Positions 1-64,000 of a stretch of DNA of 64,000 nt are shown here, one piece after another. A program made the position numbers and the translations under genes. The notes under the pieces are model-generated. The model was not told the origin of the DNA and searched no databases. It saw only the letters and a list, made by a program, of their open reading frames with translations. Origin of the DNA: Nitrosopumilaceae archaeon (GTDB lineage Archaea > Thermoproteota > Nitrososphaeria > Nitrososphaerales > Nitrosopumilaceae); the NCBI GenBank assembly GCA_965203465.1, contig CBDBCR010000003.1:352001-416000 (forward strand), given 5' to 3'. Within the stretch, counting starts at the first letter, position 1. Every line of letters begins with the position of its first letter.

Positions 1-178
1 ACGTGCCTGGCCCCGGTATGTATCCACGCAGGGCTTCCGAACCCCGATCGTGTTCAGCGTTGACAGCGGCGTATTTTTTGAGCGACAGAGTCGCCATCCA
101 AGAGAGATGAACCCTCTCCACCCGGATGTTCTTGGAATCTGCCGTTCTCGATCTAGCGGCCTTTGCCCGTCTAGTCAT
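1..178 (-). CDS. 5' fragment of an SspC/BrxC-like ATP-binding protein (runs off the window start)
   Basis: ATG at 178 overlaps the DUF4007 stop (ATGA coupling). The frame is open to base 1: MTRRAK...KKYAAVNAEHDRGSEALRGYIPGPGT, resembling the 'SxNxExD...LxGY(I/V)' N-terminus of ATPases that follow DUF4007 genes. No Walker motif is visible within the window. Confidence 0.6.
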   Translation of the reverse strand, partial: MTRRAKAARSRTADSKNIRVERVHLSWMATLSLKKYAAVNAEHDRGSEALRGYIPGPGT

Positions 179-1119
179 GCAAGAGCCTCCTCGGTTCGGC
201 GCGTGCCCGGCGCTCTGCGGCCGTACGCTGCGTACAGCACTTGGAACGCGGCGTCTCGCGCGCTGCCTTTGAACGTCATGTTGGGCATGCCGTTGGCGTG
301 GCTTACCGAGACGGCGCCGCACGCACCGGCCGCCTCGGACAACATTTCTGCCATGTCCGTCTCGCTCAGCTTGAACGCTGTTCCGGGCCCGCCGTTTTCG
401 AGGGCAAGTCTGTTGATCGATATGGTGCGCCCCGGGATCTCCGCCCTGTCCACAAAGTCCAGGCACGCGTACGCCACGACTAGGGGCGAGAGGCCGGGTT
501 TCCTGCCCGAGACGAACCGCACGTCCCCGTCCTTCCGCCTCAGCAATCCGAGCGTCCTGAGCGGGCAGTCTAGATAATCCTCCGTCTGTTCTTTGTCTTT
601 TTTGGACAGGTACGTATGCAGGAACACGTCGGTGTCGCGTTTTACAGAATGCTTGCTTGGCTTCCACCCGTCGACGGCATACACCGTCGACTCTGCCTCT
701 TCCAAAAGATCCGCCGCAGAATAGACCCCGGTGCCGGCTCCGTTCATTATGGCCCACCACGTGGGAAGGTAGCACGGCGGCGCCAGCAGCGACCAGTGCA
801 TCAACCATACAGTCTCTGGCCTGTCAAGATCTGGATCGAGGCCGCCGTGGTCATGGAATATGGCTTTCCCCAGAACCGTGGGCGCTGCCCGGGCCTTTCT
901 GGCACCGGTTCCGTTCTCCAAAACTTTGGCCGCCAAGGCCCAGAACCTCATGGACCGCACCATGTTCTTGCCCACGCCTAGTACTACAGGCGCGTCGTCG
1001 CGCGAGAACACGTCCCGATCGTCTGAGGCATGATCGTATGCCTGCTTTAGCCAGCCGTACCTTGGGTGGAACGTCTCGTGGCGCCCAAACATCTGACGAG
1101 CAGAGTCTTCTAGGCGCAT
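175..1119 (-). CDS. DUF4007 family protein (SspB-like)
   Basis: Motifs FGRHETFHPRYGWLK, LGVGKNMVRSMRFW, WLMHW-L, DCPL-LGL are typical of DUF4007. Start moved to ATG 1119. Confidence 0.88.
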   Translation of the reverse strand: MRLEDSARQMFGRHETFHPRYGWLKQAYDHASDDRDVFSRDDAPVVLGVGKNMVRSMRFWALAAKVLENGTGARKARAAPTVLGKAIFHDHGGLDPDLDRPETVWLMHWSLLAPPCYLPTWWAIMNGAGTGVYSAADLLEEAESTVYAVDGWKPSKHSVKRDTDVFLHTYLSKKDKEQTEDYLDCPLRTLGLLRRKDGDVRFVSGRKPGLSPLVVAYACLDFVDRAEIPGRTISINRLALENGGPGTAFKLSETDMAEMLSEAAGACGAVSVSHANGMPNMTFKGSARDAAFQVLYAAYGRRAPGTRRTEEALA

Positions 1120-1215
1120 GTATTGGATCCTCCCGCAACTCGATTCGAACACGCGGAGTCTTGTGGCAAAACGGACAGCTTGGCCAGGCTTCCATTTGCC
1201 GCACTTGAGAGCATG

Positions 1216-3147
1216 TTAAGCACCCCGATACCCGTGTTTGCGTAGATGTTGATCGTGGTGGCTGAGCGACCGAGTTTTCAATGCCAAGTCGCAGAGTCTG
1301 TTCTCCCGTTCTTCCAGCACATCTGCGGTCCATTCGCCATATTGGTTTAGATATTGCTCGTTGAGCTTGATGTCGGAGCTGCCGTATCCTCGCGGATCTT
1401 GCAGTTTTTCTGCGAAACGCTTTGCTCCCATGCCGCGGTTCCATTTTCTTGGCAAGAGCGTGAGGTTGCCCAGGCGATTCTTGTACTTGTTTATGTCCTC
1501 GTCCTCGGGGTTTTCGCCAAGGAATGCCGAATCGTCCCACTTTTGGTGGTTTTTGGGCAGTATGTGTTCCAACTCGAACGCGTGTTTTGGATACGGGTGG
1601 GGCTTTTCACGGTTCAGGTATATTTCCATTGACAAGAGGATGTATTTGGCGGCCTTGGGGGTAAGCTTGAACATTTTACCCTTAAAATTTTCTGCGAACT
1701 TGGCTTCGGCAATACGCGGAAGCGGGGTACCGGCTACATCCTCGTTTACCAATATCAGGTATATCATTTCTGACAAGCTGGCGTCGCCCTCTAGTTTTTT
1801 TGTGACCCTATTGGCGATAGATCTGACATCTTCTGCGGTTCCATCGTTGATGAATTTGAACTTGAAGAAAAACGTCAAGAGGCAGTCCGCCAAAGTCTGA
1901 AATTCGTAGCTGCCCAAGCTCCATTTCCGGCCAGCTGCGAGCATGGGAACCCGTATGTATCTGGCGCCGAGAAGCTGCATCAGGTAAAAAATACTCTGGG
2001 TTTTTTCGTACTTTTCGTCCTCTGGCAGATCCTCCGGGTAATCCATCTGCTTGACAATTTTGGCGTCTTCGTTGAGGTGCTCTATGTATCTCTCTGCTTC
2101 TTTCGCATTCCTTACCGCAGACTCGACTATCTCGTACAAGTTTTCTGTAGTTATGGGTTTGTCGTTGTAGCGACCCGACGGATGCCGAGAAGATGTGGAT
2201 TCGTATAGGAACCGGTCGTGATCTTCCAAGCGTTCGTCGAATATCTCGCGCCACCGACGTTCCATTCTCTCATGGGCGCCTTGAGACTTTGTGGTGCTGA
2301 GCAGGTGGGATTTTATCAGGTCTGCATCCATTAGCTTTTGTCCTTGAGAGTTAAAGGTGGCGAATATCTTGTAGGCGCTGTACCTGTTGTAAACTACGAT
2401 GAACGCAAAGTGGTTACGCTTTACCAAGTTTTGGGATATGTGTCTAGACAATTCGTTAGCCGCCTCTGAAAACTCATCGGGTTTCTTGTTGTCGAAAGAT
2501 TTATCCAACTTTGCGAGCATTTTTTCCGCCCGTTCGGACAACACGCGGTAGTTGTTTATGAGTAGCGCGTTAGAATCAAGTATTCTTTTTTTGCTGTTCT
2601 TGTACTTGACTAGCAGATCTCTGCACCGGCCTACGTAATCGTGCGTATCTGTGGACATAATATCCCGAAACAGAACAGAATCGTCGTTTCCCAGTTCGAT
2701 TCGTGGCTCTCCTGGCTTTATGTTCAGTATGTTGTCGATGGTGGCCACCGCGTTATCTAGCGCAGGGCGCGTGCCGGGCAGCTCGTTGCCCTTGAATTTG
2801 TATAGACACGAGCGAATAGCGCACAGTATCAGCGCGATGGTGGCTAGTCGCTGCTGTCCGTCGACCACTTCGAACTTTGGCGAGCCGCTTTCTTGTGGAA
2901 CGACGACCATAGCTCCGAGCAGGTTGGTTGAACTAGGCGAGCCGCTAGGCGCTTCTGCCGTCTTTGCTATATCCTCGAACAGCCGTACGGCGTTATCGAC
3001 GTCCCACGAGTAACTTCTCTGATAAGACGGGATTTTGTATGCGTGGATTTCGTCCAACAGGCTACCGATCGACCTGCGGTGTACCTCATAATCCTCGTAA
3101 GACACGTCAAAAGCACCCGGATAGTTCTTTAAATGTTTTAAGTCCAA
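1216..3147 (-). CDS. DUF262 + DUF1524(HNH) protein, SspE/GmrSD-type restriction component
   Basis: IPSYQRSYSW, VVDGQQRLAT and IFATFNSQGQKL (DUF262); ELEHILP...LGNLTLL...N (His-Me nuclease). Visibly AT-richer than its flanks. Confidence 0.88.
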   Translation of the reverse strand: MDLKHLKNYPGAFDVSYEDYEVHRRSIGSLLDEIHAYKIPSYQRSYSWDVDNAVRLFEDIAKTAEAPSGSPSSTNLLGAMVVVPQESGSPKFEVVDGQQRLATIALILCAIRSCLYKFKGNELPGTRPALDNAVATIDNILNIKPGEPRIELGNDDSVLFRDIMSTDTHDYVGRCRDLLVKYKNSKKRILDSNALLINNYRVLSERAEKMLAKLDKSFDNKKPDEFSEAANELSRHISQNLVKRNHFAFIVVYNRYSAYKIFATFNSQGQKLMDADLIKSHLLSTTKSQGAHERMERRWREIFDERLEDHDRFLYESTSSRHPSGRYNDKPITTENLYEIVESAVRNAKEAERYIEHLNEDAKIVKQMDYPEDLPEDEKYEKTQSIFYLMQLLGARYIRVPMLAAGRKWSLGSYEFQTLADCLLTFFFKFKFINDGTAEDVRSIANRVTKKLEGDASLSEMIYLILVNEDVAGTPLPRIAEAKFAENFKGKMFKLTPKAAKYILLSMEIYLNREKPHPYPKHAFELEHILPKNHQKWDDSAFLGENPEDEDINKYKNRLGNLTLLPRKWNRGMGAKRFAEKLQDPRGYGSSDIKLNEQYLNQYGEWTADVLEERENRLCDLALKTRSLSHHDQHLRKHGYRGA

Positions 3148-3258
3148 TGCGGTGTGTCAGTGGGCCTGAATCCAATAGTTCGCCTGTACGAGCGCGGTAT
3201 GCGAAGTTGCGCGAGCGCTGATTTGCTGCAACGCGGCCGGCGCGATCGCCGTCTGAGG

Positions 3259-4416
3259 TCATTGCCCTGCCACCTCCACCGTCTTGCCCCGCACAAATCT
3301 GGCCGCGTTCGTCAATTCGGCTACGGCCAGATCTACGTCGCTTTGTTCTGTAGGAACGCCCAGCGACACGCGCACCGACTCGTCGGCCGCGTCCCTGCCG
3401 AGACCCATGGCGGTCAGCACGTGGGACGGCTCCATCGCAGACGACGAGCATGCGCTGACCGACGAGATCTCTATCCTGCGCGCGTTGACAATGACCGCAT
3501 CGGCTATGGCGCCTTCTATCCGGACGTTGGACGTGTTTGGCAGCCTCGGCGCCCCGCCCCCGTTGACAGAGACGCCGCCAAGCTCCGAGACAAGGCGCCT
3601 CTCCATCCCGTCTCGCATGGCCGCGTGCTCGCCGGCCTTGTTCGCCATGACCGGCACCACGTGCTCGCACGCGGCGGCCATGCCGAGTATTCCTGGCACG
3701 TTGAGCGTGCCGCTGCGCATGCCCCTCTCCTGGCCCCCGCCGTGGATCTGGGCCCTTAGCATCTTGCGCGCCTCTTTGTTGGCCACCAGGGCACCGCATC
3801 CCTTGGGGCCGTATATCTTGTGGGCGCTGAACGTGGCTATGTCCACTCCCGCCCTGCCTGCATCGAACGGCACCTTGCCTACAGCCTGGGTGGCGTCGCT
3901 GTGGAGCAGGGCCCCGTGCCTGTGAACCAGCTCGGCTATATCCTCTATGGGCTGCACGACCCCCGTCTCGCTGTTGGCCGCCCCGACCGAAACCAAGTCC
4001 GTCCGGTCGTCCATACGGGCTTCCAGATCGGCCAGGTCCACCAGCCCGTCGGCGCCGACCGGCAGCACGTCAGCCTTGAGCCCGAAATTCCCCATGGCCG
4101 CGCACGGGTTGATCACGGACTTGTGCTCCGTAGAGCAGTAGAGAGCCCGGCGCTCGCGCCCTGGATCGAGCCCGAGCGAGGCAAAGACTACGTTGTTGGC
4201 CTCGGTCGCGCCGGACATGAACACGACGTCGGACTGCCTCATGCCGACCGCGGCGGCCACTCTCTGGCGCGCCCCTTCGACCGCATCCATAGCGTCCTGG
4301 CCGGACTCGTGGACACTGGCAGGGTTGCCGAAGTTTTCGGCCAACGCGGGCATCATCGCCTCTACGACTACACCTGCCGCAGGGGTCGTGGCGTTGTAGT
4401 CTAGGTACACCGGCAT
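3259..4416 (-). CDS. Cysteine desulfurase (IscS/DndA/SspA family)
   Basis: YLDYNATTP, GNPAS, SGATEANN, HSDATQ, PLP lysine motif SAHKIYGPKG, RSGT, catalytic SACSS. Confidence 0.95.
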   Translation of the reverse strand: MPVYLDYNATTPAAGVVVEAMMPALAENFGNPASVHESGQDAMDAVEGARQRVAAAVGMRQSDVVFMSGATEANNVVFASLGLDPGRERRALYCSTEHKSVINPCAAMGNFGLKADVLPVGADGLVDLADLEARMDDRTDLVSVGAANSETGVVQPIEDIAELVHRHGALLHSDATQAVGKVPFDAGRAGVDIATFSAHKIYGPKGCGALVANKEARKMLRAQIHGGGQERGMRSGTLNVPGILGMAAACEHVVPVMANKAGEHAAMRDGMERRLVSELGGVSVNGGGAPRLPNTSNVRIEGAIADAVIVNARRIEISSVSACSSSAMEPSHVLTAMGLGRDAADESVRVSLGVPTEQSDVDLAVAELTNAARFVRGKTVEVAGQ

Positions 4417-4440
4417 GGTGTGGCCCCCAACCCGCTCTGA

Positions 4441-4446
4441 TTTAAA
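4441..4446 (-). promoter_or_regulatory. Archaeal TATA box for the desulfurase operon (leaderless)
   Basis: TTTAAA 24 nt upstream of ATG 4416, the same spacing seen at many genes in this window. Confidence 0.6.
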
Positions 4447-4629
4447 CTTGGCCGGCCGATCGGCCGGAGGCGCGCGATCGCGTCCACGGCGCTGGAAAAC
4501 CCCCGTCCGGGCGCCGCGTTTTGATAAAAAAATTTTTGTCTGTCACTGTATGGCAAGGCCGCCAAAAAGCGCCCCGGCGCGACTTTTGCGCGCGGTTTCA
4601 CGCGCGATCCCGGGCAAAAGCTATATAAT

Positions 4630-5627
4630 ACGCGCAGTTTGGACCTTATGGAAAAGCTCCGGTACACGTGCGGCCGGAACTCGCGCTCGAGCAGGTTGCG
4701 GCTCCCGTACATGACGTGCGGGTTCTGCGCCGAGCCCGGGTGCCTCGCGTCCTCCACCGTGATCGGCAGGGGCGGCGAATAGAGCACGCTGTTCATGTCC
4801 GACCACAGCTTTTTGGCGATGTGGTTTTTCGGTATGTCGTAGTCGAACATCTTGACCATGCACCCGTCCTCCAGCCGCCCGCCGCCGGGCAGGATCTCCA
4901 GCGGGCCGCCCGGGACGGTGCAGATGCGCCCGTCCGGCCCCACAAAGTACTCGTACCACGTCGTCTTGTCGTCGTCCGAGGCGTTGGGCGTCTCGCGCAC
5001 CAGCGTAAACCCCCACTCGGAGCCGGGCGCCAGTTCCGCGCTGCGCCGCGCCGCGATCAGCTGGTAGCCCCGCTCGCCGCAGAACGGCAGCACGCCGGTT
5101 CCGCCCATGTTGTACTTGCCCTGCACGAACTTTATCCTCTTTTTGTTGCCCTTTTGGAGCGAGAGCAGCGTGGTCTCGAACTTTTCCGGCTCCTGCCCCT
5201 CGCCCCTGTCGGCCACGACTATGTTGGGGCTCGAGGTTTTCGCGCCGTCCGCCATCACGCGCACGTTCTGCGCCAGTTTCAGCATCTTTGGCCCGTCCAG
5301 TTTCGAAATGTCGCCGCCGGGCACGCCCATGTACCTCTCGAGCGCCTCGGCCATGCTAGACGGGGCGCCGCGGCCCGCCGGCCTGTCCCCCGCCATCAGG
5401 CAGTGCTTTATGAGCACGTGGTCGATGGAGTTGACCGGCTTTTCGCACAGGGAATTGACCGGCGAGGACTGCTGGTTTGAGACTATGGCGTAGTTGTTCT
5501 CGGTGCCGCCAAGCGGCTTCCACCCGGCGTCCCTGAAAAAGGGGCCGCCCAGTATCCGGTCCACGTCCCTTTCGCCCTGCGCCCGGGCCAGCGAGAGCAG
5601 CGCGTCGCGCCCGCTCACCTGCGCCAT
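4630..5627 (-). pseudogene. GHKL-type ATPase, probably 3'-truncated
   Basis: EKPVNSID (ExxxN), DRGEG (DxGxG) and GKYNMGGTG motifs. The high-GC3 coding pattern stops abruptly near 4630, although the ORF formally runs on to 4401 through the downstream promoter. Confidence 0.65.
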
Positions 5628-5740
5628 CCCGCGTCCACGGGCGCGCCCCACTTGCCGCGCCTAAAAACGTCAGGGTCGCGGGCCGCCGCCGGCCGCCGCC
5701 CTTCGGTAAATCTTTAACCGTGCCCATTTCCACGCGGGGC

Positions 5741-6157
5741 ATGGCATCGGGAGCCCGCATAGCCGAGGCGCGCCGGAAGGTATCGGATCTGATGGAGGCC
5801 GTCGGCGGGCTCGGCGCGGCGCCCGGCGGCGTGACCACGATGATCGACTCGGCCAACCTGCGCAGGCAGGCAGACCACCTCGAAAAGTCGGATCGCGTAA
5901 AGTCGGAGGCCATATCCGCGTACGCCGAATATACGGGGATGCTAGAGCGCGCCCTGCGCGAGGTGGCAGAGGCGCAGCGCCAGATATCCTCCATGGCCAG
6001 GCCGAAAAAGGCCGGCAGGGCAAAGCCGGCCAAGAAAGCGCGGGCAAAGCCGGCCGGAACCAAAAGGCCGGCAGGGCCGAAAAAGGCCGGAAAGGCCAAG
6101 GCCGGCAGGGCAAAGCCGGCCCGCGTCAGGAAATCCGCTCCACGTCGCCGGCGCTGA
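5741..6157 (+). CDS. Small coiled-coil protein with Lys/Ala/Pro-rich basic C-terminal tail
   Basis: Helical N-terminus followed by repeated KKAGRAKPA-like units; TATA-like TTTAA at about 5712. Confidence 0.7.
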   Translation: MASGARIAEARRKVSDLMEAVGGLGAAPGGVTTMIDSANLRRQADHLEKSDRVKSEAISAYAEYTGMLERALREVAEAQRQISSMARPKKAGRAKPAKKARAKPAGTKRPAGPKKAGKAKAGRAKPARVRKSAPRRRR

Positions 6158-7061
6158 CCGAGACCTCGCCGCCGGCGTCTATCACCAGCGAGCCGTCCTC
6201 GTCCATCCGCACGGCCGTCCCCTCGACGGATCCCGCGCGCACGCGCGAGCCTATCGTCGACGAGGCGGCAGTCCAGTCCGAGACCGTGCGGCCCCCGCCC
6301 GCAAGCTCGGAGAGGCGCGCCTCGAGCCGGTCGCATACCAGGCGCGCCGCGCCGACCATCGTGGCCGACGGCGCGCTGTCCGCGAGCGAGGCGGCCCCCC
6401 TGAACCCCGGCGTGCCGGACAGGCGCGCCTCGAGAGCCGCCGCGTCCACGTCGAAGTTGAGCCCTATCCCTATGACCGCGCTCGGCTCGGCGCCGAGCGA
6501 CGCCTCGACGGCGACGCCGGCGAGTTTCTTGCCGCCCAGCTCCACGTCGTTGGGCCAGCGCAGGCGTGGCTCGGCGCCCAGCGTCTTCACCGCGTCGTGC
6601 ACGGCCAGCGAGGCCGCGGCCGGTACGAGCGACGGGCGGCGGGCGCGCGAGACGTGCGAGCGCACAAACGCCGACATCCACAGGCCACCCTCAGGGGACT
6701 CCCACGCGCGCCCCGACCTGCCGCGCCCGCGCGTCTGCCTCGAGGCGAACACGGCAGCGCCGTCGGCCCCCATCCGCGCGGCCTCGTCCTGCGTGGACGC
6801 GCACACGTCGATGTACGCGGCCAAGCTGCCCACCGAGCCCGAGCGCCTGCCCTCCGAGACGAGCCACGGCAGCGGCAGGTCCGGCGACGAAAGAACGCGC
6901 CCGCCCTCTATTACGTACCCCAGGCTCTTGAGCCTGCCCAGTTCCATTAGCGCGGCGCGCCTGCCCCCGCAGATCCCCTCGATCTCGGGCCGCCCGACCG
7001 GGCCGCCCCGCAGCGCGGCGGCGAGCCTCGCGGGCACCTCGTCGGAGGGGCCGAGTATCAT
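6126..7061 (-). CDS. birA: Biotin-protein ligase (BirA family, with N-terminal HTH remnant)
   Basis: STQD, QTRGRGRSGRAWESPEGGLWMS, RWPNDV...KKLAG, IGIGLN, and an SH3-like C-terminus. Confidence 0.92.
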   Translation of the reverse strand: MILGPSDEVPARLAAALRGGPVGRPEIEGICGGRRAALMELGRLKSLGYVIEGGRVLSSPDLPLPWLVSEGRRSGSVGSLAAYIDVCASTQDEAARMGADGAAVFASRQTRGRGRSGRAWESPEGGLWMSAFVRSHVSRARRPSLVPAAASLAVHDAVKTLGAEPRLRWPNDVELGGKKLAGVAVEASLGAEPSAVIGIGLNFDVDAAALEARLSGTPGFRGAASLADSAPSATMVGAARLVCDRLEARLSELAGGGRTVSDWTAASSTIGSRVRAGSVEGTAVRMDEDGSLVIDAGGEVSVSAGDVERIS

Positions 7062-7610
7062 CTAAAAGCCGAGGTCGAAGCCGCCGTCGAGGCCCGGATC
7101 GCTGTAGTCCTGCCCGCCGGCGTCCCCCGCGTCCCCGTCGCCGCCCGACCCGTCGGCGGGCATGTCCTCGGCCGGCACGTAGCTGCCCATCGAGGCGCCC
7201 ATCATGGAGAACATCATGGAGAACATCATCATGTCCATGACCCCGAAGAACATCATCATGGGCAGGAACGAGCGGTTGTCGTCCATGAACCCCTTTAGGC
7301 CGGCCTTGTCCTTGCGCTCGTAGAGCATCTTCATCTCGCCCCACTTTGACTCGGCCTCGCGCAGGCCCTCCTGGAGCTCGCGCTGGCCCGCCGGCGTGTT
7401 GCGTATCTGGACTTTTTTGCCGAACAGCCCCTTTTTCTCGACCACCTCTATCATGCCGTCCCTCTCCAGCTCTTCGAGTATGGAGTTGAGCTCTTCCGGC
7501 TCTAGGTTGGAGAGGCGGCGTATCTTGTCGAACTTTTTGGCCTCGCCCTGTATGGCGCCCAGCACTATCACCTTGCGCGGCCCGTACCTCACGGCCCCGG
7601 CTCCGGGCAC
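7062..7610 (-). CDS. Winged-helix protein with Met-rich hydrophobic segment and acidic Gly/Asp tail
   Basis: MarR-like wHTH pattern (LEPEELNSILEELERDGMIEV); strong coding codon bias. Confidence 0.7.
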   Translation of the reverse strand: MPGAGAVRYGPRKVIVLGAIQGEAKKFDKIRRLSNLEPEELNSILEELERDGMIEVVEKKGLFGKKVQIRNTPAGQRELQEGLREAESKWGEMKMLYERKDKAGLKGFMDDNRSFLPMMMFFGVMDMMMFSMMFSMMGASMGSYVPAEDMPADGSGGDGDAGDAGGQDYSDPGLDGGFDLGF

Positions 7611-7646
7611 CCGGTATTAAAATTTTGCATCGGCCCCGGATCGGGC

Positions 7647-8582
7647 CTAGCCTATCGATATCATGCGCTCTATGGCCAGGCGCGCGCGGTCTGCCACCTC
7701 GCGCGGCACGCGCACCTCGTACCTGTCCTCGGCCAGGGCGTCGCGCACGTTGCGCATGTTTATCGTCTTCATGTACTGGCACTCGGCCTTTTCCGAGGCG
7801 GGCACGAACTTTTTGCCCGGGTTCTGCTTGCGCATGCGGTGCAGTATGCCCGTCTCGGTGGCCACCACGAACGGGCCCGGCCCAGAGGCCGCGCGCCCCA
7901 TCATGCCCTCGGTGGACAGTATCGAGACTGTCCGCGAGCCGTACCCCCCCGAGGCCGCGTCGTAGAGCAGCGGCGTGGTGCATCCGCACTCGGGGTGCAC
8001 GAGCAGCTCGGCGCCGCGCATCGCGTCCATCTTGGCGGCCACCTCCTCGGGCCTTATCCCCGCGTGCACGTGGCACTCGCCGGCCCACACCCGGACGTTG
8101 GAGCGGCCCGTCTGGCGCGCCACGTACGCGCCGAGGAACATGTCCGGCAGGAACAGTATCTCCTTTTCGCGCGGTATCGCGTTCACGACGGCGACCGCGT
8201 TGGACGACGTGCAGCAGTAGTCCAGCTCGGCCTTTACGCTCGCGGCGGTGTTTACGTACCCGACGGCCACGGCGCCGGGGTGCTCTTTTTTCCACTCGGC
8301 GACCTCTTCTGCCGTGATCGAATCGGACAGCGAGCAGCCCGCCTCGAGCGTCGGGATGAAGACGCGCTTTTGCGGGCTGATGATGGCCGCCGTCTCTGCC
8401 ATAAAGTGCACGCCGCAGAACAGTATCCGCGAGCGCCCGTCTTTGCCGGCCATGCGCGAAAGCCCCAGCGAATCGCCCACATAGTCCGCTATATCCTGGA
8501 CCTCGGGCACCTGGTAGTTGTGCGCCAGTATCAGCGCGTCCTTTTGCTCCTTCAGCCGGAGTATCTCGTCTCGGTACGACAC
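7647..8582 (-). CDS. nadA: Quinolinate synthase A
   Basis: LAHNYQ, FCGVHFMAE, YVNT, CCTSSNA, HPEC and CQYMK motifs. Confidence 0.97.
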   Translation of the reverse strand: MSYRDEILRLKEQKDALILAHNYQVPEVQDIADYVGDSLGLSRMAGKDGRSRILFCGVHFMAETAAIISPQKRVFIPTLEAGCSLSDSITAEEVAEWKKEHPGAVAVGYVNTAASVKAELDYCCTSSNAVAVVNAIPREKEILFLPDMFLGAYVARQTGRSNVRVWAGECHVHAGIRPEEVAAKMDAMRGAELLVHPECGCTTPLLYDAASGGYGSRTVSILSTEGMMGRAASGPGPFVVATETGILHRMRKQNPGKKFVPASEKAECQYMKTINMRNVRDALAEDRYEVRVPREVADRARLAIERMISIG

Positions 8583-8672
8583 GGGCCTGCTTGCCGGGGG
8601 GGCGATTTAAGGCCAGGGATGCATGCACCCAGCGCGCCGGGCGGGCGCGCCGGCGGCAATTATTGCCCCCGC

Positions 8673-9479
8673 TCAGGCGCCCACGCGCAGGCCCGGCGAG
8701 CATATGCGCCGCAGCGCCTCCACGCACGAAAGCGCCGCGAGCCGGCTGGTGCGCGGGTTCTCCGAGGGCACGTTTTCCACCTCCACGCGGAGCCTGCCGA
8801 ACCTGCCTTCGGCCTCGACCACGTGCGTGTTGCGCGAGGCGCCCGGATCGGCGACCAGCCTCACCCGCGTGCGCTCCCCGCCTGCCGAGGCCAGCGCGAC
8901 AGAGGCTGCCACGTTGACGTTGGCCGGGAACAGTTTCACGGCCTCGGCGGCGGTCCCCTCAAAGACCGTCGCCGGCCCGTCCAGCTCCGGCTCTTTTCCC
9001 CCGAAGAACGGGGCGCCGCGCAGCGCGGCCGGCGGCTTTGTGGTGGTCAGCGTCACCGAGTCGGCCTCGGCGCGCACGGCCCCCAGGGCGTCGAGGCCGG
9101 CCACGGCGCCGGACGGCACGTAGACGCTGCGCGAAAAGTCCGAGCAGGCCCCGCAGAGCACCTCGCGCACCGCCTCGTCGAGCAGCGCCCCGACGCTCAT
9201 CACCACCAGATCCGAGCGGTTCTGCAGCACGCTCAGGCCCGCGTTCCTGACGGCCTCCTGCGAGGCCGCCTCGACCACCAAGTCGACGGGCCTCGAGGAG
9301 AGCAGGTGGGCGTTGCCGGCCACCTTCACGCCGGGCAGCTTTTCTGCCAGCAGCTTTGAGCGCGAGGCGTCCGCGTCGTACACGCTGTCCAGCTCGGCCC
9401 CGGGGACGCGGCCGGCCGAGACGGCCTCGGCTATGGCCGTGCCCATCGCGCCGCACCCGAGCAGCCCTATCCTGCGCAA
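8673..9479 (-). CDS. nadX: L-aspartate dehydrogenase
   Basis: GLLGCGAMG, VEAAS, SGAVAGLD, FPANVNVA, NPRTS; adjacent to nadA. Confidence 0.95.
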   Translation of the reverse strand: MRRIGLLGCGAMGTAIAEAVSAGRVPGAELDSVYDADASRSKLLAEKLPGVKVAGNAHLLSSRPVDLVVEAASQEAVRNAGLSVLQNRSDLVVMSVGALLDEAVREVLCGACSDFSRSVYVPSGAVAGLDALGAVRAEADSVTLTTTKPPAALRGAPFFGGKEPELDGPATVFEGTAAEAVKLFPANVNVAASVALASAGGERTRVRLVADPGASRNTHVVEAEGRFGRLRVEVENVPSENPRTSRLAALSCVEALRRICSPGLRVGA

Positions 9480-9818
9480 CGCCGGGGGGCCCGGGCGGGC
9501 CGTAATTAACTGCGGGTTTGCAGGCAGGTACGGCCGCCGGGGGCGCGTGCAGCGGAAAAAAACGCATGGTCTGCGCCGCGGTCCGGACGGGCGTCCGGGG
9601 CGGAGCGCGCGGTGCGGGCGGTATCGGCCGGTGGATCGACGTCCGGATCCGGCAGAAAGTCAGGGGCGGCGCGGACGGGCGCTCGGCATATGCGTCGCGG
9701 TTCCATCCAATCCGCGCCGACACCGCGGCTTGCACGAGCGCCGCGCAGCCGGACGTGCCGGGGTTCGCGTCCAAAATCAGATGCCCGCATACGTCATCTC
9801 CAGCCTTCTCGTGTGCGA

Positions 9819-10091
9819 TCACGGACGGTTGTCGCGCATGTACAGTTCTTCGTGATCGCCGATTTTCAAGATGTGTATGGTGCTGTTGTCGTACGATACT
9901 TTGTAGATGACGCGGGTTGACTTCGTTAGGCGGTGTCCAAAACAGTTTTTGTATCTGCCAGTCTTTTGTTCACCCATATGTGTTGGATTGTTGGTGTTTC
10001 TTATCTCGTCAATAAACGCACGATACTTCTTTATTACTTGACTAGATTTGTGTTTTTTGATATTTTTCTTTGCGTCGCTTGAAAGTTCCAT
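9819..10091 (-). CDS. RelE/ParE-superfamily toxin
   Basis: 90 aa basic protein with RVIYKV...ILKIGDHEELY C-terminus; starts 9 nt after the putative antitoxin stop; AT-rich. Confidence 0.8.
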   Translation of the reverse strand: MELSSDAKKNIKKHKSSQVIKKYRAFIDEIRNTNNPTHMGEQKTGRYKNCFGHRLTKSTRVIYKVSYDNSTIHILKIGDHEELYMRDNRP

Positions 10092-10100
10092 ATTCCAGAG

Positions 10101-10697
10101 TCATTCCTTCATCAAGCGATCAATGTATTGTATATGTTCTTCTATAGAGTGCCCCTCCCAGTTTGCGTTTTCTGATTCGATCTCTTGTATCATGCGTTCA
10201 ATTTCAGGACTGAAACGTACATCCTCTGGACCTTCATCAGTCACTCTGTCCTTTATCCGGCTGTTCTTGGCATATTGCGGATAGTCTGCACATATTTCTC
10301 CGATTAGCTTGTCCAGTGATTTTTTGTTCAGGTTGGTAAACGTCTCGTAAATTCGACCGACGAGATCTCCGTGGTCGTGCAGCAACGACGACAGCCTCTT
10401 GGCGCCCTTTGGCGCAAGGCTGTAAAAGTCCATCGCGCGGCCGCCAAACTCTCTGGATTCGATCTTGAGCAACCCCGTCTTTTCAGCTTCCTGTAGATCG
10501 CATGTAAGATCCATGCTGTACGGACCGTAGTGGTACGCCTCCCAATCCGAATAGAACCCCAGAGGCTTGAGATCGGCCCGGTATAGCTGGTATGCAAGAA
10601 AGCCGTATTTCTGCAGCCGTGTTCTGCCCCTTATGGGGCCTGGTTGATGAGAAAGACTATCCTGTCCGTTCCTTCCAACGGTTGCCTTTCCCGGCAC
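10101..10697 (-). CDS. Panacea/SocA(YwgA)-like antitoxin with acidic C-terminal extension; 5' end probably frameshifted
   Basis: GRTRLQKYGFL and WEAYHYGPYS motifs. A better N-terminus (TTG 10678) lies in another frame. Confidence 0.7.
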   Translation of the reverse strand: MPGKATVGRNGQDSLSHQPGPIRGRTRLQKYGFLAYQLYRADLKPLGFYSDWEAYHYGPYSMDLTCDLQEAEKTGLLKIESREFGGRAMDFYSLAPKGAKRLSSLLHDHGDLVGRIYETFTNLNKKSLDKLIGEICADYPQYAKNSRIKDRVTDEGPEDVRFSPEIERMIQEIESENANWEGHSIEEHIQYIDRLMKE

Positions 10698-11214
10698 CCA
10701 TATTTGAACCGCGGACTCGGGTCGATTGAGGCCGCGCCTAGTCCGCTTCGGCTAGGCGCGCGCGGCGCCGTTGGGGCGCCGGCCCAGCTCTGCCGCGCGT
10801 CTTTGCCCCAGCCGCCCGCGCGGCGGGGGCGAGCCGGCGTTCTGCGCTGCCGCCTCGAGATTTAGCTCCGAGATCTCGCGCTCGTATCCCAGGAACCGTG
10901 CTTCCGAGCTGCTCGTTCTCGGGCGAGACCCCGACGAGATCCCTGCGCACTGGCGGTCTCCGGCACGGGCCTGCGCCGGATCCGGAGATCAACAAACACA
11001 GCCGGTCAAAAAAACTACAGCCAAGTGCCGAAAATCGACCCGGCCGGTCCCCGGCAGCCCGAACCGAGACGGGCGCACCCGACCGCCGGGCTCTTGCCGC
11101 TACCCGCCGCGCCCGTTCCCGGGGCGGGGCATCGCCGTGCGGCCCCCGGGCCGGAAACGGCGCCGCGCCCCGCCCTGTCCAGAATTTATATGGCAACGCG
11201 CGCGTGCCGGCCGC

Positions 11215-12018
11215 ATGGCGTCCAGGATGGATTCGGACTTTGCGTACGTAGACGGCAGGGGCAACGTCATGCGCTCGCGCGCGGAGCTGGCCGTGGCGCG
11301 GATGCTGTCCTTTCTGGGGATAGAGTACGAGTACGACGCGCCGGTCGGCGGCTCGGGGCTGCGCGCCGACTTTTCGACAGGCAGGGGCCTCATCGAGGTC
11401 GTCGACTCCGAAGAGGACGCCGAAAAGTACCGGCGCATAAAGGCCGAGCTGCCCGGGGGGCGCGTGGCCGCGGTCGGGCGCCCGCGGCACGGCGCCAAGG
11501 CCGGGGATCTGCGCGAGATATCGTTCTACGAGGACGAGCCGGAGTCCGGCTCCATATTCATCGAGGACCCCTCGTTCGCGTTCGACTACGCCCACATACT
11601 CCCCCTGGTCGAAAAGTGCTCCATACTGCACGGCCACACGTCCTCGATAATGGTGGAGCTTGCGGGCCGCATGACCGACAACCTCGTGATGGACTTCGGC
11701 GAGGCCAAAAAGATGATACGCTCGGCCGTCGCCCGGTTCGACCACAAGTTCTTCATCAACGAAAAGTACCTAAAGTCCAGCGAGGGTGGCCACTACCGCG
11801 TGGCCTTTGACGGCCCGCGCGGCGCGTTCGACCTGACCGTCCCGGCCGACACCGCCTACCTCCTGCGGGGCGAGGCCACCGTCGAGAACCTCTCCTCGGA
11901 GCTGGTGCGGATACTGACCCCGATGCTGCCCGGCAACATAGAGGCCGTCGGCGTGTACATTTACGAGGGGCACAACAAGGGCTCGCACATCATATCGAGC
12001 GTGGCAAGGGGCGGATAG
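11215..12018 (+). CDS. queD: 6-pyruvoyl/6-carboxy-tetrahydropterin synthase (QueD family) with N-terminal PD-(D/E)XK-like domain
   Basis: FDYAHIL, CSILHGH, MDFG, FDHKF, TVEN; TTTATA at 11185-11190 supports ATG 11215. Confidence 0.85.
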   Translation: MASRMDSDFAYVDGRGNVMRSRAELAVARMLSFLGIEYEYDAPVGGSGLRADFSTGRGLIEVVDSEEDAEKYRRIKAELPGGRVAAVGRPRHGAKAGDLREISFYEDEPESGSIFIEDPSFAFDYAHILPLVEKCSILHGHTSSIMVELAGRMTDNLVMDFGEAKKMIRSAVARFDHKFFINEKYLKSSEGGHYRVAFDGPRGAFDLTVPADTAYLLRGEATVENLSSELVRILTPMLPGNIEAVGVYIYEGHNKGSHIISSVARGG

Positions 12019-12063
12019 GCAACGATACGGGAAAAGGCGTGGAACCCGGGCCTCGAAAAGGCC

Positions 12064-14322
12064 GTGCTCGAAAAGTGGCGCAAAGAGGGCACGTACAGGT
12101 TCGAGCCGGGGGCGAAAAACTACACCATAGACACCCCGCCGCCGTACCCGTCGGGCAGGCCCTGGCACATCGGGGCCGCGGCGCACTACGCCCAGATAGA
12201 CATGATAGCGAGGACCGCCCGCATGTCCGGCAAGAACGTGTACTTTCCGGTGGGCATCGACCGCAACGGCCTGCCCGTAGAGCTGTACACCGAAAAGAAG
12301 CACGGCATACGCATGCAGGAGACCGAGAGGGGCAGGTTCTTGGAGCTGTGCAGGGAGGCGCTAGACGACCTGGAGGAAGAGATGATACTGACGATGAGGA
12401 ACCTCGGCCTGAGCGGGGATCTGGACGGGCACTACCGCACCGACTCCAGAGAGTACCGGGCCCTCACGCAGGCCACGTTCATAAGACTGTGGAAGGACAA
12501 GAGGGTGTACTCTGCCACGCGGCCCACCAACTACGACTGGGTCTCGGGCACCACGATAGCCGACGCCGAGATATCCTACCTCGAGCTGCCCTCCAAGCTT
12601 GTCCACATGAGGTTCGAGCACGAGGGGGGCAGCGTCACGGTGGCCAGCACCAGGCCGGAGCTGCTCTGCGCGTGCAGGGCCGTCATCGTCAACCCCGAGG
12701 ACGAGAGGTACTCTGGCGCGGTGGGGCGCGCCGTCAGGGTCCCGCTCACGGGAGCCGAGGTCCCCGTGCGCGCGCACAGCTCGGCAAAACGGGACTTTGG
12801 ATCCGGCGCCGTGATGATATGCAGCTACGGCGACCAGCACGACGTGGCCCTGTTCCGCGAGATGGGCCTGGAGGAGGTGCGCGCCGTCGGCACCGACGGC
12901 AGGATGACGGACGCGGCCGGCAAGTACTCGGGGATGCGCCCCAAAAAGGCCAGGGAGGCCGTCATCGCCGACCTGGAGGAGGCCGGCCTCGTGGAAAAGA
13001 CGGAGCAGATAACCCACCGCACGCCCGTCTCGGAGAGGACAAAGACGCCCGTCGAGATAGTGCCCCTCGAAGAGTACTATGTCAGGCAGACCGACCGCGT
13101 AGAGCAGATGCGCTCCGTCTCCGATCTGGTATCGTTCTTCCCCGAGAGGCACAGGCAGATACTGCACAACTGGCTGGACTCGATAGCCATAGACTGGCCC
13201 GTCTCGAGGCGCAGGTACTACGGCACCGAGATACCCGTCTGGTACTGCACGGGGTGCGGCGAGCCGCACGTGCCCGAGCCTGGGAGGTACTACCAGCCCT
13301 GGAGGGAAGAGTGCCCGGCGGAAAGGTGCCCCGAATGCGGCGGCTCGGAGTTCCGCGGCGAGGAGCGCACGTTCGACACGTGGATGGATTCGAGCGTCTC
13401 GCCCCTCTTCGTTTCCAGGTACGGCGTGGACGAGGAGTTTTTCAGGGCCACGTACCCCGCCTCGCTGCGCCCCCAGGCCAAGGACATCGTGCGCACGTGG
13501 CTTTACTACACGCTGCTGCGCTGCACCGAGCTTACCGGCCGCGTCCCGTGGTCGGAGGCGTGGATAATGGGGTACGGCCTCGACGAGCGCGGGCTCAAGA
13601 TGAGCAAGAGCCGCGGCAACGCCATCGACCCCCTGCCGCTGATAGAGAAGATGGGCGCCGACACGTTCCGCTTCTGGAGCGCAGGCGAGATAGGCCACGG
13701 CTCGGACTTTAGGTGCAACGAGCAAAAGATAGAGTCCACCAAAAAGTTCCTCAGCAAGCTGTGGAACGTGGCGCGCCTGGTCTCGGGCTTCGAGCGGCGC
13801 GGCCCCGGCGAGTTGCAGGACGCGGACAGGTGGATACTGGCCGAGCTGGACCGCCTGGTGGCCGAGTGCAGGAAGGGGTATTCAGAGTACAACTTTTTCG
13901 TGCCGGCCGTGGCCGTGCGCGAGTTCGTCTGGAACGTGTTCGCGGCCCACTACCTAGAGATGGTCAAAAAGCGCGCGTACGGCGAGGGCTCCGAAGGGGG
14001 GCGCGACGCGGCCGTCGAGACTATGCACCGCGTGCTCTCCGCGGTGCTAAAGCTGCTCGCCCCCATCGCCCCGTTCATAACCGAGCACCTCTGGCAAGAG
14101 CTGTACTCTGACGGCGAAAGCGTGCACCTGCAAGAGCTGCCCTCGCCGTCGGGCAACCCCGGCCCCCCGGTCTCGGGAGAGCGCATCTACGCGTTCAACT
14201 CGTCTGTGTGGAACGCCAAAAAGGAGCGCGGCCTGTCCCTCAAGGACCGGATAGACGTGGAGGTGCCCCACGAGCTCCGGGGCGTGGCGGCGGACCTGCG
14301 CGCCATGCACAACCTGCCATGA
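12064..14322 (+). CDS. valS: Valine-tRNA ligase (true start may be slightly upstream)
   Basis: DTPPPYPSG, HIGA (HIGH), DTWMDSS, KMSKS. Confidence 0.96.
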   Translation: MLEKWRKEGTYRFEPGAKNYTIDTPPPYPSGRPWHIGAAAHYAQIDMIARTARMSGKNVYFPVGIDRNGLPVELYTEKKHGIRMQETERGRFLELCREALDDLEEEMILTMRNLGLSGDLDGHYRTDSREYRALTQATFIRLWKDKRVYSATRPTNYDWVSGTTIADAEISYLELPSKLVHMRFEHEGGSVTVASTRPELLCACRAVIVNPEDERYSGAVGRAVRVPLTGAEVPVRAHSSAKRDFGSGAVMICSYGDQHDVALFREMGLEEVRAVGTDGRMTDAAGKYSGMRPKKAREAVIADLEEAGLVEKTEQITHRTPVSERTKTPVEIVPLEEYYVRQTDRVEQMRSVSDLVSFFPERHRQILHNWLDSIAIDWPVSRRRYYGTEIPVWYCTGCGEPHVPEPGRYYQPWREECPAERCPECGGSEFRGEERTFDTWMDSSVSPLFVSRYGVDEEFFRATYPASLRPQAKDIVRTWLYYTLLRCTELTGRVPWSEAWIMGYGLDERGLKMSKSRGNAIDPLPLIEKMGADTFRFWSAGEIGHGSDFRCNEQKIESTKKFLSKLWNVARLVSGFERRGPGELQDADRWILAELDRLVAECRKGYSEYNFFVPAVAVREFVWNVFAAHYLEMVKKRAYGEGSEGGRDAAVETMHRVLSAVLKLLAPIAPFITEHLWQELYSDGESVHLQELPSPSGNPGPPVSGERIYAFNSSVWNAKKERGLSLKDRIDVEVPHELRGVAADLRAMHNLP

Positions 14323-15095
14323 CCGACGCGCGCTCCATAAAGGCGAGGTTCGCGGCCGCCTACGGGGGCAGCGCCCACCTGCGCGAGGCCGTGCCCCACG
14401 AGTATCCGGGCGCGCCGGCCGGCCGCCTGGAGATGCTCCACGAGTTCGCGCGCGCCTCGCCCATCTACCACAACTCGTTCGCGATGGATCTTGGCGTGCC
14501 CTGCACCGCCTACGAGGGCGACATCAGCGGGCACTGGATAGACAGCACAAAGCACGACGCGAGCGCCCAGCCGTTCTACCCCACCTGGATCCTCTCGGCG
14601 TACCTCGCGGCCGCCGAGGCCGCGCGCCTCGGCGCGCGCCAGTCCGTCGACGTGGGATCGGGCGACGGCAGGGTGGCCTACGCGTGCGCGCTGGCCGGCA
14701 TGGAGTCGCACGGCGTGGAGCTGGACCCAGGGCTGTGCGCCCTGCAAAAGTCCGTCTCGGAGGGCACCGGCGTGGGGTTCGGCGTGCACTGCGCCGACGC
14801 GGCCTCGTTCGACTATTCGGCGCTGGGCCTGCGCCGGCCGGCCGTGTTCATAGGCGGGCTGCCGCAGATGGGGGAGGGCCTGGCCGAGGCCGTCGTGGAG
14901 TCGGTCCTCGGCCTCGGGCTGGACCGCCCCGTGTTCGTGCTGATGGGCAGCCGCGAGCGCAGGGCCCTGGGCCCGGGCGGCTCGTGGGACGGCCTCTTGG
15001 AAAAGGCCGGGCTGGCGGCAAAGTCAGTCCTGGAGCTTCCCACGTCGTGGACCATGGACAGGGCGCGCGACACCCCGTACATCTACGCCTACTAG
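14319..15095 (+). CDS. Putative class I SAM-dependent methyltransferase
   Basis: ATGA overlap with the valS stop; VDVGSGDG motif I followed by GVELD. Confidence 0.75.
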   Translation: MTDARSIKARFAAAYGGSAHLREAVPHEYPGAPAGRLEMLHEFARASPIYHNSFAMDLGVPCTAYEGDISGHWIDSTKHDASAQPFYPTWILSAYLAAAEAARLGARQSVDVGSGDGRVAYACALAGMESHGVELDPGLCALQKSVSEGTGVGFGVHCADAASFDYSALGLRRPAVFIGGLPQMGEGLAEAVVESVLGLGLDRPVFVLMGSRERRALGPGGSWDGLLEKAGLAAKSVLELPTSWTMDRARDTPYIYAY

Positions 15096-15700
15096 GTGCC
15101 GTGTATCGAATCGCCGTACGTGCCCTCTATGGACGAGCTCGACACGTCCGGCATGGGCGACTGGAGGCGCGCGACGGTCACGCCCAGCTTTAGCTTTTTG
15201 CACCCGTCTATGATTGCGCGCTCCTGGTGGACCTGGTCGTACCCGAGCGCGATTATCTGCGGCCGTATGCGCGCGACGGTCCTGAATATGTCCTCGTCGT
15301 CGCCGACCACGGCCGCGTCGGCCAGCCGGAGGGCCCCCACCAGATCGCGCCGCTGCTCCTGGCTGTGCAGCGGCCTGCGGCGCTTCATCTTGACGGCCGT
15401 CTTGTCGGTGGCGATGACGACCACCAGCACGTCGCCTAGGCCGGCCGCCTCGCGGAGCGTGTGTATGTGGCCGGGGTGTATGATGTCGAACACGCCGCCT
15501 GCCAGGACAACCTTGATCTTTGAGGAGCCCTTTTCGGTCGGCCGCCTGTCGGGGCCAACGAGGCCGTCGCGCGCCATGTACACGAGCCTCTCGCGCACGC
15601 CGTCGGCGTCGGGCATCGCGCGCAGCGCCGGCTCGGGATCGCGCCCCTCAAGTGCCGCCACGTACAGGCGCGCCAGTATCCGCCTGTCCGTAGAGTCCAC
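15092..15700 (-). CDS. ribL: FAD synthase / cytidylyltransferase family protein
   Basis: GGVFDIIHPGH (HxGH), IALGYDQ, SSS motif. Confidence 0.8.
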   Translation of the reverse strand: MDSTDRRILARLYVAALEGRDPEPALRAMPDADGVRERLVYMARDGLVGPDRRPTEKGSSKIKVVLAGGVFDIIHPGHIHTLREAAGLGDVLVVVIATDKTAVKMKRRRPLHSQEQRRDLVGALRLADAAVVGDDEDIFRTVARIRPQIIALGYDQVHQERAIIDGCKKLKLGVTVARLQSPMPDVSSSSIEGTYGDSIHGT

Positions 15701-15788
15701 GCGCAGCGCCAGCCGGCCCCGTTTGATTAACCCATCGGGCCGCGCGCAGGGCCCCCGCCGAAGCGCGCAAAAATAAGTGGTTTGGGGA

Positions 15789-16124
15789 CTAGCCCCTTCC
15801 CATCGCGGCGTACTTGCCGGAGCGCGACCTTATGAAGAACGCTGCCGCTATGCCCCCGAAGATAGCCCCGGATATGATGGACGCGCCCACGACGCCGTTG
15901 GCGTCAAGGTACGGCGTGCCCGAACCGGTCTCTGGGTTTTCCATCGCGAGCGTGACGCGCCTGCTCTGAAGCTCTAGGGCCTCTTCGAGCGTGTTTTGCC
16001 CCGTCTCTCCCTGCGAGCCGACGTTGCCGAGGTACTGCGCGTGCGCGACCCCCGCAAAGCCCATGCTCGCCGCCAGCGTGGCGGCCACCAAGCCGCCAAG
16101 CAGTACAGATCTGGTCATAGCCAT
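15789..16124 (-). CDS. Small secreted/membrane-anchored hypothetical protein
   Basis: Signal peptide ending AHA, C-terminal TM helix and basic tail; TATA-like TTAAAT about 25 nt upstream; divergent from rps15. Confidence 0.75.
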   Translation of the reverse strand: MAMTRSVLLGGLVAATLAASMGFAGVAHAQYLGNVGSQGETGQNTLEEALELQSRRVTLAMENPETGSGTPYLDANGVVGASIISGAIFGGIAAAFFIRSRSGKYAAMGRG

Positions 16125-16234
16125 CGGGCCGGATCCCGGCCGGCTCCTATTTAACCCTTGGGCAGATCAGGCCCGATCGCGCGGGGCCGCGCCCCGATCC
16201 CAAGGTTTAATTCGGCAGATCGGGGCGCGCGCGC

Positions 16235-16753
16235 GTGGGAAGGCTACACAGCCACAGGCACGGCAAGTCGCACTCGATAAGGCCTGTGAATCCAGACGCG
16301 CTGTCGATCGGTCAGTCCCCCGAAGAGAGAAAAGCGGTGCGGGACGGGATCCCCCTGCTCGGTTTGAAGCTGTCGTGGGTGAAGCAGTCCCCCGAAGAGA
16401 TAGAAGCCCTGATAGTAAAGTACGCAAAGGACGGCATGACGCCCAGCCAGATAGGCGTAAAGCTGCGCGACCAGCACGCCGTCCCCCTCGTAAAGCCGGT
16501 CCACGGCAAGACCATGTCGGAGATACTGCGCAAGCACAAGATGGAATCCGAGATGCCCGAGGACCTGGACAACATCGTAAGAAAGGCCGTCGGGCTCCAG
16601 CGCCACCTAAAGGCCAACAGGGGCGATCACCGCAACGTAAGATCGCTGGAGCTCATAGAGGCCAAGGTGCACAGGCTCGCAGTCTACTACAAGCGCATAG
16701 GCCGCATACCGCAAAACTGGAAATACAAGTCGGTCGTGGCCCAGCTGGAGTGA
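16235..16753 (+). CDS. rps15: 30S ribosomal protein S15 (uS15) with internal insertion
   Basis: GRLHSHRHGKSHS, PSQIGVKLRDQH, PEDL, LIEAKVHRLAVYYK...WKY. Confidence 0.96.
   Translation: MGRLHSHRHGKSHSIRPVNPDALSIGQSPEERKAVRDGIPLLGLKLSWVKQSPEEIEALIVKYAKDGMTPSQIGVKLRDQHAVPLVKPVHGKTMSEILRKHKMESEMPEDLDNIVRKAVGLQRHLKANRGDHRNVRSLELIEAKVHRLAVYYKRIGRIPQNWKYKSVVAQLE
16313..16400 (+). repeat. 16-bp direct repeat (CAGTCCCCCGAAGAGA x2, 72-nt period) inside rps15
   Basis: Copies at 16313-16328 and 16385-16400, each encoding QSPEE. Confidence 0.85.
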
Positions 16754-16754
16754 C

Positions 16755-18095
16755 ATGCTCGAAGAGCCGGTCGCGGCGCTGCGCGACCTAGTCCTCGATT
16801 CTGCCAGATCCTCCAAGCACGTGTGCGTGCTGGCCCACGCCGACTGCGACGGGCTCGCCGCCGGCGCGGTGCTCGGCGCGGCGGCCTCCCGCGCGGGCGC
16901 CGGCGTGACGGTGCGCGCCGTGCGCCGCCTGGAGCCGGGAGACATCTGCGGCCCCGTAGCCGTCCTGGCCGACCTGGGGGCCGGCATGTCCGCCGAGCTC
17001 GATTCGAAACTGGGCGACTCGTGGGCAGTCGTGGACCACCACGAGATCCCCGAATCCGAGATGGACTGCCCGCGCGTGGCCAACCCGCGCAGGGAGGGGG
17101 CGGACGGATCCAGCGCGTGCTCGGGCAGCATAGCCTGCATGGCCGCGGGGGCGCTGGACTTCGGCGGCGCCGAGTGGGCCGCCGTCGTGGCGGCGCTCGG
17201 CGACGGGCACGATTCGGGCGAGGGCCGCGAGCTTGGCGGCGCCGACGGGGAGATCGCCGCAAAGGCGGAAGAGTCGGGCGCGGTGCGCAAAGAGCGCGGC
17301 ATGCTGCTCTCGGGCCGCGGCACCAGGCCCATAGCCGAGGCCCTCGCGTGCACCACCAGGCCGTTCATGGAGGGCGTGACGTGGAACGAGCAAGAGTGCG
17401 CCAAGATAGTGCGGCACGCGGGCGTCGAAAAGTCCGAGGGGGGCCGCATGCGCGTGCCCGCCGACATGTCCGGGCAGGAGCAGTCGGCCCTGTACGACGA
17501 GGTGCGAAAGCGCGCCGGCGTCGGCCCGGATTCGGGCGCCGCGTACGTGCTGCCGTCCGAGGATCCGCGCGGCCCGCTGAGGGACGCGCGCGAGTTCGCG
17601 GCCCTGCTGTCGGCGTGCGGCACGCGCGCGCCGGGCGCGGCCGTCTCGCTGTGCATGGGACAGAGAAGCGGCGCGCTCGAAGAGGCGTCCGGCGCGCTGG
17701 AGCGCCACCGCGCCCAGGTGAGGGATCACATCGCCGCGCTGCGCGGCGAGAGGTGGAGGATAGACGGCAGCGGCCCCCTCGTCATGGTCAACGGCGACGG
17801 CGTGGTGCCCGAAGAGATGACCGGCGCGGTCTCTGCGGTGATAGCCGGCTCGGCGCGCAGCTCCGGCAAGGTGGTGCTGCTGCGCACGCAGGACGGCGAA
17901 GAAGTCAAGTTCTCGTCCAGGAAGGCGCCCGGCTGCGGGCCCGAGCCGGATCTGCACGAGCTGATGCGCGAGGGCGCCAGGCGGTGCGACGGGTCCGGCG
18001 GCGGCAGGCGCGCCTCGGCCGCGGCGCGCATATCCAAAGACAGATTAGACGACTTTCTGAGGTACGTCGAGGGCAATGTCAAGGTGCAGGGTTGA
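16755..18095 (+). CDS. DHH/RecJ-like phosphoesterase
   Basis: HADCDG, DLG, VDHH, ALGD and a DHHA1-like end; classic archaeal position after rps15. Confidence 0.85.
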   Translation: MLEEPVAALRDLVLDSARSSKHVCVLAHADCDGLAAGAVLGAAASRAGAGVTVRAVRRLEPGDICGPVAVLADLGAGMSAELDSKLGDSWAVVDHHEIPESEMDCPRVANPRREGADGSSACSGSIACMAAGALDFGGAEWAAVVAALGDGHDSGEGRELGGADGEIAAKAEESGAVRKERGMLLSGRGTRPIAEALACTTRPFMEGVTWNEQECAKIVRHAGVEKSEGGRMRVPADMSGQEQSALYDEVRKRAGVGPDSGAAYVLPSEDPRGPLRDAREFAALLSACGTRAPGAAVSLCMGQRSGALEEASGALERHRAQVRDHIAALRGERWRIDGSGPLVMVNGDGVVPEEMTGAVSAVIAGSARSSGKVVLLRTQDGEEVKFSSRKAPGCGPEPDLHELMREGARRCDGSGGGRRASAAARISKDRLDDFLRYVEGNVKVQG

Positions 18096-18318
18096 GGTCA
18101 GGCTGCCGGGCCTGCCCGACGGCGCCGCGCGCGCCGCCTCGGAGGCGCTCGAGGCGGACAACGTGGGCTTTCCGCCCGGCCAGTCCATGGAGGTGCGCGC
18201 AGGACAAGACTCGCTCGAGATCGACTTCAGCGCGGACGGCAGCATCGCCTCGCTCGCTTCCACCATAGACGAGGTGCTCTCGCACGTGCAGGCCTCGCTG
18301 GGGGCGACAAGATGCTAG
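18076..18318 (+). CDS. pcc1: KEOPS complex subunit Pcc1
   Basis: 80 aa; ALEADN...SLASTIDEVL pattern; conserved rps15-DHH-Pcc1-serS order. Confidence 0.75.
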   Translation: MSRCRVEVRLPGLPDGAARAASEALEADNVGFPPGQSMEVRAGQDSLEIDFSADGSIASLASTIDEVLSHVQASLGATRC

Positions 18319-19556
18319 ACCCCAGAGTCCTGCGCGAGAGGCCCGGCGACGTGAGGGAGATGCTGCGCGCGCGCGGCGTAGAGTTCGACCTCGGCGCGCT
18401 GCTCGAGGCGGACAGCGCGAGGCGCGCGCTCATACAGGAGAGCGACGCGCTCCGCACCGAGCGCAACCGCGCCTCGTCGGAGGTCTCGGCCGCCAAAAAA
18501 AAGGGGGGCGACGCTGCGGATCTGATAGCGCGCATAAAGGAGGCGTCCGAGCGCCTGGAATCGCTGGAGCAGAAGAGGGCCGGCGCCGAGAGGCGGTACG
18601 CAGAGCTCGCCTCGTCGGCGCCCAACATGCTCGACCCGTCGGTGCCGGTCGGCGGCGAGGAGGCCAACAGGGTCGAGCGCGCGTGGGGGAGCCCGCCGGC
18701 CTCCGGCCTCAGCCACGTGGACTTTATGGAAAGGACGGGGCTGGGCGACACGGCCCGCGCTGCCAAGGTCTCGGGCGCGCGGTTCTACTACCTGCGCGGG
18801 GGGCTCGTCAGGCTCAACCAGGCGCTGGCGATGTACGCCCTCGACTTTCTGGCCGCCAGGGGGTACACCGAGGTGCAGCCCCCCTACATGATAGGGCGCG
18901 CCGCGATGGAGGGGGCCGTCATCGCCGAGGACTTTGAGGACGTCATCTACAAGATAGACGGGCACGACCTTTTCCTGATCGGCACCTCCGAGCACGCCAT
19001 GGCCGCGATGCATTCGGGCGAGATACTCGAGGGCGGAAAGCTCCCGCTGCGGTACGCCGGCGTGAGCCCGTGCTTCAGGAAGGAGGCCGGCGCGCACGGC
19101 AGGGACCAAAAGGGGATATTCAGGGTGCACCAGTTCGACAAGGTCGAGCAGTTCGTCTTTGCGCGCCCCGAGGACTCCGAGGCGGAGCACCGCAGGATGC
19201 TGGCCATCTCCGAAGAGTTCTACAAGAGCCTCGAGATACCGCACAGGGTGGTGCTTCTCTCCAGCGGCGACATGGGCAAGGTCTCGGCAAAGACGTGGGA
19301 CATCGAGGCGTGGATGGCCGGGCAGCGGTCGTACAGGGAGGTGGTCTCGTGCTCCAACTGCCTCGACTACCAGGCCAGGAGGCTGGGCGTGCGGTTCCGC
19401 GACCGCACGTCGGATCCGACCTCCCACGTGCACACGCTCAACGGCACGATGGTGGCCACCACGCGCGTCATGGCGTGCATGATGGAGATGTCCGGCGGCA
19501 GCATCAGCGTGCCGCCCGTCCTGCAAAAGTACGTCGGCTCAGAGCGGATAGGCTGA
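18312..19556 (+). CDS. serS: Serine-tRNA ligase
   Basis: N-terminal coiled coil, GTSEH, FRKEAG, FRVHQFDKVEQF, EVVSCSNC, HTLNGT. Confidence 0.97.
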   Translation: MLDPRVLRERPGDVREMLRARGVEFDLGALLEADSARRALIQESDALRTERNRASSEVSAAKKKGGDAADLIARIKEASERLESLEQKRAGAERRYAELASSAPNMLDPSVPVGGEEANRVERAWGSPPASGLSHVDFMERTGLGDTARAAKVSGARFYYLRGGLVRLNQALAMYALDFLAARGYTEVQPPYMIGRAAMEGAVIAEDFEDVIYKIDGHDLFLIGTSEHAMAAMHSGEILEGGKLPLRYAGVSPCFRKEAGAHGRDQKGIFRVHQFDKVEQFVFARPEDSEAEHRRMLAISEEFYKSLEIPHRVVLLSSGDMGKVSAKTWDIEAWMAGQRSYREVVSCSNCLDYQARRLGVRFRDRTSDPTSHVHTLNGTMVATTRVMACMMEMSGGSISVPPVLQKYVGSERIG

Positions 19557-20367
19557 CAGAGGCCGCGCGCGCGGCGCGCGCCGGATCGTGCGTGCGCAGC
19601 GCGTCCGCCCCTCCCAGCACGCACGCGGCCTCGAGGGCCGCCGAGGCCTCGCCGCGCTCGGCCGGATCGCGTATGCCGAACATCCTTCCGACCACCGACT
19701 TGCGCGAGACCGAGGCCATGACGGGGAACCCCACCCCGCCGATGCGCCTGATCACCTCCAGGTCGCGCTCGAACCAGCCGCCGCCCGTCCTGGTGTGGAG
19801 GCGGCCGCGCCCCGACCTCCGAAAGAACCCTATCGACGGGTCGAGCACCACGCGGTCCCGGCGCGCCCCCGCGTCGACCGCGATCGAGACGCTCTGTTCG
19901 AGCAGTCTTCTGGCGGCGAGCACCGGATCGCCGGGCGGCGCGCGGTGGCCGTGGGCGCAGAGCACCAGCGACGGCGAGTACGACGAGACGACCTCGCGCA
20001 TGAGGGGGTCGTGCTTCAGCCCCGAGACGTCGTTGATTATGGTGGCGCCCGCCTCGAGGGCCGCGCGGGCCACCGAGGCGCGCGCGGTGTCCGCCGAGAC
20101 CGGCAGGCCGGCGCCTAGCGAGGCGCGCACCGCTCGCACCACCCGCCTCCGCTCGGTTTCGGCCGAAACGCGCGTGCCAAGGTACGGCGCGCTGGACATG
20201 CCCCCCACGTCGATCACGTCGGCGCCCTGTTCGGCGAGCCTGCGCGCCGCGGGGCCGATGCCGCGCGACCTGACCGAGCCGGCGTAGAACGATTCTGGGC
20301 TGGCGTTAAGTATCCCCATGATCAGGGTGCGCCCGCCGCCCACGCGCGCGGAGCCGAGCCGGTTCAC
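19504..20367 (-). CDS. folP: Dihydropteroate synthase
   Basis: MGILNASPESF, IDVGG, SADT, INDVSG, LDPSIGF, SRKS, LRTHD; start GTG 20367 chosen within the long ORF. Confidence 0.92.
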   Translation of the reverse strand: MNRLGSARVGGGRTLIMGILNASPESFYAGSVRSRGIGPAARRLAEQGADVIDVGGMSSAPYLGTRVSAETERRRVVRAVRASLGAGLPVSADTARASVARAALEAGATIINDVSGLKHDPLMREVVSSYSPSLVLCAHGHRAPPGDPVLAARRLLEQSVSIAVDAGARRDRVVLDPSIGFFRRSGRGRLHTRTGGGWFERDLEVIRRIGGVGFPVMASVSRKSVVGRMFGIRDPAERGEASAALEAACVLGGADALRTHDPARAARAASVSLSALSRRTFAGRAAR

Positions 20368-20400
20368 GACGTTTATGAGAGGCGCGCAAATTTTAGTCGT

Positions 20401-21138
20401 GTGGCGCCTCGCGGATGGTACCCCAGGTACCGCCGGATACTTGCAAGGACCGGATACAGCGGAGCGGCCGATCTGCGGTCGGCGCGCCTGCTTGCCCGCA
20501 TAGTAGGGGGCGGGGCGCGCCTCGCAGAGCTGGAGCGGACGGTGCGCGGCAGGCCCGTCTTCGTGGTGGGCGCCGGGCCCTCGCTGCCGGCCGACGCCGA
20601 GGTGCTGGCGCGGCACAGGCGCGTGGCCAGGATCGCGGCGGACAGCGCGGCGCACTACATGGCAGACGTTGGCGCGCGCCCGCACGCGGTGGTCACGGAC
20701 CTGGACGGGCCGCGGCTGGACGAGGCGGCGCGCCGATCGTTCATGGTGGTGCACGCGCACGGCGACAACGCGGATCTGCTCGGCCGGGCCGCCGGGTTCC
20801 CGAGGCTCGTGGGCACGTGCCAGTGCAGGCCCCCGCCCGGGCTGTACAACTTTGGCGGCTTTACCGACGGGGACAGGGCCGCGTTCATGGCCGACGCGCT
20901 CGGCGCTTCGGACATAGTGATGCTCGGCATGGACTTTGGATCCCGGATAGGGGGGTGCTCGCGCACGCCGGCGCGCGAGAGGCCCGCCAAGATTGCAAAA
21001 CTGCGCGAGGCGGAGCGCCTGATCGAGTGGCTCGGCTCGCGCAGGACGCTGTACTCTACGGCCGGCACGGCCGGAACCGTCAGGATACGCCGCGAGGAGA
21101 TAGGCGCAGTGCTGCGGGGCGCGGGCCTGCGCGGCTAG
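20401..21138 (+). CDS. mptE: 6-hydroxymethyl-7,8-dihydropterin pyrophosphokinase (DUF115)
   Basis: VVGAGPSL, VVTDLDG, VHAHGDN, FGGFTDGDRA, GMDFG; divergent from folP. Confidence 0.9.
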   Translation: MAPRGWYPRYRRILARTGYSGAADLRSARLLARIVGGGARLAELERTVRGRPVFVVGAGPSLPADAEVLARHRRVARIAADSAAHYMADVGARPHAVVTDLDGPRLDEAARRSFMVVHAHGDNADLLGRAAGFPRLVGTCQCRPPPGLYNFGGFTDGDRAAFMADALGASDIVMLGMDFGSRIGGCSRTPARERPAKIAKLREAERLIEWLGSRRTLYSTAGTAGTVRIRREEIGAVLRGAGLRG

Positions 21139-24100
21139 CCCGCCGCGCTTATGGCGTCGGCGGCCCGGTCGTACGTTGCGGACAGCTTCCACTTGCCGTC
21201 CTCTACTCCCCAGAACGCGATGTTGCCCCCCGCCAGATCGCCCGCGTCGTTGAGCGCCGTGCCGCCGATGGCGCCCGAATAGTTTTCGGCCACCGACGGC
21301 AGCGCCGCCTTTACGGCGCCGGGATCGTCGCCGCCGGCCTCCAGTATCGAGAGGCCCAGCAGCCAGACGACGTCGTAGGCCGTATATGCATAGACTATCG
21401 GATCTATGCCCAGTTCGTCAGACAGGCGCGCCTTTAGGCTGTCGCTCTTTTCGTTGTCCGGTATGGCCGGCAGCGATGAGACGAACCCGACCTCGTTCAC
21501 GAACGCGCCGGCGATCTCGTCGCCGACGATTGCCTCGGAGAGTGCGCTGCCGTCGGTGCCGTACCAGCGCACCGAGGACGTGTTTTCGTGCTGGCTTGCG
21601 GCCTGTATCAGCTGCAGGCCGTCGGATTCAAAGCTTGCCAGCAGGACCGCCACTTTTTCCGGCCCGCGTTCCGCCGACAGTTCTGCTATCCTGTCGGAGA
21701 GCAGCGAGGCGGACACCGAAAACTCGGCGGACTCTGGGTTGTACCGTATCCCGTCGTCGACTGTGCCGCCCAGGGACGTAAAGTGTTCGCGGATGGCCGC
21801 CTCGAGCCCGTCGCCCCACGCGTCGCCGCGCCAGACCGGAATCAGGGCCTCGATGCCGTCCGAGACGGCCAGGCGGGCGGCCACGCCCATCTGCGTGCGC
21901 TCGTTGGGGACGAGCCTGAAGACGTTGTCGCCGGGAACCGCCAGGGACGGCGCCGTCGAGCAGCACCCGAAGATCAGCATGTCGTTTGCCTCGGCGTAAC
22001 CCTTGATGTTGCGTATGTTGGAGCTGGTGAGCGGCCCGCTGACTATTCCGACGTCCCGGGAATAGAGGGCCTGCAGTTTCTCCAGGGCCTGCACCGGGTT
22101 GGTGGCCGTGTCCTCGGTGAGCATGTTCAGGGTCCACTGCTCGCCGCGCTCCTCGAGGTACCGGTTAAAGTCCTCGACTGCGAGCTCGGATGCCGCGTCG
22201 GTCTGCGTGCCCATGTATGATATGTCCCCTGTCAGCGGGGTGAGCTGCCCTATGGTTATCTGGCCGGTGATGCCCGACGGACTGCCCGATCTGATAATGG
22301 TGTCGGTTGCCTGATCGTAAGTGGCCGCCGTCACCCACTTGCCGTCCTCCACTCCCCAGAACGCGATGTCGCCGCCGGCCAGATCGCCCGCGTTGTTGAG
22401 TGCCGTGCTGCCTATGGCGCCCGAATAGTTTTCGGCCACCGACGGCAGCGCCGCCTTTACGGCGTTTGGATCGTCGCCGCCCGCCTCGAGTATCGAAAGG
22501 CCCAGCAGCCAGACCACATCGTATGCGGTGTACGCGTACACTATCGGGTCTATGCCCAGCGATTCGGAGAGGCGCGACTTTAGGCTGTCGCTCTTTTCGT
22601 TGTCCGGTATGGACGGCAGCGAGGAGAGGAAGCCGACCTTGTTTACGAACGCGCCTGCGATCTCGTCGCCTACGATGGCCTCCGAGAGGGCGCTGCCGTC
22701 GGTGCCGTACCAGCGCACCGAGGACGTGTTTTCGTGCTGGTCCGCGGCCTGTATCAGCTGCAGGCCGTCGGATTCAAAGCTTGCCAGCAGGACCGCCACT
22801 TTTTCCGGCCCGCGTTCCGCCGACAGTTCTGCTATCCTGTCGGAGAGCAGCGAGGCGGACACCGAAAACTCGGCGGATTCGGGGTTGTACCGTATCCCGT
22901 CGTCGACTGTGCCGCCCAGGGACGTAAAGTGTTCGCGGATGGCCGCCTCCAGCCCGTCGCCCCACGCGTCGCCGCGCCAGACCGGAATCAGGGCCTCGAT
23001 GCCGTCCGAGACGGCCAGGCGGGCGGCCACGCCCATCTGCGTGCGCTCGTTGGGGACGAGCCTGAAGACGTTGTCGCCGGGAACCGCCAGGGACGGCGCC
23101 GTCGAGCAGCACCCGAAGATTATCATGTCGTTTGCCTCGGCGTAACCCTTGATGTTGCGTATGTTGGAGCTGGTGAGCGGGCCGCTGACTATTCCGACGT
23201 CGCGCGAATAGAGGGCCTGCAGTTTCTCCAGGGCCTGCACCGGGTTGGTGGCCGTGTCCTCGGTGAGCATGTTCAGGGTCCACTGCTCGCCGCGCTCCTC
23301 GAGGTACCTGTTAAAGTCCTCTACTGCGAGCTCGGAGGCCGCGTCGGTCTGCGTGCCCATGTACGATATGTCGCCGGTCAGCGGGGTGAGCTGCCCTATG
23401 GTTATCTCGCCGGATATATCCGAGACGCCGCCCGGATCCCTGCTCGCCACGCTGGTGATCTTGTCGGTGGCCTGGTCGTAGACGACCGACAGCCTCCACT
23501 TGCCGTCGACTACGTTCCAGAACGCGATGTTGCCTCCCGCCAGATCCCCGGCCGCGTTGAGGGCCGTGCTGCCGATGGCGCCGGAGTGGCCTTCCGCCAC
23601 GGACGGCAGCACCGCCCTTACTGCCTGGGCGTCCCCGCTGCCGGCCTCCAGTATGGAAAGGCCCAGCAGCCAGACGACGTCGTAGGCAGAATACGCATAG
23701 ACTATCGGATCCGAGCCTATCCTTTCTGAGAGGCGCGCCTTTAGGTCGGCGCTCTGTTCGTTGTCCGGTATGGCCGGCAGCGAGGAGAGGAACCCGACCT
23801 TGTTTACGAACGCGCCGGCGATCTCGTCGCCGACGATTGCCTCGGAGAGGGCGCTGCCGTCGGTGCCGTACCAGCGCACCGAGGACGTGTTTTCGTGCTG
23901 GCTTGCGGCCTGTATCAGCTGCAGGCCGTCGGATTCAAAGCTTGCGAGCAGCACGGCCACCCTGTCGGCCCCGTGCTCTGCGGACAGCGCCTCCACCTTG
24001 TCCGCGAGCAGCGACGCGGACGCGGACATTTCGGCGGATTCCGGGTTGTACCTTATGCCCTCGTCGACCTCGCCTCCCAGCTCCGCAAAGTGGTACCGGA

Positions 24101-24734
24101 TGGCGGCCTCGAGCCCGTCGCCCCACGCGTCGCCGCGCCATACGGGAATCAGGGCCTCGATGCCGTCCGAGACTGCCACCCGCGCGGCGATTCCCATCTG
24201 CGTGCGCTCGTTGGGGACGAGCCTGAATATGCTGTCTCCGGGAACGGCGAGGGACGGCGCCGTCGAGCAGCACCCGAAGATCAGCATGTCGTTGGCCTCC
24301 GTGTACCCCTTGATGTTGCGTATGTTGGAGCTGGTGAGCGGGCCGTTGACTATGCTCACGTCCCTCGAATGGAGCGCTTGGACCTTTTCGAGCGCCTGCA
24401 CCGGGTTGGTGGCCGTGTCCTCGGTGAGCATGTTGAGGCGCCACCGCTCGCCGCGCTCCTCCAGGTACCGGTTAAAGTCCTCTACTGCGAGCTCGGAGGC
24501 CGCGTCGGTCTGCGTGCCCATGTACGATATGTCGCCGGTCAGCGGGGTAAGCTGCCCTATGGTTATCTGGCCGGTCAGCGCGGTCGCGACGCCGGGGTTC
24601 GGATCCGCGCTGGGCCTCGCGTCCACCGCGGGCTCGGCCGGCGCCCCCGTGTCCACTACCGCCAATGTGGCCATGACCGAGATCGCGGCCGTGGCGGCCA
24701 CTACAAGCACCGTGCCGGCAAGCGTCAGGCCCAT
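21135..24734 (-). CDS. Membrane-anchored substrate-binding protein with three tandem type-I (LivJ-like) PBP domains
   Basis: N-terminal TM/signal segment; three approximately 380-aa near-identical units each beginning ITIGQLTPLTGD. Confidence 0.9.
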   Translation of the reverse strand: MGLTLAGTVLVVAATAAISVMATLAVVDTGAPAEPAVDARPSADPNPGVATALTGQITIGQLTPLTGDISYMGTQTDAASELAVEDFNRYLEERGERWRLNMLTEDTATNPVQALEKVQALHSRDVSIVNGPLTSSNIRNIKGYTEANDMLIFGCCSTAPSLAVPGDSIFRLVPNERTQMGIAARVAVSDGIEALIPVWRGDAWGDGLEAAIRYHFAELGGEVDEGIRYNPESAEMSASASLLADKVEALSAEHGADRVAVLLASFESDGLQLIQAASQHENTSSVRWYGTDGSALSEAIVGDEIAGAFVNKVGFLSSLPAIPDNEQSADLKARLSERIGSDPIVYAYSAYDVVWLLGLSILEAGSGDAQAVRAVLPSVAEGHSGAIGSTALNAAGDLAGGNIAFWNVVDGKWRLSVVYDQATDKITSVASRDPGGVSDISGEITIGQLTPLTGDISYMGTQTDAASELAVEDFNRYLEERGEQWTLNMLTEDTATNPVQALEKLQALYSRDVGIVSGPLTSSNIRNIKGYAEANDMIIFGCCSTAPSLAVPGDNVFRLVPNERTQMGVAARLAVSDGIEALIPVWRGDAWGDGLEAAIREHFTSLGGTVDDGIRYNPESAEFSVSASLLSDRIAELSAERGPEKVAVLLASFESDGLQLIQAADQHENTSSVRWYGTDGSALSEAIVGDEIAGAFVNKVGFLSSLPSIPDNEKSDSLKSRLSESLGIDPIVYAYTAYDVVWLLGLSILEAGGDDPNAVKAALPSVAENYSGAIGSTALNNAGDLAGGDIAFWGVEDGKWVTAATYDQATDTIIRSGSPSGITGQITIGQLTPLTGDISYMGTQTDAASELAVEDFNRYLEERGEQWTLNMLTEDTATNPVQALEKLQALYSRDVGIVSGPLTSSNIRNIKGYAEANDMLIFGCCSTAPSLAVPGDNVFRLVPNERTQMGVAARLAVSDGIEALIPVWRGDAWGDGLEAAIREHFTSLGGTVDDGIRYNPESAEFSVSASLLSDRIAELSAERGPEKVAVLLASFESDGLQLIQAASQHENTSSVRWYGTDGSALSEAIVGDEIAGAFVNEVGFVSSLPAIPDNEKSDSLKARLSDELGIDPIVYAYTAYDVVWLLGLSILEAGGDDPGAVKAALPSVAENYSGAIGGTALNDAGDLAGGNIAFWGVEDGKWKLSATYDRAADAISAAG

Positions 24735-24837
24735 GCCGCTGACCGAAACTACGAGTAATTAAGGATTGGGTGGGGCCCCGCGTTCGCGGCGCGCGCTTTC
24801 ACAGGCGTTTATATCCGGCGCGCAAAGATTCCCGCCC

Positions 24838-27800
24838 GTGGCAGACCTCGTCCTGTCGGAGAGCCAAAAGCGCGCCATAAGCCACGACAGGGGGCACCTG
24901 CGCATAGTCGCCTGCCCCGGATCCGGCAAGACCGAGACGGTCAGCAGGCGCGTCGCCGAGCTGGTCAGAAAGGGCGCCGCGCCCTCCGGCATCGTGGCCT
25001 TTACGTTCACAAGAAAGGCCGCAGACGGCCTCAAGTCCAGGATACGCGGCATGCTGGAGGGGCGCCCGGATCTGGGCGACATGTACGTGGGGACGATAGA
25101 CGCGTTCTGCCTGTACATGCTCAAAAAGATCAGGCCCGAGTACAGATCCTTCGAGATACTCGACGGCGCCAAGCGCGCAGCCTTCCTGAACAGGTGGTAC
25201 AGGACCCTGCGGCTGGACAAGCTCGACGGTGGCCGGGGCAGGTGGAGCGTCATAGACGAGTTCGCCAGGAGCGCGGACTTGGCCGTCACCGAGCAGATAG
25301 ACGTCTCCCGCGCGGGCGCCGAGTTTGCCGAATGCTTTGAAAAATACGCCGAAAAGCTGCGCGAGGAGAGGTTCTTCGACTTTGTGTCCGTCACGGACAC
25401 GCTGCTCGAATCCCTGCGCGATCCGGGCGCCCTGAAAAAGCTGGGCTCGGAGGTAAAGCACGTCGTGTTCGACGAGTACCAGGACGTGAACGGGCTGCAG
25501 GAGAGGCTGCTCGAGGCGCTCTCGGCAGGCGCCCTCTCCGTGTGCGTGGTCGGGGACGACGACCAGAACATATTCCAGTGGAGGGGCAGCAACATAGCGC
25601 ACATACTCCAGTTCCCCTCAAAGTACGGCGCGTCCACCGAGACGCTCGGCACCAACTACCGGGCCACCGGCGCCCTGGTGAGCGCGGCCGCGAGGCTCAT
25701 CTCCGGCAACAGGGGCCGCGTCCCAAAGGACATGGAGGCGCACCCGGACCGGGCCGGCGCTTTCGAGCGCGGCGACATGGTCCACCAGCACTTCGAGACC
25801 GACGCCGAAGAGTTCGGCTTCGTCTGCGACGCGATGGAGGGCCTGCGCGGCGCCGAGTTCGCCGGCAGCGGGGGCGCGCGCGCCCTCTCGTACCGCGACA
25901 TGGCCGTGATAGTAAGGACCAACGAGGACGCTGCAAGGACGGTCAAGTTTCTGTCCGGCAGGGGCATAGAGTGCGCCGCGGAGAGCGGCACCAGCGTCTT
26001 CGAGCGCCCGGCAGTCTCGCTCGCCACCGACTGCATAATGTACGCGTTCGACGAGTACGGGTACGGGACCGACGACAAGCCGGATCTGGGCGGCCTGGCG
26101 CGCAGGTACGCAGAGGCCGTGCCCGGCGGGGACGAGGGGGCGTTCGCCCTGGGCATGCGGCAGGTCAGGGAGATGGGCGACGCGGTCAGGGCCAAGGAGG
26201 GCGGCTGGCTACCCGATCTGGGCCTGCAGGAGTTTTACCAGCGGGTGCTCTCGGCGATGGGGGCCGAAAAGGGCGCGCTGTCCGATGCGGACATGTACGG
26301 CCTGGCCGTGCTGAGCAGGGCCGTGTCGGACTACGAGTACGTGTACAGGTTCCTGCGGGCAGGCCACGTGGCGGGCCTGCGCTGGTTCATATCCCAAGTG
26401 GCGGCCCGCGAGTACCCGGATCCGGCGCACGCGGATCCGGGCGGGGCCGACGCGGTCCACGTGCTGACCATCTGGAAGGCCAAGGGCCTGGAGTTTCCGG
26501 CCGTCTTCGTGCCCTCGTTCGACGACAGGCGCCCCCCTCCCCCGCAGCCCGTGTTCATAGGCGATCACCTGTACGAGAGCGGCAGGTACGCCGGCGGCGA
26601 GGAGGACGAGCGGCGCGCCTACTACGTGGCCGTGACGCGCTCGCAAAAGTACCTGTTCCTGACCAGCGCGGCGCGCAGGGAGATAGGGGTCAACAGGGAG
26701 CCCCCCAAGAACGCGAGGCGGCCGCACCGGTTCGCCTCCGAGCTTGCCGGGCCGGAGTTTTCGCCGGCCGCCCCGATCGACGCGCCCAAGGCGACGTCCG
26801 GCGCGCCCGCCGCGCCAGGCGGCCTCATGCAGTCCTCGTACGGCAAGCTGGCCTCGTACGGCAGGTGCCCGCACGAGTACAGGCTCAGGCACGTCATGGG
26901 GTTCAACCCCGGCGTCCCCAGCGTGTTCAACTACGGCACGTGCATACACAACATACTCAACTACCTGCACGCCGAGTTCCTCGGCGGGGGAGGCGTGCCC
27001 GGCGAGGCCGACATAAGGCGCGCGTTCGACGGCATGTTCCACCTCAGGTTCGCCCCGAAGGCGCAGAACGAGGCCATGAAGAAAAAGGGGATCGGAATGG
27101 TGGCAGGCTACGTGCTCAGATGCGGCAGGGATTTTGAAAAGATGCTGGACGCAGAAAAGAGGTTCGAGTTCCGGCTGGGCGGCGCGCTGGTCTCGGGCAG
27201 CATAGACCAGGTGGTGCGCGACGAGCGCGGCCCCCGGATAGTGGACTTTAAGGTGGGCGAAAGCGGCCGTGCGCGCGACGAGCGCGCCGAGCAGGTGCGG
27301 CTGTACGCGTGCGCCGCGCGCGCCTCGCTCGGGTACAGGCCCGGGTCGGCCGCCATACACGTCCTCGACGATCAAGGTGTAGAAGAGGTGGGCGTGGGCG
27401 ACGCGGAGCTGGAGGAGGCCGCCGCCGAGGCCCGCCGCAGGATCGGGCTCGTCGCCGCCAGAAAGTTCGAGCCCTCGCCCGAGAGGGAAAAGTGCGGCGC
27501 GTGCGACTTTAGGGCCCTCTGCCCGCACAAGGGTTTCGAGGTGGGCCCCCGGTTCGGGCCCGCCAAGGACGCCAGGCGCGACCCGCACGGGGAGGACGCG
27601 GGGGACGAAGAGCAGCCCGCCGGCGAGGGCGCGCCGGTAGTGAGCCGCGCGATGGCCGAAAAGGCCGAAAAGCTCGCCTCCCTCGCGAGCCGCAACGCGG
27701 ACGGCTCTTTCAGCGTCCCGTCCCTCACAGATCCGTCCAAAAAGTACACGGTCTCGGCGGGCATGAAGTGCGGGTGCAGGGGGTTTGCAGAGTATCCGCA

Positions 27801-27879
27801 GCGCCATCCGGGGACCGCCCCCACGTGCTCGCACGCCGAGGCCGCCAAGATTTTCCGCGCCCGCCGGGCCGGCCAATGA
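24838..27879 (+). CDS. UvrD/PcrA SF1 helicase fused to PD-(D/E)XK nuclease (4-Cys) and C-terminal SWIM finger
   Basis: ACPGSGKT, DEYQD, GDDDQNIFQWRG, NYR, KAKGLEF, YVAVTR; GSID...IVDFK...Q-Y; CP...CxxC-C; CxC...CSH. TTTATA at 24808 supports GTG 24838. Confidence 0.9.
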   Translation: MADLVLSESQKRAISHDRGHLRIVACPGSGKTETVSRRVAELVRKGAAPSGIVAFTFTRKAADGLKSRIRGMLEGRPDLGDMYVGTIDAFCLYMLKKIRPEYRSFEILDGAKRAAFLNRWYRTLRLDKLDGGRGRWSVIDEFARSADLAVTEQIDVSRAGAEFAECFEKYAEKLREERFFDFVSVTDTLLESLRDPGALKKLGSEVKHVVFDEYQDVNGLQERLLEALSAGALSVCVVGDDDQNIFQWRGSNIAHILQFPSKYGASTETLGTNYRATGALVSAAARLISGNRGRVPKDMEAHPDRAGAFERGDMVHQHFETDAEEFGFVCDAMEGLRGAEFAGSGGARALSYRDMAVIVRTNEDAARTVKFLSGRGIECAAESGTSVFERPAVSLATDCIMYAFDEYGYGTDDKPDLGGLARRYAEAVPGGDEGAFALGMRQVREMGDAVRAKEGGWLPDLGLQEFYQRVLSAMGAEKGALSDADMYGLAVLSRAVSDYEYVYRFLRAGHVAGLRWFISQVAAREYPDPAHADPGGADAVHVLTIWKAKGLEFPAVFVPSFDDRRPPPPQPVFIGDHLYESGRYAGGEEDERRAYYVAVTRSQKYLFLTSAARREIGVNREPPKNARRPHRFASELAGPEFSPAAPIDAPKATSGAPAAPGGLMQSSYGKLASYGRCPHEYRLRHVMGFNPGVPSVFNYGTCIHNILNYLHAEFLGGGGVPGEADIRRAFDGMFHLRFAPKAQNEAMKKKGIGMVAGYVLRCGRDFEKMLDAEKRFEFRLGGALVSGSIDQVVRDERGPRIVDFKVGESGRARDERAEQVRLYACAARASLGYRPGSAAIHVLDDQGVEEVGVGDAELEEAAAEARRRIGLVAARKFEPSPEREKCGACDFRALCPHKGFEVGPRFGPAKDARRDPHGEDAGDEEQPAGEGAPVVSRAMAEKAEKLASLASRNADGSFSVPSLTDPSKKYTVSAGMKCGCRGFAEYPQRHPGTAPTCSHAEAAKIFRARRAGQ

Positions 27880-28199
27880 CTTTAATGCGGCCAGGCTCCG
27901 GCGCGGGCGTGGACTACGGCGAGGCATCGGAGTGCCTCTTTGGGGAGCCGGGCGCCTCTGTCATGGCGCAGCTGGAGGACGGGCCAAGGCAGATAGCAGA
28001 GATCGCATCTGCGGCCGGCGCCGAACCGCAGGCTCTGCTCGAAAAGATCGCGCCCCTGATAGAGTCGGGCGTGCTGCGCTCGGAGGGCGGGGCCCTGCGC
28101 GTGGACAGGGCGAGGCTCGACGAGGTGCTGGAGTCCGACGCTGCCAGATTCGACGGCGTGACCGACGGGCTGACAAAGATGGACGGGTACCTCAACTGA
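27876..28199 (+). CDS. Small wHTH-like hypothetical protein
   Basis: ATGA overlap with the helicase stop; ArsR-like pattern. Confidence 0.65.
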   Translation: MTLMRPGSGAGVDYGEASECLFGEPGASVMAQLEDGPRQIAEIASAAGAEPQALLEKIAPLIESGVLRSEGGALRVDRARLDEVLESDAARFDGVTDGLTKMDGYLN

Positions 28200-28674
28200 C
28201 GCGGCGCCTGAACGCGTACACGGCGCCGCCGGCGAGCATCCCGATTCCGGCCACCAGCACGTATATCGAGACGAACGCTATCGTCCTCTTGGCGGCGTCC
28301 GGCTCCGGCCCGACGTAGCCGGCCACAAAGCCCTCCTTGCCGTCCTCGTTGTACACCTGCAGCACGTACCGCCCGGACGCGTCCGCCACGAAGAGGCCCT
28401 CCGAGGCGCCGCTGCCGTGGTATTCGTCGGCGATGACGCCGCCCGGTCCGGACAGCACCGCCCGCACTGATGCCAGCTCGGGCACCTCCACGGCGTACAC
28501 GCCGCGCTCGCCTGCCTCCATGTGCCTGGAGGCGGACACGTCCTGGCCCGGCCCCACGCGCCCCTGCGCCACCTCGAACTCCTCAAAGACGATCTGGCTT
28601 CCCCACGTCGAGGCGCCCAGCCCCGCAGAGATCAGCACGCCGCCGGCCACGCAGAGCACGAAGATCTTCGACAC
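28192..28674 (-). CDS. Hypothetical membrane protein (two terminal TM helices, beta-rich middle)
   Basis: Hydrophobic N- and C-terminal segments; coding codon bias. Confidence 0.7.
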   Translation of the reverse strand: MSKIFVLCVAGGVLISAGLGASTWGSQIVFEEFEVAQGRVGPGQDVSASRHMEAGERGVYAVEVPELASVRAVLSGPGGVIADEYHGSGASEGLFVADASGRYVLQVYNEDGKEGFVAGYVGPEPDAAKRTIAFVSIYVLVAGIGMLAGGAVYAFRRRVS

Positions 28675-28719
28675 CGGGGCCGGGCGCCCGGGGGCACGTA
28701 AAAATCCTGCCCGGGCAGG

Positions 28720-29220
28720 TCAGTTCGGGAGCCTGGCTTTTATCTGGGACACTTCTTTTTCGAGTTTCATGAGCCTGGAATCGATCATCTCTGCGAGCGA
28801 CGACGGGAGGCCCCTTATCTCGGCGATGGTCTGATCCTGCTTGCCGAGCATCTGATCCTGCTTGCCGAGCATCTGATCCTGCTTTTCCATCAGCATGGCC
28901 ATATACGCGGCGCCCGTTCCAAACCCCTCGGCCATTTCTTGGAGTTGGTCGCCGAGAATTATCTCGAATTTTTTAAACCCCTTCGCCTCAGAGTACTCTA
29001 CGCTCACGTCTTCAGCCACGACCGGCGGCTTCATGGAGCGTATGCCGTCAAGCAGCGCGTCTATGTCGGCCTGGGCTCCCTCGCACGCAATCTCCACCGT
29101 GCCGTCGTCCAAGTTTTTGACGTGCCCCGCCAAGTGCAACCTGACGGCAAGCGCCCTGACGTGGTAGCGGAACCCCACGCCCTGCACCAAGCCGGTTACC
29201 GCGATCTCGGCGTGCTTCAT
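28720..29220 (-). CDS. Acylphosphatase with C-terminal coiled coil
   Basis: GLVQGVGFR, GHVKNLDDGTVE; KQDQMLG heptads. Confidence 0.88.
   Translation of the reverse strand: MKHAEIAVTGLVQGVGFRYHVRALAVRLHLAGHVKNLDDGTVEIACEGAQADIDALLDGIRSMKPPVVAEDVSVEYSEAKGFKKFEIILGDQLQEMAEGFGTGAAYMAMLMEKQDQMLGKQDQMLGKQDQTIAEIRGLPSSLAEMIDSRLMKLEKEVSQIKARLPN
28830..28884. repeat. 21-bp tandem repeat (TCTGATCCTGCTTGCCGAGCA, about 2.6 copies)
   Basis: Exact copies at 28830 and 28851, partial copy at 28872. Confidence 0.9.
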
Positions 29221-29321
29221 GGCGGAGGGCGCGCCCCTGCTCACTTATATTTTCTAGCTCCGGTCTTGAGGCCGTCCGCCTCTGCACACTCGACACGACG
29301 ATGCGCCTTGCGTGGATCCGC

Positions 29322-30230
29322 CTAGTCCGGGCCGAGCCTGCCGGGCAGGTCCAGCACCGATCCGAGCACCATCTCGGCGCCGGCCACTTCGAACATGGCC
29401 CGCCTCCCCTGCGGATCCGGCGTCGAATCTACCACGCCGCAAAACGAGATCCTGCGCCCCGAAGACGATGCGGCCCTCGACATCATGAGGTCCTCCATGG
29501 AGTCGCCCACGTACAGGCAGTTGCGCGATCCCATGGATTCGGCGGCCCGGATCAGCGGGGCCGGGTTCGGCTTTGCGAGCTCGCGCGGCTCGTCCTCCAG
29601 AAACGCAGAGCTGTCGAGGTCGAACGAGGCGAGCATCGGCCCCAGCGAGTGCCGTATCGATTCGAGCCCCCTGCCGGTAACTATGGCCATGCGCCGCCCG
29701 AACGCGCCGCGCAGCCAGTCGAGCAGCTCGCCGGACAGTATCAGCCTGTCGTTTTCTATCATGCCGGGCCCCTCGAAGGCGGACTCTTTTCCGAACATCC
29801 GGCGGTACAGGTCCGGGCCGTAAAAGATCTGGTCGAACACCGAGTACACCGGGTTGGCGCGCCTGTCGCCCAGCTCGCCCAGCCTCGAGACCAGATCGCC
29901 CATCCCGGCCACGCCGCGCAGGCGCTCCAGCACGGATTCTATGCCGGTCCGGTCGGCCGCGTCCGCCGTCTCGAGCAGCACGGCGCGCGCGTCCCTGCCC
30001 TCGGCGTGCGCCGCGTAGCAGCACAGCACGCACGCGTACGTCAGGTCCACCTCGTCGTTGAACCCCCCGCACGCCTTGAACCGGTCTATCACCTGCTTGT
30101 CTATGCGGGCCGATTCGACCCCCGCGTGCTCGCGCAGCACGTGCCTGCACGCAAGGTCCACCACCGCGTCGTACGATTCGGAAATGTCCACCAGGACCCC
30201 GTCGCAGTCGAAGACGGCCGCGTCGTACAT
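29322..30230 (-). CDS. HAD-superfamily hydrolase (candidate histidinol-phosphatase)
   Basis: FDCDGVL, TGR, KP, VGDSMED motifs; lies at the end of the his operon. Confidence 0.85.
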   Translation of the reverse strand: MYDAAVFDCDGVLVDISESYDAVVDLACRHVLREHAGVESARIDKQVIDRFKACGGFNDEVDLTYACVLCCYAAHAEGRDARAVLLETADAADRTGIESVLERLRGVAGMGDLVSRLGELGDRRANPVYSVFDQIFYGPDLYRRMFGKESAFEGPGMIENDRLILSGELLDWLRGAFGRRMAIVTGRGLESIRHSLGPMLASFDLDSSAFLEDEPRELAKPNPAPLIRAAESMGSRNCLYVGDSMEDLMMSRAASSSGRRISFCGVVDSTPDPQGRRAMFEVAGAEMVLGSVLDLPGRLGPD

Positions 30231-30231
30231 G

Positions 30232-31293
30232 TCAGACCAGCAGATCCCGCACGGCCAGCAGAAACCGCGAGTTCATCTCGCGCGTGCCCACGCTCACGCG
30301 CATGCACCCCCGGCGCGAGCCGATCCTGCCCATCCGGCGCACCGATATGCCCTGCTCCAGCAGCGCCGCATATATGCGCGCGGCCGCGCCGCCCGCGTCG
30401 AAGAGCACGAAATTCCCCTGCGAGTCAAAGACCTCGAACGCGGGGTGGCGGCGCAGCTCGCGCACCATGCGGGCCCGCTCGGAGCGCACCTGCCTGGCCG
30501 CCTCCTCGGCCGGCCCCGGGTTCTCGACGGCGGCCAGCGCCGAGGCCAGCGAGAGCGACGATACGGGGTACGGGTACTGGATGACCCTCCGGAACACGCC
30601 TGCCAGCGCCGGCGGCGCGACCATGTACCCCACGCGCAGGCCCGCGAGGCCGTGCGACTTTGAGAGCGTGCCGGTGACCACCACGTTGTCCGACTTTGCG
30701 GCCAGCCGTACCGCCGACGGGCGGCCGAACATCGCGTAGGCCTCGTCTATGACGGCGAGCCCCCCGTACCCGTCCAGGAGCGACTCGATGCGGGCCGGCG
30801 GGAACTGGAACCCGGTCGGGTTGTTGGGCGAATCGAGGTACAGCATCTTGGAGCCGGCCATCTTCGAGCGGAGCAGATCCCCGTCGAGCGTCATGTCGTC
30901 CGAGAAGCGCACGCGCGCGAGCGGCACCCGGTGGAGCCTGCACCGCGCCTCGAAGAACGAAAACGCCGGATCGGGCATGACCAGGCGCGTCCTGGGGCCG
31001 GCAAAAAAGCCCAACATCATGTCGAGCAGTTGGTCCGAGCCGCTGCCCACGCAGACGCACCGCTCCGGCACGCGCAGTTTTTTGGCCAGCGCGCGCGCTA
31101 GCCTGTCCGTCCCCCCCGCCGGGTACGATCTTACGTCGACGGGCGTGGCAGCGCCGAGCGCCTCGTCCTGGTAGCCGCGCGGCACCGCGAAGTTCTCGTT
31201 CGAATCCATGCGCTGCCCGCCGGTGTCCTCCGGCTGCACGTACCCGTCCAGGGCCGCGTACCTTGCGAGGAGCGGCTCGAACCAGCGGCTCAC
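30232..31293 (-). CDS. hisC: Histidinol-phosphate aminotransferase
   Basis: DSNEN, GSGSD, SPNNPTG, IDEAY, TLSKSHGLAGLRVGY; GTGA overlap with hisD. Confidence 0.93.
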   Translation of the reverse strand: MSRWFEPLLARYAALDGYVQPEDTGGQRMDSNENFAVPRGYQDEALGAATPVDVRSYPAGGTDRLARALAKKLRVPERCVCVGSGSDQLLDMMLGFFAGPRTRLVMPDPAFSFFEARCRLHRVPLARVRFSDDMTLDGDLLRSKMAGSKMLYLDSPNNPTGFQFPPARIESLLDGYGGLAVIDEAYAMFGRPSAVRLAAKSDNVVVTGTLSKSHGLAGLRVGYMVAPPALAGVFRRVIQYPYPVSSLSLASALAAVENPGPAEEAARQVRSERARMVRELRRHPAFEVFDSQGNFVLFDAGGAAARIYAALLEQGISVRRMGRIGSRRGCMRVSVGTREMNSRFLLAVRDLLV

Positions 31294-32543
31294 CGCGGCC
31301 TCGCCCTCACGGCCGCCGCGTGTCCAGGCAGCCCCTCGGCGCCCGCGAGCGTGTCCAGATCCTTGCGTATGCGGCGCAGCGCCTCGCTGCCGGCCCGCAC
31401 GCGCGTGACCTGCTTTACAAAGTCGCGCGGCGAGAGCGGCCCCCTCGCGCGGGCCGTCCCCGAAGTGGGCAGTATGTGGTTGGAGCCGAGCAGGTAGTCG
31501 CTGGCGGCCGACGGGGTGCCGTCCAGCAGTATCAGGCCCGGGCCCGTCACGTCGTCCCAGTCGCCCTCGCCGAATATCTGCAGGTGCTCGGGGGCTATCT
31601 CGTTGGCCGCCCGGATCATCTGGCCCTTGTCGCGGCAGACGGCCACAAAGCTCGAAGAGAGGCCCTGCTCCACCTCCCGGCGGCGCTCTGCCGCGCCGGC
31701 GAGGTGCTCCACGCGCTCGCGCAAAAGCTTGGCCACGCTCTCCGAGGTGGTCAGCGCGAAGCAGAGCGTGCCGGGGCCGTGCTCCGCCTGCGATACGATG
31801 TCGAGCGCGGCGAATTCGGCGTCGTCCCTGGAGGTCAGTATCACCCCCAGCTCGGTCGGGCCGGCGGTCATGTCCGTCTCCACGTCGCCCGAGACCAGCC
31901 GCTTGGCCGCGGCCACGTACGGGCCCCCCGGCCCGACCACCTTTGCCACGCGGCGTATCGTCTCGGTCCCGTACGCCAGGGCCGCCACTGCCTGCGCGCC
32001 GCCGGCCCTGTAGATCTCTGTGGCCCCGCACGCGTCGGCGGCCACCACCGTGAGCGGGTCGATGTCGCCGGACGGGCCCGGCGGCGAGACCACCGCTATC
32101 CGGCCCACCTCGGCAGCCGCAGCGGCGGTCACGGACATGACCGCCGAGCTCGGGTACCGCGCGAGGCCGCCGGGCACGTAGCAGCCGGCGCTCTCGACCG
32201 GCTCGTACCGCTTTACCACCCTGCAGCCGGCCGCCGGATCGAAGCCGTCTTCCAGGTCGGGGCCGAAGCGCCCCTCGGCGCGCTCCAGGCGCGTCTGGGC
32301 GCTTTCTATGGCACGCACCTGATCCCGGTCCACGTATTCGTATGCCTCCTCGACCTCCTTTCCGGACATTTTCAGGGGCTTGGCCCCGCCCCCGAACCGG
32401 CGCTCGTGCTCGAGCAGCGCCTCGTCGCCCCGCGCGCGCACGTCCTGGATTATCTTGGCCGCCTCGCGCATCGCCTCCTCGCCGGGCCCCCTGCGTATGC
32501 CTTCCATCATCTTTGCCGGATCGCCGGTGCGCAGCACCCTCAT
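31290..32543 (-). CDS. hisD: Histidinol dehydrogenase
   Basis: GCYVPGG, GGAQAVAALAYGT, AGPTE, SQAEH, APEHL, GSNHILPT; ATGA overlap with hisG. Confidence 0.95.
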   Translation of the reverse strand: MRVLRTGDPAKMMEGIRRGPGEEAMREAAKIIQDVRARGDEALLEHERRFGGGAKPLKMSGKEVEEAYEYVDRDQVRAIESAQTRLERAEGRFGPDLEDGFDPAAGCRVVKRYEPVESAGCYVPGGLARYPSSAVMSVTAAAAAEVGRIAVVSPPGPSGDIDPLTVVAADACGATEIYRAGGAQAVAALAYGTETIRRVAKVVGPGGPYVAAAKRLVSGDVETDMTAGPTELGVILTSRDDAEFAALDIVSQAEHGPGTLCFALTTSESVAKLLRERVEHLAGAAERRREVEQGLSSSFVAVCRDKGQMIRAANEIAPEHLQIFGEGDWDDVTGPGLILLDGTPSAASDYLLGSNHILPTSGTARARGPLSPRDFVKQVTRVRAGSEALRRIRKDLDTLAGAEGLPGHAAAVRARPR

Positions 32544-33514
32544 CCCTCCTCGTCCCTCTTTACCTCTTCGAGCTCGAGTATCTGGCGCGGCTCGTGCACC
32601 ACTATGCCCTGGGCCGTGCGGCGCAGGCGCGGCACCATCTTGTGAAAGTCGGACTTGCGCACCACCGTGTTGACCCCGTACCAGCCCTTCTGGCTCAGGG
32701 GGCTGACCGTCGGGCGCTTGAGCGACGGCACCTCGGAGAGCAGTTTTTCCAGGTTGGCCTCCTTTACGTTTACGTACACGTGCAGGTACTTTCTGCCCTC
32801 CACGGCGCCGCGCATCAGCGTCACGATGTCGTAGAGTTTGGCGCGCTTTTCGGGATCGGCCAGCGAGGACTTGTTGGCCACCAGCCGCGCGCTCGATTCG
32901 AGCAGCTGCTCGGATATGCGCAGGCCGTTCTGGCGCAGCGTCGTGCCCGTCTCGGTCACGTCTATTATGGCGTCGACGTCCTCGGGGGGCTTTGCCTCGG
33001 TGGCGCCGAACGAGAGCACGACGTGGATCATCTCGTTGGAGCCGACGCGCACCCAGGGCGTGACTATGAGCGGGCTCTTTTTGCCGAACCTCTTGCGGTA
33101 CGAGGGGAGCGACTTTATGTACGCAGACGCGGTGGTCAGGTACTCTGACGATACGCGCAGGATCTTTTTGCGGCGCGCATAGTCGGAGACCATGGAATCG
33201 AGATTCTTGTAGCGCGCCCCGTCCGGCATGGCGGCCACCAGCCGTATGCGGCCGTACTCCAAGTCCAGCAGAACTTCGACGTCCGCGCGCGACTCGCCCA
33301 CCCAGTCGCTGCCAGTTATGCCCGCGTCGTACAGGCCCTCGGCCACGAGCGTGGGTATCTCCTGCGGGCGCAGCATCTTTACGACGATGTCGGGATCGTC
33401 GAGGTACACCCTGTATGTACGGTCCTTGCGGCGCACGCGGGTCCACGACCTTTCCAGGAGACTGAACGTGGCCTCTTCGAGGCTGCCCTTGGGTATAGCA
33501 AGCCGCACCGGCAC
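32540..33514 (-). CDS. hisG: ATP phosphoribosyltransferase (long form)
   Basis: LAIPKGSL, RPQEIP, DAGITG, GATE, ETGTTLRQNGL. Confidence 0.96.
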   Translation of the reverse strand: MPVRLAIPKGSLEEATFSLLERSWTRVRRKDRTYRVYLDDPDIVVKMLRPQEIPTLVAEGLYDAGITGSDWVGESRADVEVLLDLEYGRIRLVAAMPDGARYKNLDSMVSDYARRKKILRVSSEYLTTASAYIKSLPSYRKRFGKKSPLIVTPWVRVGSNEMIHVVLSFGATEAKPPEDVDAIIDVTETGTTLRQNGLRISEQLLESSARLVANKSSLADPEKRAKLYDIVTLMRGAVEGRKYLHVYVNVKEANLEKLLSEVPSLKRPTVSPLSQKGWYGVNTVVRKSDFHKMVPRLRRTAQGIVVHEPRQILELEEVKRDEEG

Positions 33515-33752
33515 GGCGCGCCGCGGCGGGCCGTCCTATAATATCCATCGGCCAGGGATCACGTATGCACTCACCCCTCTCCCCCGGCCCGTAGGCACGA
33601 AACGCCCAGTCTGGCGTACTGCGGGGGCGGGGGAACCCATGGTTGGACACCCGCCGGCCTGTAGTAACGGCGCGCGCCCGTCCGGGCCGCCCCGACCGGG
33701 GCCTGTCCGCCCTCCGGCCGTCAACGCAGAATGAACAAAAAGTCAACAAAAA

Positions 33753-34077
33753 TTGATCGAGACCTTTAGATCCGGGGTCTTTCGGGCCGCGCCCATGGCG
33801 TCCGAAGCTGTGCCGCTGCGCGGAGAACTGGTCGCTGCCCACATCACGATCTTCGACCGGGACAACCAGATCGTGGTACTGGAGGAGCAGGTGGCCTCGG
33901 AGAGGGCAGAGAAGTACAAGGCCAGGCTGGCCCAGTACGAGGGCCCCAACGCCCCGTCGTCAACAAAGTCGCAGTTCGACCACAGGCGCAACAAGTACCG
34001 CAAAAAGCACGGGGCGCGCGGAAGCGACGTGTCCGGCTCGGACAGGCCGGTGCGGCCGGACGGCGAGGGCCGCAAGA
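33753..34077 (+). mobile_element. IS66-like transposase N-terminal remnant
   Basis: Coiled coil followed by LAQYEGPNAPSS and a basic stretch, typical of IS66 TnpC N-termini; no catalytic core follows. Confidence 0.5.
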
Positions 34078-34201
34078 GGCCGGTCTCGCGCGTAAAGTGG
34101 TTCTCAAAGCAGAGATCCGGGGTCAGATCCAGTATCGACTTCCCCGAGACTCCGGGTTTGCCTTCCGGTGCGCGGGAGCGAGCACCCGGGCCGAGTGCCA
34201 T
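34078..34201 (-). pseudogene. Truncated paralogue of the 34287-34610 gene
   Basis: MALGPGARSRAPEGKPGVSGKSILDLTPDLCFENHFTRETG aligns without gaps to the neighbour's first 41 aa, then similarity ends at the IS remnant. Confidence 0.75.
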
Positions 34202-34286
34202 GTCCGGGCAACGGCGCGCAATAACGGTAGCGAGATCGCCTGCCCGGGAAAAGGCTCCGGCAACATGGGATCGGCGGCGTTCCGGA

Positions 34287-34610
34287 TCAAGCACGGGTAG
34301 CAGATTCGTCGCCCTGCGGGGAGTCAAGATGCTCTGCCAGCTTGTAGAGCGGCTTGCTGTGTATGTCTTGCCCGACTTGGACGAGCCTGCCCGTCCTGAC
34401 GTACTCGTCAAAGCCGCGCCTGGCCTTTATGATCTCGTCGCTCCACATCCACGTCTGGACGTGCTCTATGACCTCGTAGCGCGTCACGCCGGTCTCGCGC
34501 GTAAAGGGGTTCTCAAAGCAGAGCTCCAATGTCAGATCCAGTATCGATGTACCCAAGGCTCCGGTCTCGCCTGCCTGCGCGCGGGAACGCGTATCAGACT
34601 CAAGCGCCAT
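34287..34610 (-). CDS. Small hypothetical protein, wHTH-like
   Basis: TTTATT about 24 nt upstream of the ATG; helix-helix-wing pattern (YVRTGRLVQVG...LYKL). Confidence 0.65.
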   Translation of the reverse strand: MALESDTRSRAQAGETGALGTSILDLTLELCFENPFTRETGVTRYEVIEHVQTWMWSDEIIKARRGFDEYVRTGRLVQVGQDIHSKPLYKLAEHLDSPQGDESATRA

Positions 34611-34927
34611 GCACTGGCAACGCCACGGGACGTAATAAATGTCACTTTTCGTGTTCTAAACGATTTGCTGCGGGCAAGAGGAGTCGCCCCGTCTTGTTCG
34701 GATTCTGGTCAGTGCACATACGCTCTCGGAATCAATCGGGGGGTTTAGGTTCGTGCGTGGCCGTGCGCTCTTCAGGGAGACGATCGTAGGCACATGCAGC
34801 ATAGCGGCAGGCTAAATTTTGCAGTTCTTGCCACTTGATGCTAGTGCAGAAATGCCGCTACTCGTGAGCGTTGAGATCAGCCAATCGTCGCCCGCGCCGC
34901 GCGTTGCGTCTTGATCTGCGGCTTGGC

Positions 34928-35596
34928 TCATTCTCTCCACAGATCGCGCGCCCCCATCTCATGTTCGTTCGGGTAGTACGCCTTCATACTACGAGGGACG
35001 GGCACCGGTTCTGCCACCCGCAACCTCATTTCCAGCTGCCGGAGTCCGCCAAGAAACAGCCCTTGGCCATACCGCAGCGACTTGTGTAGTTTTCTTGCAT
35101 AAGGCGTGGCTTGCAGAACCTCCAGGGGTAGATCACGCGAGTCCAGTTCTATGCGTACGACTCCATCGTTCTTCATGTATTTGTGGCCTGGATTGAACGT
35201 GAACGAGAGCGAGCATTCCTCCCGCTGCGCCCGGGTTCCATGATCGGGTGCGCCTCCGTATGCCCCCTCTCGGTGGAAGGTGCGACGGCGTTTTAGCACT
35301 TCAAACTCACGCAAAGACACGGCCCGGTACACCCTGGCGTTCGACGAGTGGAGGCGCTCCATCGACGCGTTGTATCCTACAGATAGGGCTGCGCGCGCTT
35401 CCCACCCGCGCCGCACGGCCCAAGGGGCGCTTTTTACGTACTCGTCCGTAAGCGCGTCCACCTGACTGATCATGGCACCGACGCGCTCCGCTGGCATGTC
35501 TTCGTAATCTAGAATCAGACGGGTCGGTATGATGTCGATCCGCTTCAGGAAGTCGATCGCGTCCCGGTCTTCCGGGAAGGATCGCTCCCGTTCCAC
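34928..35596 (-). CDS. Hypothetical protein, candidate R-S-E ADP-ribosyltransferase fold
   Basis: VYRAVS...SLSFT...QLEMRL in the order and spacing of ART motifs. Confidence 0.55.
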   Translation of the reverse strand: MERERSFPEDRDAIDFLKRIDIIPTRLILDYEDMPAERVGAMISQVDALTDEYVKSAPWAVRRGWEARAALSVGYNASMERLHSSNARVYRAVSLREFEVLKRRRTFHREGAYGGAPDHGTRAQREECSLSFTFNPGHKYMKNDGVVRIELDSRDLPLEVLQATPYARKLHKSLRYGQGLFLGGLRQLEMRLRVAEPVPVPRSMKAYYPNEHEMGARDLWRE

Positions 35597-36132
35597 GTGC
35601 CCGCATATGCGCGCTATCTCCCCGCGCCACGGCGCGGCGCCCGTCGAGTCCAGCGCGCCGGCGCCCGGCCGCGCCGAATATCAAGATACGGCGGGGCGCC
35701 CGTTTTATCCGGCGCCGCCTTGGCGCGCGTGCGACGCTACACGGCGCTGGCCCGGCTGCTCGGGCTCCTCATGCGCACCGCGGCCCTCAGGCGCGTGCAG
35801 TCGCGCATAGAAGCTGCCTCGAAGAGCCAGATACTGCGGGCCGGCAGGGCGGCCAACCCGCGCCCGGTCGGTTCCAGCAGCGTCTCGTGGGCGCTGGCCG
35901 CGATCAATAAGCACGGCGGTTGGAAAAAATTGGCCGTTTGTCGGGAAAAACCGATCTGCGCGGCCCCCCTGCGGGCGCCAGGCCTCAGATGCGACAGAAT
36001 CCGCCATTCTGGTAAATTATGCAACCCCCGGGCGCCCGTCGATCGGGCCGTCGGCGGGCGCCCCGCGTGCCGGCCCCCGCACGGAAAAGGGGCGCCGCTC
36101 GGTATAAAAAAAGCCGCGCCCGGCCGCGCCGC

Positions 36133-37815
36133 GTGGAGCCGGAGATCGAGGCCAAAATACGCGGCATCGCGGCGGCCAACGCGGCCGAGCACGGCGGGCG
36201 CACGACCGAAAAGGTGGTTCTCGCAAAGGCGCTCGGCGCCGTGGCCGAGCTGCGGCCCCGGGCGAGGGAGATCGGGCCCGACATCGCCCGCATCGTATCG
36301 GAGGTCAACGCAATGAGCCCGGAGCGGCAGAGGGCAGAGGGGGGCGAAAAAAAGGCCAAGGCGCGCGCCGGGCGCGGGTTTTTGCCGCCGCTCGAGGGCG
36401 CGACAGACGGCGTCGTGACGCGCTTTCCGCCCGAGCCGAGCGGCTACCCCCACATCGGCCACGCCAAGGCGGCCATCATAAACGACGGGTACGCGAGGAT
36501 GTACGGCGGCAGGATGATACTGCGCATGGACGACACCAACCCCGAGGCCGAGCGGCTCGAGTACTACGCTGCCATAAAGGTGGGCCTGGAGTGGCTCGGG
36601 ATAAAGCCGGACGCGGTAAAAAACACGTCCGACGACATCGAGACGATACACGGAAAGTGCGCGCAGCTGATAGAGGCCGGCAGGGCGTACGTCTGCACGT
36701 GCAAGCGCGACAAGGTCAGCAGGGACAGGGCCGAGGGGCGCAACTGCAAGTGCAGGGCCCGCGCGCGCGAGGACGCCATGGAAAGGTGGGACAGGATGTT
36801 CGGCAGGTTCAAGCCCGGCGAGGCCGCCGTCAGGTTCGCAGGCGACATGTCCTCGGAGAACACGGCCATGAGGGATCCTGCCATCATGCGCGTGGTCGAG
36901 GCGCAGCACCCGCTGCTCGGCGACCGGCACCGGGTCTGGCCCGGCTACGACCTGGCCGTAGCCGTCGAGGACAGCCTCGACGGGGTCACGCACGCGCTCA
37001 GATCCAAGGAATACGAGCTGCGCGACGAGCTGTACCGCGCGATACTCGGCGCGCTCGGCATGCGGGCGCCGCGGATAGGCGCCTTTTCGCGCCTGGCCTT
37101 CAGCGACATGCCCGTATCCAAGAGGCTGATAGGCCCCCTGGTCGAGTCCGGAAAGATACCCTGGTACGACGATCCGCGGCTGCCCACCATAGAGGGCATG
37201 AGGAGGAGGGGCGTGGCGCCCGGCGCGGTCAGGGAGTTCGTAGAGTCGCTCGGCTTTACAAAGTCGGACACGCACGCCCCCTTCGAGGCGCTCGAGGCGT
37301 TCAACCGCCGCGCCATCGACGGCAAGAGCGCGCGGCTGCAGGCCGTCTTCGAGGCGCGCGAGGCGCGCGTGGAGGGCCTGCCGCCCAGCCTCGAGGTGCA
37401 GAACCATCCGGGCGGCGGCATGGGGCGGCGCGAGGTCGCGCTTTCCGAAGAGGTGCTGCTCGAAAAGTCAGAGTGCGCCGGCCTGGAGCCGGGCGCGAGG
37501 GCGCGCCTGATGGGCCTGGGCGACGTCGAGGTGACCGGCGCCGGGCGCGCGCTCGAGGCGCGGTACCTCGGCGGGCAGGAGCCGGATATACCGAAGCTTA
37601 GGTGGGTGCCCGCCCGGGGCGCGGTGCAGCTGAAGATAATCGTGCCCGGCCCGCTCTTCGAGGGCGGGCAGTACAGCGAAGAGAGCCTGTCGGAGAGGTC
37701 GGCCTGGACCGAGCCGCACTACCGGCAGATGGCAGACGGCGACCACATACAGTTCGTCAGGTACGGGTACTGCCGCAAGGATTCGCAGATGCAGGCGGTG
37801 TTCACCCACAAATGA
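36133..37815 (+). CDS. gltX: Glutamate-tRNA ligase (archaeal type)
   Basis: RFPPEPSGYPHIGHAKA, DDTNP, VSKR, DDPRLPT; TATAAA at 36103 supports GTG 36133. Confidence 0.96.
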   Translation: MEPEIEAKIRGIAAANAAEHGGRTTEKVVLAKALGAVAELRPRAREIGPDIARIVSEVNAMSPERQRAEGGEKKAKARAGRGFLPPLEGATDGVVTRFPPEPSGYPHIGHAKAAIINDGYARMYGGRMILRMDDTNPEAERLEYYAAIKVGLEWLGIKPDAVKNTSDDIETIHGKCAQLIEAGRAYVCTCKRDKVSRDRAEGRNCKCRARAREDAMERWDRMFGRFKPGEAAVRFAGDMSSENTAMRDPAIMRVVEAQHPLLGDRHRVWPGYDLAVAVEDSLDGVTHALRSKEYELRDELYRAILGALGMRAPRIGAFSRLAFSDMPVSKRLIGPLVESGKIPWYDDPRLPTIEGMRRRGVAPGAVREFVESLGFTKSDTHAPFEALEAFNRRAIDGKSARLQAVFEAREARVEGLPPSLEVQNHPGGGMGRREVALSEEVLLEKSECAGLEPGARARLMGLGDVEVTGAGRALEARYLGGQEPDIPKLRWVPARGAVQLKIIVPGPLFEGGQYSEESLSERSAWTEPHYRQMADGDHIQFVRYGYCRKDSQMQAVFTHK

Positions 37816-37846
37816 CTTTTTAACCCCGTGCCGGCGCGGCGCCGGC

Positions 37847-38719
37847 GTGAAGATAGCCAGGTTCATGGACGGGGATAAGGAGACGTACGGCCTTGTCAGC
37901 GGCGGCATGGCGGCCGCGCGCGAGGACATGGTCTACGAGACCGGCATACCCTTCCCGGAGAGCGTCAAGGAGTTCATGTTCGACGGCTGGCTGCAAGAGT
38001 CGGCCTCCAAGATAGGCTCGCTGGAGTACGGCCGCGCCGTTTCGGATCTGAGGATGCTCTGCCCCATACCCAACCCGCCCAAGATAATATGCCTGGCCTT
38101 CAACTATACTGACCACGCCCGCGAGCAGAACCTGACCCCGCCGGAGGATCCCGCGCTGGTGATGAAGCCGCGCACCGCCCTGTCGGGCACCGGCTCGGAC
38201 ATACTGTACCCAGAGTTCGTCTCAAAGCTGGACTACGAGATAGAGATGGCCCTGGTTATGGGAAAGACCGGCAGGGACATACCGGAGGGCGAGGCCATGG
38301 GGTACGTCTTCGGATACATGGTCTTCAACGACGTCTCGGCCAGGGACATACAGGCCGCCGACAAGCAGTTCACCAGGGCCAAGGGCTTCGACACGTTCGC
38401 CCCGTGCGGCCCGTGGATAACCACGCGCGACGAGATCCCCGATCCCCACGACCTGAGGCTCACCACGAGGGTCAACGGCGAGGTGCGGCAGGATTCGACC
38501 ACCTGCAACATGCACATAAAGATACCAGAGATCATCTCCAAGATAAGCAGGTGCATGACGGTCGAAAAGGGCGACATCATATCGACCGGCACGCCGGCCG
38601 GCGCCATGCTCAACAAGCCCGGCGCCGTGTTCCTCTCCGACGGCGACCGGATAGAGATGGAGATCGAGGGGCTGGGCAGCATCTGCAACACGGTGCGCGC
38701 GCGGCCGCAACGGTTTTAG
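37847..38719 (+). CDS. Fumarylacetoacetate hydrolase family protein
   Basis: KIICLAFNY-DH, DYEIE, NDVSARD, KGFDTF-P-GP, TGTPAG. Confidence 0.93.
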   Translation: MKIARFMDGDKETYGLVSGGMAAAREDMVYETGIPFPESVKEFMFDGWLQESASKIGSLEYGRAVSDLRMLCPIPNPPKIICLAFNYTDHAREQNLTPPEDPALVMKPRTALSGTGSDILYPEFVSKLDYEIEMALVMGKTGRDIPEGEAMGYVFGYMVFNDVSARDIQAADKQFTRAKGFDTFAPCGPWITTRDEIPDPHDLRLTTRVNGEVRQDSTTCNMHIKIPEIISKISRCMTVEKGDIISTGTPAGAMLNKPGAVFLSDGDRIEMEIEGLGSICNTVRARPQRF

Positions 38720-38743
38720 CGGGGCCGGCCGGCGGCCCGGGCG

Positions 38744-39067
38744 TTGAAGGTGACAGTGTGCAAGGAGGCAGAGCTGCCCCCCGGCTCGGTCAGGAAGGTG
38801 GAGGCCGGCACCTCGGAGATAGCCGTGTTCAACACAGGCTCTGGGTACTGCGCGCTCGACGACACGTGCACCCACGCGGGCGCGAGCCTCTCGGAGGGGC
38901 GCCTGGACGGGTGCAGGCTGGTGTGCGGCTGGCACGGCGCCGAGTTCGAGTGCGACGGGAAACTTGCAAAGTTTCCCGCAAAGATAGCCGACCTGTCCTC
39001 TTACCCCGTCTCGGTCGAGGCCGGCGTGGTGACAGTCGAGGTCGCAAAAGATCCGCCAGCGGACTGA
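38744..39067 (+). CDS. Rieske [2Fe-2S] ferredoxin
   Basis: CTH...CGWHG motifs. Confidence 0.92.
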   Translation: MKVTVCKEAELPPGSVRKVEAGTSEIAVFNTGSGYCALDDTCTHAGASLSEGRLDGCRLVCGWHGAEFECDGKLAKFPAKIADLSSYPVSVEAGVVTVEVAKDPPAD

Positions 39068-39240
39068 CTGCCTGATCGCGGGCGGGGCGGCAGGATCCAA
39101 GTCGCGCCCGTCTCTGGCGGGCCGGAGCCGCCGCCCGGATCCGGGCGCAGTTGAATTGCAGGCTCTCCTCGGCCTGCTCCGGCAACGCGGCCCGGGTGTG
39201 GGCAGGCGGAATCGGCGGCGGGCTCGGCATTCAAGTCTGG

Positions 39241-39756
39241 CTATTTGCGCATTCTGGGCCTCTTGCCAGCGTTCCCGCTACCGGGTTTGCGCAAAGCCGG
39301 AAAGCGCCGCTGTATATCGACGAGCCTAGCGCCGCACGCGCATAGCATTACCGGGTATTTTTTCTGTCCTATCTGGACTCTCATGCGTCGTAGTTTGTTG
39401 TGTTGGAACCATCGAGAATACCTTTTCGCGATCAGTGCAACGACCAGCTCGGGTTCCGCCTGTCCGAGGCTCGCCGTCATCTCGAGCACTTTTTTGCCCC
39501 CGGCTTCAAACTGCCTTTTTATGCGGTCCGTGTTTAGGGAAGAGCTCTTGACTTCGATCAGCGAGGCGGTCAACCCGTTGCCCACATCAAAGATTATGCA
39601 GTCGCATGCCGCAACTCCCCGTCCTGCGAGAATTTCGCCCTTTAGTATCACGTGCCGGGGCAGCCCGGCCAGATCGATCCGGCAATCGTGCTCGCGGCAC
39701 TTGGGGACGGCTGCATGCGCATACCCGGATTCGATGGCACTCAGCCTAGATCCCAT
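39241..39756 (-). CDS. Small PD-(D/E)XK nuclease-like protein
   Basis: CDCIIF...LIEVKS...QF; overlaps the upstream ATPase stop. Confidence 0.65.
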   Translation of the reverse strand: MGSRLSAIESGYAHAAVPKCREHDCRIDLAGLPRHVILKGEILAGRGVAACDCIIFDVGNGLTASLIEVKSSSLNTDRIKRQFEAGGKKVLEMTASLGQAEPELVVALIAKRYSRWFQHNKLRRMRVQIGQKKYPVMLCACGARLVDIQRRFPALRKPGSGNAGKRPRMRK

Positions 39757-41158
39757 TGATCGCACGATCCTGTATAGCCAGATACTCTACGTGCAATTCG
39801 TCGCTCGTCTTCACGAATTCGTCTGCCGGTATTCCCTCGTCGTCCACTTGCAGACGGCGTATGTCATATGCGCCTTGCGAGTGCCTGAACTCGTACGCCG
39901 CCACCTCGGCCGCGTTGAGGTAGTCGTTGGGTCCGAGGTTCAGATTGGACGACGAGCCGTTTTTGGCGGACAAGCCGGCACCGGCCTGCCGGGCCGCGAT
40001 GCTTCCTACCTGTATCAGGTTGCTCAGTTGATCCAGTATGAAAGGGCTGTGCGTGGTAAGGACGACTCTGAGCCCCAGCCTGACTAGCCTGACTAGGTAC
40101 TTGGCGAATACGGCTTGGTTGTGCGGGTGTAGGTGGGCTTCGGGTTCTTCTATGATCAGCGTGGATTTTTTGCTGATCATGTGCTTCAGATACAGTATAA
40201 ACGGCGCCATCTCGGACACCGTTGAGGATACGCGGTGGATTGGTATAGAGTGTCGCTTGTGTATGTATTTGATGTCGGATGTGTTGAGCCTGCGTTCTAT
40301 CTCTATCTGCCCTTGCAGTACTTCTTTTTCCAGCTCCGAGGCGACATCGTAAAACGGTCCACGTTTGGGCGGCATTTCTATAATGTCGCCTATGAAATCC
40401 GCGACCGCCCCGGACAGATTGGCGAACTCGGCTTTTCCGAGCCTCGCGTACGGAGCGTGTCGGATTATATTTGCAGAGATGGCCTTGTGTCCTTGGAGTA
40501 TGCCCGATCTAGCGGCCGGAAGGTAAAACGCCGCATCCGGTTCTAAGTAATCGTACATGGAGTCAAACACGATCGATTCTAGATCACGGTTTGATCTTGG
40601 CGCGTTGATGAAGATGGAGTTGCCCTCTACCCGGTACGTCAAATCGCCGTTGCGGGCCCTGTTCAGCGAAATGCTAGGTTTGGCGGAAAGCACGACTTTG
40701 CATGCGGAGCGCTTGTTGGAGATGCGCATCCTGGCGGTTATGCGGTTTGTCTGCATTCTGATGGTGCACTTTTCAGCGCCAAACCGGATCAGCGACGCAA
40801 AGTCGTCCAGAAAAGCACCCTTGACGCTGCCCAGAATTCTCTCTTGAAAGTGGTTGCAAAACTCGCCCACTAAATCTTCCACAACATCGTCCCGTACCGG
40901 CGTGCTGCCGTCTATGGTCGGCTTTGGTGTCGTGGCGATGTACTCTGCTTTGTGCACACGCCCCGACGGCGCCGATCCGCGCTTGCTGCCGAACATGGAA
41001 CGGACAAGCAGAGCCGCGTACGATTTGCCCGAATTGTTGGGCCCGAGGAGAACCGTCATTGGCATGAGAACCATGCTACCGCGGCGTATAGGCCCAAAGT
41101 CCCGTATGTCGATCTTTACGGCGTCGGCGGCGAATCCATTGGCGACCTTGCTACGCAT
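39746..41158 (-). CDS. ABC-type (AAA_15/AAA_21-like) soluble ATPase
   Basis: DFGPI, GPNNSGKS, YLPAARSG, SSTVSE, IIEEPEAHLHP, TTHS; no TM partner; AT-richer; start uncertain. Confidence 0.88.
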   Translation of the reverse strand: MRSKVANGFAADAVKIDIRDFGPIRRGSMVLMPMTVLLGPNNSGKSYAALLVRSMFGSKRGSAPSGRVHKAEYIATTPKPTIDGSTPVRDDVVEDLVGEFCNHFQERILGSVKGAFLDDFASLIRFGAEKCTIRMQTNRITARMRISNKRSACKVVLSAKPSISLNRARNGDLTYRVEGNSIFINAPRSNRDLESIVFDSMYDYLEPDAAFYLPAARSGILQGHKAISANIIRHAPYARLGKAEFANLSGAVADFIGDIIEMPPKRGPFYDVASELEKEVLQGQIEIERRLNTSDIKYIHKRHSIPIHRVSSTVSEMAPFILYLKHMISKKSTLIIEEPEAHLHPHNQAVFAKYLVRLVRLGLRVVLTTHSPFILDQLSNLIQVGSIAARQAGAGLSAKNGSSSNLNLGPNDYLNAAEVAAYEFRHSQGAYDIRRLQVDDEGIPADEFVKTSDELHVEYLAIQDRAINGI

Positions 41159-41425
41159 GGCCCATATTCGAACACGCACCCAAAAAAACATACCTCTGCG
41201 TCAAGGGATGCCGGCGAATCAACGCAGGCATGCGTACCCGCACGGGCCGCCCGAGTTTATAAAGAAAAGCCGGCCGCATCGTTGGGCCCCGGCCCGCGCC
41301 CGAATACGGCAGTCTTCAGGCCGAACGGGGCCGCGCCTGCGCCCGCCTTTGGCGGCCGCGCCCCGCCGTCCGGAACGGCCAGTTTGGGGCATAAGAAAAA
41401 ATACCTCCCCTCCGGGCCCCCGCCC

Positions 41426-41695
41426 ATGGCAGACGATGAGCGCAACAAGAGGACGCTGATGGAGGCGATCCAGACGCTGGGCCAGATAGAGGCGGGCCCG
41501 TCCACCCCAAAGACCGTAAAGAAGGCCATAGCCAGCCTCGTGGCCGACCTCAAGGGCGGCGAGTACTCGGTCTCGGTGAGGGCGGCAAACGCCATAAGCG
41601 TGCTGGACGACATCACGCAGGACCCCAACATGCCGTCGTACATCAGGACGCAGCTGTGGCAGACGGTCTCGAGGCTCGAGGGAATCAGGGAATAG
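41426..41695 (+). CDS. UPF0147 family protein
   Basis: TPKTVK...RAANAISVLDDITQDPNMPSYIRTQLW. Confidence 0.9.
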   Translation: MADDERNKRTLMEAIQTLGQIEAGPSTPKTVKKAIASLVADLKGGEYSVSVRAANAISVLDDITQDPNMPSYIRTQLWQTVSRLEGIRE

Positions 41696-41699
41696 GCCC

Positions 41700-42431
41700 G
41701 TGAAGATAGAAGAGTACCTCGGCTCGCTCCCGCCCGGCGCGCTGAGCGGCGACGATGCCGACCTCCCCGATTCGGCGTACAGGGACGCCTTCGAGCTGGC
41801 CGGCTTGGCCCGGGGCGAGCTGTTCTGCCACCTCGGGTGCGGGCGCGGGCGCGGCGTGCGGCTGGCCGTCTCGGAGTACGGCGCGCGCGGCTTGGGCGTC
41901 GATTCGGATCCCGCCAAGATAGAGGCCGCGCGCGGCTCGTGCGAGGCGCGGTGGGCCTGCGCCGACGCGGCCTCGTACAGGTGGCCCGGGCCGGACGTCG
42001 TGCTGCTCTGGTTTTCGGATCAGGGCGTCGTGCGCGCGGCGGCAGAGATGGCCGCGCGCCTGCCGGCCGGCTCGCGCATAGTCACGCTCGCAGAGCCGCT
42101 GCCCGGCGCGATGCCCGAAAAGGTCGAATACCCGTACATACTCCACAGGACGCCGCTGGCGCCGGCCTCGCTGCGCGAGCAGTTCGAGGCGGTCTTCGGG
42201 GCGCGGTGCATGGACTTTGTCACCGCGTGGGAGCACGCCGAGAGGTACTCCAAGGCCGTCTCGGGCGGCGCCGACCGCTTCCTGACCATAATGCAGTCGG
42301 TGCTGATGTGGATAAACGCTAGCAACATGGGCCTGGCCTGCAGCGAGCAGATGCCCGAGCCGGTCAGGGCGTACTCGCAGATACTCCGGCACCACTTCGG
42401 CATAGACGTGGACCACCTGCTCGAGCCGTAG
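41700..42431 (+). CDS. Putative SAM-dependent methyltransferase
   Basis: HLGCGRG motif I followed by GVD. Confidence 0.75.
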   Translation: MKIEEYLGSLPPGALSGDDADLPDSAYRDAFELAGLARGELFCHLGCGRGRGVRLAVSEYGARGLGVDSDPAKIEAARGSCEARWACADAASYRWPGPDVVLLWFSDQGVVRAAAEMAARLPAGSRIVTLAEPLPGAMPEKVEYPYILHRTPLAPASLREQFEAVFGARCMDFVTAWEHAERYSKAVSGGADRFLTIMQSVLMWINASNMGLACSEQMPEPVRAYSQILRHHFGIDVDHLLEP

Positions 42432-43035
42432 ACTGGCGGCGCCGTTTCGACTCGGCTGCGCGCGGCCCGGCCGATCGGTTTTGCGGGCACGGGAAAGCGC
42501 GCAGATCCACGCGTGCGCTAGCCCCGTCCCGTCAAGGGTTTGCGGCCCCAGGCCGCGCGGGCTGCCAAGCAGTGTTCCGGCTACGCTAGACGTAGACTCG
42601 GCGAAGGATCGGGGGCAAAACCGCGGAATGCGGCCCAGAAATCCGGCGGGCGGTGCGAGGCGGATCGGGTGCAAAGGCCGCATCGCGTGCGGATCTTCAG
42701 CACCGCGCATAGATCGTAAAGCGGCGCCGGCGGCCGTTCCCGAGGCGCCGCGGCCGCGGTTGATCCAGCGCGCGACGTGCGTCGGCTGATCGAGCGTCGG
42801 GAGGCGCGGAATCGACCGGCGCGTCAAAAAAGACACGGCGGAGGCCCGGCGTGCCGGCCGCAGCCGGCTCTGCGAAACGCGGGCACCGGACGGGCGGGAC
42901 GGCGGATCCGTTCCCCGAGTTCCGAAAGCGCAGAAATCCGCCCCGGGCGTTTCGGCGCATTCGCGCGGCGTCTGCCGCCGGCCTGCCCACTATGCCGGGC
43001 CAAGCCTTTTATCGCCAGCGGCCCAACGGCCCCCG

Positions 43036-43383
43036 TTGGAAGGCAGGCTCAACATCAACGTCTCGGCCGTCGACTACGAAAAGACGCGCGCGGCGCTCTC
43101 CAAGGTGCTCTCCCTGCTCGAGCAGAGGGTGCGCGCCGAGGACGCCTTTGCGGCCACGGACTCCGAGTTCGCCTTCGGGTGGCACTTTTTCGTGGTCAGC
43201 GTGCGCAGGGACTTGGTGTGGGGCCTGGCCGAGCAGATGGGGCCCGACTTTGACAGGCTAAAGGGCAAGACCGTCGAGGACAAGTTCATCTCGTGGCTCC
43301 ACGGCCAGGCCAAGGCCGGCTCGCCGCGCTTCAAGATGGACGTAAAGGAGCGCATGGAATCGAGCAAATTCGGCATTTTTTGA
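43036..43383 (+). CDS. Hypothetical protein
   Basis: Strong coding bias; TTTTAT about 24 nt upstream of the TTG start. Confidence 0.75.
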   Translation: MEGRLNINVSAVDYEKTRAALSKVLSLLEQRVRAEDAFAATDSEFAFGWHFFVVSVRRDLVWGLAEQMGPDFDRLKGKTVEDKFISWLHGQAKAGSPRFKMDVKERMESSKFGIF

Positions 43384-43422
43384 CAAGGGTTAAAATGCCA
43401 GTCCCCCCGCCTACCCGCCGGA

Positions 43423-45564
43423 TTGCGGCACTTTGTACCGATCGCCCTGCTGGCCCTCGCCCTGCCGGCCGCGTACGGCGCGGCCTGGGACAGCGACGGC
43501 GACGGGATACGCGACGGGGCAGACCTGTGCCCCAACCTGCCCGAGGACTACGACCCGCAGTACGGCTCGGTGGACGACGGGTGCCCCGGCGGGTTCGTCC
43601 CGTGGTACGACGCCGACTATGACGGCATACAGGATCACCGCGACTCGTGCCCGACGGTGCGCGAAAACTACAACCGCTACATGGATCAGGACGGGTGCCC
43701 CGACACGGCGCCCGGCGGCGGAAGCTCCGGGCTGCCGGACCGCGACGGCGACGGCTTCATAGACACGCTGGACGCGTGCCCCTCGGCGCCCGAGACATTC
43801 AACGGCCTGGACGATTCCGACGGGTGCCCCGACCAGGTCTCGCTCGGCGACTCTGACCGCGACGGGATATCCGACGGGGCCGACGCGTGCCCCGAGGCGC
43901 CCGAGACGCACAACCGCTTCCAGGACGCGGACGGGTGCCCCGACAGCGCGCCCCTCGAGGGCGCCGCGTTCGAGTTTCCCGATTCGGACGGCGACGGGAT
44001 AATCGACAGGTTCGATTCTTGCCCGGGCGTCGCCGAAAACCTCGACGGGTACCTGGACTACGACGGGTGCCCCGAGGAGGCGGCCCTTGCCACCGGCGTG
44101 CCGCAGGATTCGGACTACGACGCCATACCCGACTCGTCCGATCGGTGCCCCGACGAGCCTGAAAACTACAACAAGTACCAGGATCAGGACGGGTGCCCCG
44201 ACGCGCCGGACGTCTCCACCGACAGCGACACCGACGGCGACGGGATAGGCGCAGGCGACGTGTGCCCCAACAGCCCCGAGACGTACAACCGCTACCTCGA
44301 CGGCGACGGGTGCCCCGACCAGGTGGGCGGCAGCCCGGGCAGCCCCGACACCGACGGCGACGGGATAATCGACGCGATGGATCTGTGCCCCGGCGCCGCC
44401 GAGGCGTACAACGGGTTCCAGGATGCCGACGGGTGCCCCGACGAGTACGCGCTGCTCGGCGATTCGGACTTTGACGGCGTCCCCAACTCGGCCGACGCGT
44501 GCCCGCTCGAGCCCGAGACGTACAACCGCCACCAGGACGCGGACGGGTGCCCCGACGAGCTGGAGGCGGCGGCCTCTTCGTACGAGTTCCCCGACGGCGA
44601 CGGCGACGGGATAGACGACCGCTGGGACAGCTGCCCCGGCGAGGCAGAGGACGCCGACGGGGTCTTCGATCTGGACGGGTGCCCCGAAAAGGACGGGATA
44701 GTCGTGCCCAGCCCGTCGGACGCCGACTATGACACGATACCGGATTCGGCAGACGTCTGCCCGCTGGTCGCCGAGAACTTCAACGGCTTCCAAGACGCGG
44801 ACGGGTGCCCGGACCGCGGTTCGGCGCCGTCGCTGGGCGACGCCGACTACGACGGCGTGCCCGACGGCGCCGACGCCTGCCCGCTGGCCAGGGAGACGTA
44901 CAACAGGTTCCAGGATGCCGACGGGTGCCCCGACTCCGCGGAGGGCGGCCCGTGGGTGCCCGACACCGACGGCGACGGGACAATCGACGCGAGGGACCTG
45001 TGCCCCGGCGCACCCGAGACGTACAACGGGTTCCAGGATGCCGACGGGTGCCCCGACTCGCTGCAGGGCGGCCGCGACTCCGACTCTGACGGGATACCGG
45101 ATCCGGACGACGCGTGCCCGCTCGAGCCCGAAAACTACAACCGCCACCAGGACGCGGACGGGTGCCCCGACTCTACGCTGCGCGACCGCCCCGTCTTTGA
45201 GTTTCCGGACGGCGACGGGGACGGGATAATCGACAGGTTCGACTCTTGCCCCGGCGCCGCCGAGACGCCCAACGGGTACCTGGACACGGACGGCTGCCCC
45301 GACGAGCCGGCCTCTGACGCGGGCCCGCCCGTCTCGAGGGACGCCGACGGCGACGGGATACCCGACACAGACGATTCGTGCCCCAACAGCCCCGAGACGT
45401 GGAACAAGTACCTAGACACGGACGGCTGCCCCGACTCGTTCCCCGAGCAGTCGCGCTTCGTCCACGATACTGATCTGGACGGGATACTCAACGACGCGGA
45501 TCTGTGCCCCGCGGAGCCCGAAGACTACGACGGCGTCGGGGACGCCGACGGCTGCCCCGAATGA
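43423..45564 (+). CDS. Secreted thrombospondin type-3 (Ca-binding) repeat protein
   Basis: Signal peptide and many DxDxDGIxDxxDxCP...ExYNxxQDxDGCPD units. Confidence 0.93.
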   Translation: MRHFVPIALLALALPAAYGAAWDSDGDGIRDGADLCPNLPEDYDPQYGSVDDGCPGGFVPWYDADYDGIQDHRDSCPTVRENYNRYMDQDGCPDTAPGGGSSGLPDRDGDGFIDTLDACPSAPETFNGLDDSDGCPDQVSLGDSDRDGISDGADACPEAPETHNRFQDADGCPDSAPLEGAAFEFPDSDGDGIIDRFDSCPGVAENLDGYLDYDGCPEEAALATGVPQDSDYDAIPDSSDRCPDEPENYNKYQDQDGCPDAPDVSTDSDTDGDGIGAGDVCPNSPETYNRYLDGDGCPDQVGGSPGSPDTDGDGIIDAMDLCPGAAEAYNGFQDADGCPDEYALLGDSDFDGVPNSADACPLEPETYNRHQDADGCPDELEAAASSYEFPDGDGDGIDDRWDSCPGEAEDADGVFDLDGCPEKDGIVVPSPSDADYDTIPDSADVCPLVAENFNGFQDADGCPDRGSAPSLGDADYDGVPDGADACPLARETYNRFQDADGCPDSAEGGPWVPDTDGDGTIDARDLCPGAPETYNGFQDADGCPDSLQGGRDSDSDGIPDPDDACPLEPENYNRHQDADGCPDSTLRDRPVFEFPDGDGDGIIDRFDSCPGAAETPNGYLDTDGCPDEPASDAGPPVSRDADGDGIPDTDDSCPNSPETWNKYLDTDGCPDSFPEQSRFVHDTDLDGILNDADLCPAEPEDYDGVGDADGCPE

Positions 45565-46319
45565 AGGTGCTGTACGCCGCGGCCCCGGCCGCCGCCTTCC
45601 TGCTGATACTGGCAAACGCGCTGTACGGCCACTCCGTGTTCGGGGCCTCGCACCCCGAGGCCATCGCAAAGTACTCGGTGTACGTCCACCTGCGCGAGGG
45701 GTGGGCGAGCCACCCCGGCAGCCTGCTCTTCGAGGTGACCGACGTGTGGGGCGGCGAGGGCGTCGACCTGTACTACGAGTCGGGCCAGCCGCCGCCCCTC
45801 GAGGAGCACAACTACAACAGGGTCGGCGACGTGGGCGGGCGGGAGTTCGTCGAACTGAAGCACCGCTTCAGCGACTGCAGGGCCAGCTGGCAGCCCATAC
45901 TGTACAGGTACGCCCTCGACACGGTGCGCAACGCCTACGAGGCCGCCGGCGGCGCCTCGGCCGCGCACCCGTACGCGCTCATGTACCCCGACGTGCCCGG
46001 CTCACCGCCGGGCGCGCAGGCAAGGTACGTGCAGTACGTGCCGGTCTGCGGCGGCGGCCCCTCGTACGAGTACAGCGTCCGGACCGACGATCCGTCCGCG
46101 CCCGTCGACGTGGTCTTTGCGCGCAGCGGGGAGGGCCTCGAGGAGGCCGCGCGCGGCGCGCCCGTCCCGGACGCCTACGAGGGGTGCTCGGCCGAGGCGC
46201 GCATCAGCTACAGCGGCGTGTGCGAGGGCGTCTCGGGCGGCGGGCTGCTCGTCTCGGTGCCCGACTCGACGGGCCGCGCGCTGGCAAAGATAACCGTGAA
46301 CCTGCGCGAGGTACCCTAG
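45561..46319 (+). CDS. Exported hypothetical protein
   Basis: ATGA overlap with the upstream stop; N-terminal hydrophobic helix. Confidence 0.75.
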   Translation: MKVLYAAAPAAAFLLILANALYGHSVFGASHPEAIAKYSVYVHLREGWASHPGSLLFEVTDVWGGEGVDLYYESGQPPPLEEHNYNRVGDVGGREFVELKHRFSDCRASWQPILYRYALDTVRNAYEAAGGASAAHPYALMYPDVPGSPPGAQARYVQYVPVCGGGPSYEYSVRTDDPSAPVDVVFARSGEGLEEAARGAPVPDAYEGCSAEARISYSGVCEGVSGGGLLVSVPDSTGRALAKITVNLREVP

Positions 46320-47329
46320 CGGCCTATCCAGCCCACGCGCCTGAAAAAGGCGAACATGACGGCCGCCGGCACCGCCGAGGCGAGCAGTATGGACACGAAC
46401 GCCTGGTGCTCGCCGAGCGGCCCGCCCCCCGAGGCCCCCGGCAGGCTGACGTTCATGCCGTAGAACGTGCCTATGACCGTGGAGGGTATGGCAAGCGTGA
46501 AGATTATCGTCAGGGCCGCTAGCACCTTGTTGGTCTTTTCGGTGCTGAGCATAAAGTCGGTGTCCTTGTATATCTCCATGGTCTCGCGCGACTCTTCGAG
46601 GGATTCTATTACCTTGTCTATGTGGTCTATGACGTCGTCGAAATACGGGCCCAGGTCCTTTTCGCCCGAGCCGGAGAACTCCTGCGCGCGCTGGCCCATC
46701 TCCACGACGAACCGCTTGAGCGGGTTGACTATGCGGCGCAGCATGTTGATCTCGCGCCGCAGTATCGATATGCTCCGCGCCGACGACTTTGACTCGTCAA
46801 AGACGCCGTCCTCGATGTCGTCGAGGTTGGCGATTATGCGGCGCGAGGTGTGGAGCAGGTCGTCTACGAGCACGTCGATTATCTCGTGGAGCAGGATGGC
46901 CGGCGAGCCGCCCATCAGGCGCCGCCCGCGCTCGGGGTCGGCCGAGCCCTTGCACGCCGAGATGAGATCGACTAGCGGCCGCAGGTCCCCCTGGTGTATG
47001 GTGACGAGGAACCCGGCGCCCATGAAGACGGACAGCTGGCTGTAGCGCTGCGAGCTCTTGGAGGCCAGCGGCGGAAAGTGGAGTATCACGAAAAAGTGGT
47101 CGCCGTACCCGTCGAGCTTGGGCAGCTCGAATTTCGTGAGGCAGTCCTCGACGTTGAGCTCGTTGAGCCCGTGGCGGGCCGCCATCTCCTCTACGTCGCG
47201 CCTGTCGGGGTTCTGCATGTCGGTCCACGAGAACCGCTCGCCCTCGATCACCTCGGTGCGCCGCGCCACCGGCGGCTCGCTGTGGTGCCTGCGCCCCGCG
47301 AGCAGTCGCTTTGTGATCCCCGGCTTCAC
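46316..47329 (-). CDS. corA: CorA family Mg2+ transporter
   Basis: YGMN signature between two C-terminal TM helices. Confidence 0.93.
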   Translation of the reverse strand: MKPGITKRLLAGRRHHSEPPVARRTEVIEGERFSWTDMQNPDRRDVEEMAARHGLNELNVEDCLTKFELPKLDGYGDHFFVILHFPPLASKSSQRYSQLSVFMGAGFLVTIHQGDLRPLVDLISACKGSADPERGRRLMGGSPAILLHEIIDVLVDDLLHTSRRIIANLDDIEDGVFDESKSSARSISILRREINMLRRIVNPLKRFVVEMGQRAQEFSGSGEKDLGPYFDDVIDHIDKVIESLEESRETMEIYKDTDFMLSTEKTNKVLAALTIIFTLAIPSTVIGTFYGMNVSLPGASGGGPLGEHQAFVSILLASAVPAAVMFAFFRRVGWIGR

Positions 47330-47419
47330 GGGGCCGCGGCCCGCATGTTCAAATTTAAAGCGATCGCGCGCCGGCGGCCCTGTCCGGCGGTTCCGCGCAT
47401 CCGTGCCTGCGCCGGTTTG

Positions 47420-50400
47420 TCAGGACGCCCGTGCGGCCGGCCCCGCGCCGTTCCAGTGCGGGTAGGACATCCTCAACATCGGCTTTATTCTCTTGCAAAG
47501 GGCTTCGACCCTGGGATCTTTTGATCTGCGCAGCGTCTCCCAGATCTCGCACGCCTCGTCCGGCACGACGCTGCCCTCGTGCTTGGGTATGAGGACGGCC
47601 AGGCACTCGGCGACTTGCAGCGGGAAGCCCTCGGCGTACTCGGCGAGCTTGTACACAGGGTCGTACGCCGTGTTGATCTTGCCCGGATACTGCGTTATGT
47701 GGTCGCGGTACAGTGTTATGGCCTCCTCGTCGTCCAGCGGAGTGCTTGTGAACCACGCGTCCAGGTTGTGGCTTTTCAGAGAGGGGTGGCGCCACAGGCC
47801 GGCCAGCCTCGCCCTGTTGAAGTCGGGATCGTCGCGCTTGCCCGCCAAGACGGGGCCGGCCTGCTGCACGCAGAGCCCCACCGCCGCTGGATCGTTTTTT
47901 TGCAAGATTCGCTCCACGATGGCGTCCGCGTGCTCGAGATCGTAAAAAATACGCCAGCATGACGTGCCCCGCTGTCGCCTCTTGCATTCGGGCCAGATCC
48001 GGGTTTTGCAGGACGGGCCCGTCCATGAATTCGCCGTACCACCCCGCGAGATCCTCAAACGCGTACGAGTACATTTGATTTCCCGAGACGTATCCGTCCC
48101 AGAACGCCATCTTTGTCTTTGCGCGCGGCGTTATCCTCGGGGGCAGGCGCCTCGCCCACTCTTGATCCAGGGTAGTAAAGACCGGGCAGGAAGATTCCCA
48201 GAACCGCGTGGCGGGAAGCCGTGTGGTCGTCGCCGTCCAAGTACTCGTCAAAGATCAGTTTTGCCTCCGGCACCAGGGCCAGGCTTTCGTCGTGCGTCTT
48301 GCACCACGAGGCGTAATGATACACCGCGTGGAACGATGTCCCGTTGAGATTGTTTAGGGACATGTCCAGCGCGCCGGTCCTGCCCGGATATTCGTATTCC
48401 CTGTCGGCGGCGCCGATTCTCACCAAATCCTCCAAGACTCCCCGCGCCTCGTTTCTCAGGCCGTAGTCCACCGAGTTTTCCTTGAATCCGCCCTCCACCA
48501 GCCAGAACAGGGGCAGCAGCGCCGACCGCAGAGACTCCTTTTCGGGCGCCGACTCGCCCAGCCGTGCGCGGTTCTGCTCGAACCGTCGCACAACACCTTT
48601 GATCAGATGCAACACGCCGCCCCACTCTATGCGTCCGCCGTCCCTGGCGGCCTCGCGCAGGCCCAAAAACAGGCCGCGCTGGATGTGGGGGTGGGCCGAG
48701 CCGAGGCCGAGCGCCCTCTTGGAGCATTCCGACGGGTTGTCCCTCACGTATTCCTCGAACGCCTCTGCCATGTCTTTGGACAGGAAAGGGTCGGGAGGCT
48801 CGTATTCTTTCACGAGGTCAAAGACATCGCCGGGGCTCTTGCCGTCAAAGTCCAGATCCGCCACCAAGGCGGCGCCTCGAGTCCCGTCCATTTGTTGTAG
48901 AGATTCCGGCACGCTTTTTTAGCGTTGCGGGATCCGGGTGCCCTGTGCGAGGCGCCAAGATTACGGCGCCTGCCCCGGCACCGCGTGCCCGCCTCGGAAA
49001 GGGGCTTGCGCGCCCGGATCGCGCCCGTGGAGACGAGCTAGCCCGTTTTCCGCCTTGCGCCGTCGCCCGGCGCGGGGGACGCCGTCTTCGAGAGGCGCAG
49101 GTATTCCGGGCATTCGCGCATGGTCTCAGAGTGCCACAGCACGGAAAGCGCCGCCTCGCGCCTGAACATGTCCGGAAACTCGGCATAGGCGTGCAGCTCG
49201 AGTCTGCGGTACATGCAGTGATCCCTTCCGTACAGGACTTTCATGGCCTCCGCGCCGTCTTTGCGCCGCACGGCATTGACGATGCAGTCTCGCATGCAGA
49301 TGAACAGCGACGATGTCGTCTCTGCGCGCAGGCCCGTCTCTGCGACATCCGAAAAGCAGCATTTCCTGCGCCCTTTGCCCGTTTTCCCGCCCCGCCCGTC
49401 GTGCGCGAGCGATTCGTGTAGGAGGCCGTCCAGCAGCTTTATCACGGGCAGCGGTTCTCTTTTGGCCCGCTTGGGCATTTTGTCCAGGATCCTTTCAAAC
49501 ATGAACGGATCTGTGGGCTCGGAGTGCCCGGTGCCTCCGCTAGCGGCGGGGCGGGTCTCTAATATCTCCCGGTTTAGCGCGCGGCTCATCATGCGGGCAG
49601 CTACGTCGTACTTGGAGTCTTGGACGAGTTTTTCGGCGACTTCTAGGTAGCAGGCCCGAAACTGATCCTGCCCCATGAAGCGATCCCACCCCTCCCGCAG
49701 CGCCTTTCTGCCCACCTTTTCAGCGTTTACCGTGGCGAGCAGGACGGCGCATCTGAGAAAGTCCGTGTAGACCGAGGGGTCTGTCCCCTCCGAGAACTCG
49801 CACGACAGGATGATGCCGGCTACGTCGTCGCCGCGATCCCGCGCGCATTTTTCAAGGTATATCGCCGGCGCCCACCGCTCGTAACTCCTAGGCCGGCCGC
49901 CGGTCGAAGGCGGGAGACTTTCAAAAAAACCGGCCTTTTTGAGGGGCAAAAGCCAGCCAGTCTGCACTCCGTCGATCAGGTAGGCGTTGGACGCTTGCCG
50001 TAGCAAGGCCGCGATCCTTCGCGCAGAAGCCGGGGACTTGTGCCCTATCAGCACCTTGTTCAGTTTCGGGCTCGGCACGCGCGGAAAGTTGATCGACTTA
50101 TCCAGCGCCTCTTCTACTTTGAACATGATGTCTAGCGCTTGGGCATCGGACATTCCCTCGCGGTGATGGCACACCCTGCTGAGACGGTCGTACGTCCTTG
50201 CCATCATGTCGAGCAGATGGACCACGGACCATCGTTCCTCGAGCTTGAACTTCTTTTGGAGGCATTCTCTCCTTTCCTTGATCGACTTTCCCTTGCGCTT
50301 TGGTTCCTCGTCGAATCGGGCCAGTTGATCTATCGCCTCCCTCATGGACTGCGCCAAATGCACAAACTTGTCCGGGTATTCTTCTTGTTTCAGCACGTGC

Positions 50401-50495
50401 AGCGCCCCTCGGTAAGACTCCGCAGCAATCTGGGAGTGTTTTGACAGCTGGTTGGCCAGTCTGCGCCGCAACAGCTCCCGATCTTTCGGCTCCAA
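47420..50495 (-). pseudogene. Fragmented large protein: N-terminal HEPN-like domain plus long alpha-helical region
   Basis: Four successive same-strand protein-like frames (50495-49038, 48912-about 48170, about 48170-47945, about 47945-47420); TTATAA 24 nt upstream of TTG 50495. Confidence 0.7.
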
Positions 50496-50939
50496 CGAGT
50501 CCGTCCCGCGCGCCGCCGCTTATAAGGCTGGTTCGACTGCCCGCAGGCCGCCCCGATCCTAGCGCGGGCCCCAAGCCGCCGTGCGGGCCCAAAAGTCCGG
50601 CCGACTCAGTTCAGGCGACGGGCGGGCAGTTGACCGCAGACGATGCGGGACAAAACTGCCGGATCCGGCAGGCGGGCGCCCGGTTCCGCGCGTCTTGTGC
50701 GGCCGGCACCCGGATATGGGCGCAGGCGGGTCCGCCGCAGAGCGCAGCGTCCGCCACCAGCCCGGCCAGGCGTGCAGCGCGGATCGTCGGTACCAGCGCC
50801 GAGACCGGACTGCGGGCTATCTGGGCGCGTGGTTCCCGCGCCCCGGCTGCCACTAGAGCCGCCGGCCTTTCTGTCTGGGCTCTGGTCGGGAACGGCACGG
50901 CCCGAGGCGCGCCTAGCCGGCCGCACGGGTTCGCCCGGG

Positions 50940-51420
50940 GCCGAAAGGCGGCCAGCACGGCCCGCAGCTCGTCGCGCGGGTACGCGCGGTCGCGGCTCTT
51001 GACCGGCGGCGTCTTGATCGCCCTCCAGGACAGGTCTATCTCGGCCGCTGCCAGCAGCGCCTTTACCGGCTTTATCTTGTTGGGGACGGTGTTGGGGCTC
51101 AGCCTGCCCTTTCCGACCAGCTCCTTGAGGCCCTTTACGTAGCTGCGCACGGCCGCCTTGGCCGCGTCCGGGTTCGACCTGGCCAGCCCCACGAACGCCT
51201 CGCACATGTCCTCGATGCCGCGCGACTTTGGCCGGATCCCGGCGTATTTTTCAAAGACGCCGTCGGGCACCGCCGCCATGAACGCTGCCAGGCTGTTCTT
51301 GTACACGTACTTTGTCACGTCGCTGCCCACCGACTCCATCATGTCCGAGTAGGCCGTCCCCTCCATGGAAGAAAGATCTATCTCCACGGCTCCGCACGGT
51401 TTCCGTTCCTGATAAGGCAC
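50940..51420 (-). pseudogene. Tyrosine recombinase/integrase N-terminal remnant
   Basis: LSPNTVPNKIKPVKALL...IDLSW...DRAYPRDEL (core-binding domain and linker); catalytic R-H-R-Y residues are absent. Confidence 0.65.
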
Positions 51421-51430
51421 TAAAGCCGGG

Positions 51431-54400
51431 CTAATTCTGCCCGTTGATCTCGAGGTACCCGAACAGCACCTCGAAGAGCAGCCTAGCCCTCTCCTGCTCG
51501 GCGGCGACGGCCGCGCGCAGGCGCTCCTCTTCTGCCTGCCTGTCCGGCGGGGCCGGCGCCGACACCGAATCCTCTGCTTCGGGCGCGGGCATCATGGAAT
51601 CGAGCACGCGCTGCGCTTGGGCCACCTGCTCGTAGAGCCGGTCGCGGAACTCCGGATCCTCCCGGTCGTAGCCCTGCATCGGGACGCCGTCTGCAAAGTA
51701 CATGGACTCGTCGATGTCGTGGTACAGCCGCGACTGGTTGGAGAGCGGCTCGTACCGGCCTTCCGGCGAGAGCTTGAACAGGTGCCCGTCCGAGGAGATC
51801 ATGACGTCCCTGTTTGTCGAATCGGGCGATATGGGATGCAGCACCAGTTCCCCGCCGTTGACCTCGATTCCGGGCCGCCCGTCTAGCGGCTCGCCCGATA
51901 TTTTTATGCCGTGGTTGTAGTAGTTTTGCCACGAGTTGCGCTGCGAATCCCACACGTCGGTCCCCACGATGTCGAACTCTAGCGGCGCGCGGAACGCGTG
52001 CTTTATGGTCACCTGCAGGCACTCCAGCTCAGAGCCGGGCGAGCACTGGACCGTCTCGTGCTCTGCGGCCAAAGTGTCCAGGTCGATGGCCCCGTCCGGA
52101 TCTATGGCCGATACCTCGCCGGTGCCGTCGAACGAAATGTCGTAGTTTATGACCGCCCTGCTCTCCGATATCACCTCGCCGGAGCGCAGGCCGAACGCAA
52201 GGGCCGCGTGCGAGACGTTCTGCGGCCCCTCGTTTTCGTATATCCGGAGCACGACGGTGTTCTCCCTGCCCACCTCGGACTCTATGAGCGGGTACGGGGT
52301 GAAAAAGTACTCCACGTCCGAGGCCAGCCCGTTGTACGCAAATCCCGCATCAACCAGCTTTGCGCCGTACTGGTCGTAGCCGAGCGTCGGCGGGGTGCAG
52401 TCGTCGCACTCCGAGCCGCCGCGCGGGGGCGGCTGCGATACCCCGAAGAGGCTGAAATGCCCGGTCCAGACCGAATCGGAATCCTCGTCGACGCACGCGT
52501 TCGTATCGTACGTGCCCGGCGGCCAGCCCTCGGGTACCGACTGGCCCACGGGCAGCGCCGAGGTGTCCCAGGACGGATCGCAGGCAGGTATCGGCAGCGG
52601 CACGCCGAGGGTGCCGACAGAAAAGACCAGCGCGCCGCGCAGCGGTATGTCGAACTCCAGGAGCACCGGCCTGTCGAATATAATGTCGCGGCCGGGGTGG
52701 CCCACCTGGACCGTCGTGGTTATGCCGTCGAAGAGCAGAGGGTACGCTTCGCGCTGGTCTTCGGACAGGTGCGCCGTCGACGAGCTGGAAGATATGGCGA
52801 TGGCCTCGCCGAACGCCGCGCCGCCCGACGCCAGGGGCCCGAGGCCGCCGGCCTGCGTGCCGGCCGGGAACGTGGCGTCCGGCAGCCCGAACGTGCGGGT
52901 CACGATGCGCAGCTCGGACTCGAATACGGCCGAGCCGCCGCCGGCGCCGATCACGGCCGGATCCGTGACGGTCCCCGTGAACGAGGACACGTCGACCACC
53001 GGCTCTATCCCAGAGGGCGCCGTGACCGTCCCGACCACGGTGCCGCGGGCCAGCGGTATGCCCGGCTCTTCGAGCGTGACTTCGGTTCGCGCCGCCGCGG
53101 CGGTTACCTGCGAGGGGGCCGCCGCGTTGCCCGCAGCGTCGGTGACCGCGCCGGCCGTCAGCCTCACGGACGACGGCGTGGCGCCGCCCCCTGACCACGA
53201 GACCAGTATCGACTTGGACCCCGAGCCGAGCACGCCCGAGGCGGGCACGGGGGAGGCGCCGTCGGCCTCGATGCCCGCATAGTCGGAGGCAGAGGCGGTC
53301 ACCGGCTCGCTGTAAATGACGGTAACCGAGTCGATCCCGGCTATCGACGCGTACACGACCGAGGGCGGCACGGTGTCCACGACCGCGTTGGGCCCCGTAA
53401 GGTCCCTTTCCGAGAATTCGGTCGGCGTGCCGGTGCCCGAGACTATCTCGACGTACAGTTTTAGCGGGCCCTGCGGGGCGCCGGCCGGAACCGTGTAGGT
53501 CGCGTCGAAGCCGTTCTCTGCCGAGACAGTCGCCACCGCCTGGCCGTTGACGCGCAGCGCCGCGTCCATGGCCACCGTGCCCTGGGCGCGGAAGGTTATC
53601 TGTATCCGGTCGCCCGCCTTTGCCGGCCCGTCGTGCGAGACCGTAAACTGCGATATCATGACGGGCATTATCGCGTTGACCGACTGTATACGGGCGCCCG
53701 GCTCCAGCGTGTTGCCGAACAGGTCCGAGACGGGCCCGGCCGTCCTGACGCCCGGCGCGTCGCGCATGGTGAACGTGTCCGGGTTGGCCATGGTGATCGT
53801 GACGGTCCCGGACAGCTCGGAGACCGACGATACGTCGTACCCGGGAACCGAAAAGTCCGACGTCTGCACCGTGCCGTCGGCCAGGTCTTCGCTGAACCGC
53901 ACCACGATGGTGTCCGAGCTCGTCACGGAAGCCGACACCATCGATGGCGGCCGGCCGTCCTCTATCAAAATATTGCCCGATACGGCCGTGACGGCGTTGC
54001 CCGACGTGTCGGCGAACTGCGGCGCGGCTCCCGGCACCGCCAGCGAGAGCAGGCCGGGCGCGCCGGCGTTGGGCGCGGCCGATATGACGGCCAGCAGCGA
54101 CCGGAGCACGGCGGGCTCGAGCGTCACTATGACGTTGGTGCCGTCGGCGCGCGCGGTCCCCGCAAGCCGCACCGGGTCGCCCGGCGTGTTCACCGAGACC
54201 TTGGCAAGCTCGCCCGCGAACGACGAGGCGTCCATCGTCTCGCTGAAACTGAGCACCAGCACGCCGTCGTCTGTATTGAGCACCGCCGAGGCCAGCGCGG
54301 GCCTTGTCGTGTCGGGCGTGGCCGTCAACGCGGTCCCCGAAGAGGACGCCTCTGTACCCGAGACGTCGCGCAGGCCGCCGGACAGCAGGTCTATGTCGGC

Positions 54401-57400
54401 AGGCTCTGCCGCTATTATCTCCTGGCGCTTTGCCTCCGATACGGTCATGGTTGCCGTGGTTCCCGCGCTGTCCAGGACGGCCGAGGTTATGTCGGCCTCG
54501 GCGAATACAATGTTGGCGCCCGAAGTCCCGATCTCGACGCGGGCCGCCTGCGCCGCGGTCGGCGTCGCCATCTTTTCGTCGAACGTGAGCACGATGGTGC
54601 CGGCGCCCTCGTCAAGGGAAGCGGACTGGAGCTGCGGACGCACGGTGTCCGGCTCGGCGGCTATCGGCCTGTCGGAGGCGGCGGACGAAGAGTTGGAGCT
54701 CGAGTCGCTGGCCGCGCCGGTGCCCAGGTCAAGCTGCGGGGTCGTCATGGCGATGACAGCCTGCCTGTCTTGTTCGGACAGCTCGAACGAGACGGTCGCC
54801 GAATCTGCGGCAGTGGTGCGCACTGAAGCCGACAGCGCCACGCCGCCCGAAGAGGCGCCCTGCTCGCGTATCGATATCGAAGATTCGTTCATCTCCGAGA
54901 CGTCTACCGTCTCTGTGAAAGTAAGCGTCAATACCCCGGTGCCCTCGTTGAGCGCTGCCGACGAGAGGGCCGGCGCGAGGCCGTCCGATACTGCAACGTG
55001 CGGCGACTGCGTGGATTCGAGCGGCGTGCCGGTCAGATCCTCGACGTCTCCTGCAGCGCGCACGTACTGGAGGCTCAGGTCGGGGTCGGTGTCGGGCAGA
55101 TTACCGGACAGGCCCAGCACCAGGGAGGTGCCGGACGGGGCCGGGTACCGGGACACTGTGATGGTTCCCGCGTCGGCCCCGCCCAGTTTCCAAGTGTCCG
55201 ACGGGTTGGTGGCCGTCCCGCGGACAGCCTCCGAAAAGGTGACCGTGATCGCGTTGAGGGAGGTGGCCTCGGCCGACGAGATAAAGGGCGCCAAGTTCTG
55301 CGTGACCGCCTCGCCGGCGCCGGCAAGCGCCAAGTCCGCGTCGTCCTTGATGTCGCCCGGCGGGCTCGCGTACGTCAGGGTCACCGCGCCTATCGGATCG
55401 GGGAACGCCGACGAGACTGTCAGCTCTACCGAGGTTCCGGAGAACGCGCCGTAGACGGTTACCGTGCGGCCGCCCGCGCCGGCCCCCGAGAGCGTCCAGG
55501 TCGTGCCCGGCGCGGTGGCCGTGCCAGATACGGGCTCCGAAAAGGTGACCGTGATCTTGTCGGCCTCGCGCGATTCTGCCGAGGCGATGGTCGGCTCGAT
55601 GCCGTCGGACACGGCGGCGGTGCCCGACGTCTCGTTGCCCGCCGCGTCCGCCGCGTCGCCGGCGGCCGGATCGTAGCGCAACACCACGCCGTCCGGCTTC
55701 GTGTCAACCAAGTCGCCGCTCAGCGTGAGCACCAGCGAGGTGGATCCGGAAGATATGTCCGAGCTGCTGAGCACGGTGCGCGAGTTCCAGTCGCCGCCCG
55801 ATATGGACCAGCCGGCGCCGGCGGTCCCGGTGGCCGTGACGCTCTCGCTGAAGGTGACGGCTATCTTGTCCAGGGCGGTGGCCCGGGCGGTAAACGTAGG
55901 CGCGATGCCGTCGTCCGCCGCGGCCGCGTAGGCCGCCAAGTCGTTGCCCGACGCGTCCTCGATGTTGCCGCCCGAGTACGCCACGGTGACGGCCGGGTTG
56001 GTCTTGTCGGCGATGTCGCCGTCCAGGGTCAGGGTGGCGGTGCTGGCCGGGGAGCCGAACGCGATGGTCGAGACCGCCCTGCTCGCCGCGTCGGTGCCCG
56101 ACAAGGTCCAGCCGGTCGGGGCGCCGGCCGGGTCGAGCCGGACCGGTTCGGAAAACGCCACCGCTATCGTGTTGCGCGACGTGGCCGTAACGGAGGTCAC
56201 CGTAGGCGCGATGCCGTCGTCCGCCGCGGTCGCCGCGTACGCGGCAAGGTCGTTGCCCGACGCGTCCTCGATGTTGCCTCCCGAGTACGCCACGGTGATA
56301 GACGGGCTCGTGGTGCCGGCTATGTCCCTGTCCAGGTTCAGGGTGGCGCTGGTGCCGGATACGGATTCGGATATGCCCTGTATCGAAGCGACCTCGGCGC
56401 TGTTTGCGTCGGTACCCGATATGGCCCAGCCGAACGGGGCGGTGCCGGCGCCGGACAGCTTCACGCCCTCCGAGAACGTAGCCACTATCGTGCGCGGGCC
56501 CGTCGCCTCGGCCGATTCGACCTCCGGGGCGATGCCGTCGCTTACCGTCACCGAGGCGTCGGCCAGGCTCCTCGACGAGGAATCCGATATCTCCACGGTC
56601 GTGCCCGGGCTAGGCGTGGCGTCGAACGCCAGCACGACGCCGTCCGGCTTCGTGTCGGGCAGGTCGCCGTCGAGCGTGACGGTCATGCTGCGCGTCTCCG
56701 ATCCCAGCGGCGACAGGCCCGATACGCGCAGGCGGGCCGGGCTGTCCGCGTCGCCTCCCGACACCGACCAGGCCGAGAGCAGGTCCTGCGCCGAAGCGGA
56801 GCTGCTCACGTCCCTCGAGAACGTCACCACGATCGTCCTCGGGCCGGTGGCCTCTGCCGACGTTACGGCGGGGCGCCGCTCGTCGGAGACCTGCGCGGCC
56901 GGTACGGCCGCCAGAACGAGCGAGGCGCCGTCCGTTATCGCGCCGCCGCCGTCGTAGGCCAGTTTCAGGTCCGTGAACGGCACGGGCAGCGCGGCGCCGC
57001 CCAGCTGTATCGTCATGGCGGAGCCGGCTATCGCCGAGACCGACGATATCGCCCGGCCCGCCGCGTCGGTGCCCGACACCGCCCAGTTCGAGGCGGCGTT
57101 GGACGAGCTGGACACGGCCTCGCTGAACGATACCGTGATGGTGCTGTCGTCGGTCAGCGCGAACGAGGCAGTCGGGGCGATGCCGTCAGATACCGGTATG
57201 CTCGCGCGCGCCTCGAGGGCGTTGGAGGCAAGGTCTGCAATGTCGCCCGAGCCCGAGCTCGCGTCGCTGCCCACGTTCCCCGGCGAGGTCTTGTAGAGCA
57301 GCACCGCGTTGTCCGGGTTCGTATCGGCCAGGTTGCCCGAGAGCGTCAAGACCGTCGAGAGGCCGCTAGAGGTGGCCGTGCTAGCCGTCACGTCCAGGCC

Positions 57401-60400
57401 GGCAGCGTCGGTCCCCGAGATAGACCACCCTTGCGCGTTGGCCGGCACGGACACCGGCTCGCTGAAGGCGACCTCTACGGTGGTAAGCGAGGTGGCCGCG
57501 GCCGACTCTATCCGGGGCGCGATGCCGTCGTCCGCCGCGGCGGCGGCATAGGCGGCAAGGTCGTTGTCCGAGGTATCCTCGATGTTGCCGCCCGAGTACG
57601 CCACGGTGACAGACGGGCTCGTGGTGTCGGCGATGTCCCTGTCCAGTGTGAGCGTGGCGCTCGTCCCGGAGACCGACTCGGATATGTCCGATATCGAATC
57701 TACCTCGGCGCTGTTTGCGTCGGTACCCGATATGGCCCAGCCGAACGGCGCTGTGCCGGCGCCCGACAGCCTCACGCTCTCCGAAAATGCCACCTGTATC
57801 GTGCGGCGGTCGGCCACCGTCGCCGAGGCGACCGAGGGGTTCTGGCCGTCCTTCAAGTCCTGCGACAGCGCGGTCGAGGTTCCGAGCGCGTTGTTCGATC
57901 CGTCCTTTACCTGCGTGGAGTCTATCTGCACCGAGCCCTCCGCGCCGGTGCCCACCGGATTGGGGGCGGTGAACGAAACCACGTGCGTCGCGGTCGTCTG
58001 TCCGGATATCGACGATATGGTCGCCGTCTGCCCGCCCACCGAGGCGCTGCCGTAGTGGGACTGCGAGGCAGTGACGGCCTCGCTGTACGTTATCGTGAAC
58101 TGGCCCGGCCCGGTGACCTTTGCGGACTCTATTTCGGGCTTTATGCCGTCCGATACGGCCGTGCTCTGTTTTGCCTCCAGCGCGTTGGACGCGGGATCCG
58201 CTATGGCCCCCGAGCCCGAATTCGCGTCGCCGGTCACGTCGCCCGACGAGGTCTTGTACCGCAGAACCACGCCGTCCGGCTTGGTGTCCTCCATGTCCGA
58301 GCTGAGCGTGAGCACCACGGAACGGCCGTTCGAGACGGCGGTGCTCGAATCGACTGTGCGGCCGGCAGCGTCGGTCCCGGATACGGACCAGCCCTGCGCG
58401 GTCGTGTCCAATATCGAAAGGTTCTCGCTGAACGTGACCGTTATCTTGTCCAGTTCGGTCGCCTTTGCGGTGAACGTCGGCGCCTGCCCGTCCGTAAGAG
58501 TCTGCGTGACGTGGCCGGAGCCCAGGGCGTTGTTCGAGCCGTCCCTGATCGCCCCGAAATTGATTTGCACGGTTCCGGTCGCGTCGGTGCCCGTGTTGCT
58601 CCCGGCGAAGCTCAGGACGGCGGTGTCCGTGTTGGCGCCCGCAAAGCCCGACGCGAAGCGGCCCCCTCCCACGTTGATGTTGTTGTAGTGGGCCAGGTTG
58701 TGCGTCACCGTCTCGCTGTACGCGATCGTTATCTGGCGGGGTCCGGTGACCTTGGCGGACTCTATTTCGGGCTTTACGCCGTCCGAGACGTCGATGTTGG
58801 TGGCGGAGTCCAATTCGTTCGCGGTCCCCGCATCGTCCGCCACGTCGCCGGACGAGGAATCGTACGCCAGCTTTACGCCCTCCGGCTTTGTATCCGTCAG
58901 GTTGCCGTCGAGGGTCAACACCAGCGTGTCCGAGGCGGTCGACGAAATGCCAGTGCGCGTGTCCACCACGCGCGAATTCCAGTCGCCGCCCGATATCGAC
59001 CAGCCGCCCGTCCCGGCGGTGCCGGTCGCCTTTACGTTTTCGCTGAACGTCACCGTTATCTCGTTCAGTTTGGTGGCCTTTGCCGACGTTATGGTCGGCT
59101 TTTGCCCGTCGGCCAGAGGCTGCGTCAGCGCGCCCGTCGTCCTCGTCATGGCGTTGCCCGACGCGTCGGCTATCTCTGCTTCGGCGATGTTCACCGAGCC
59201 GGTGGCCCCGGTGCCCGCCGGGTTCGTGAACGTCAGGGTGTGCACCGCGGTACCGCTGCCCGAGACGTTCGATATCTGACGGAACTGGTTGTCCACGGTC
59301 GCCGGCGAATAGGCGGTCTGGCCGGCGGTGACGGCCTCGCTGTACGTTATCGTTATCGTGGTCGGCCCCGTGATCTCGGCCTTTTCCACGGCCGGCGCGA
59401 TGCCGTCGGCTACCGCTACGGAGGCGTCGGCCATGGCCCTGGAGTTGGCGTCGGTTATGGAAACGGCCGTTCCCGAAGCGGGGGTCGAGTCGTACGCGAT
59501 GTCCAGATCCGGCCGGGTGTCCGGTAGGCGGCCGTCGAGCGTGAGCGTGAGCGTCTTTGTCGATACCGAGAGCGAGGACGCGCCCGACACGGACAGCGCG
59601 CTGCCGTTGACAGTCGCGTCGGTGCCGGAGACCGACCAGGCCGCGGCGATCTGGGCCGGGGTGTTCGAGCTGGAAGCATCCCTGGTAAATACGACCACGA
59701 TCGTCGACGGGCCCGTGGCGGCCGGGTTGACGGCCGTCGCCGACAGTATGGACGGCCTCCTGTCGTCCGAGACGGCCGTCGCCGGCACGGCCGCCAAAGC
59801 CAGATTTGCGCCGTCCTGTATGGTACCGCCGGCCGAGTACGCAAGTTTGAGATCCGTTGACGGTGCCGGCACGTCGCCGTCCAGCGCGACGGTCATGGAG
59901 CCGGCAGCCGAGGTGAGCGACGAGACCGACGATATCGCCAGGCCGGCCGCGTCGGCCCCGGACAGAGTCCAGTACGAGGCGTCGTTGTCCGGGCTGGATA
60001 CCGGTTCGCTGAACGACACCGTGATGGCGCGGTCGTCCGTCAAGGCGAACGAGGCCGTCGGGGCCAGGCCGTCCGATACCGGCATGTTCTGGCGCGCGGC
60101 CAGCGCGTTGGAGTCGGGATCTTCGATGGCGCCCGAGCCCGAATCCGCGTCGCTGCCCACGTTCCCCGCCGAGGTCTTGTAGCGCAGCACCGCGTTGTCC
60201 GGGTTCGTATCGGCCAGGTTCCCGGAGAGCGTAAGCACCGTCGAGAGGCCGCTCGAGGTGGACGTGCTCGCCGTCACGTCCAGGCCGGCAGCGTCGGTCC
60301 CCGAGATAGACCACCCTTGCGCGTTGGCCGGCACCGAGACCGGCTCGCTGAACGTGACGGTTATCCGGTCGAGCGCCGTGGCCTCGGCGGTGGCCGTCGG

Positions 60401-63400
60401 CGCTATGCCGTCCGATACCGGTATGCTTTGGCGGGCCGCCAGGGCGTTGGACGACGGGTCGGCTATCGCGCCGGAGCCCGAGCCGGGGTCGCTGCCCACG
60501 TCGCCCGGAGAGGTCTTGTACTGGAGCAGCACGCCGTCCGGCTTCGTATCCTCCATGTCCGAGCCGAGCGTGAGCACCACGGTGTCGCCGTTCGAGACGG
60601 CGGTGCTCGAATCGACGGTGCGCCCCGTCGCGTCCGTCCCCGATACGGACCACCCCTGCGCGGTCGTGTCCGATATGTTCATGTTTTCGCTGAACGTGAC
60701 GGTTATCTCGTCCAAGCCGGTGGCCTTTGCCGAGGTTATCCGCGGGGCGAGGCCGTCGTCGGGCTTTTCCGAATACCGCGCCAGGGCGTTGTCGCTTTCG
60801 TCCTCGATGTTGCCGGCAGCCTCGTCGTACGAGAGAGTAAAGTCCAGGCTCGTCTTGTCGGCCAAATTGTTGTCGAGCGTCAGCGTCGCCGAGGTGGCCG
60901 TGGCCGAGGTGGTCAATACCGATATGGCAGAGCCGGCCGTGGTGGCGGGCACGTCGGCCCCCGATGCCGACCATCCGGTCGGCGCGCCGGCCGAAGACAG
61001 CCTGACAGGCTCGCTGAAGGTCAGTTCCACGGAGTTGCGCGCGGTGTACTTGCTAGACGAGACCTCGGGTGAGACACCGTCCGATACGAGTATGGAAGAG
61101 CGCGCGGCCACGGCGTTGGACGCAGAGTCGGCAAGTACGCCAGAGCCCGAGCTCGCGTCGCTGCCCACGTCGCCGGACGAGGTCTTGTACCGGAGCAGCA
61201 CGCCGTCCGGCTTCGTATCGTCCAGATCCGAGCTGAGCGTGAGCACCAAGCTCGATCCCGAGCCGGAGCCGGACGCCACGGTGCGGCCGGCCGCGTCGCC
61301 GCCCGAAATAGACCAACCCTGCGCGTTTGTGCCGTACGAGGCGATGTCTTCGCTGAACTCCACGGTTATCTTGTTTTTGGCGGTCGCCTCTGCCGACGTT
61401 ATCGTCGGGCTCTGGCCGTCCGTCAAAACAACCGGGAGCTCGGTCTGCGTGCCCAGGACGTTGCCCGCCAGGTCGTCGATCTGCGTGGAATCGATTCTTA
61501 TGGAGCCGACCGCGTCGGTGCCCGCCGCCGGGCCGTCGAAGTCTATGGTGACTGTGGCAAGCGAGCCGGCCAGGGAGCCGGACTGGCCGCGCGCGGCGCC
61601 GTCCACCGTGATCGTCTGGTAATTGGTGCCGAACGAGCTCACGATCTCGCTGTACGCGATCGTTATCTGGTTGGGGCCGGTGACCTTTGCCGACGTTATT
61701 TTCGGCGCGATGCCGTCGTCCGGCGTGGCCGAATAGGCGGCCAGGGCGTTGCCGCTCTGATCCTCGATGTTGCCCGTTGCGGCGTACGCGAGGGTAAAGT
61801 CCAGAACGGTCTTGTCTGCCAGGTTCCCGTCCAGCGTCAGGGTGGTCGAAGTGGACGTGACCGAGGTCGTTATGACCGAGACGGACGAGGCCGCCGTGGC
61901 GGCGCCCTTGTCGGTCCCCGAGACGGTCCAGTCGGTCGGCGCGCCGCCCGAGGACAGCCTGACCGGCTCGCTGAACTCCAAGTCCACCATGTTGCGCGAG
62001 GTGTACTTTGCGGAGGATACCGTCGGCGCGATGCCGTCGTCCGGCGTGGCCGAATACGGCGCCAGAGCGTTGCCGTCGTCGTCCTCGATGTTGCCGCCAG
62101 AGTACGAGAGCGTAAAGTCCAGGAGGGTCTTGTCCGCCAGGTTTCCGTTGAGCGTGAGCGTCGCCGAAGTGGACGTGACCGACGTGGTGATCACCGAGAC
62201 GGACGAGGCCCCCGTGGCGGCGCCCTTGTCGGTCCCCGATACCGTCCAGCCGGCCGGCACGGAGCCCGAGGACAGCCTTACAGGCTCGCTGAATGTCAGC
62301 GCCACCGAGTTGCGCGCGGTGTACTCTGCCGATACGGTCGGGGACTGCCCGTCCGAGAGGGGCTGCTGTATGACGCCCGCGCCCAGTGCGTTGCCGGTCG
62401 CGTCCGTTATGTTGGGCGCGTTTATGGATACAGAGCCCGTCGCGTCGGTGCCGAACGGGTCCCCTCCCCTGAACGATATGGTGTGGGTAGCGGTCGTGCC
62501 GCCCAACAGGCCCGACACGGTGCGGGCCTGCCCGCCGACGGCGAGCGACGGATAGTCGGACTGCGCGGCGGTGACCGGCTCGCTGTACTGTATCACCACG
62601 CGGTCGGGGCCGTCGACCCTCGCCGACGATACGCTCGGGGGCATGTCCAGCACGACCAGGGCCGTGTACGAGGCAAGGTCGTTGCCCGACTCGTCCCTCA
62701 CGTCGCCGGTGCCGCCGTCGTAGGCCAGCGTGACGGTCCCCAGCGGATCGTTGAGGTTCCCGCTGAGCCCCAGGGTGGTGCGGGTAGCGGCGGTCGGTAT
62801 GGGCGGGTTGTCGTTGACCGCGACGGAGGCGGGCCGGCCGGAGCCTCCCAGCGTCCACGTCTCCGAGGGCGCCGTCGAGGTGGCCAGCACCGGCTCGCTG
62901 AACACCACGGTGATGGAATTGAGCGTGCCGGCCACGGCCGATTCGATCTCGGGCCTTATGCCGTCCGACGGCTTTTCCGAGTACGGCCCCAGCGCGTTGC
63001 CGGCCGCGTCCACTATGTTGCCGTTAGAGTACGAGAGCGTAAAGTCCAGGACGGTCTTGTCGGCCAGGTTCCCGTTGAGCGTGAGCGTCGCCGAAGAGGC
63101 CGAGACCTGATCGGTGAGCGGCGCGATGTCGCCCTGGCCGGCGCCGGCGCCCGTCGCGGCGCCCCTGTCGGCGCCCGAGACGGTCCAGCCGGTCGGGGCG
63201 CCGGCAGAGGAGAGCTTTACCGGCTCGCCGAACGTCAGGACGACGGAATTGCGCGAGACGTACTCTGCCGAGACTTCCGGCGCGATGCCGTCCGATACGG
63301 GGATCTGCCCCCCGGACACCTCGTTGCCGTCGCCGTCCTCCACGTCGCCGCCGGCCGGATCGTACCCCAGCAGGACGCCGTCCGGCTTTGTGTCGGGCAG

Positions 63401-64000
63401 GTCGCCGCTGAGGTTCAGCAGCAGCGTCGTCGAGCCCCCCGATATGTCCGAGCGCGACAAGACGGTCAGCGAGTTCCAGTCGCCGCCCGATATAGACCAG
63501 CCGCCGCCGCCCGAGGTGCCCGTCGCCGTGACGCGCTCGCTGAACGTGACCGTTATCTGGTCGAGGGCAGTGGCCTCCGCCGTGAAGGTGGGCGCGTCTG
63601 TTGTGGGCGCGGCGCTTATGGCCACGGTGGCCGACGAGAGGGTCAGCGCGGAGTCTGCCGCGTCTGCTATCGGGGCCTTTTCGGCGTCGTAGACCACCGA
63701 GGCGTCCGGCGAGAGGGACGGCAGGCGGCCCTGGAGGGTCAGCACTAGCGATTCGGTGGCAGAAGAGAGCGTGGTGGTCGAAAGCACCGTCAGCGGCAGG
63801 TCGTCCTGCACGGAGTCGGGCCCCGAGAGGCTCCACGCCCCGAGCAGCTGCTGCGCGGAGGCCCCGCTCTTTACCGGCTTTGTGAAGTCTATGCGGATAG
63901 CGCCCGGGTTCTGGGCCGAGGCCGACGAGATGGACGGCCGCACCTGGGACGGCTCGGATACGTCCCTGCCTGCAGAGGCCGCCGCTGACGGATCCGAGTC
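51431..64000 (-). CDS. Giant Ig-like repeat surface protein (>4189 aa, 5'-partial)
   Basis: Frame is open through the window end; dozens of approximately 100-aa units (P-(I/V)xSA...I(T/V)VTFSExV...W...LTL...Y...D-xGN); C-terminal HFSLFG and CDDCTPPTLG region. Confidence 0.92.
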   Translation of the reverse strand, partial: DSDPSAAASAGRDVSEPSQVRPSISSASAQNPGAIRIDFTKPVKSGASAQQLLGAWSLSGPDSVQDDLPLTVLSTTTLSSATESLVLTLQGRLPSLSPDASVVYDAEKAPIADAADSALTLSSATVAISAAPTTDAPTFTAEATALDQITVTFSERVTATGTSGGGGWSISGGDWNSLTVLSRSDISGGSTTLLLNLSGDLPDTKPDGVLLGYDPAGGDVEDGDGNEVSGGQIPVSDGIAPEVSAEYVSRNSVVLTFGEPVKLSSAGAPTGWTVSGADRGAATGAGAGQGDIAPLTDQVSASSATLTLNGNLADKTVLDFTLSYSNGNIVDAAGNALGPYSEKPSDGIRPEIESAVAGTLNSITVVFSEPVLATSTAPSETWTLGGSGRPASVAVNDNPPIPTAATRTTLGLSGNLNDPLGTVTLAYDGGTGDVRDESGNDLASYTALVVLDMPPSVSSARVDGPDRVVIQYSEPVTAAQSDYPSLAVGGQARTVSGLLGGTTATHTISFRGGDPFGTDATGSVSINAPNITDATGNALGAGVIQQPLSDGQSPTVSAEYTARNSVALTFSEPVRLSSGSVPAGWTVSGTDKGAATGASSVSVITTSVTSTSATLTLNGNLADKTLLDFTLSYSGGNIEDDDGNALAPYSATPDDGIAPTVSSAKYTSRNMVDLEFSEPVRLSSGGAPTDWTVSGTDKGAATAASSVSVITTSVTSTSTTLTLDGNLADKTVLDFTLAYAATGNIEDQSGNALAAYSATPDDGIAPKITSAKVTGPNQITIAYSEIVSSFGTNYQTITVDGAARGQSGSLAGSLATVTIDFDGPAAGTDAVGSIRIDSTQIDDLAGNVLGTQTELPVVLTDGQSPTITSAEATAKNKITVEFSEDIASYGTNAQGWSISGGDAAGRTVASGSGSGSSLVLTLSSDLDDTKPDGVLLRYKTSSGDVGSDASSGSGVLADSASNAVAARSSILVSDGVSPEVSSSKYTARNSVELTFSEPVRLSSAGAPTGWSASGADVPATTAGSAISVLTTSATATSATLTLDNNLADKTSLDFTLSYDEAAGNIEDESDNALARYSEKPDDGLAPRITSAKATGLDEITVTFSENMNISDTTAQGWSVSGTDATGRTVDSSTAVSNGDTVVLTLGSDMEDTKPDGVLLQYKTSPGDVGSDPGSGSGAIADPSSNALAARQSIPVSDGIAPTATAEATALDRITVTFSEPVSVPANAQGWSISGTDAAGLDVTASTSTSSGLSTVLTLSGNLADTNPDNAVLRYKTSAGNVGSDADSGSGAIEDPDSNALAARQNMPVSDGLAPTASFALTDDRAITVSFSEPVSSPDNDASYWTLSGADAAGLAISSVSSLTSAAGSMTVALDGDVPAPSTDLKLAYSAGGTIQDGANLALAAVPATAVSDDRRPSILSATAVNPAATGPSTIVVVFTRDASSSNTPAQIAAAWSVSGTDATVNGSALSVSGASSLSVSTKTLTLTLDGRLPDTRPDLDIAYDSTPASGTAVSITDANSRAMADASVAVADGIAPAVEKAEITGPTTITITYSEAVTAGQTAYSPATVDNQFRQISNVSGSGTAVHTLTFTNPAGTGATGSVNIAEAEIADASGNAMTRTTGALTQPLADGQKPTITSAKATKLNEITVTFSENVKATGTAGTGGWSISGGDWNSRVVDTRTGISSTASDTLVLTLDGNLTDTKPEGVKLAYDSSSGDVADDAGTANELDSATNIDVSDGVKPEIESAKVTGPRQITIAYSETVTHNLAHYNNINVGGGRFASGFAGANTDTAVLSFAGSNTGTDATGTVQINFGAIRDGSNNALGSGHVTQTLTDGQAPTFTAKATELDKITVTFSENLSILDTTAQGWSVSGTDAAGRTVDSSTAVSNGRSVVLTLSSDMEDTKPDGVVLRYKTSSGDVTGDANSGSGAIADPASNALEAKQSTAVSDGIKPEIESAKVTGPGQFTITYSEAVTASQSHYGSASVGGQTATISSISGQTTATHVVSFTAPNPVGTGAEGSVQIDSTQVKDGSNNALGTSTALSQDLKDGQNPSVASATVADRRTIQVAFSESVRLSGAGTAPFGWAISGTDANSAEVDSISDISESVSGTSATLTLDRDIADTTSPSVTVAYSGGNIEDTSDNDLAAYAAAAADDGIAPRIESAAATSLTTVEVAFSEPVSVPANAQGWSISGTDAAGLDVTASTATSSGLSTVLTLSGNLADTNPDNAVLLYKTSPGNVGSDASSGSGDIADLASNALEARASIPVSDGIAPTASFALTDDSTITVSFSEAVSSSSNAASNWAVSGTDAAGRAISSVSAIAGSAMTIQLGGAALPVPFTDLKLAYDGGGAITDGASLVLAAVPAAQVSDERRPAVTSAEATGPRTIVVTFSRDVSSSASAQDLLSAWSVSGGDADSPARLRVSGLSPLGSETRSMTVTLDGDLPDTKPDGVVLAFDATPSPGTTVEISDSSSRSLADASVTVSDGIAPEVESAEATGPRTIVATFSEGVKLSGAGTAPFGWAISGTDANSAEVASIQGISESVSGTSATLNLDRDIAGTTSPSITVAYSGGNIEDASGNDLAAYAATAADDGIAPTVTSVTATSRNTIAVAFSEPVRLDPAGAPTGWTLSGTDAASRAVSTIAFGSPASTATLTLDGDIADKTNPAVTVAYSGGNIEDASGNDLAAYAAAADDGIAPTFTARATALDKIAVTFSESVTATGTAGAGWSISGGDWNSRTVLSSSDISSGSTSLVLTLSGDLVDTKPDGVVLRYDPAAGDAADAAGNETSGTAAVSDGIEPTIASAESREADKITVTFSEPVSGTATAPGTTWTLSGAGAGGRTVTVYGAFSGTSVELTVSSAFPDPIGAVTLTYASPPGDIKDDADLALAGAGEAVTQNLAPFISSAEATSLNAITVTFSEAVRGTATNPSDTWKLGGADAGTITVSRYPAPSGTSLVLGLSGNLPDTDPDLSLQYVRAAGDVEDLTGTPLESTQSPHVAVSDGLAPALSSAALNEGTGVLTLTFTETVDVSEMNESSISIREQGASSGGVALSASVRTTAADSATVSFELSEQDRQAVIAMTTPQLDLGTGAASDSSSNSSSAASDRPIAAEPDTVRPQLQSASLDEGAGTIVLTFDEKMATPTAAQAARVEIGTSGANIVFAEADITSAVLDSAGTTATMTVSEAKRQEIIAAEPADIDLLSGGLRDVSGTEASSSGTALTATPDTTRPALASAVLNTDDGVLVLSFSETMDASSFAGELAKVSVNTPGDPVRLAGTARADGTNVIVTLEPAVLRSLLAVISAAPNAGAPGLLSLAVPGAAPQFADTSGNAVTAVSGNILIEDGRPPSMVSASVTSSDTIVVRFSEDLADGTVQTSDFSVPGYDVSSVSELSGTVTITMANPDTFTMRDAPGVRTAGPVSDLFGNTLEPGARIQSVNAIMPVMISQFTVSHDGPAKAGDRIQITFRAQGTVAMDAALRVNGQAVATVSAENGFDATYTVPAGAPQGPLKLYVEIVSGTGTPTEFSERDLTGPNAVVDTVPPSVVYASIAGIDSVTVIYSEPVTASASDYAGIEADGASPVPASGVLGSGSKSILVSWSGGGATPSSVRLTAGAVTDAAGNAAAPSQVTAAAARTEVTLEEPGIPLARGTVVGTVTAPSGIEPVVDVSSFTGTVTDPAVIGAGGGSAVFESELRIVTRTFGLPDATFPAGTQAGGLGPLASGGAAFGEAIAISSSSSTAHLSEDQREAYPLLFDGITTTVQVGHPGRDIIFDRPVLLEFDIPLRGALVFSVGTLGVPLPIPACDPSWDTSALPVGQSVPEGWPPGTYDTNACVDEDSDSVWTGHFSLFGVSQPPPRGGSECDDCTPPTLGYDQYGAKLVDAGFAYNGLASDVEYFFTPYPLIESEVGRENTVVLRIYENEGPQNVSHAALAFGLRSGEVISESRAVINYDISFDGTGEVSAIDPDGAIDLDTLAAEHETVQCSPGSELECLQVTIKHAFRAPLEFDIVGTDVWDSQRNSWQNYYNHGIKISGEPLDGRPGIEVNGGELVLHPISPDSTNRDVMISSDGHLFKLSPEGRYEPLSNQSRLYHDIDESMYFADGVPMQGYDREDPEFRDRLYEQVAQAQRVLDSMMPAPEAEDSVSAPAPPDRQAEEERLRAAVAAEQERARLLFEVLFGYLEINGQN

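Follow-up and report, generated by a model that had tools for sequence, protein, structure and literature searches.

An intact SspABCD-type DNA phosphorothioation (PT) module, lying in a co-directional array of about 15 kb together with several candidate effectors, is very probably what this ammonia-oxidising archaeon carries at the start of the window and in the sequence before it, the window being the whole stretch of 64,000 nucleotides that was analysed. The gene content, the intactness of the genes, their motifs and their conserved linkage are direct observations on the DNA. What is new is the triad of helicase, GHKL ATPase and PLD-family genes that accompanies the module, while the presence of Ssp in such archaea is itself not unique. 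Because archaea that oxidise ammonia are abundant yet difficult to work with genetically or otherwise in the laboratory, their DNA marks are worth knowing; DNA marks and restriction barriers in these organisms bear on virus ecology and on genetics. The host had been called a thaumarchaeon in a preliminary description of window positions 1–4416, and this holds because its genome carries an archaeal SSU (archaeal model 1441.8 bits, bacterial model 1088.5 bits) and an archaeal AmoA (383.3 bits), while no McrA was found in it.

Table 1. Genes of the array and its surroundings. Subtracting 18000 from an L001 coordinate gives the window coordinate; the remaining genes of the system precede window base 1.
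Feature	Coordinates	Strand	Length	Evidence or remark
SspA, dedicated cysteine desulfurase	window 3259..4416	-	385 aa	Aminotran_5 237.1 bits, PADLOC SspA 409.9 bits
GmrSD-family DUF262/DUF1524 protein	window 1216..3147	-	643 aa	between SspA and SspB
SspB, DUF4007 protein	window 175..1152	-	325 aa	Pfam and PADLOC profiles
SspC start, BrxC/DUF499-like P-loop ATPase	window 1..178	-	1140 aa in all	first 178 bases
SspC complete	L001 14756-18178	-		PADLOC SspC
orf192, RNase H-fold ORF	L001 14181-14759	-	192 aa	predicted fold
56-aa ORF	L001 about 13870-14040	-	56 aa	
SspD, PAPS-reductase-like	L001 12986-13813	-		PADLOC SspD
SF2 helicase	L001 11373-12947	-		ResIII, DEAD, Helicase_C
MORC-like GHKL ATPase	L001 9607-11376	-		HATPase_c_3
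HNH456, HNH protein	L001 8150-9520	+		HNH 23.3 bits
orf321, PLD-family nuclease (predicted)	L001 7086-8051	+		HKD consensus, fold

The ORF listing places three complete minus-strand ORFs and the first 178 bases of a fourth in window 1-4416, and the four co-oriented genes that had been claimed there (a desulfurase, a DUF262-HNH protein, a DUF4007 protein and a coupled SspC/BrxC-like start) are all present. The SspC ORF starts at window position 178, where its ATG overlaps the SspB stop (GCATGACT), with a GGAGG 8 nt upstream. Such overlaps of start and stop, i.e., translational coupling, link SspB to SspC (ATGA), SspC to orf192 (GTGA) and the helicase to the GHKL gene (ATGA).

Past base 1, the ATPase and PAPS-reductase genes that an Ssp reading calls for were both found. 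SspC is full length (PADLOC SspC 989.9 bits over profile positions 3-1103 of 1104, BrxC 363.2 bits), with a Walker A motif GPYGSGKS at residues 83-90 and a Walker B motif VIVDE, and SspD reaches 365.6 bits on its PADLOC profile (positions 1-276 of 277) and 36.1 bits on PAPS_reduct, with an SGGKDS PP-loop at residues 9-14. SspB is covered over its length by DUF4007 (Pfam, 250 bits over 1-288 of 288) and by PADLOC SspB (278.4 bits, positions 2-295 of 295). For SspA, the PADLOC HMMs give 409.9 bits on SspA (positions 1-371 of 374) versus 403.7 on DndA, the PLP lysine in SAHK (K200) and the cysteine in SACS (C323) are kept, and the score lies below the NCBIfam cut-offs for NifS, IscS and DndA. The SspA tree has a thaumarchaeal Ssp-linked clade of 7 rows (support 93/82) nested with Ssp-linked SspAs of Actinomycetota (support 98/99), while the two other desulfurase paralogs of the genome fall apart from SspA, which agrees with the earlier view of an own, non-housekeeping enzyme. 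Judged by its genes, the locus would thus be an SspABCD phosphorothioation module, and the proposal of an Ssp-type system with its own desulfurase in an archaeon is borne out as far as a complete and intact gene set can indicate.

It seems very unlikely that the array is in decay and has lost its ability to modify DNA. Relatives do have a split or partial SspC (G004, G088, G105), a genome of the same genus (L025) has SspD-helicase-GHKL and GmrSD genes with no SspC match, and the PLD motif of the locus itself is partly eroded; however, each of the four Ssp ORFs of this locus spans its profile in full, is free of internal stops and keeps its motifs, and a near-identical sequence of window 1-4660 is present in contigs from the runs of a second study. 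Still less credible is a type 4 BREX system (BrxP-BrxC-PglZ-BrxL), which has homologous ATPase, DUF4007 and PAPS-reductase parts and would share SspB-, SspC- and SspD-like components with this locus. SspC does match BrxC, and SspD matches BrxP weakly (39.4 bits), but both score far higher on the Ssp profiles, SspB and SspD are separate genes, and a desulfurase is linked. PglZ (PF08665), which the preliminary description had named as a gene that would turn the locus into BREX type 4, has 0 matches in the whole genome (completeness 96.86%), and BREX type 4 was rejected on this ground.

Xiong et al. reportedly described SspABCD-SspE in 2020 from Vibrio cyclitrophicus FF75, E. coli 3234/A and Streptomyces yokosukanensis. 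The bacterial system is also described in the available text of PMC8092258, PMC9646914 and PMC10853773, and no characterised archaeal Ssp system was found in the literature searched. The archaeal locus shares with the bacterial system the same four modification proteins end to end, a DUF262-DGQQR/DUF1524-HNH protein and an own desulfurase, and it differs from it in its host, in the gene order A-E-B-C-x-D, in the 192-aa ORF of predicted RNase H fold and the small ORF between C and D, in an E protein that is not an SspE orthologue by profile or PDB sequence match, and in the additional linked helicase-GHKL-PLD module. The order A-E-B-C was rightly called unusual, with SspA directly preceding SspB in the four loci of related thaumarchaea for which enough flanking sequence is available. 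It is not an assembly artefact, since contigs of the second, independent study run across the junction on either side of the inserted DUF262 gene; a contig of 6979 bases from that study extends over window 1-4660 and differs from it at 8 letters.

The inserted gene encodes a protein with GmrSD_N (110.9 bits) and GmrSD_C (71.8 bits) domains (Pfam; the old DUF262 and DUF1524/HNH), with DGQQR at residues 96-100 and EHILP at 526-530. Its designation as "E" stands in so far as architecture and motifs are concerned, because it has an N-terminal DUF262 with DGQQR and a C-terminal DUF1524 HNH and is encoded beside sspBCD; it does not stand for orthology, because the best profile and PDB matches lie elsewhere, with PADLOC giving HEC-06 235.9, Orf5 191.6 and SspE 86.7 bits (N-terminal stretch only), and PDB giving DndI (9JFL) 58.7 and SspE (6JIV) 25.5 bits. 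The closest solved relative is thus DndI of Salmonella enterica Cerro 87 (596 aa versus 643 aa here; PMC11662687), aligned in three stretches that span the length, and DGQQR and a Pro/Tyr/Gln patch are common to both: P40/Y42/Q43 align with P23/Y25/Q26 of DndI, to which the available text of PMC11662687 ascribes PT sensing. According to the same text, DndI partners DndBCDE and double-stranded GpsAAC/GpsTTC marks, whereas the gene here lies inside an Ssp array. In the known systems PT is an on-switch for SspE and an off-switch for DndI, and the sequence here would fit either. We regard the protein as a candidate PT-sensing NTPase-nickase of DndI/SspE-like type. It could also be an independent type IV enzyme, because the HEC-06 and Orf5/DndI-type profiles score above SspE and the genome has four other GmrSD_N genes. 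GmrSD-like genes recur within thaumarchaeal Ssp arrays at varying positions (L019, L020, L021, L025).

Downstream of SspD, the helicase carries ResIII (78.9 bits), DEAD (53.9) and Helicase_C (53.8) domains (Pfam) and is followed by the GHKL ATPase (HATPase_c_3, 79.3 bits), for which a sequence search against solved structures gave nothing at E <= 0.01. The third member, orf321, is inverted here, with the HNH gene between it and the GHKL gene. The HKD consensus aligns with its H91, K93 and N108, and 23 of the 31 members of its family match PLDc_2 (Pfam); orf321 alone stays below that model, and its HKD motif is missing the Asp and Gly-Ser found in the consensus. Its predicted fold matches best those of BfiI, SauUSI and the R-protein of NgoAVII, and SauUSI, NgoAVII and CglI are PLD-helicase restriction enzymes.

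Linkage of the triad to Ssp genes was followed in the best 80 of 211 GHKL relatives (6 archaeal and 74 bacterial records by title). At least one of SspB, SspC and SspD lies within 10 kb in 71 of these 80 loci and all three in 52, and where at least 8 kb of sequence is available on both sides (52 of the 80) the figures are 51 and 41. Nine of the 80 loci have no Ssp gene; in eight of the nine the sequence ends before 8 kb on one or both sides, and L094 has full flanks. In 72 of the best 80 the helicase gene immediately precedes the GHKL gene, and a PLD homolog adjoins the GHKL gene in 62. Among 251 Streptomyces genomes, SspC is present in 11 and an orthologous GHKL gene (>500 bits) in 9, all 9 being SspC-positive, with the gene about 4.5 kb from SspC, and none of the 240 SspC-negative genomes has it. 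All these co-occurrence counts are inflated, as the relatives are not independent of each other.

To hypothesize, the triad would be an unnamed, widespread restriction module dependent on Ssp PT, a new class of PT effector beside DndFGH, PbeABCD, SspE, SspFGH and DndI; we see the chances of this as evenly balanced. If it is true, the triad is common to many bacterial phyla and to ammonia-oxidising archaea, and prokaryotic MORC ATPases are tied to the reading of a backbone modification. A published census counted 2,678 bacterial sspBCD clusters, and for about 84% of them no restriction partner was known, as given in the available text of PMC8092258; a helicase-MORC-PLD module near-restricted to sspBCD is a testable candidate for part of this gap. 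No printed account of the triad beside Ssp genes was found, and older work or supplementary tables may show one.

It is also conceivable, and in our opinion improbable, that the Ssp module is genuine and that the DUF262/DUF1524 gene, the triad, the HNH gene and orf192 are unrelated genes of a defence island, in which case PT would be an orphan epigenetic mark here or something else would read it. GC3 is uneven across the array, with 0.82 for SspA, 0.80 for SspD, 0.76 for SspC and 0.74 for SspB, and 0.60 for GmrSD, 0.62 for GHKL, 0.65 for orf192 and 0.67 for the helicase (host genes, 0.85-0.92), which suggests a mosaic of separate acquisitions. Moreover, the left flank contains further defence or mobile genes, other GmrSD_N genes and seven HNH456 paralogs are present in the genome, and orf192 has a second copy away from the Ssp genes. 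On the other hand, the linkage of the triad with SspB/C/D spans the 6 archaeal and 74 bacterial records, its exclusive occurrence with SspC in Streptomyces (9/11 versus 0/240) is more than island clustering alone would give, and GmrSD-like genes return inside thaumarchaeal Ssp arrays.

With regard to described modules, the triad combines a GHKL ATPase, an SF2 helicase and a putative nuclease in a conserved operon and so has the composition of the prokaryotic MORC/paraMORC restriction modules of Iyer, Abhiman and Aravind 2008 (PMC2292703). The available text of that paper describes those modules with DNA methylases or alone and states no link to sulfur modification, whereas the GHKL subfamily of the triad is found almost only beside SspBCD in the best 80 of 211 relatives. 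SspFGH (available text of PMC8092258) and PbeABCD (PMC6459918) are likewise multi-gene, ATPase-containing modules beside PT genes, but neither has a counterpart of the GHKL ATPase, and PbeA joins a PLD-like domain and a helicase in one protein while the triad splits them over two genes. Identity with SspFGH was rejected because no PADLOC SspF, SspG or SspH match appeared among 11 proteins scanned (E <= 0.01). PbeABCD was rejected as well, the helicase reaching 80.8 bits on PbeA with no PbeC-like SMC ATPase at the locus, and the locus is not a DndCDEA-PbeABCD system, SspD having 24 bits on DndC. The SspH of Streptomyces bingchenggensis (PMC9137472) shares only the name, and phosphorothioation is not mentioned there.

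The locus is less of a singular case than had been assumed, as SspC was detected in 20 genomes out of the 301 that were searched from this family. In this census 19 genomes have the GHKL gene and 15 have both, four GHKL-positive genomes being without SspC; in the 12 genomes with both on one contig, the two are 1.6-12 kb apart. The gene set recurs, reshuffled, across related thaumarchaeal genomes: A-B-C-orf192-..-D-GmrSD-helicase-GHKL in L019, A-B-C-GmrSD-D-helicase-GHKL in L020, PLD-A-B-C-..-GmrSD-like-GHKL-helicase in L021 and D-helicase-GHKL-A-B-C in L022. PT genes and "dndA/B/C-like" DUF262/DUF1524 genes of sponge ammonia oxidisers are already mentioned in the available text of PMC6790972 and PMC7848895. 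A separate DndBCDEA cluster is present in the same genome about 475 kb from the Ssp locus, and some effectors at the Ssp locus could instead partner DndBCDEA. No Pbe genes were found among the ORFs scanned beside that cluster. If the triad is a PT effector, the small genome of this archaeon would combine a Dnd and an Ssp code of PT, served by two or more readers.

If the proteins act like their bacterial counterparts, SspA would draw sulfur from cysteine as a persulfide, and SspD, a PP-loop ATP pyrophosphatase, would activate and insert it, while SspB as DUF4007 DNA-binding or nicking subunit and SspC as BrxC-like ATPase would find and prepare the target. We infer in this way that PT is formed, at which motif and on how many strands, and what each effector does; the outcome would be host DNA with a PT mark that is specific to a sequence and probably single-stranded. 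This mark may be read by the DUF262/DUF1524 protein through its putative PT-sensing patch and probably also by the helicase-GHKL-PLD module, which would cause ATP-dependent damage to DNA that lacks it.

As for the accessory ORFs, orf192 has no family match in profile searches, no meaningful sequence match to solved structures and 39 unnamed homologs; its predicted structure (pLDDT 89.9) most resembles archaeal RNase HII (E 8.6e-4). HNH456 matches only generic HNH domains among solved structures, so no sulfur-binding domain is seen in it by sequence. A 416-aa ORF upstream of SspA was considered as kin of the GHKL protein of the triad and rejected (hhalign probability 0.4%), and it has no homolog among the retrieved loci. 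No tRNA gene that could serve as an integration site was found in L001 or in window 1-20000. The left flank holds MazE-like, DUF2196-AlbA_2 and TraG/T4CP-like ATPase genes.

The preliminary description had read four co-oriented genes (a cysteine desulfurase, a DUF262-HNH protein, a DUF4007 protein and a coupled fourth ORF) as an archaeal Ssp system for DNA phosphorothioation (PT), and this interpretation holds. All four are present as ORFs with Pfam and PADLOC matches, and the ATPase and PAPS reductase sought beyond base 1 of the window were both found, as SspC and SspD. The SspC ATG overlaps the SspB stop and is preceded by GGAGG. The catalytic motifs are all intact, namely K200 and C323 in SspA, SGGKDS in SspD, and Walker A and B in SspC, while DGQQR and EHILP are kept in the 'E' protein, motifs I, II, III and VI in the helicase, and the N and G boxes in the GHKL ATPase. 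The A-E-B-C gene order is genuine, because contigs from the runs of another study cover window 1–4660 in one piece (8 letters differ). PglZ, which would have pointed to BREX type 4, gave no match in the search of the 96.86%-complete host genome. The locus is an archaeal Ssp-type module with its full gene set, and such modules are a recurrent minority in its family; what it would do here (PT formation, motif, strandedness, defence) we infer.

Features of the Ssp locus, its flanks and the second PT cluster (the window is contig C3, 352001-416000; L001 starts 18 kb before window base 1; window coordinate = L001 minus 18000)
Feature	Position	Strand	Description
416-aa ORF upstream of SspA	window 4401-5651	-	weak HATPase_c_3, 16.3 bits
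SspA	window 3259-4416	-	385 aa; Aminotran_5 237.1 bits; PADLOC SspA 409.9, DndA 403.7 bits
'E' gene (DUF262/DUF1524)	window 1216-3147	-	643 aa; GmrSD_N 110.9, GmrSD_C 71.8 bits
SspB	window 175-1152	-	325 aa; DUF4007 250 bits, full length; PADLOC SspB 278.4 bits
SspC	ATG at window 178, continues before base 1	-	1140 aa; PADLOC SspC 989.9 bits, 3-1103/1104
orf192	after SspC	-	192 aa; start overlaps SspC stop
56-aa ORF	L001 about 13870-14040	-	in orf192-SspD gap, behind TTTATAAAG
SspD	367-base gap after orf192	-	275 aa; PADLOC SspD 365.6 bits; PAPS_reduct domain
SF2 helicase	after SspD	-	ResIII, DEAD, Helicase_C
GHKL ATPase	after helicase	-	HATPase_c_3 79.3 bits; ATG overlaps helicase stop
HNH protein, 456 aa	L001 8150-9520		convergent with Ssp, helicase and GHKL genes
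321-aa ORF			convergent with Ssp, helicase and GHKL genes
DndB-C-D-E-A	contig C3, about 827,900-833,850 (L106 5906-11846)	-	PADLOC 367, 598, 534, 123, 465 bits

The host (2.26 Mb, 65% G+C) is an ammonia-oxidising thaumarchaeon, as had been described: its SSU scores 1441.8 bits with the archaeal model versus 1088.5 with the bacterial one, archaeal AmoA is encoded (383.3 bits), and McrA was absent from the genome search. Some 475 kb away from the Ssp genes it has a complete and separate Dnd cluster, and therefore two kinds of PT machinery are encoded in this genome. The ORFs that flank the Dnd cluster encode an OLD/Gabija-like ATPase and an AbiU-like protein.

The desulfurase does not group with housekeeping IscS. 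Above Pfam's cut-off, the host genome gives five Aminotran_5 matches besides SspA. The tree, of 43 rows, combined the host SspA with 5 related thaumarchaeal SspAs, 34 SspA-like ORFs taken from the 80 GHKL-found loci described below (each scoring 300 bits or more) and 3 of the host's paralogs; it excluded SspA hits that were weaker or partial, along with two distant paralogs. The host SspA is one of seven thaumarchaeal, Ssp-linked rows that form a clade (support 93/82), which is itself nested in a larger one (98/99) that includes Ssp-linked enzymes from Acidimicrobiia, Mycobacterium and Rhodococcus. Two own IscS/NifS-like paralogs, one of them the DndA of the Dnd cluster, pair elsewhere. SspA also stays below the NCBIfam cut-offs for NifS (346 of 531), IscS (326 of 643) and DndA (318 of 480).

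The assignment of the 'E' protein as an SspE-type effector stood only in part. Its architecture matches that of SspE, including DGQQR and EHILP, yet its best solved relative is Salmonella DndI (9JFL, 58.7 bits, three aligned stretches along the length), with 25.5 bits for SspE (6JIV); in PADLOC, HEC-06 (235.9 bits) and Orf5 (191.6) precede SspE (86.7). P23, Y25 and Q26 of DndI, a PT-sensing patch common to DndI and SspE according to the retrieved text of PMC11662687, align to P40, Y42 and Q43. The same text states that the DNA cut by DndI is PT-free and that PT releases the enzyme, while SspE requires PT for action. Judged from these alignments, the 'E' protein is a candidate reader, DndI-like rather than SspE-type. 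GC3 is lower in its gene (0.60) than anywhere else in the array (0.74–0.82 for SspA-D; host genes 0.85–0.92), which is consistent with the gene having entered between SspA and SspB at a later time.

The helicase, the MORC-like GHKL ATPase and the 321-aa ORF form a triad without a PADLOC model: the GHKL protein matches only MzaB (48 bits), the helicase PbeA (80.8 bits), and the third protein nothing. The 321-aa family carries the HKD consensus LHAKxYxxDxxCLIGSAN, with H91, K93 and N108 invariant; Pfam PLDc_2 is matched by 23 of the 31 members, though not by the host protein. Its AF2 model (pLDDT 91.1) best matches the folds of BfiI, SauUSI, Zucchini, NucT, the NgoAVII R-protein and Nuc. Operons of MORC, SF2 helicase and nuclease genes are described as restriction systems by Iyer et al. 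2008, although the retrieved text gives no sulfur-modification link (PMC2292703).

To define the linkage, GHKL proteins of four thaumarchaeal loci were aligned (A1) and scanned against one genome per species. The best 80 of 211 relatives (6 archaeal and 74 bacterial records, many phyla; 35–52% identity, full length) were kept, and HMMs from the thaumarchaeal proteins were run on stop-to-stop ORFs of their loci. Among these best 80, at least one of SspB/C/D occurs in 71 loci and all three in 52; where at least 8 kb was available on both sides (n = 52), the counts are 51 and 41. Nine loci are Ssp-free, eight of them with less than 8 kb on at least one side, and L094 with full flanks. In 72/80 loci the gene immediately before GHKL encodes the helicase, and a homolog of the 321-aa ORF is present in 62/80, usually co-directional and within tens of bases past the GHKL gene; the host locus and thaumarchaeal L026, L027, L059 and L021 encode it on the other strand.

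Two censuses are descriptions and not tests, because kin are not independent. Among 301 genomes sampled from the family, SspC is found in 20 (7 of 27 genera) and GHKL in 19; both occur in 15, SspC only in 5 (three with SspC split or partial) and GHKL only in 4. The two genes are 1.6–12 kb apart where on the same contig (12 genomes), and 5 of the 15 genomes carry a divergent GHKL type (139–161 bits). In Streptomyces (n = 251), SspC is found in 11 genomes and the orthologous GHKL (504–542 bits) in 9, all SspC-positive, where it lies roughly 4.5 kb away from SspC; the 240 SspC-negative genomes yielded no ortholog and only six hits of 120–130 bits. By this gene neighbourhood, the linkage of the helicase-MORC-PLD module to SspBCD appears near-exclusive across domains; our literature search found no description of it. 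On an Agrobacterium plasmid (NZ_CP039925.1, 360872–380853), RefSeq names the triad 'helicase-related protein', 'ATP-binding protein' and 'hypothetical protein'; two hypothetical genes and an 1836-aa FtsK/SpoIIIE-domain gene follow, which recalls the layout of SspFGH or DndFGH, and SspBCD are not annotated within the 20 kb.

SspC occurs in 8 of 41 relatives, and in those related thaumarchaeal loci that have enough surrounding sequence the shared parts are reordered: A-B-C-orf192-(HNH456-like)-D-GmrSD-helicase-GHKL in L019, A-B-C-GmrSD-D-helicase-GHKL in L020, D-helicase-GHKL-A-B-C in L022 and PLD-A-B-C-..-GmrSD-like-GHKL-helicase in L021. L023 is degenerate, and L005 and L008 are short contigs. 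Identity among these loci is 75–80% for SspD and 40–48% for SspB and SspC. One genome of the same genus (L025, recorded as uncultured Cenarchaeum sp.) carries SspD-helicase-GHKL together with a GmrSD gene that scores 758 bits with the thaumarchaeal HMM, but gave no SspC match anywhere in its sequence; the system may be partly lost, or effectors retained without the modification core. PT genes reported for sponge ammonia oxidisers, in the retrieved text of PMC6790972 and PMC7848895, probably include such Ssp loci, and a citing paper, in the part retrieved, attributes PT in a free-living strain to Ahlgren 2017. No paper treating SspB/C/D together with Nitrosopumilus was found in our search.

orf192 follows SspC in L019 and L023 as well. 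It has 39 homologs among 5.8 billion protein clusters, none named; its model is confident (pLDDT 89.9), loosely similar to archaeal RNase HII (E 8.6e-4, TM 0.36–0.43), and D9, D136, D138 and D161 are conserved. A second copy (35% identity; contig C1, 277089–279407) is away from any Ssp gene, in a low-GC3 islet (0.49–0.54) adjoining a 333-aa ORF whose family is unassigned. The 56-aa ORF recurs at the same relative position in L019 (68% identical) and L021 (48%). A TATA-like motif occurs a second time, as CTTATAAAC, some 25 bases ahead of the SspD start codon, and suggests that SspD-helicase-GHKL forms its own transcription unit.

Upstream of SspA, the 416-aa ORF has Atlas neighbours in 335–471-aa 'ATP-binding protein' clusters. 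Contigs of four runs, among them the near-identical contig that spans window 1–4660, show single-base indels at 4572 and 4611–4613, and with one base more the frame would stop near 4600; a one-base frameshift may lie behind the last ~65 residues and the 16-base overlap with SspA. The far flank (L001 1188–7089), with no tRNA gene nearby, carries a 1033-aa TraG/T4CP-like ATPase (TrwB_AAD_bind 24.8 bits), a MazE-like ORF and a DUF2196-AlbA_2 (Schlafen-like) ORF, and looks like more defence or mobile island. The 456-aa HNH protein has 7 further family copies in the host genome (C1 and C3; 23–42% identity). Homologs occur within or next to the Ssp islands of L019 and L029; in three Nostoc-type loci (L031, L032, L044), in which the search gave no PLD homolog, one immediately precedes a shortened helicase.
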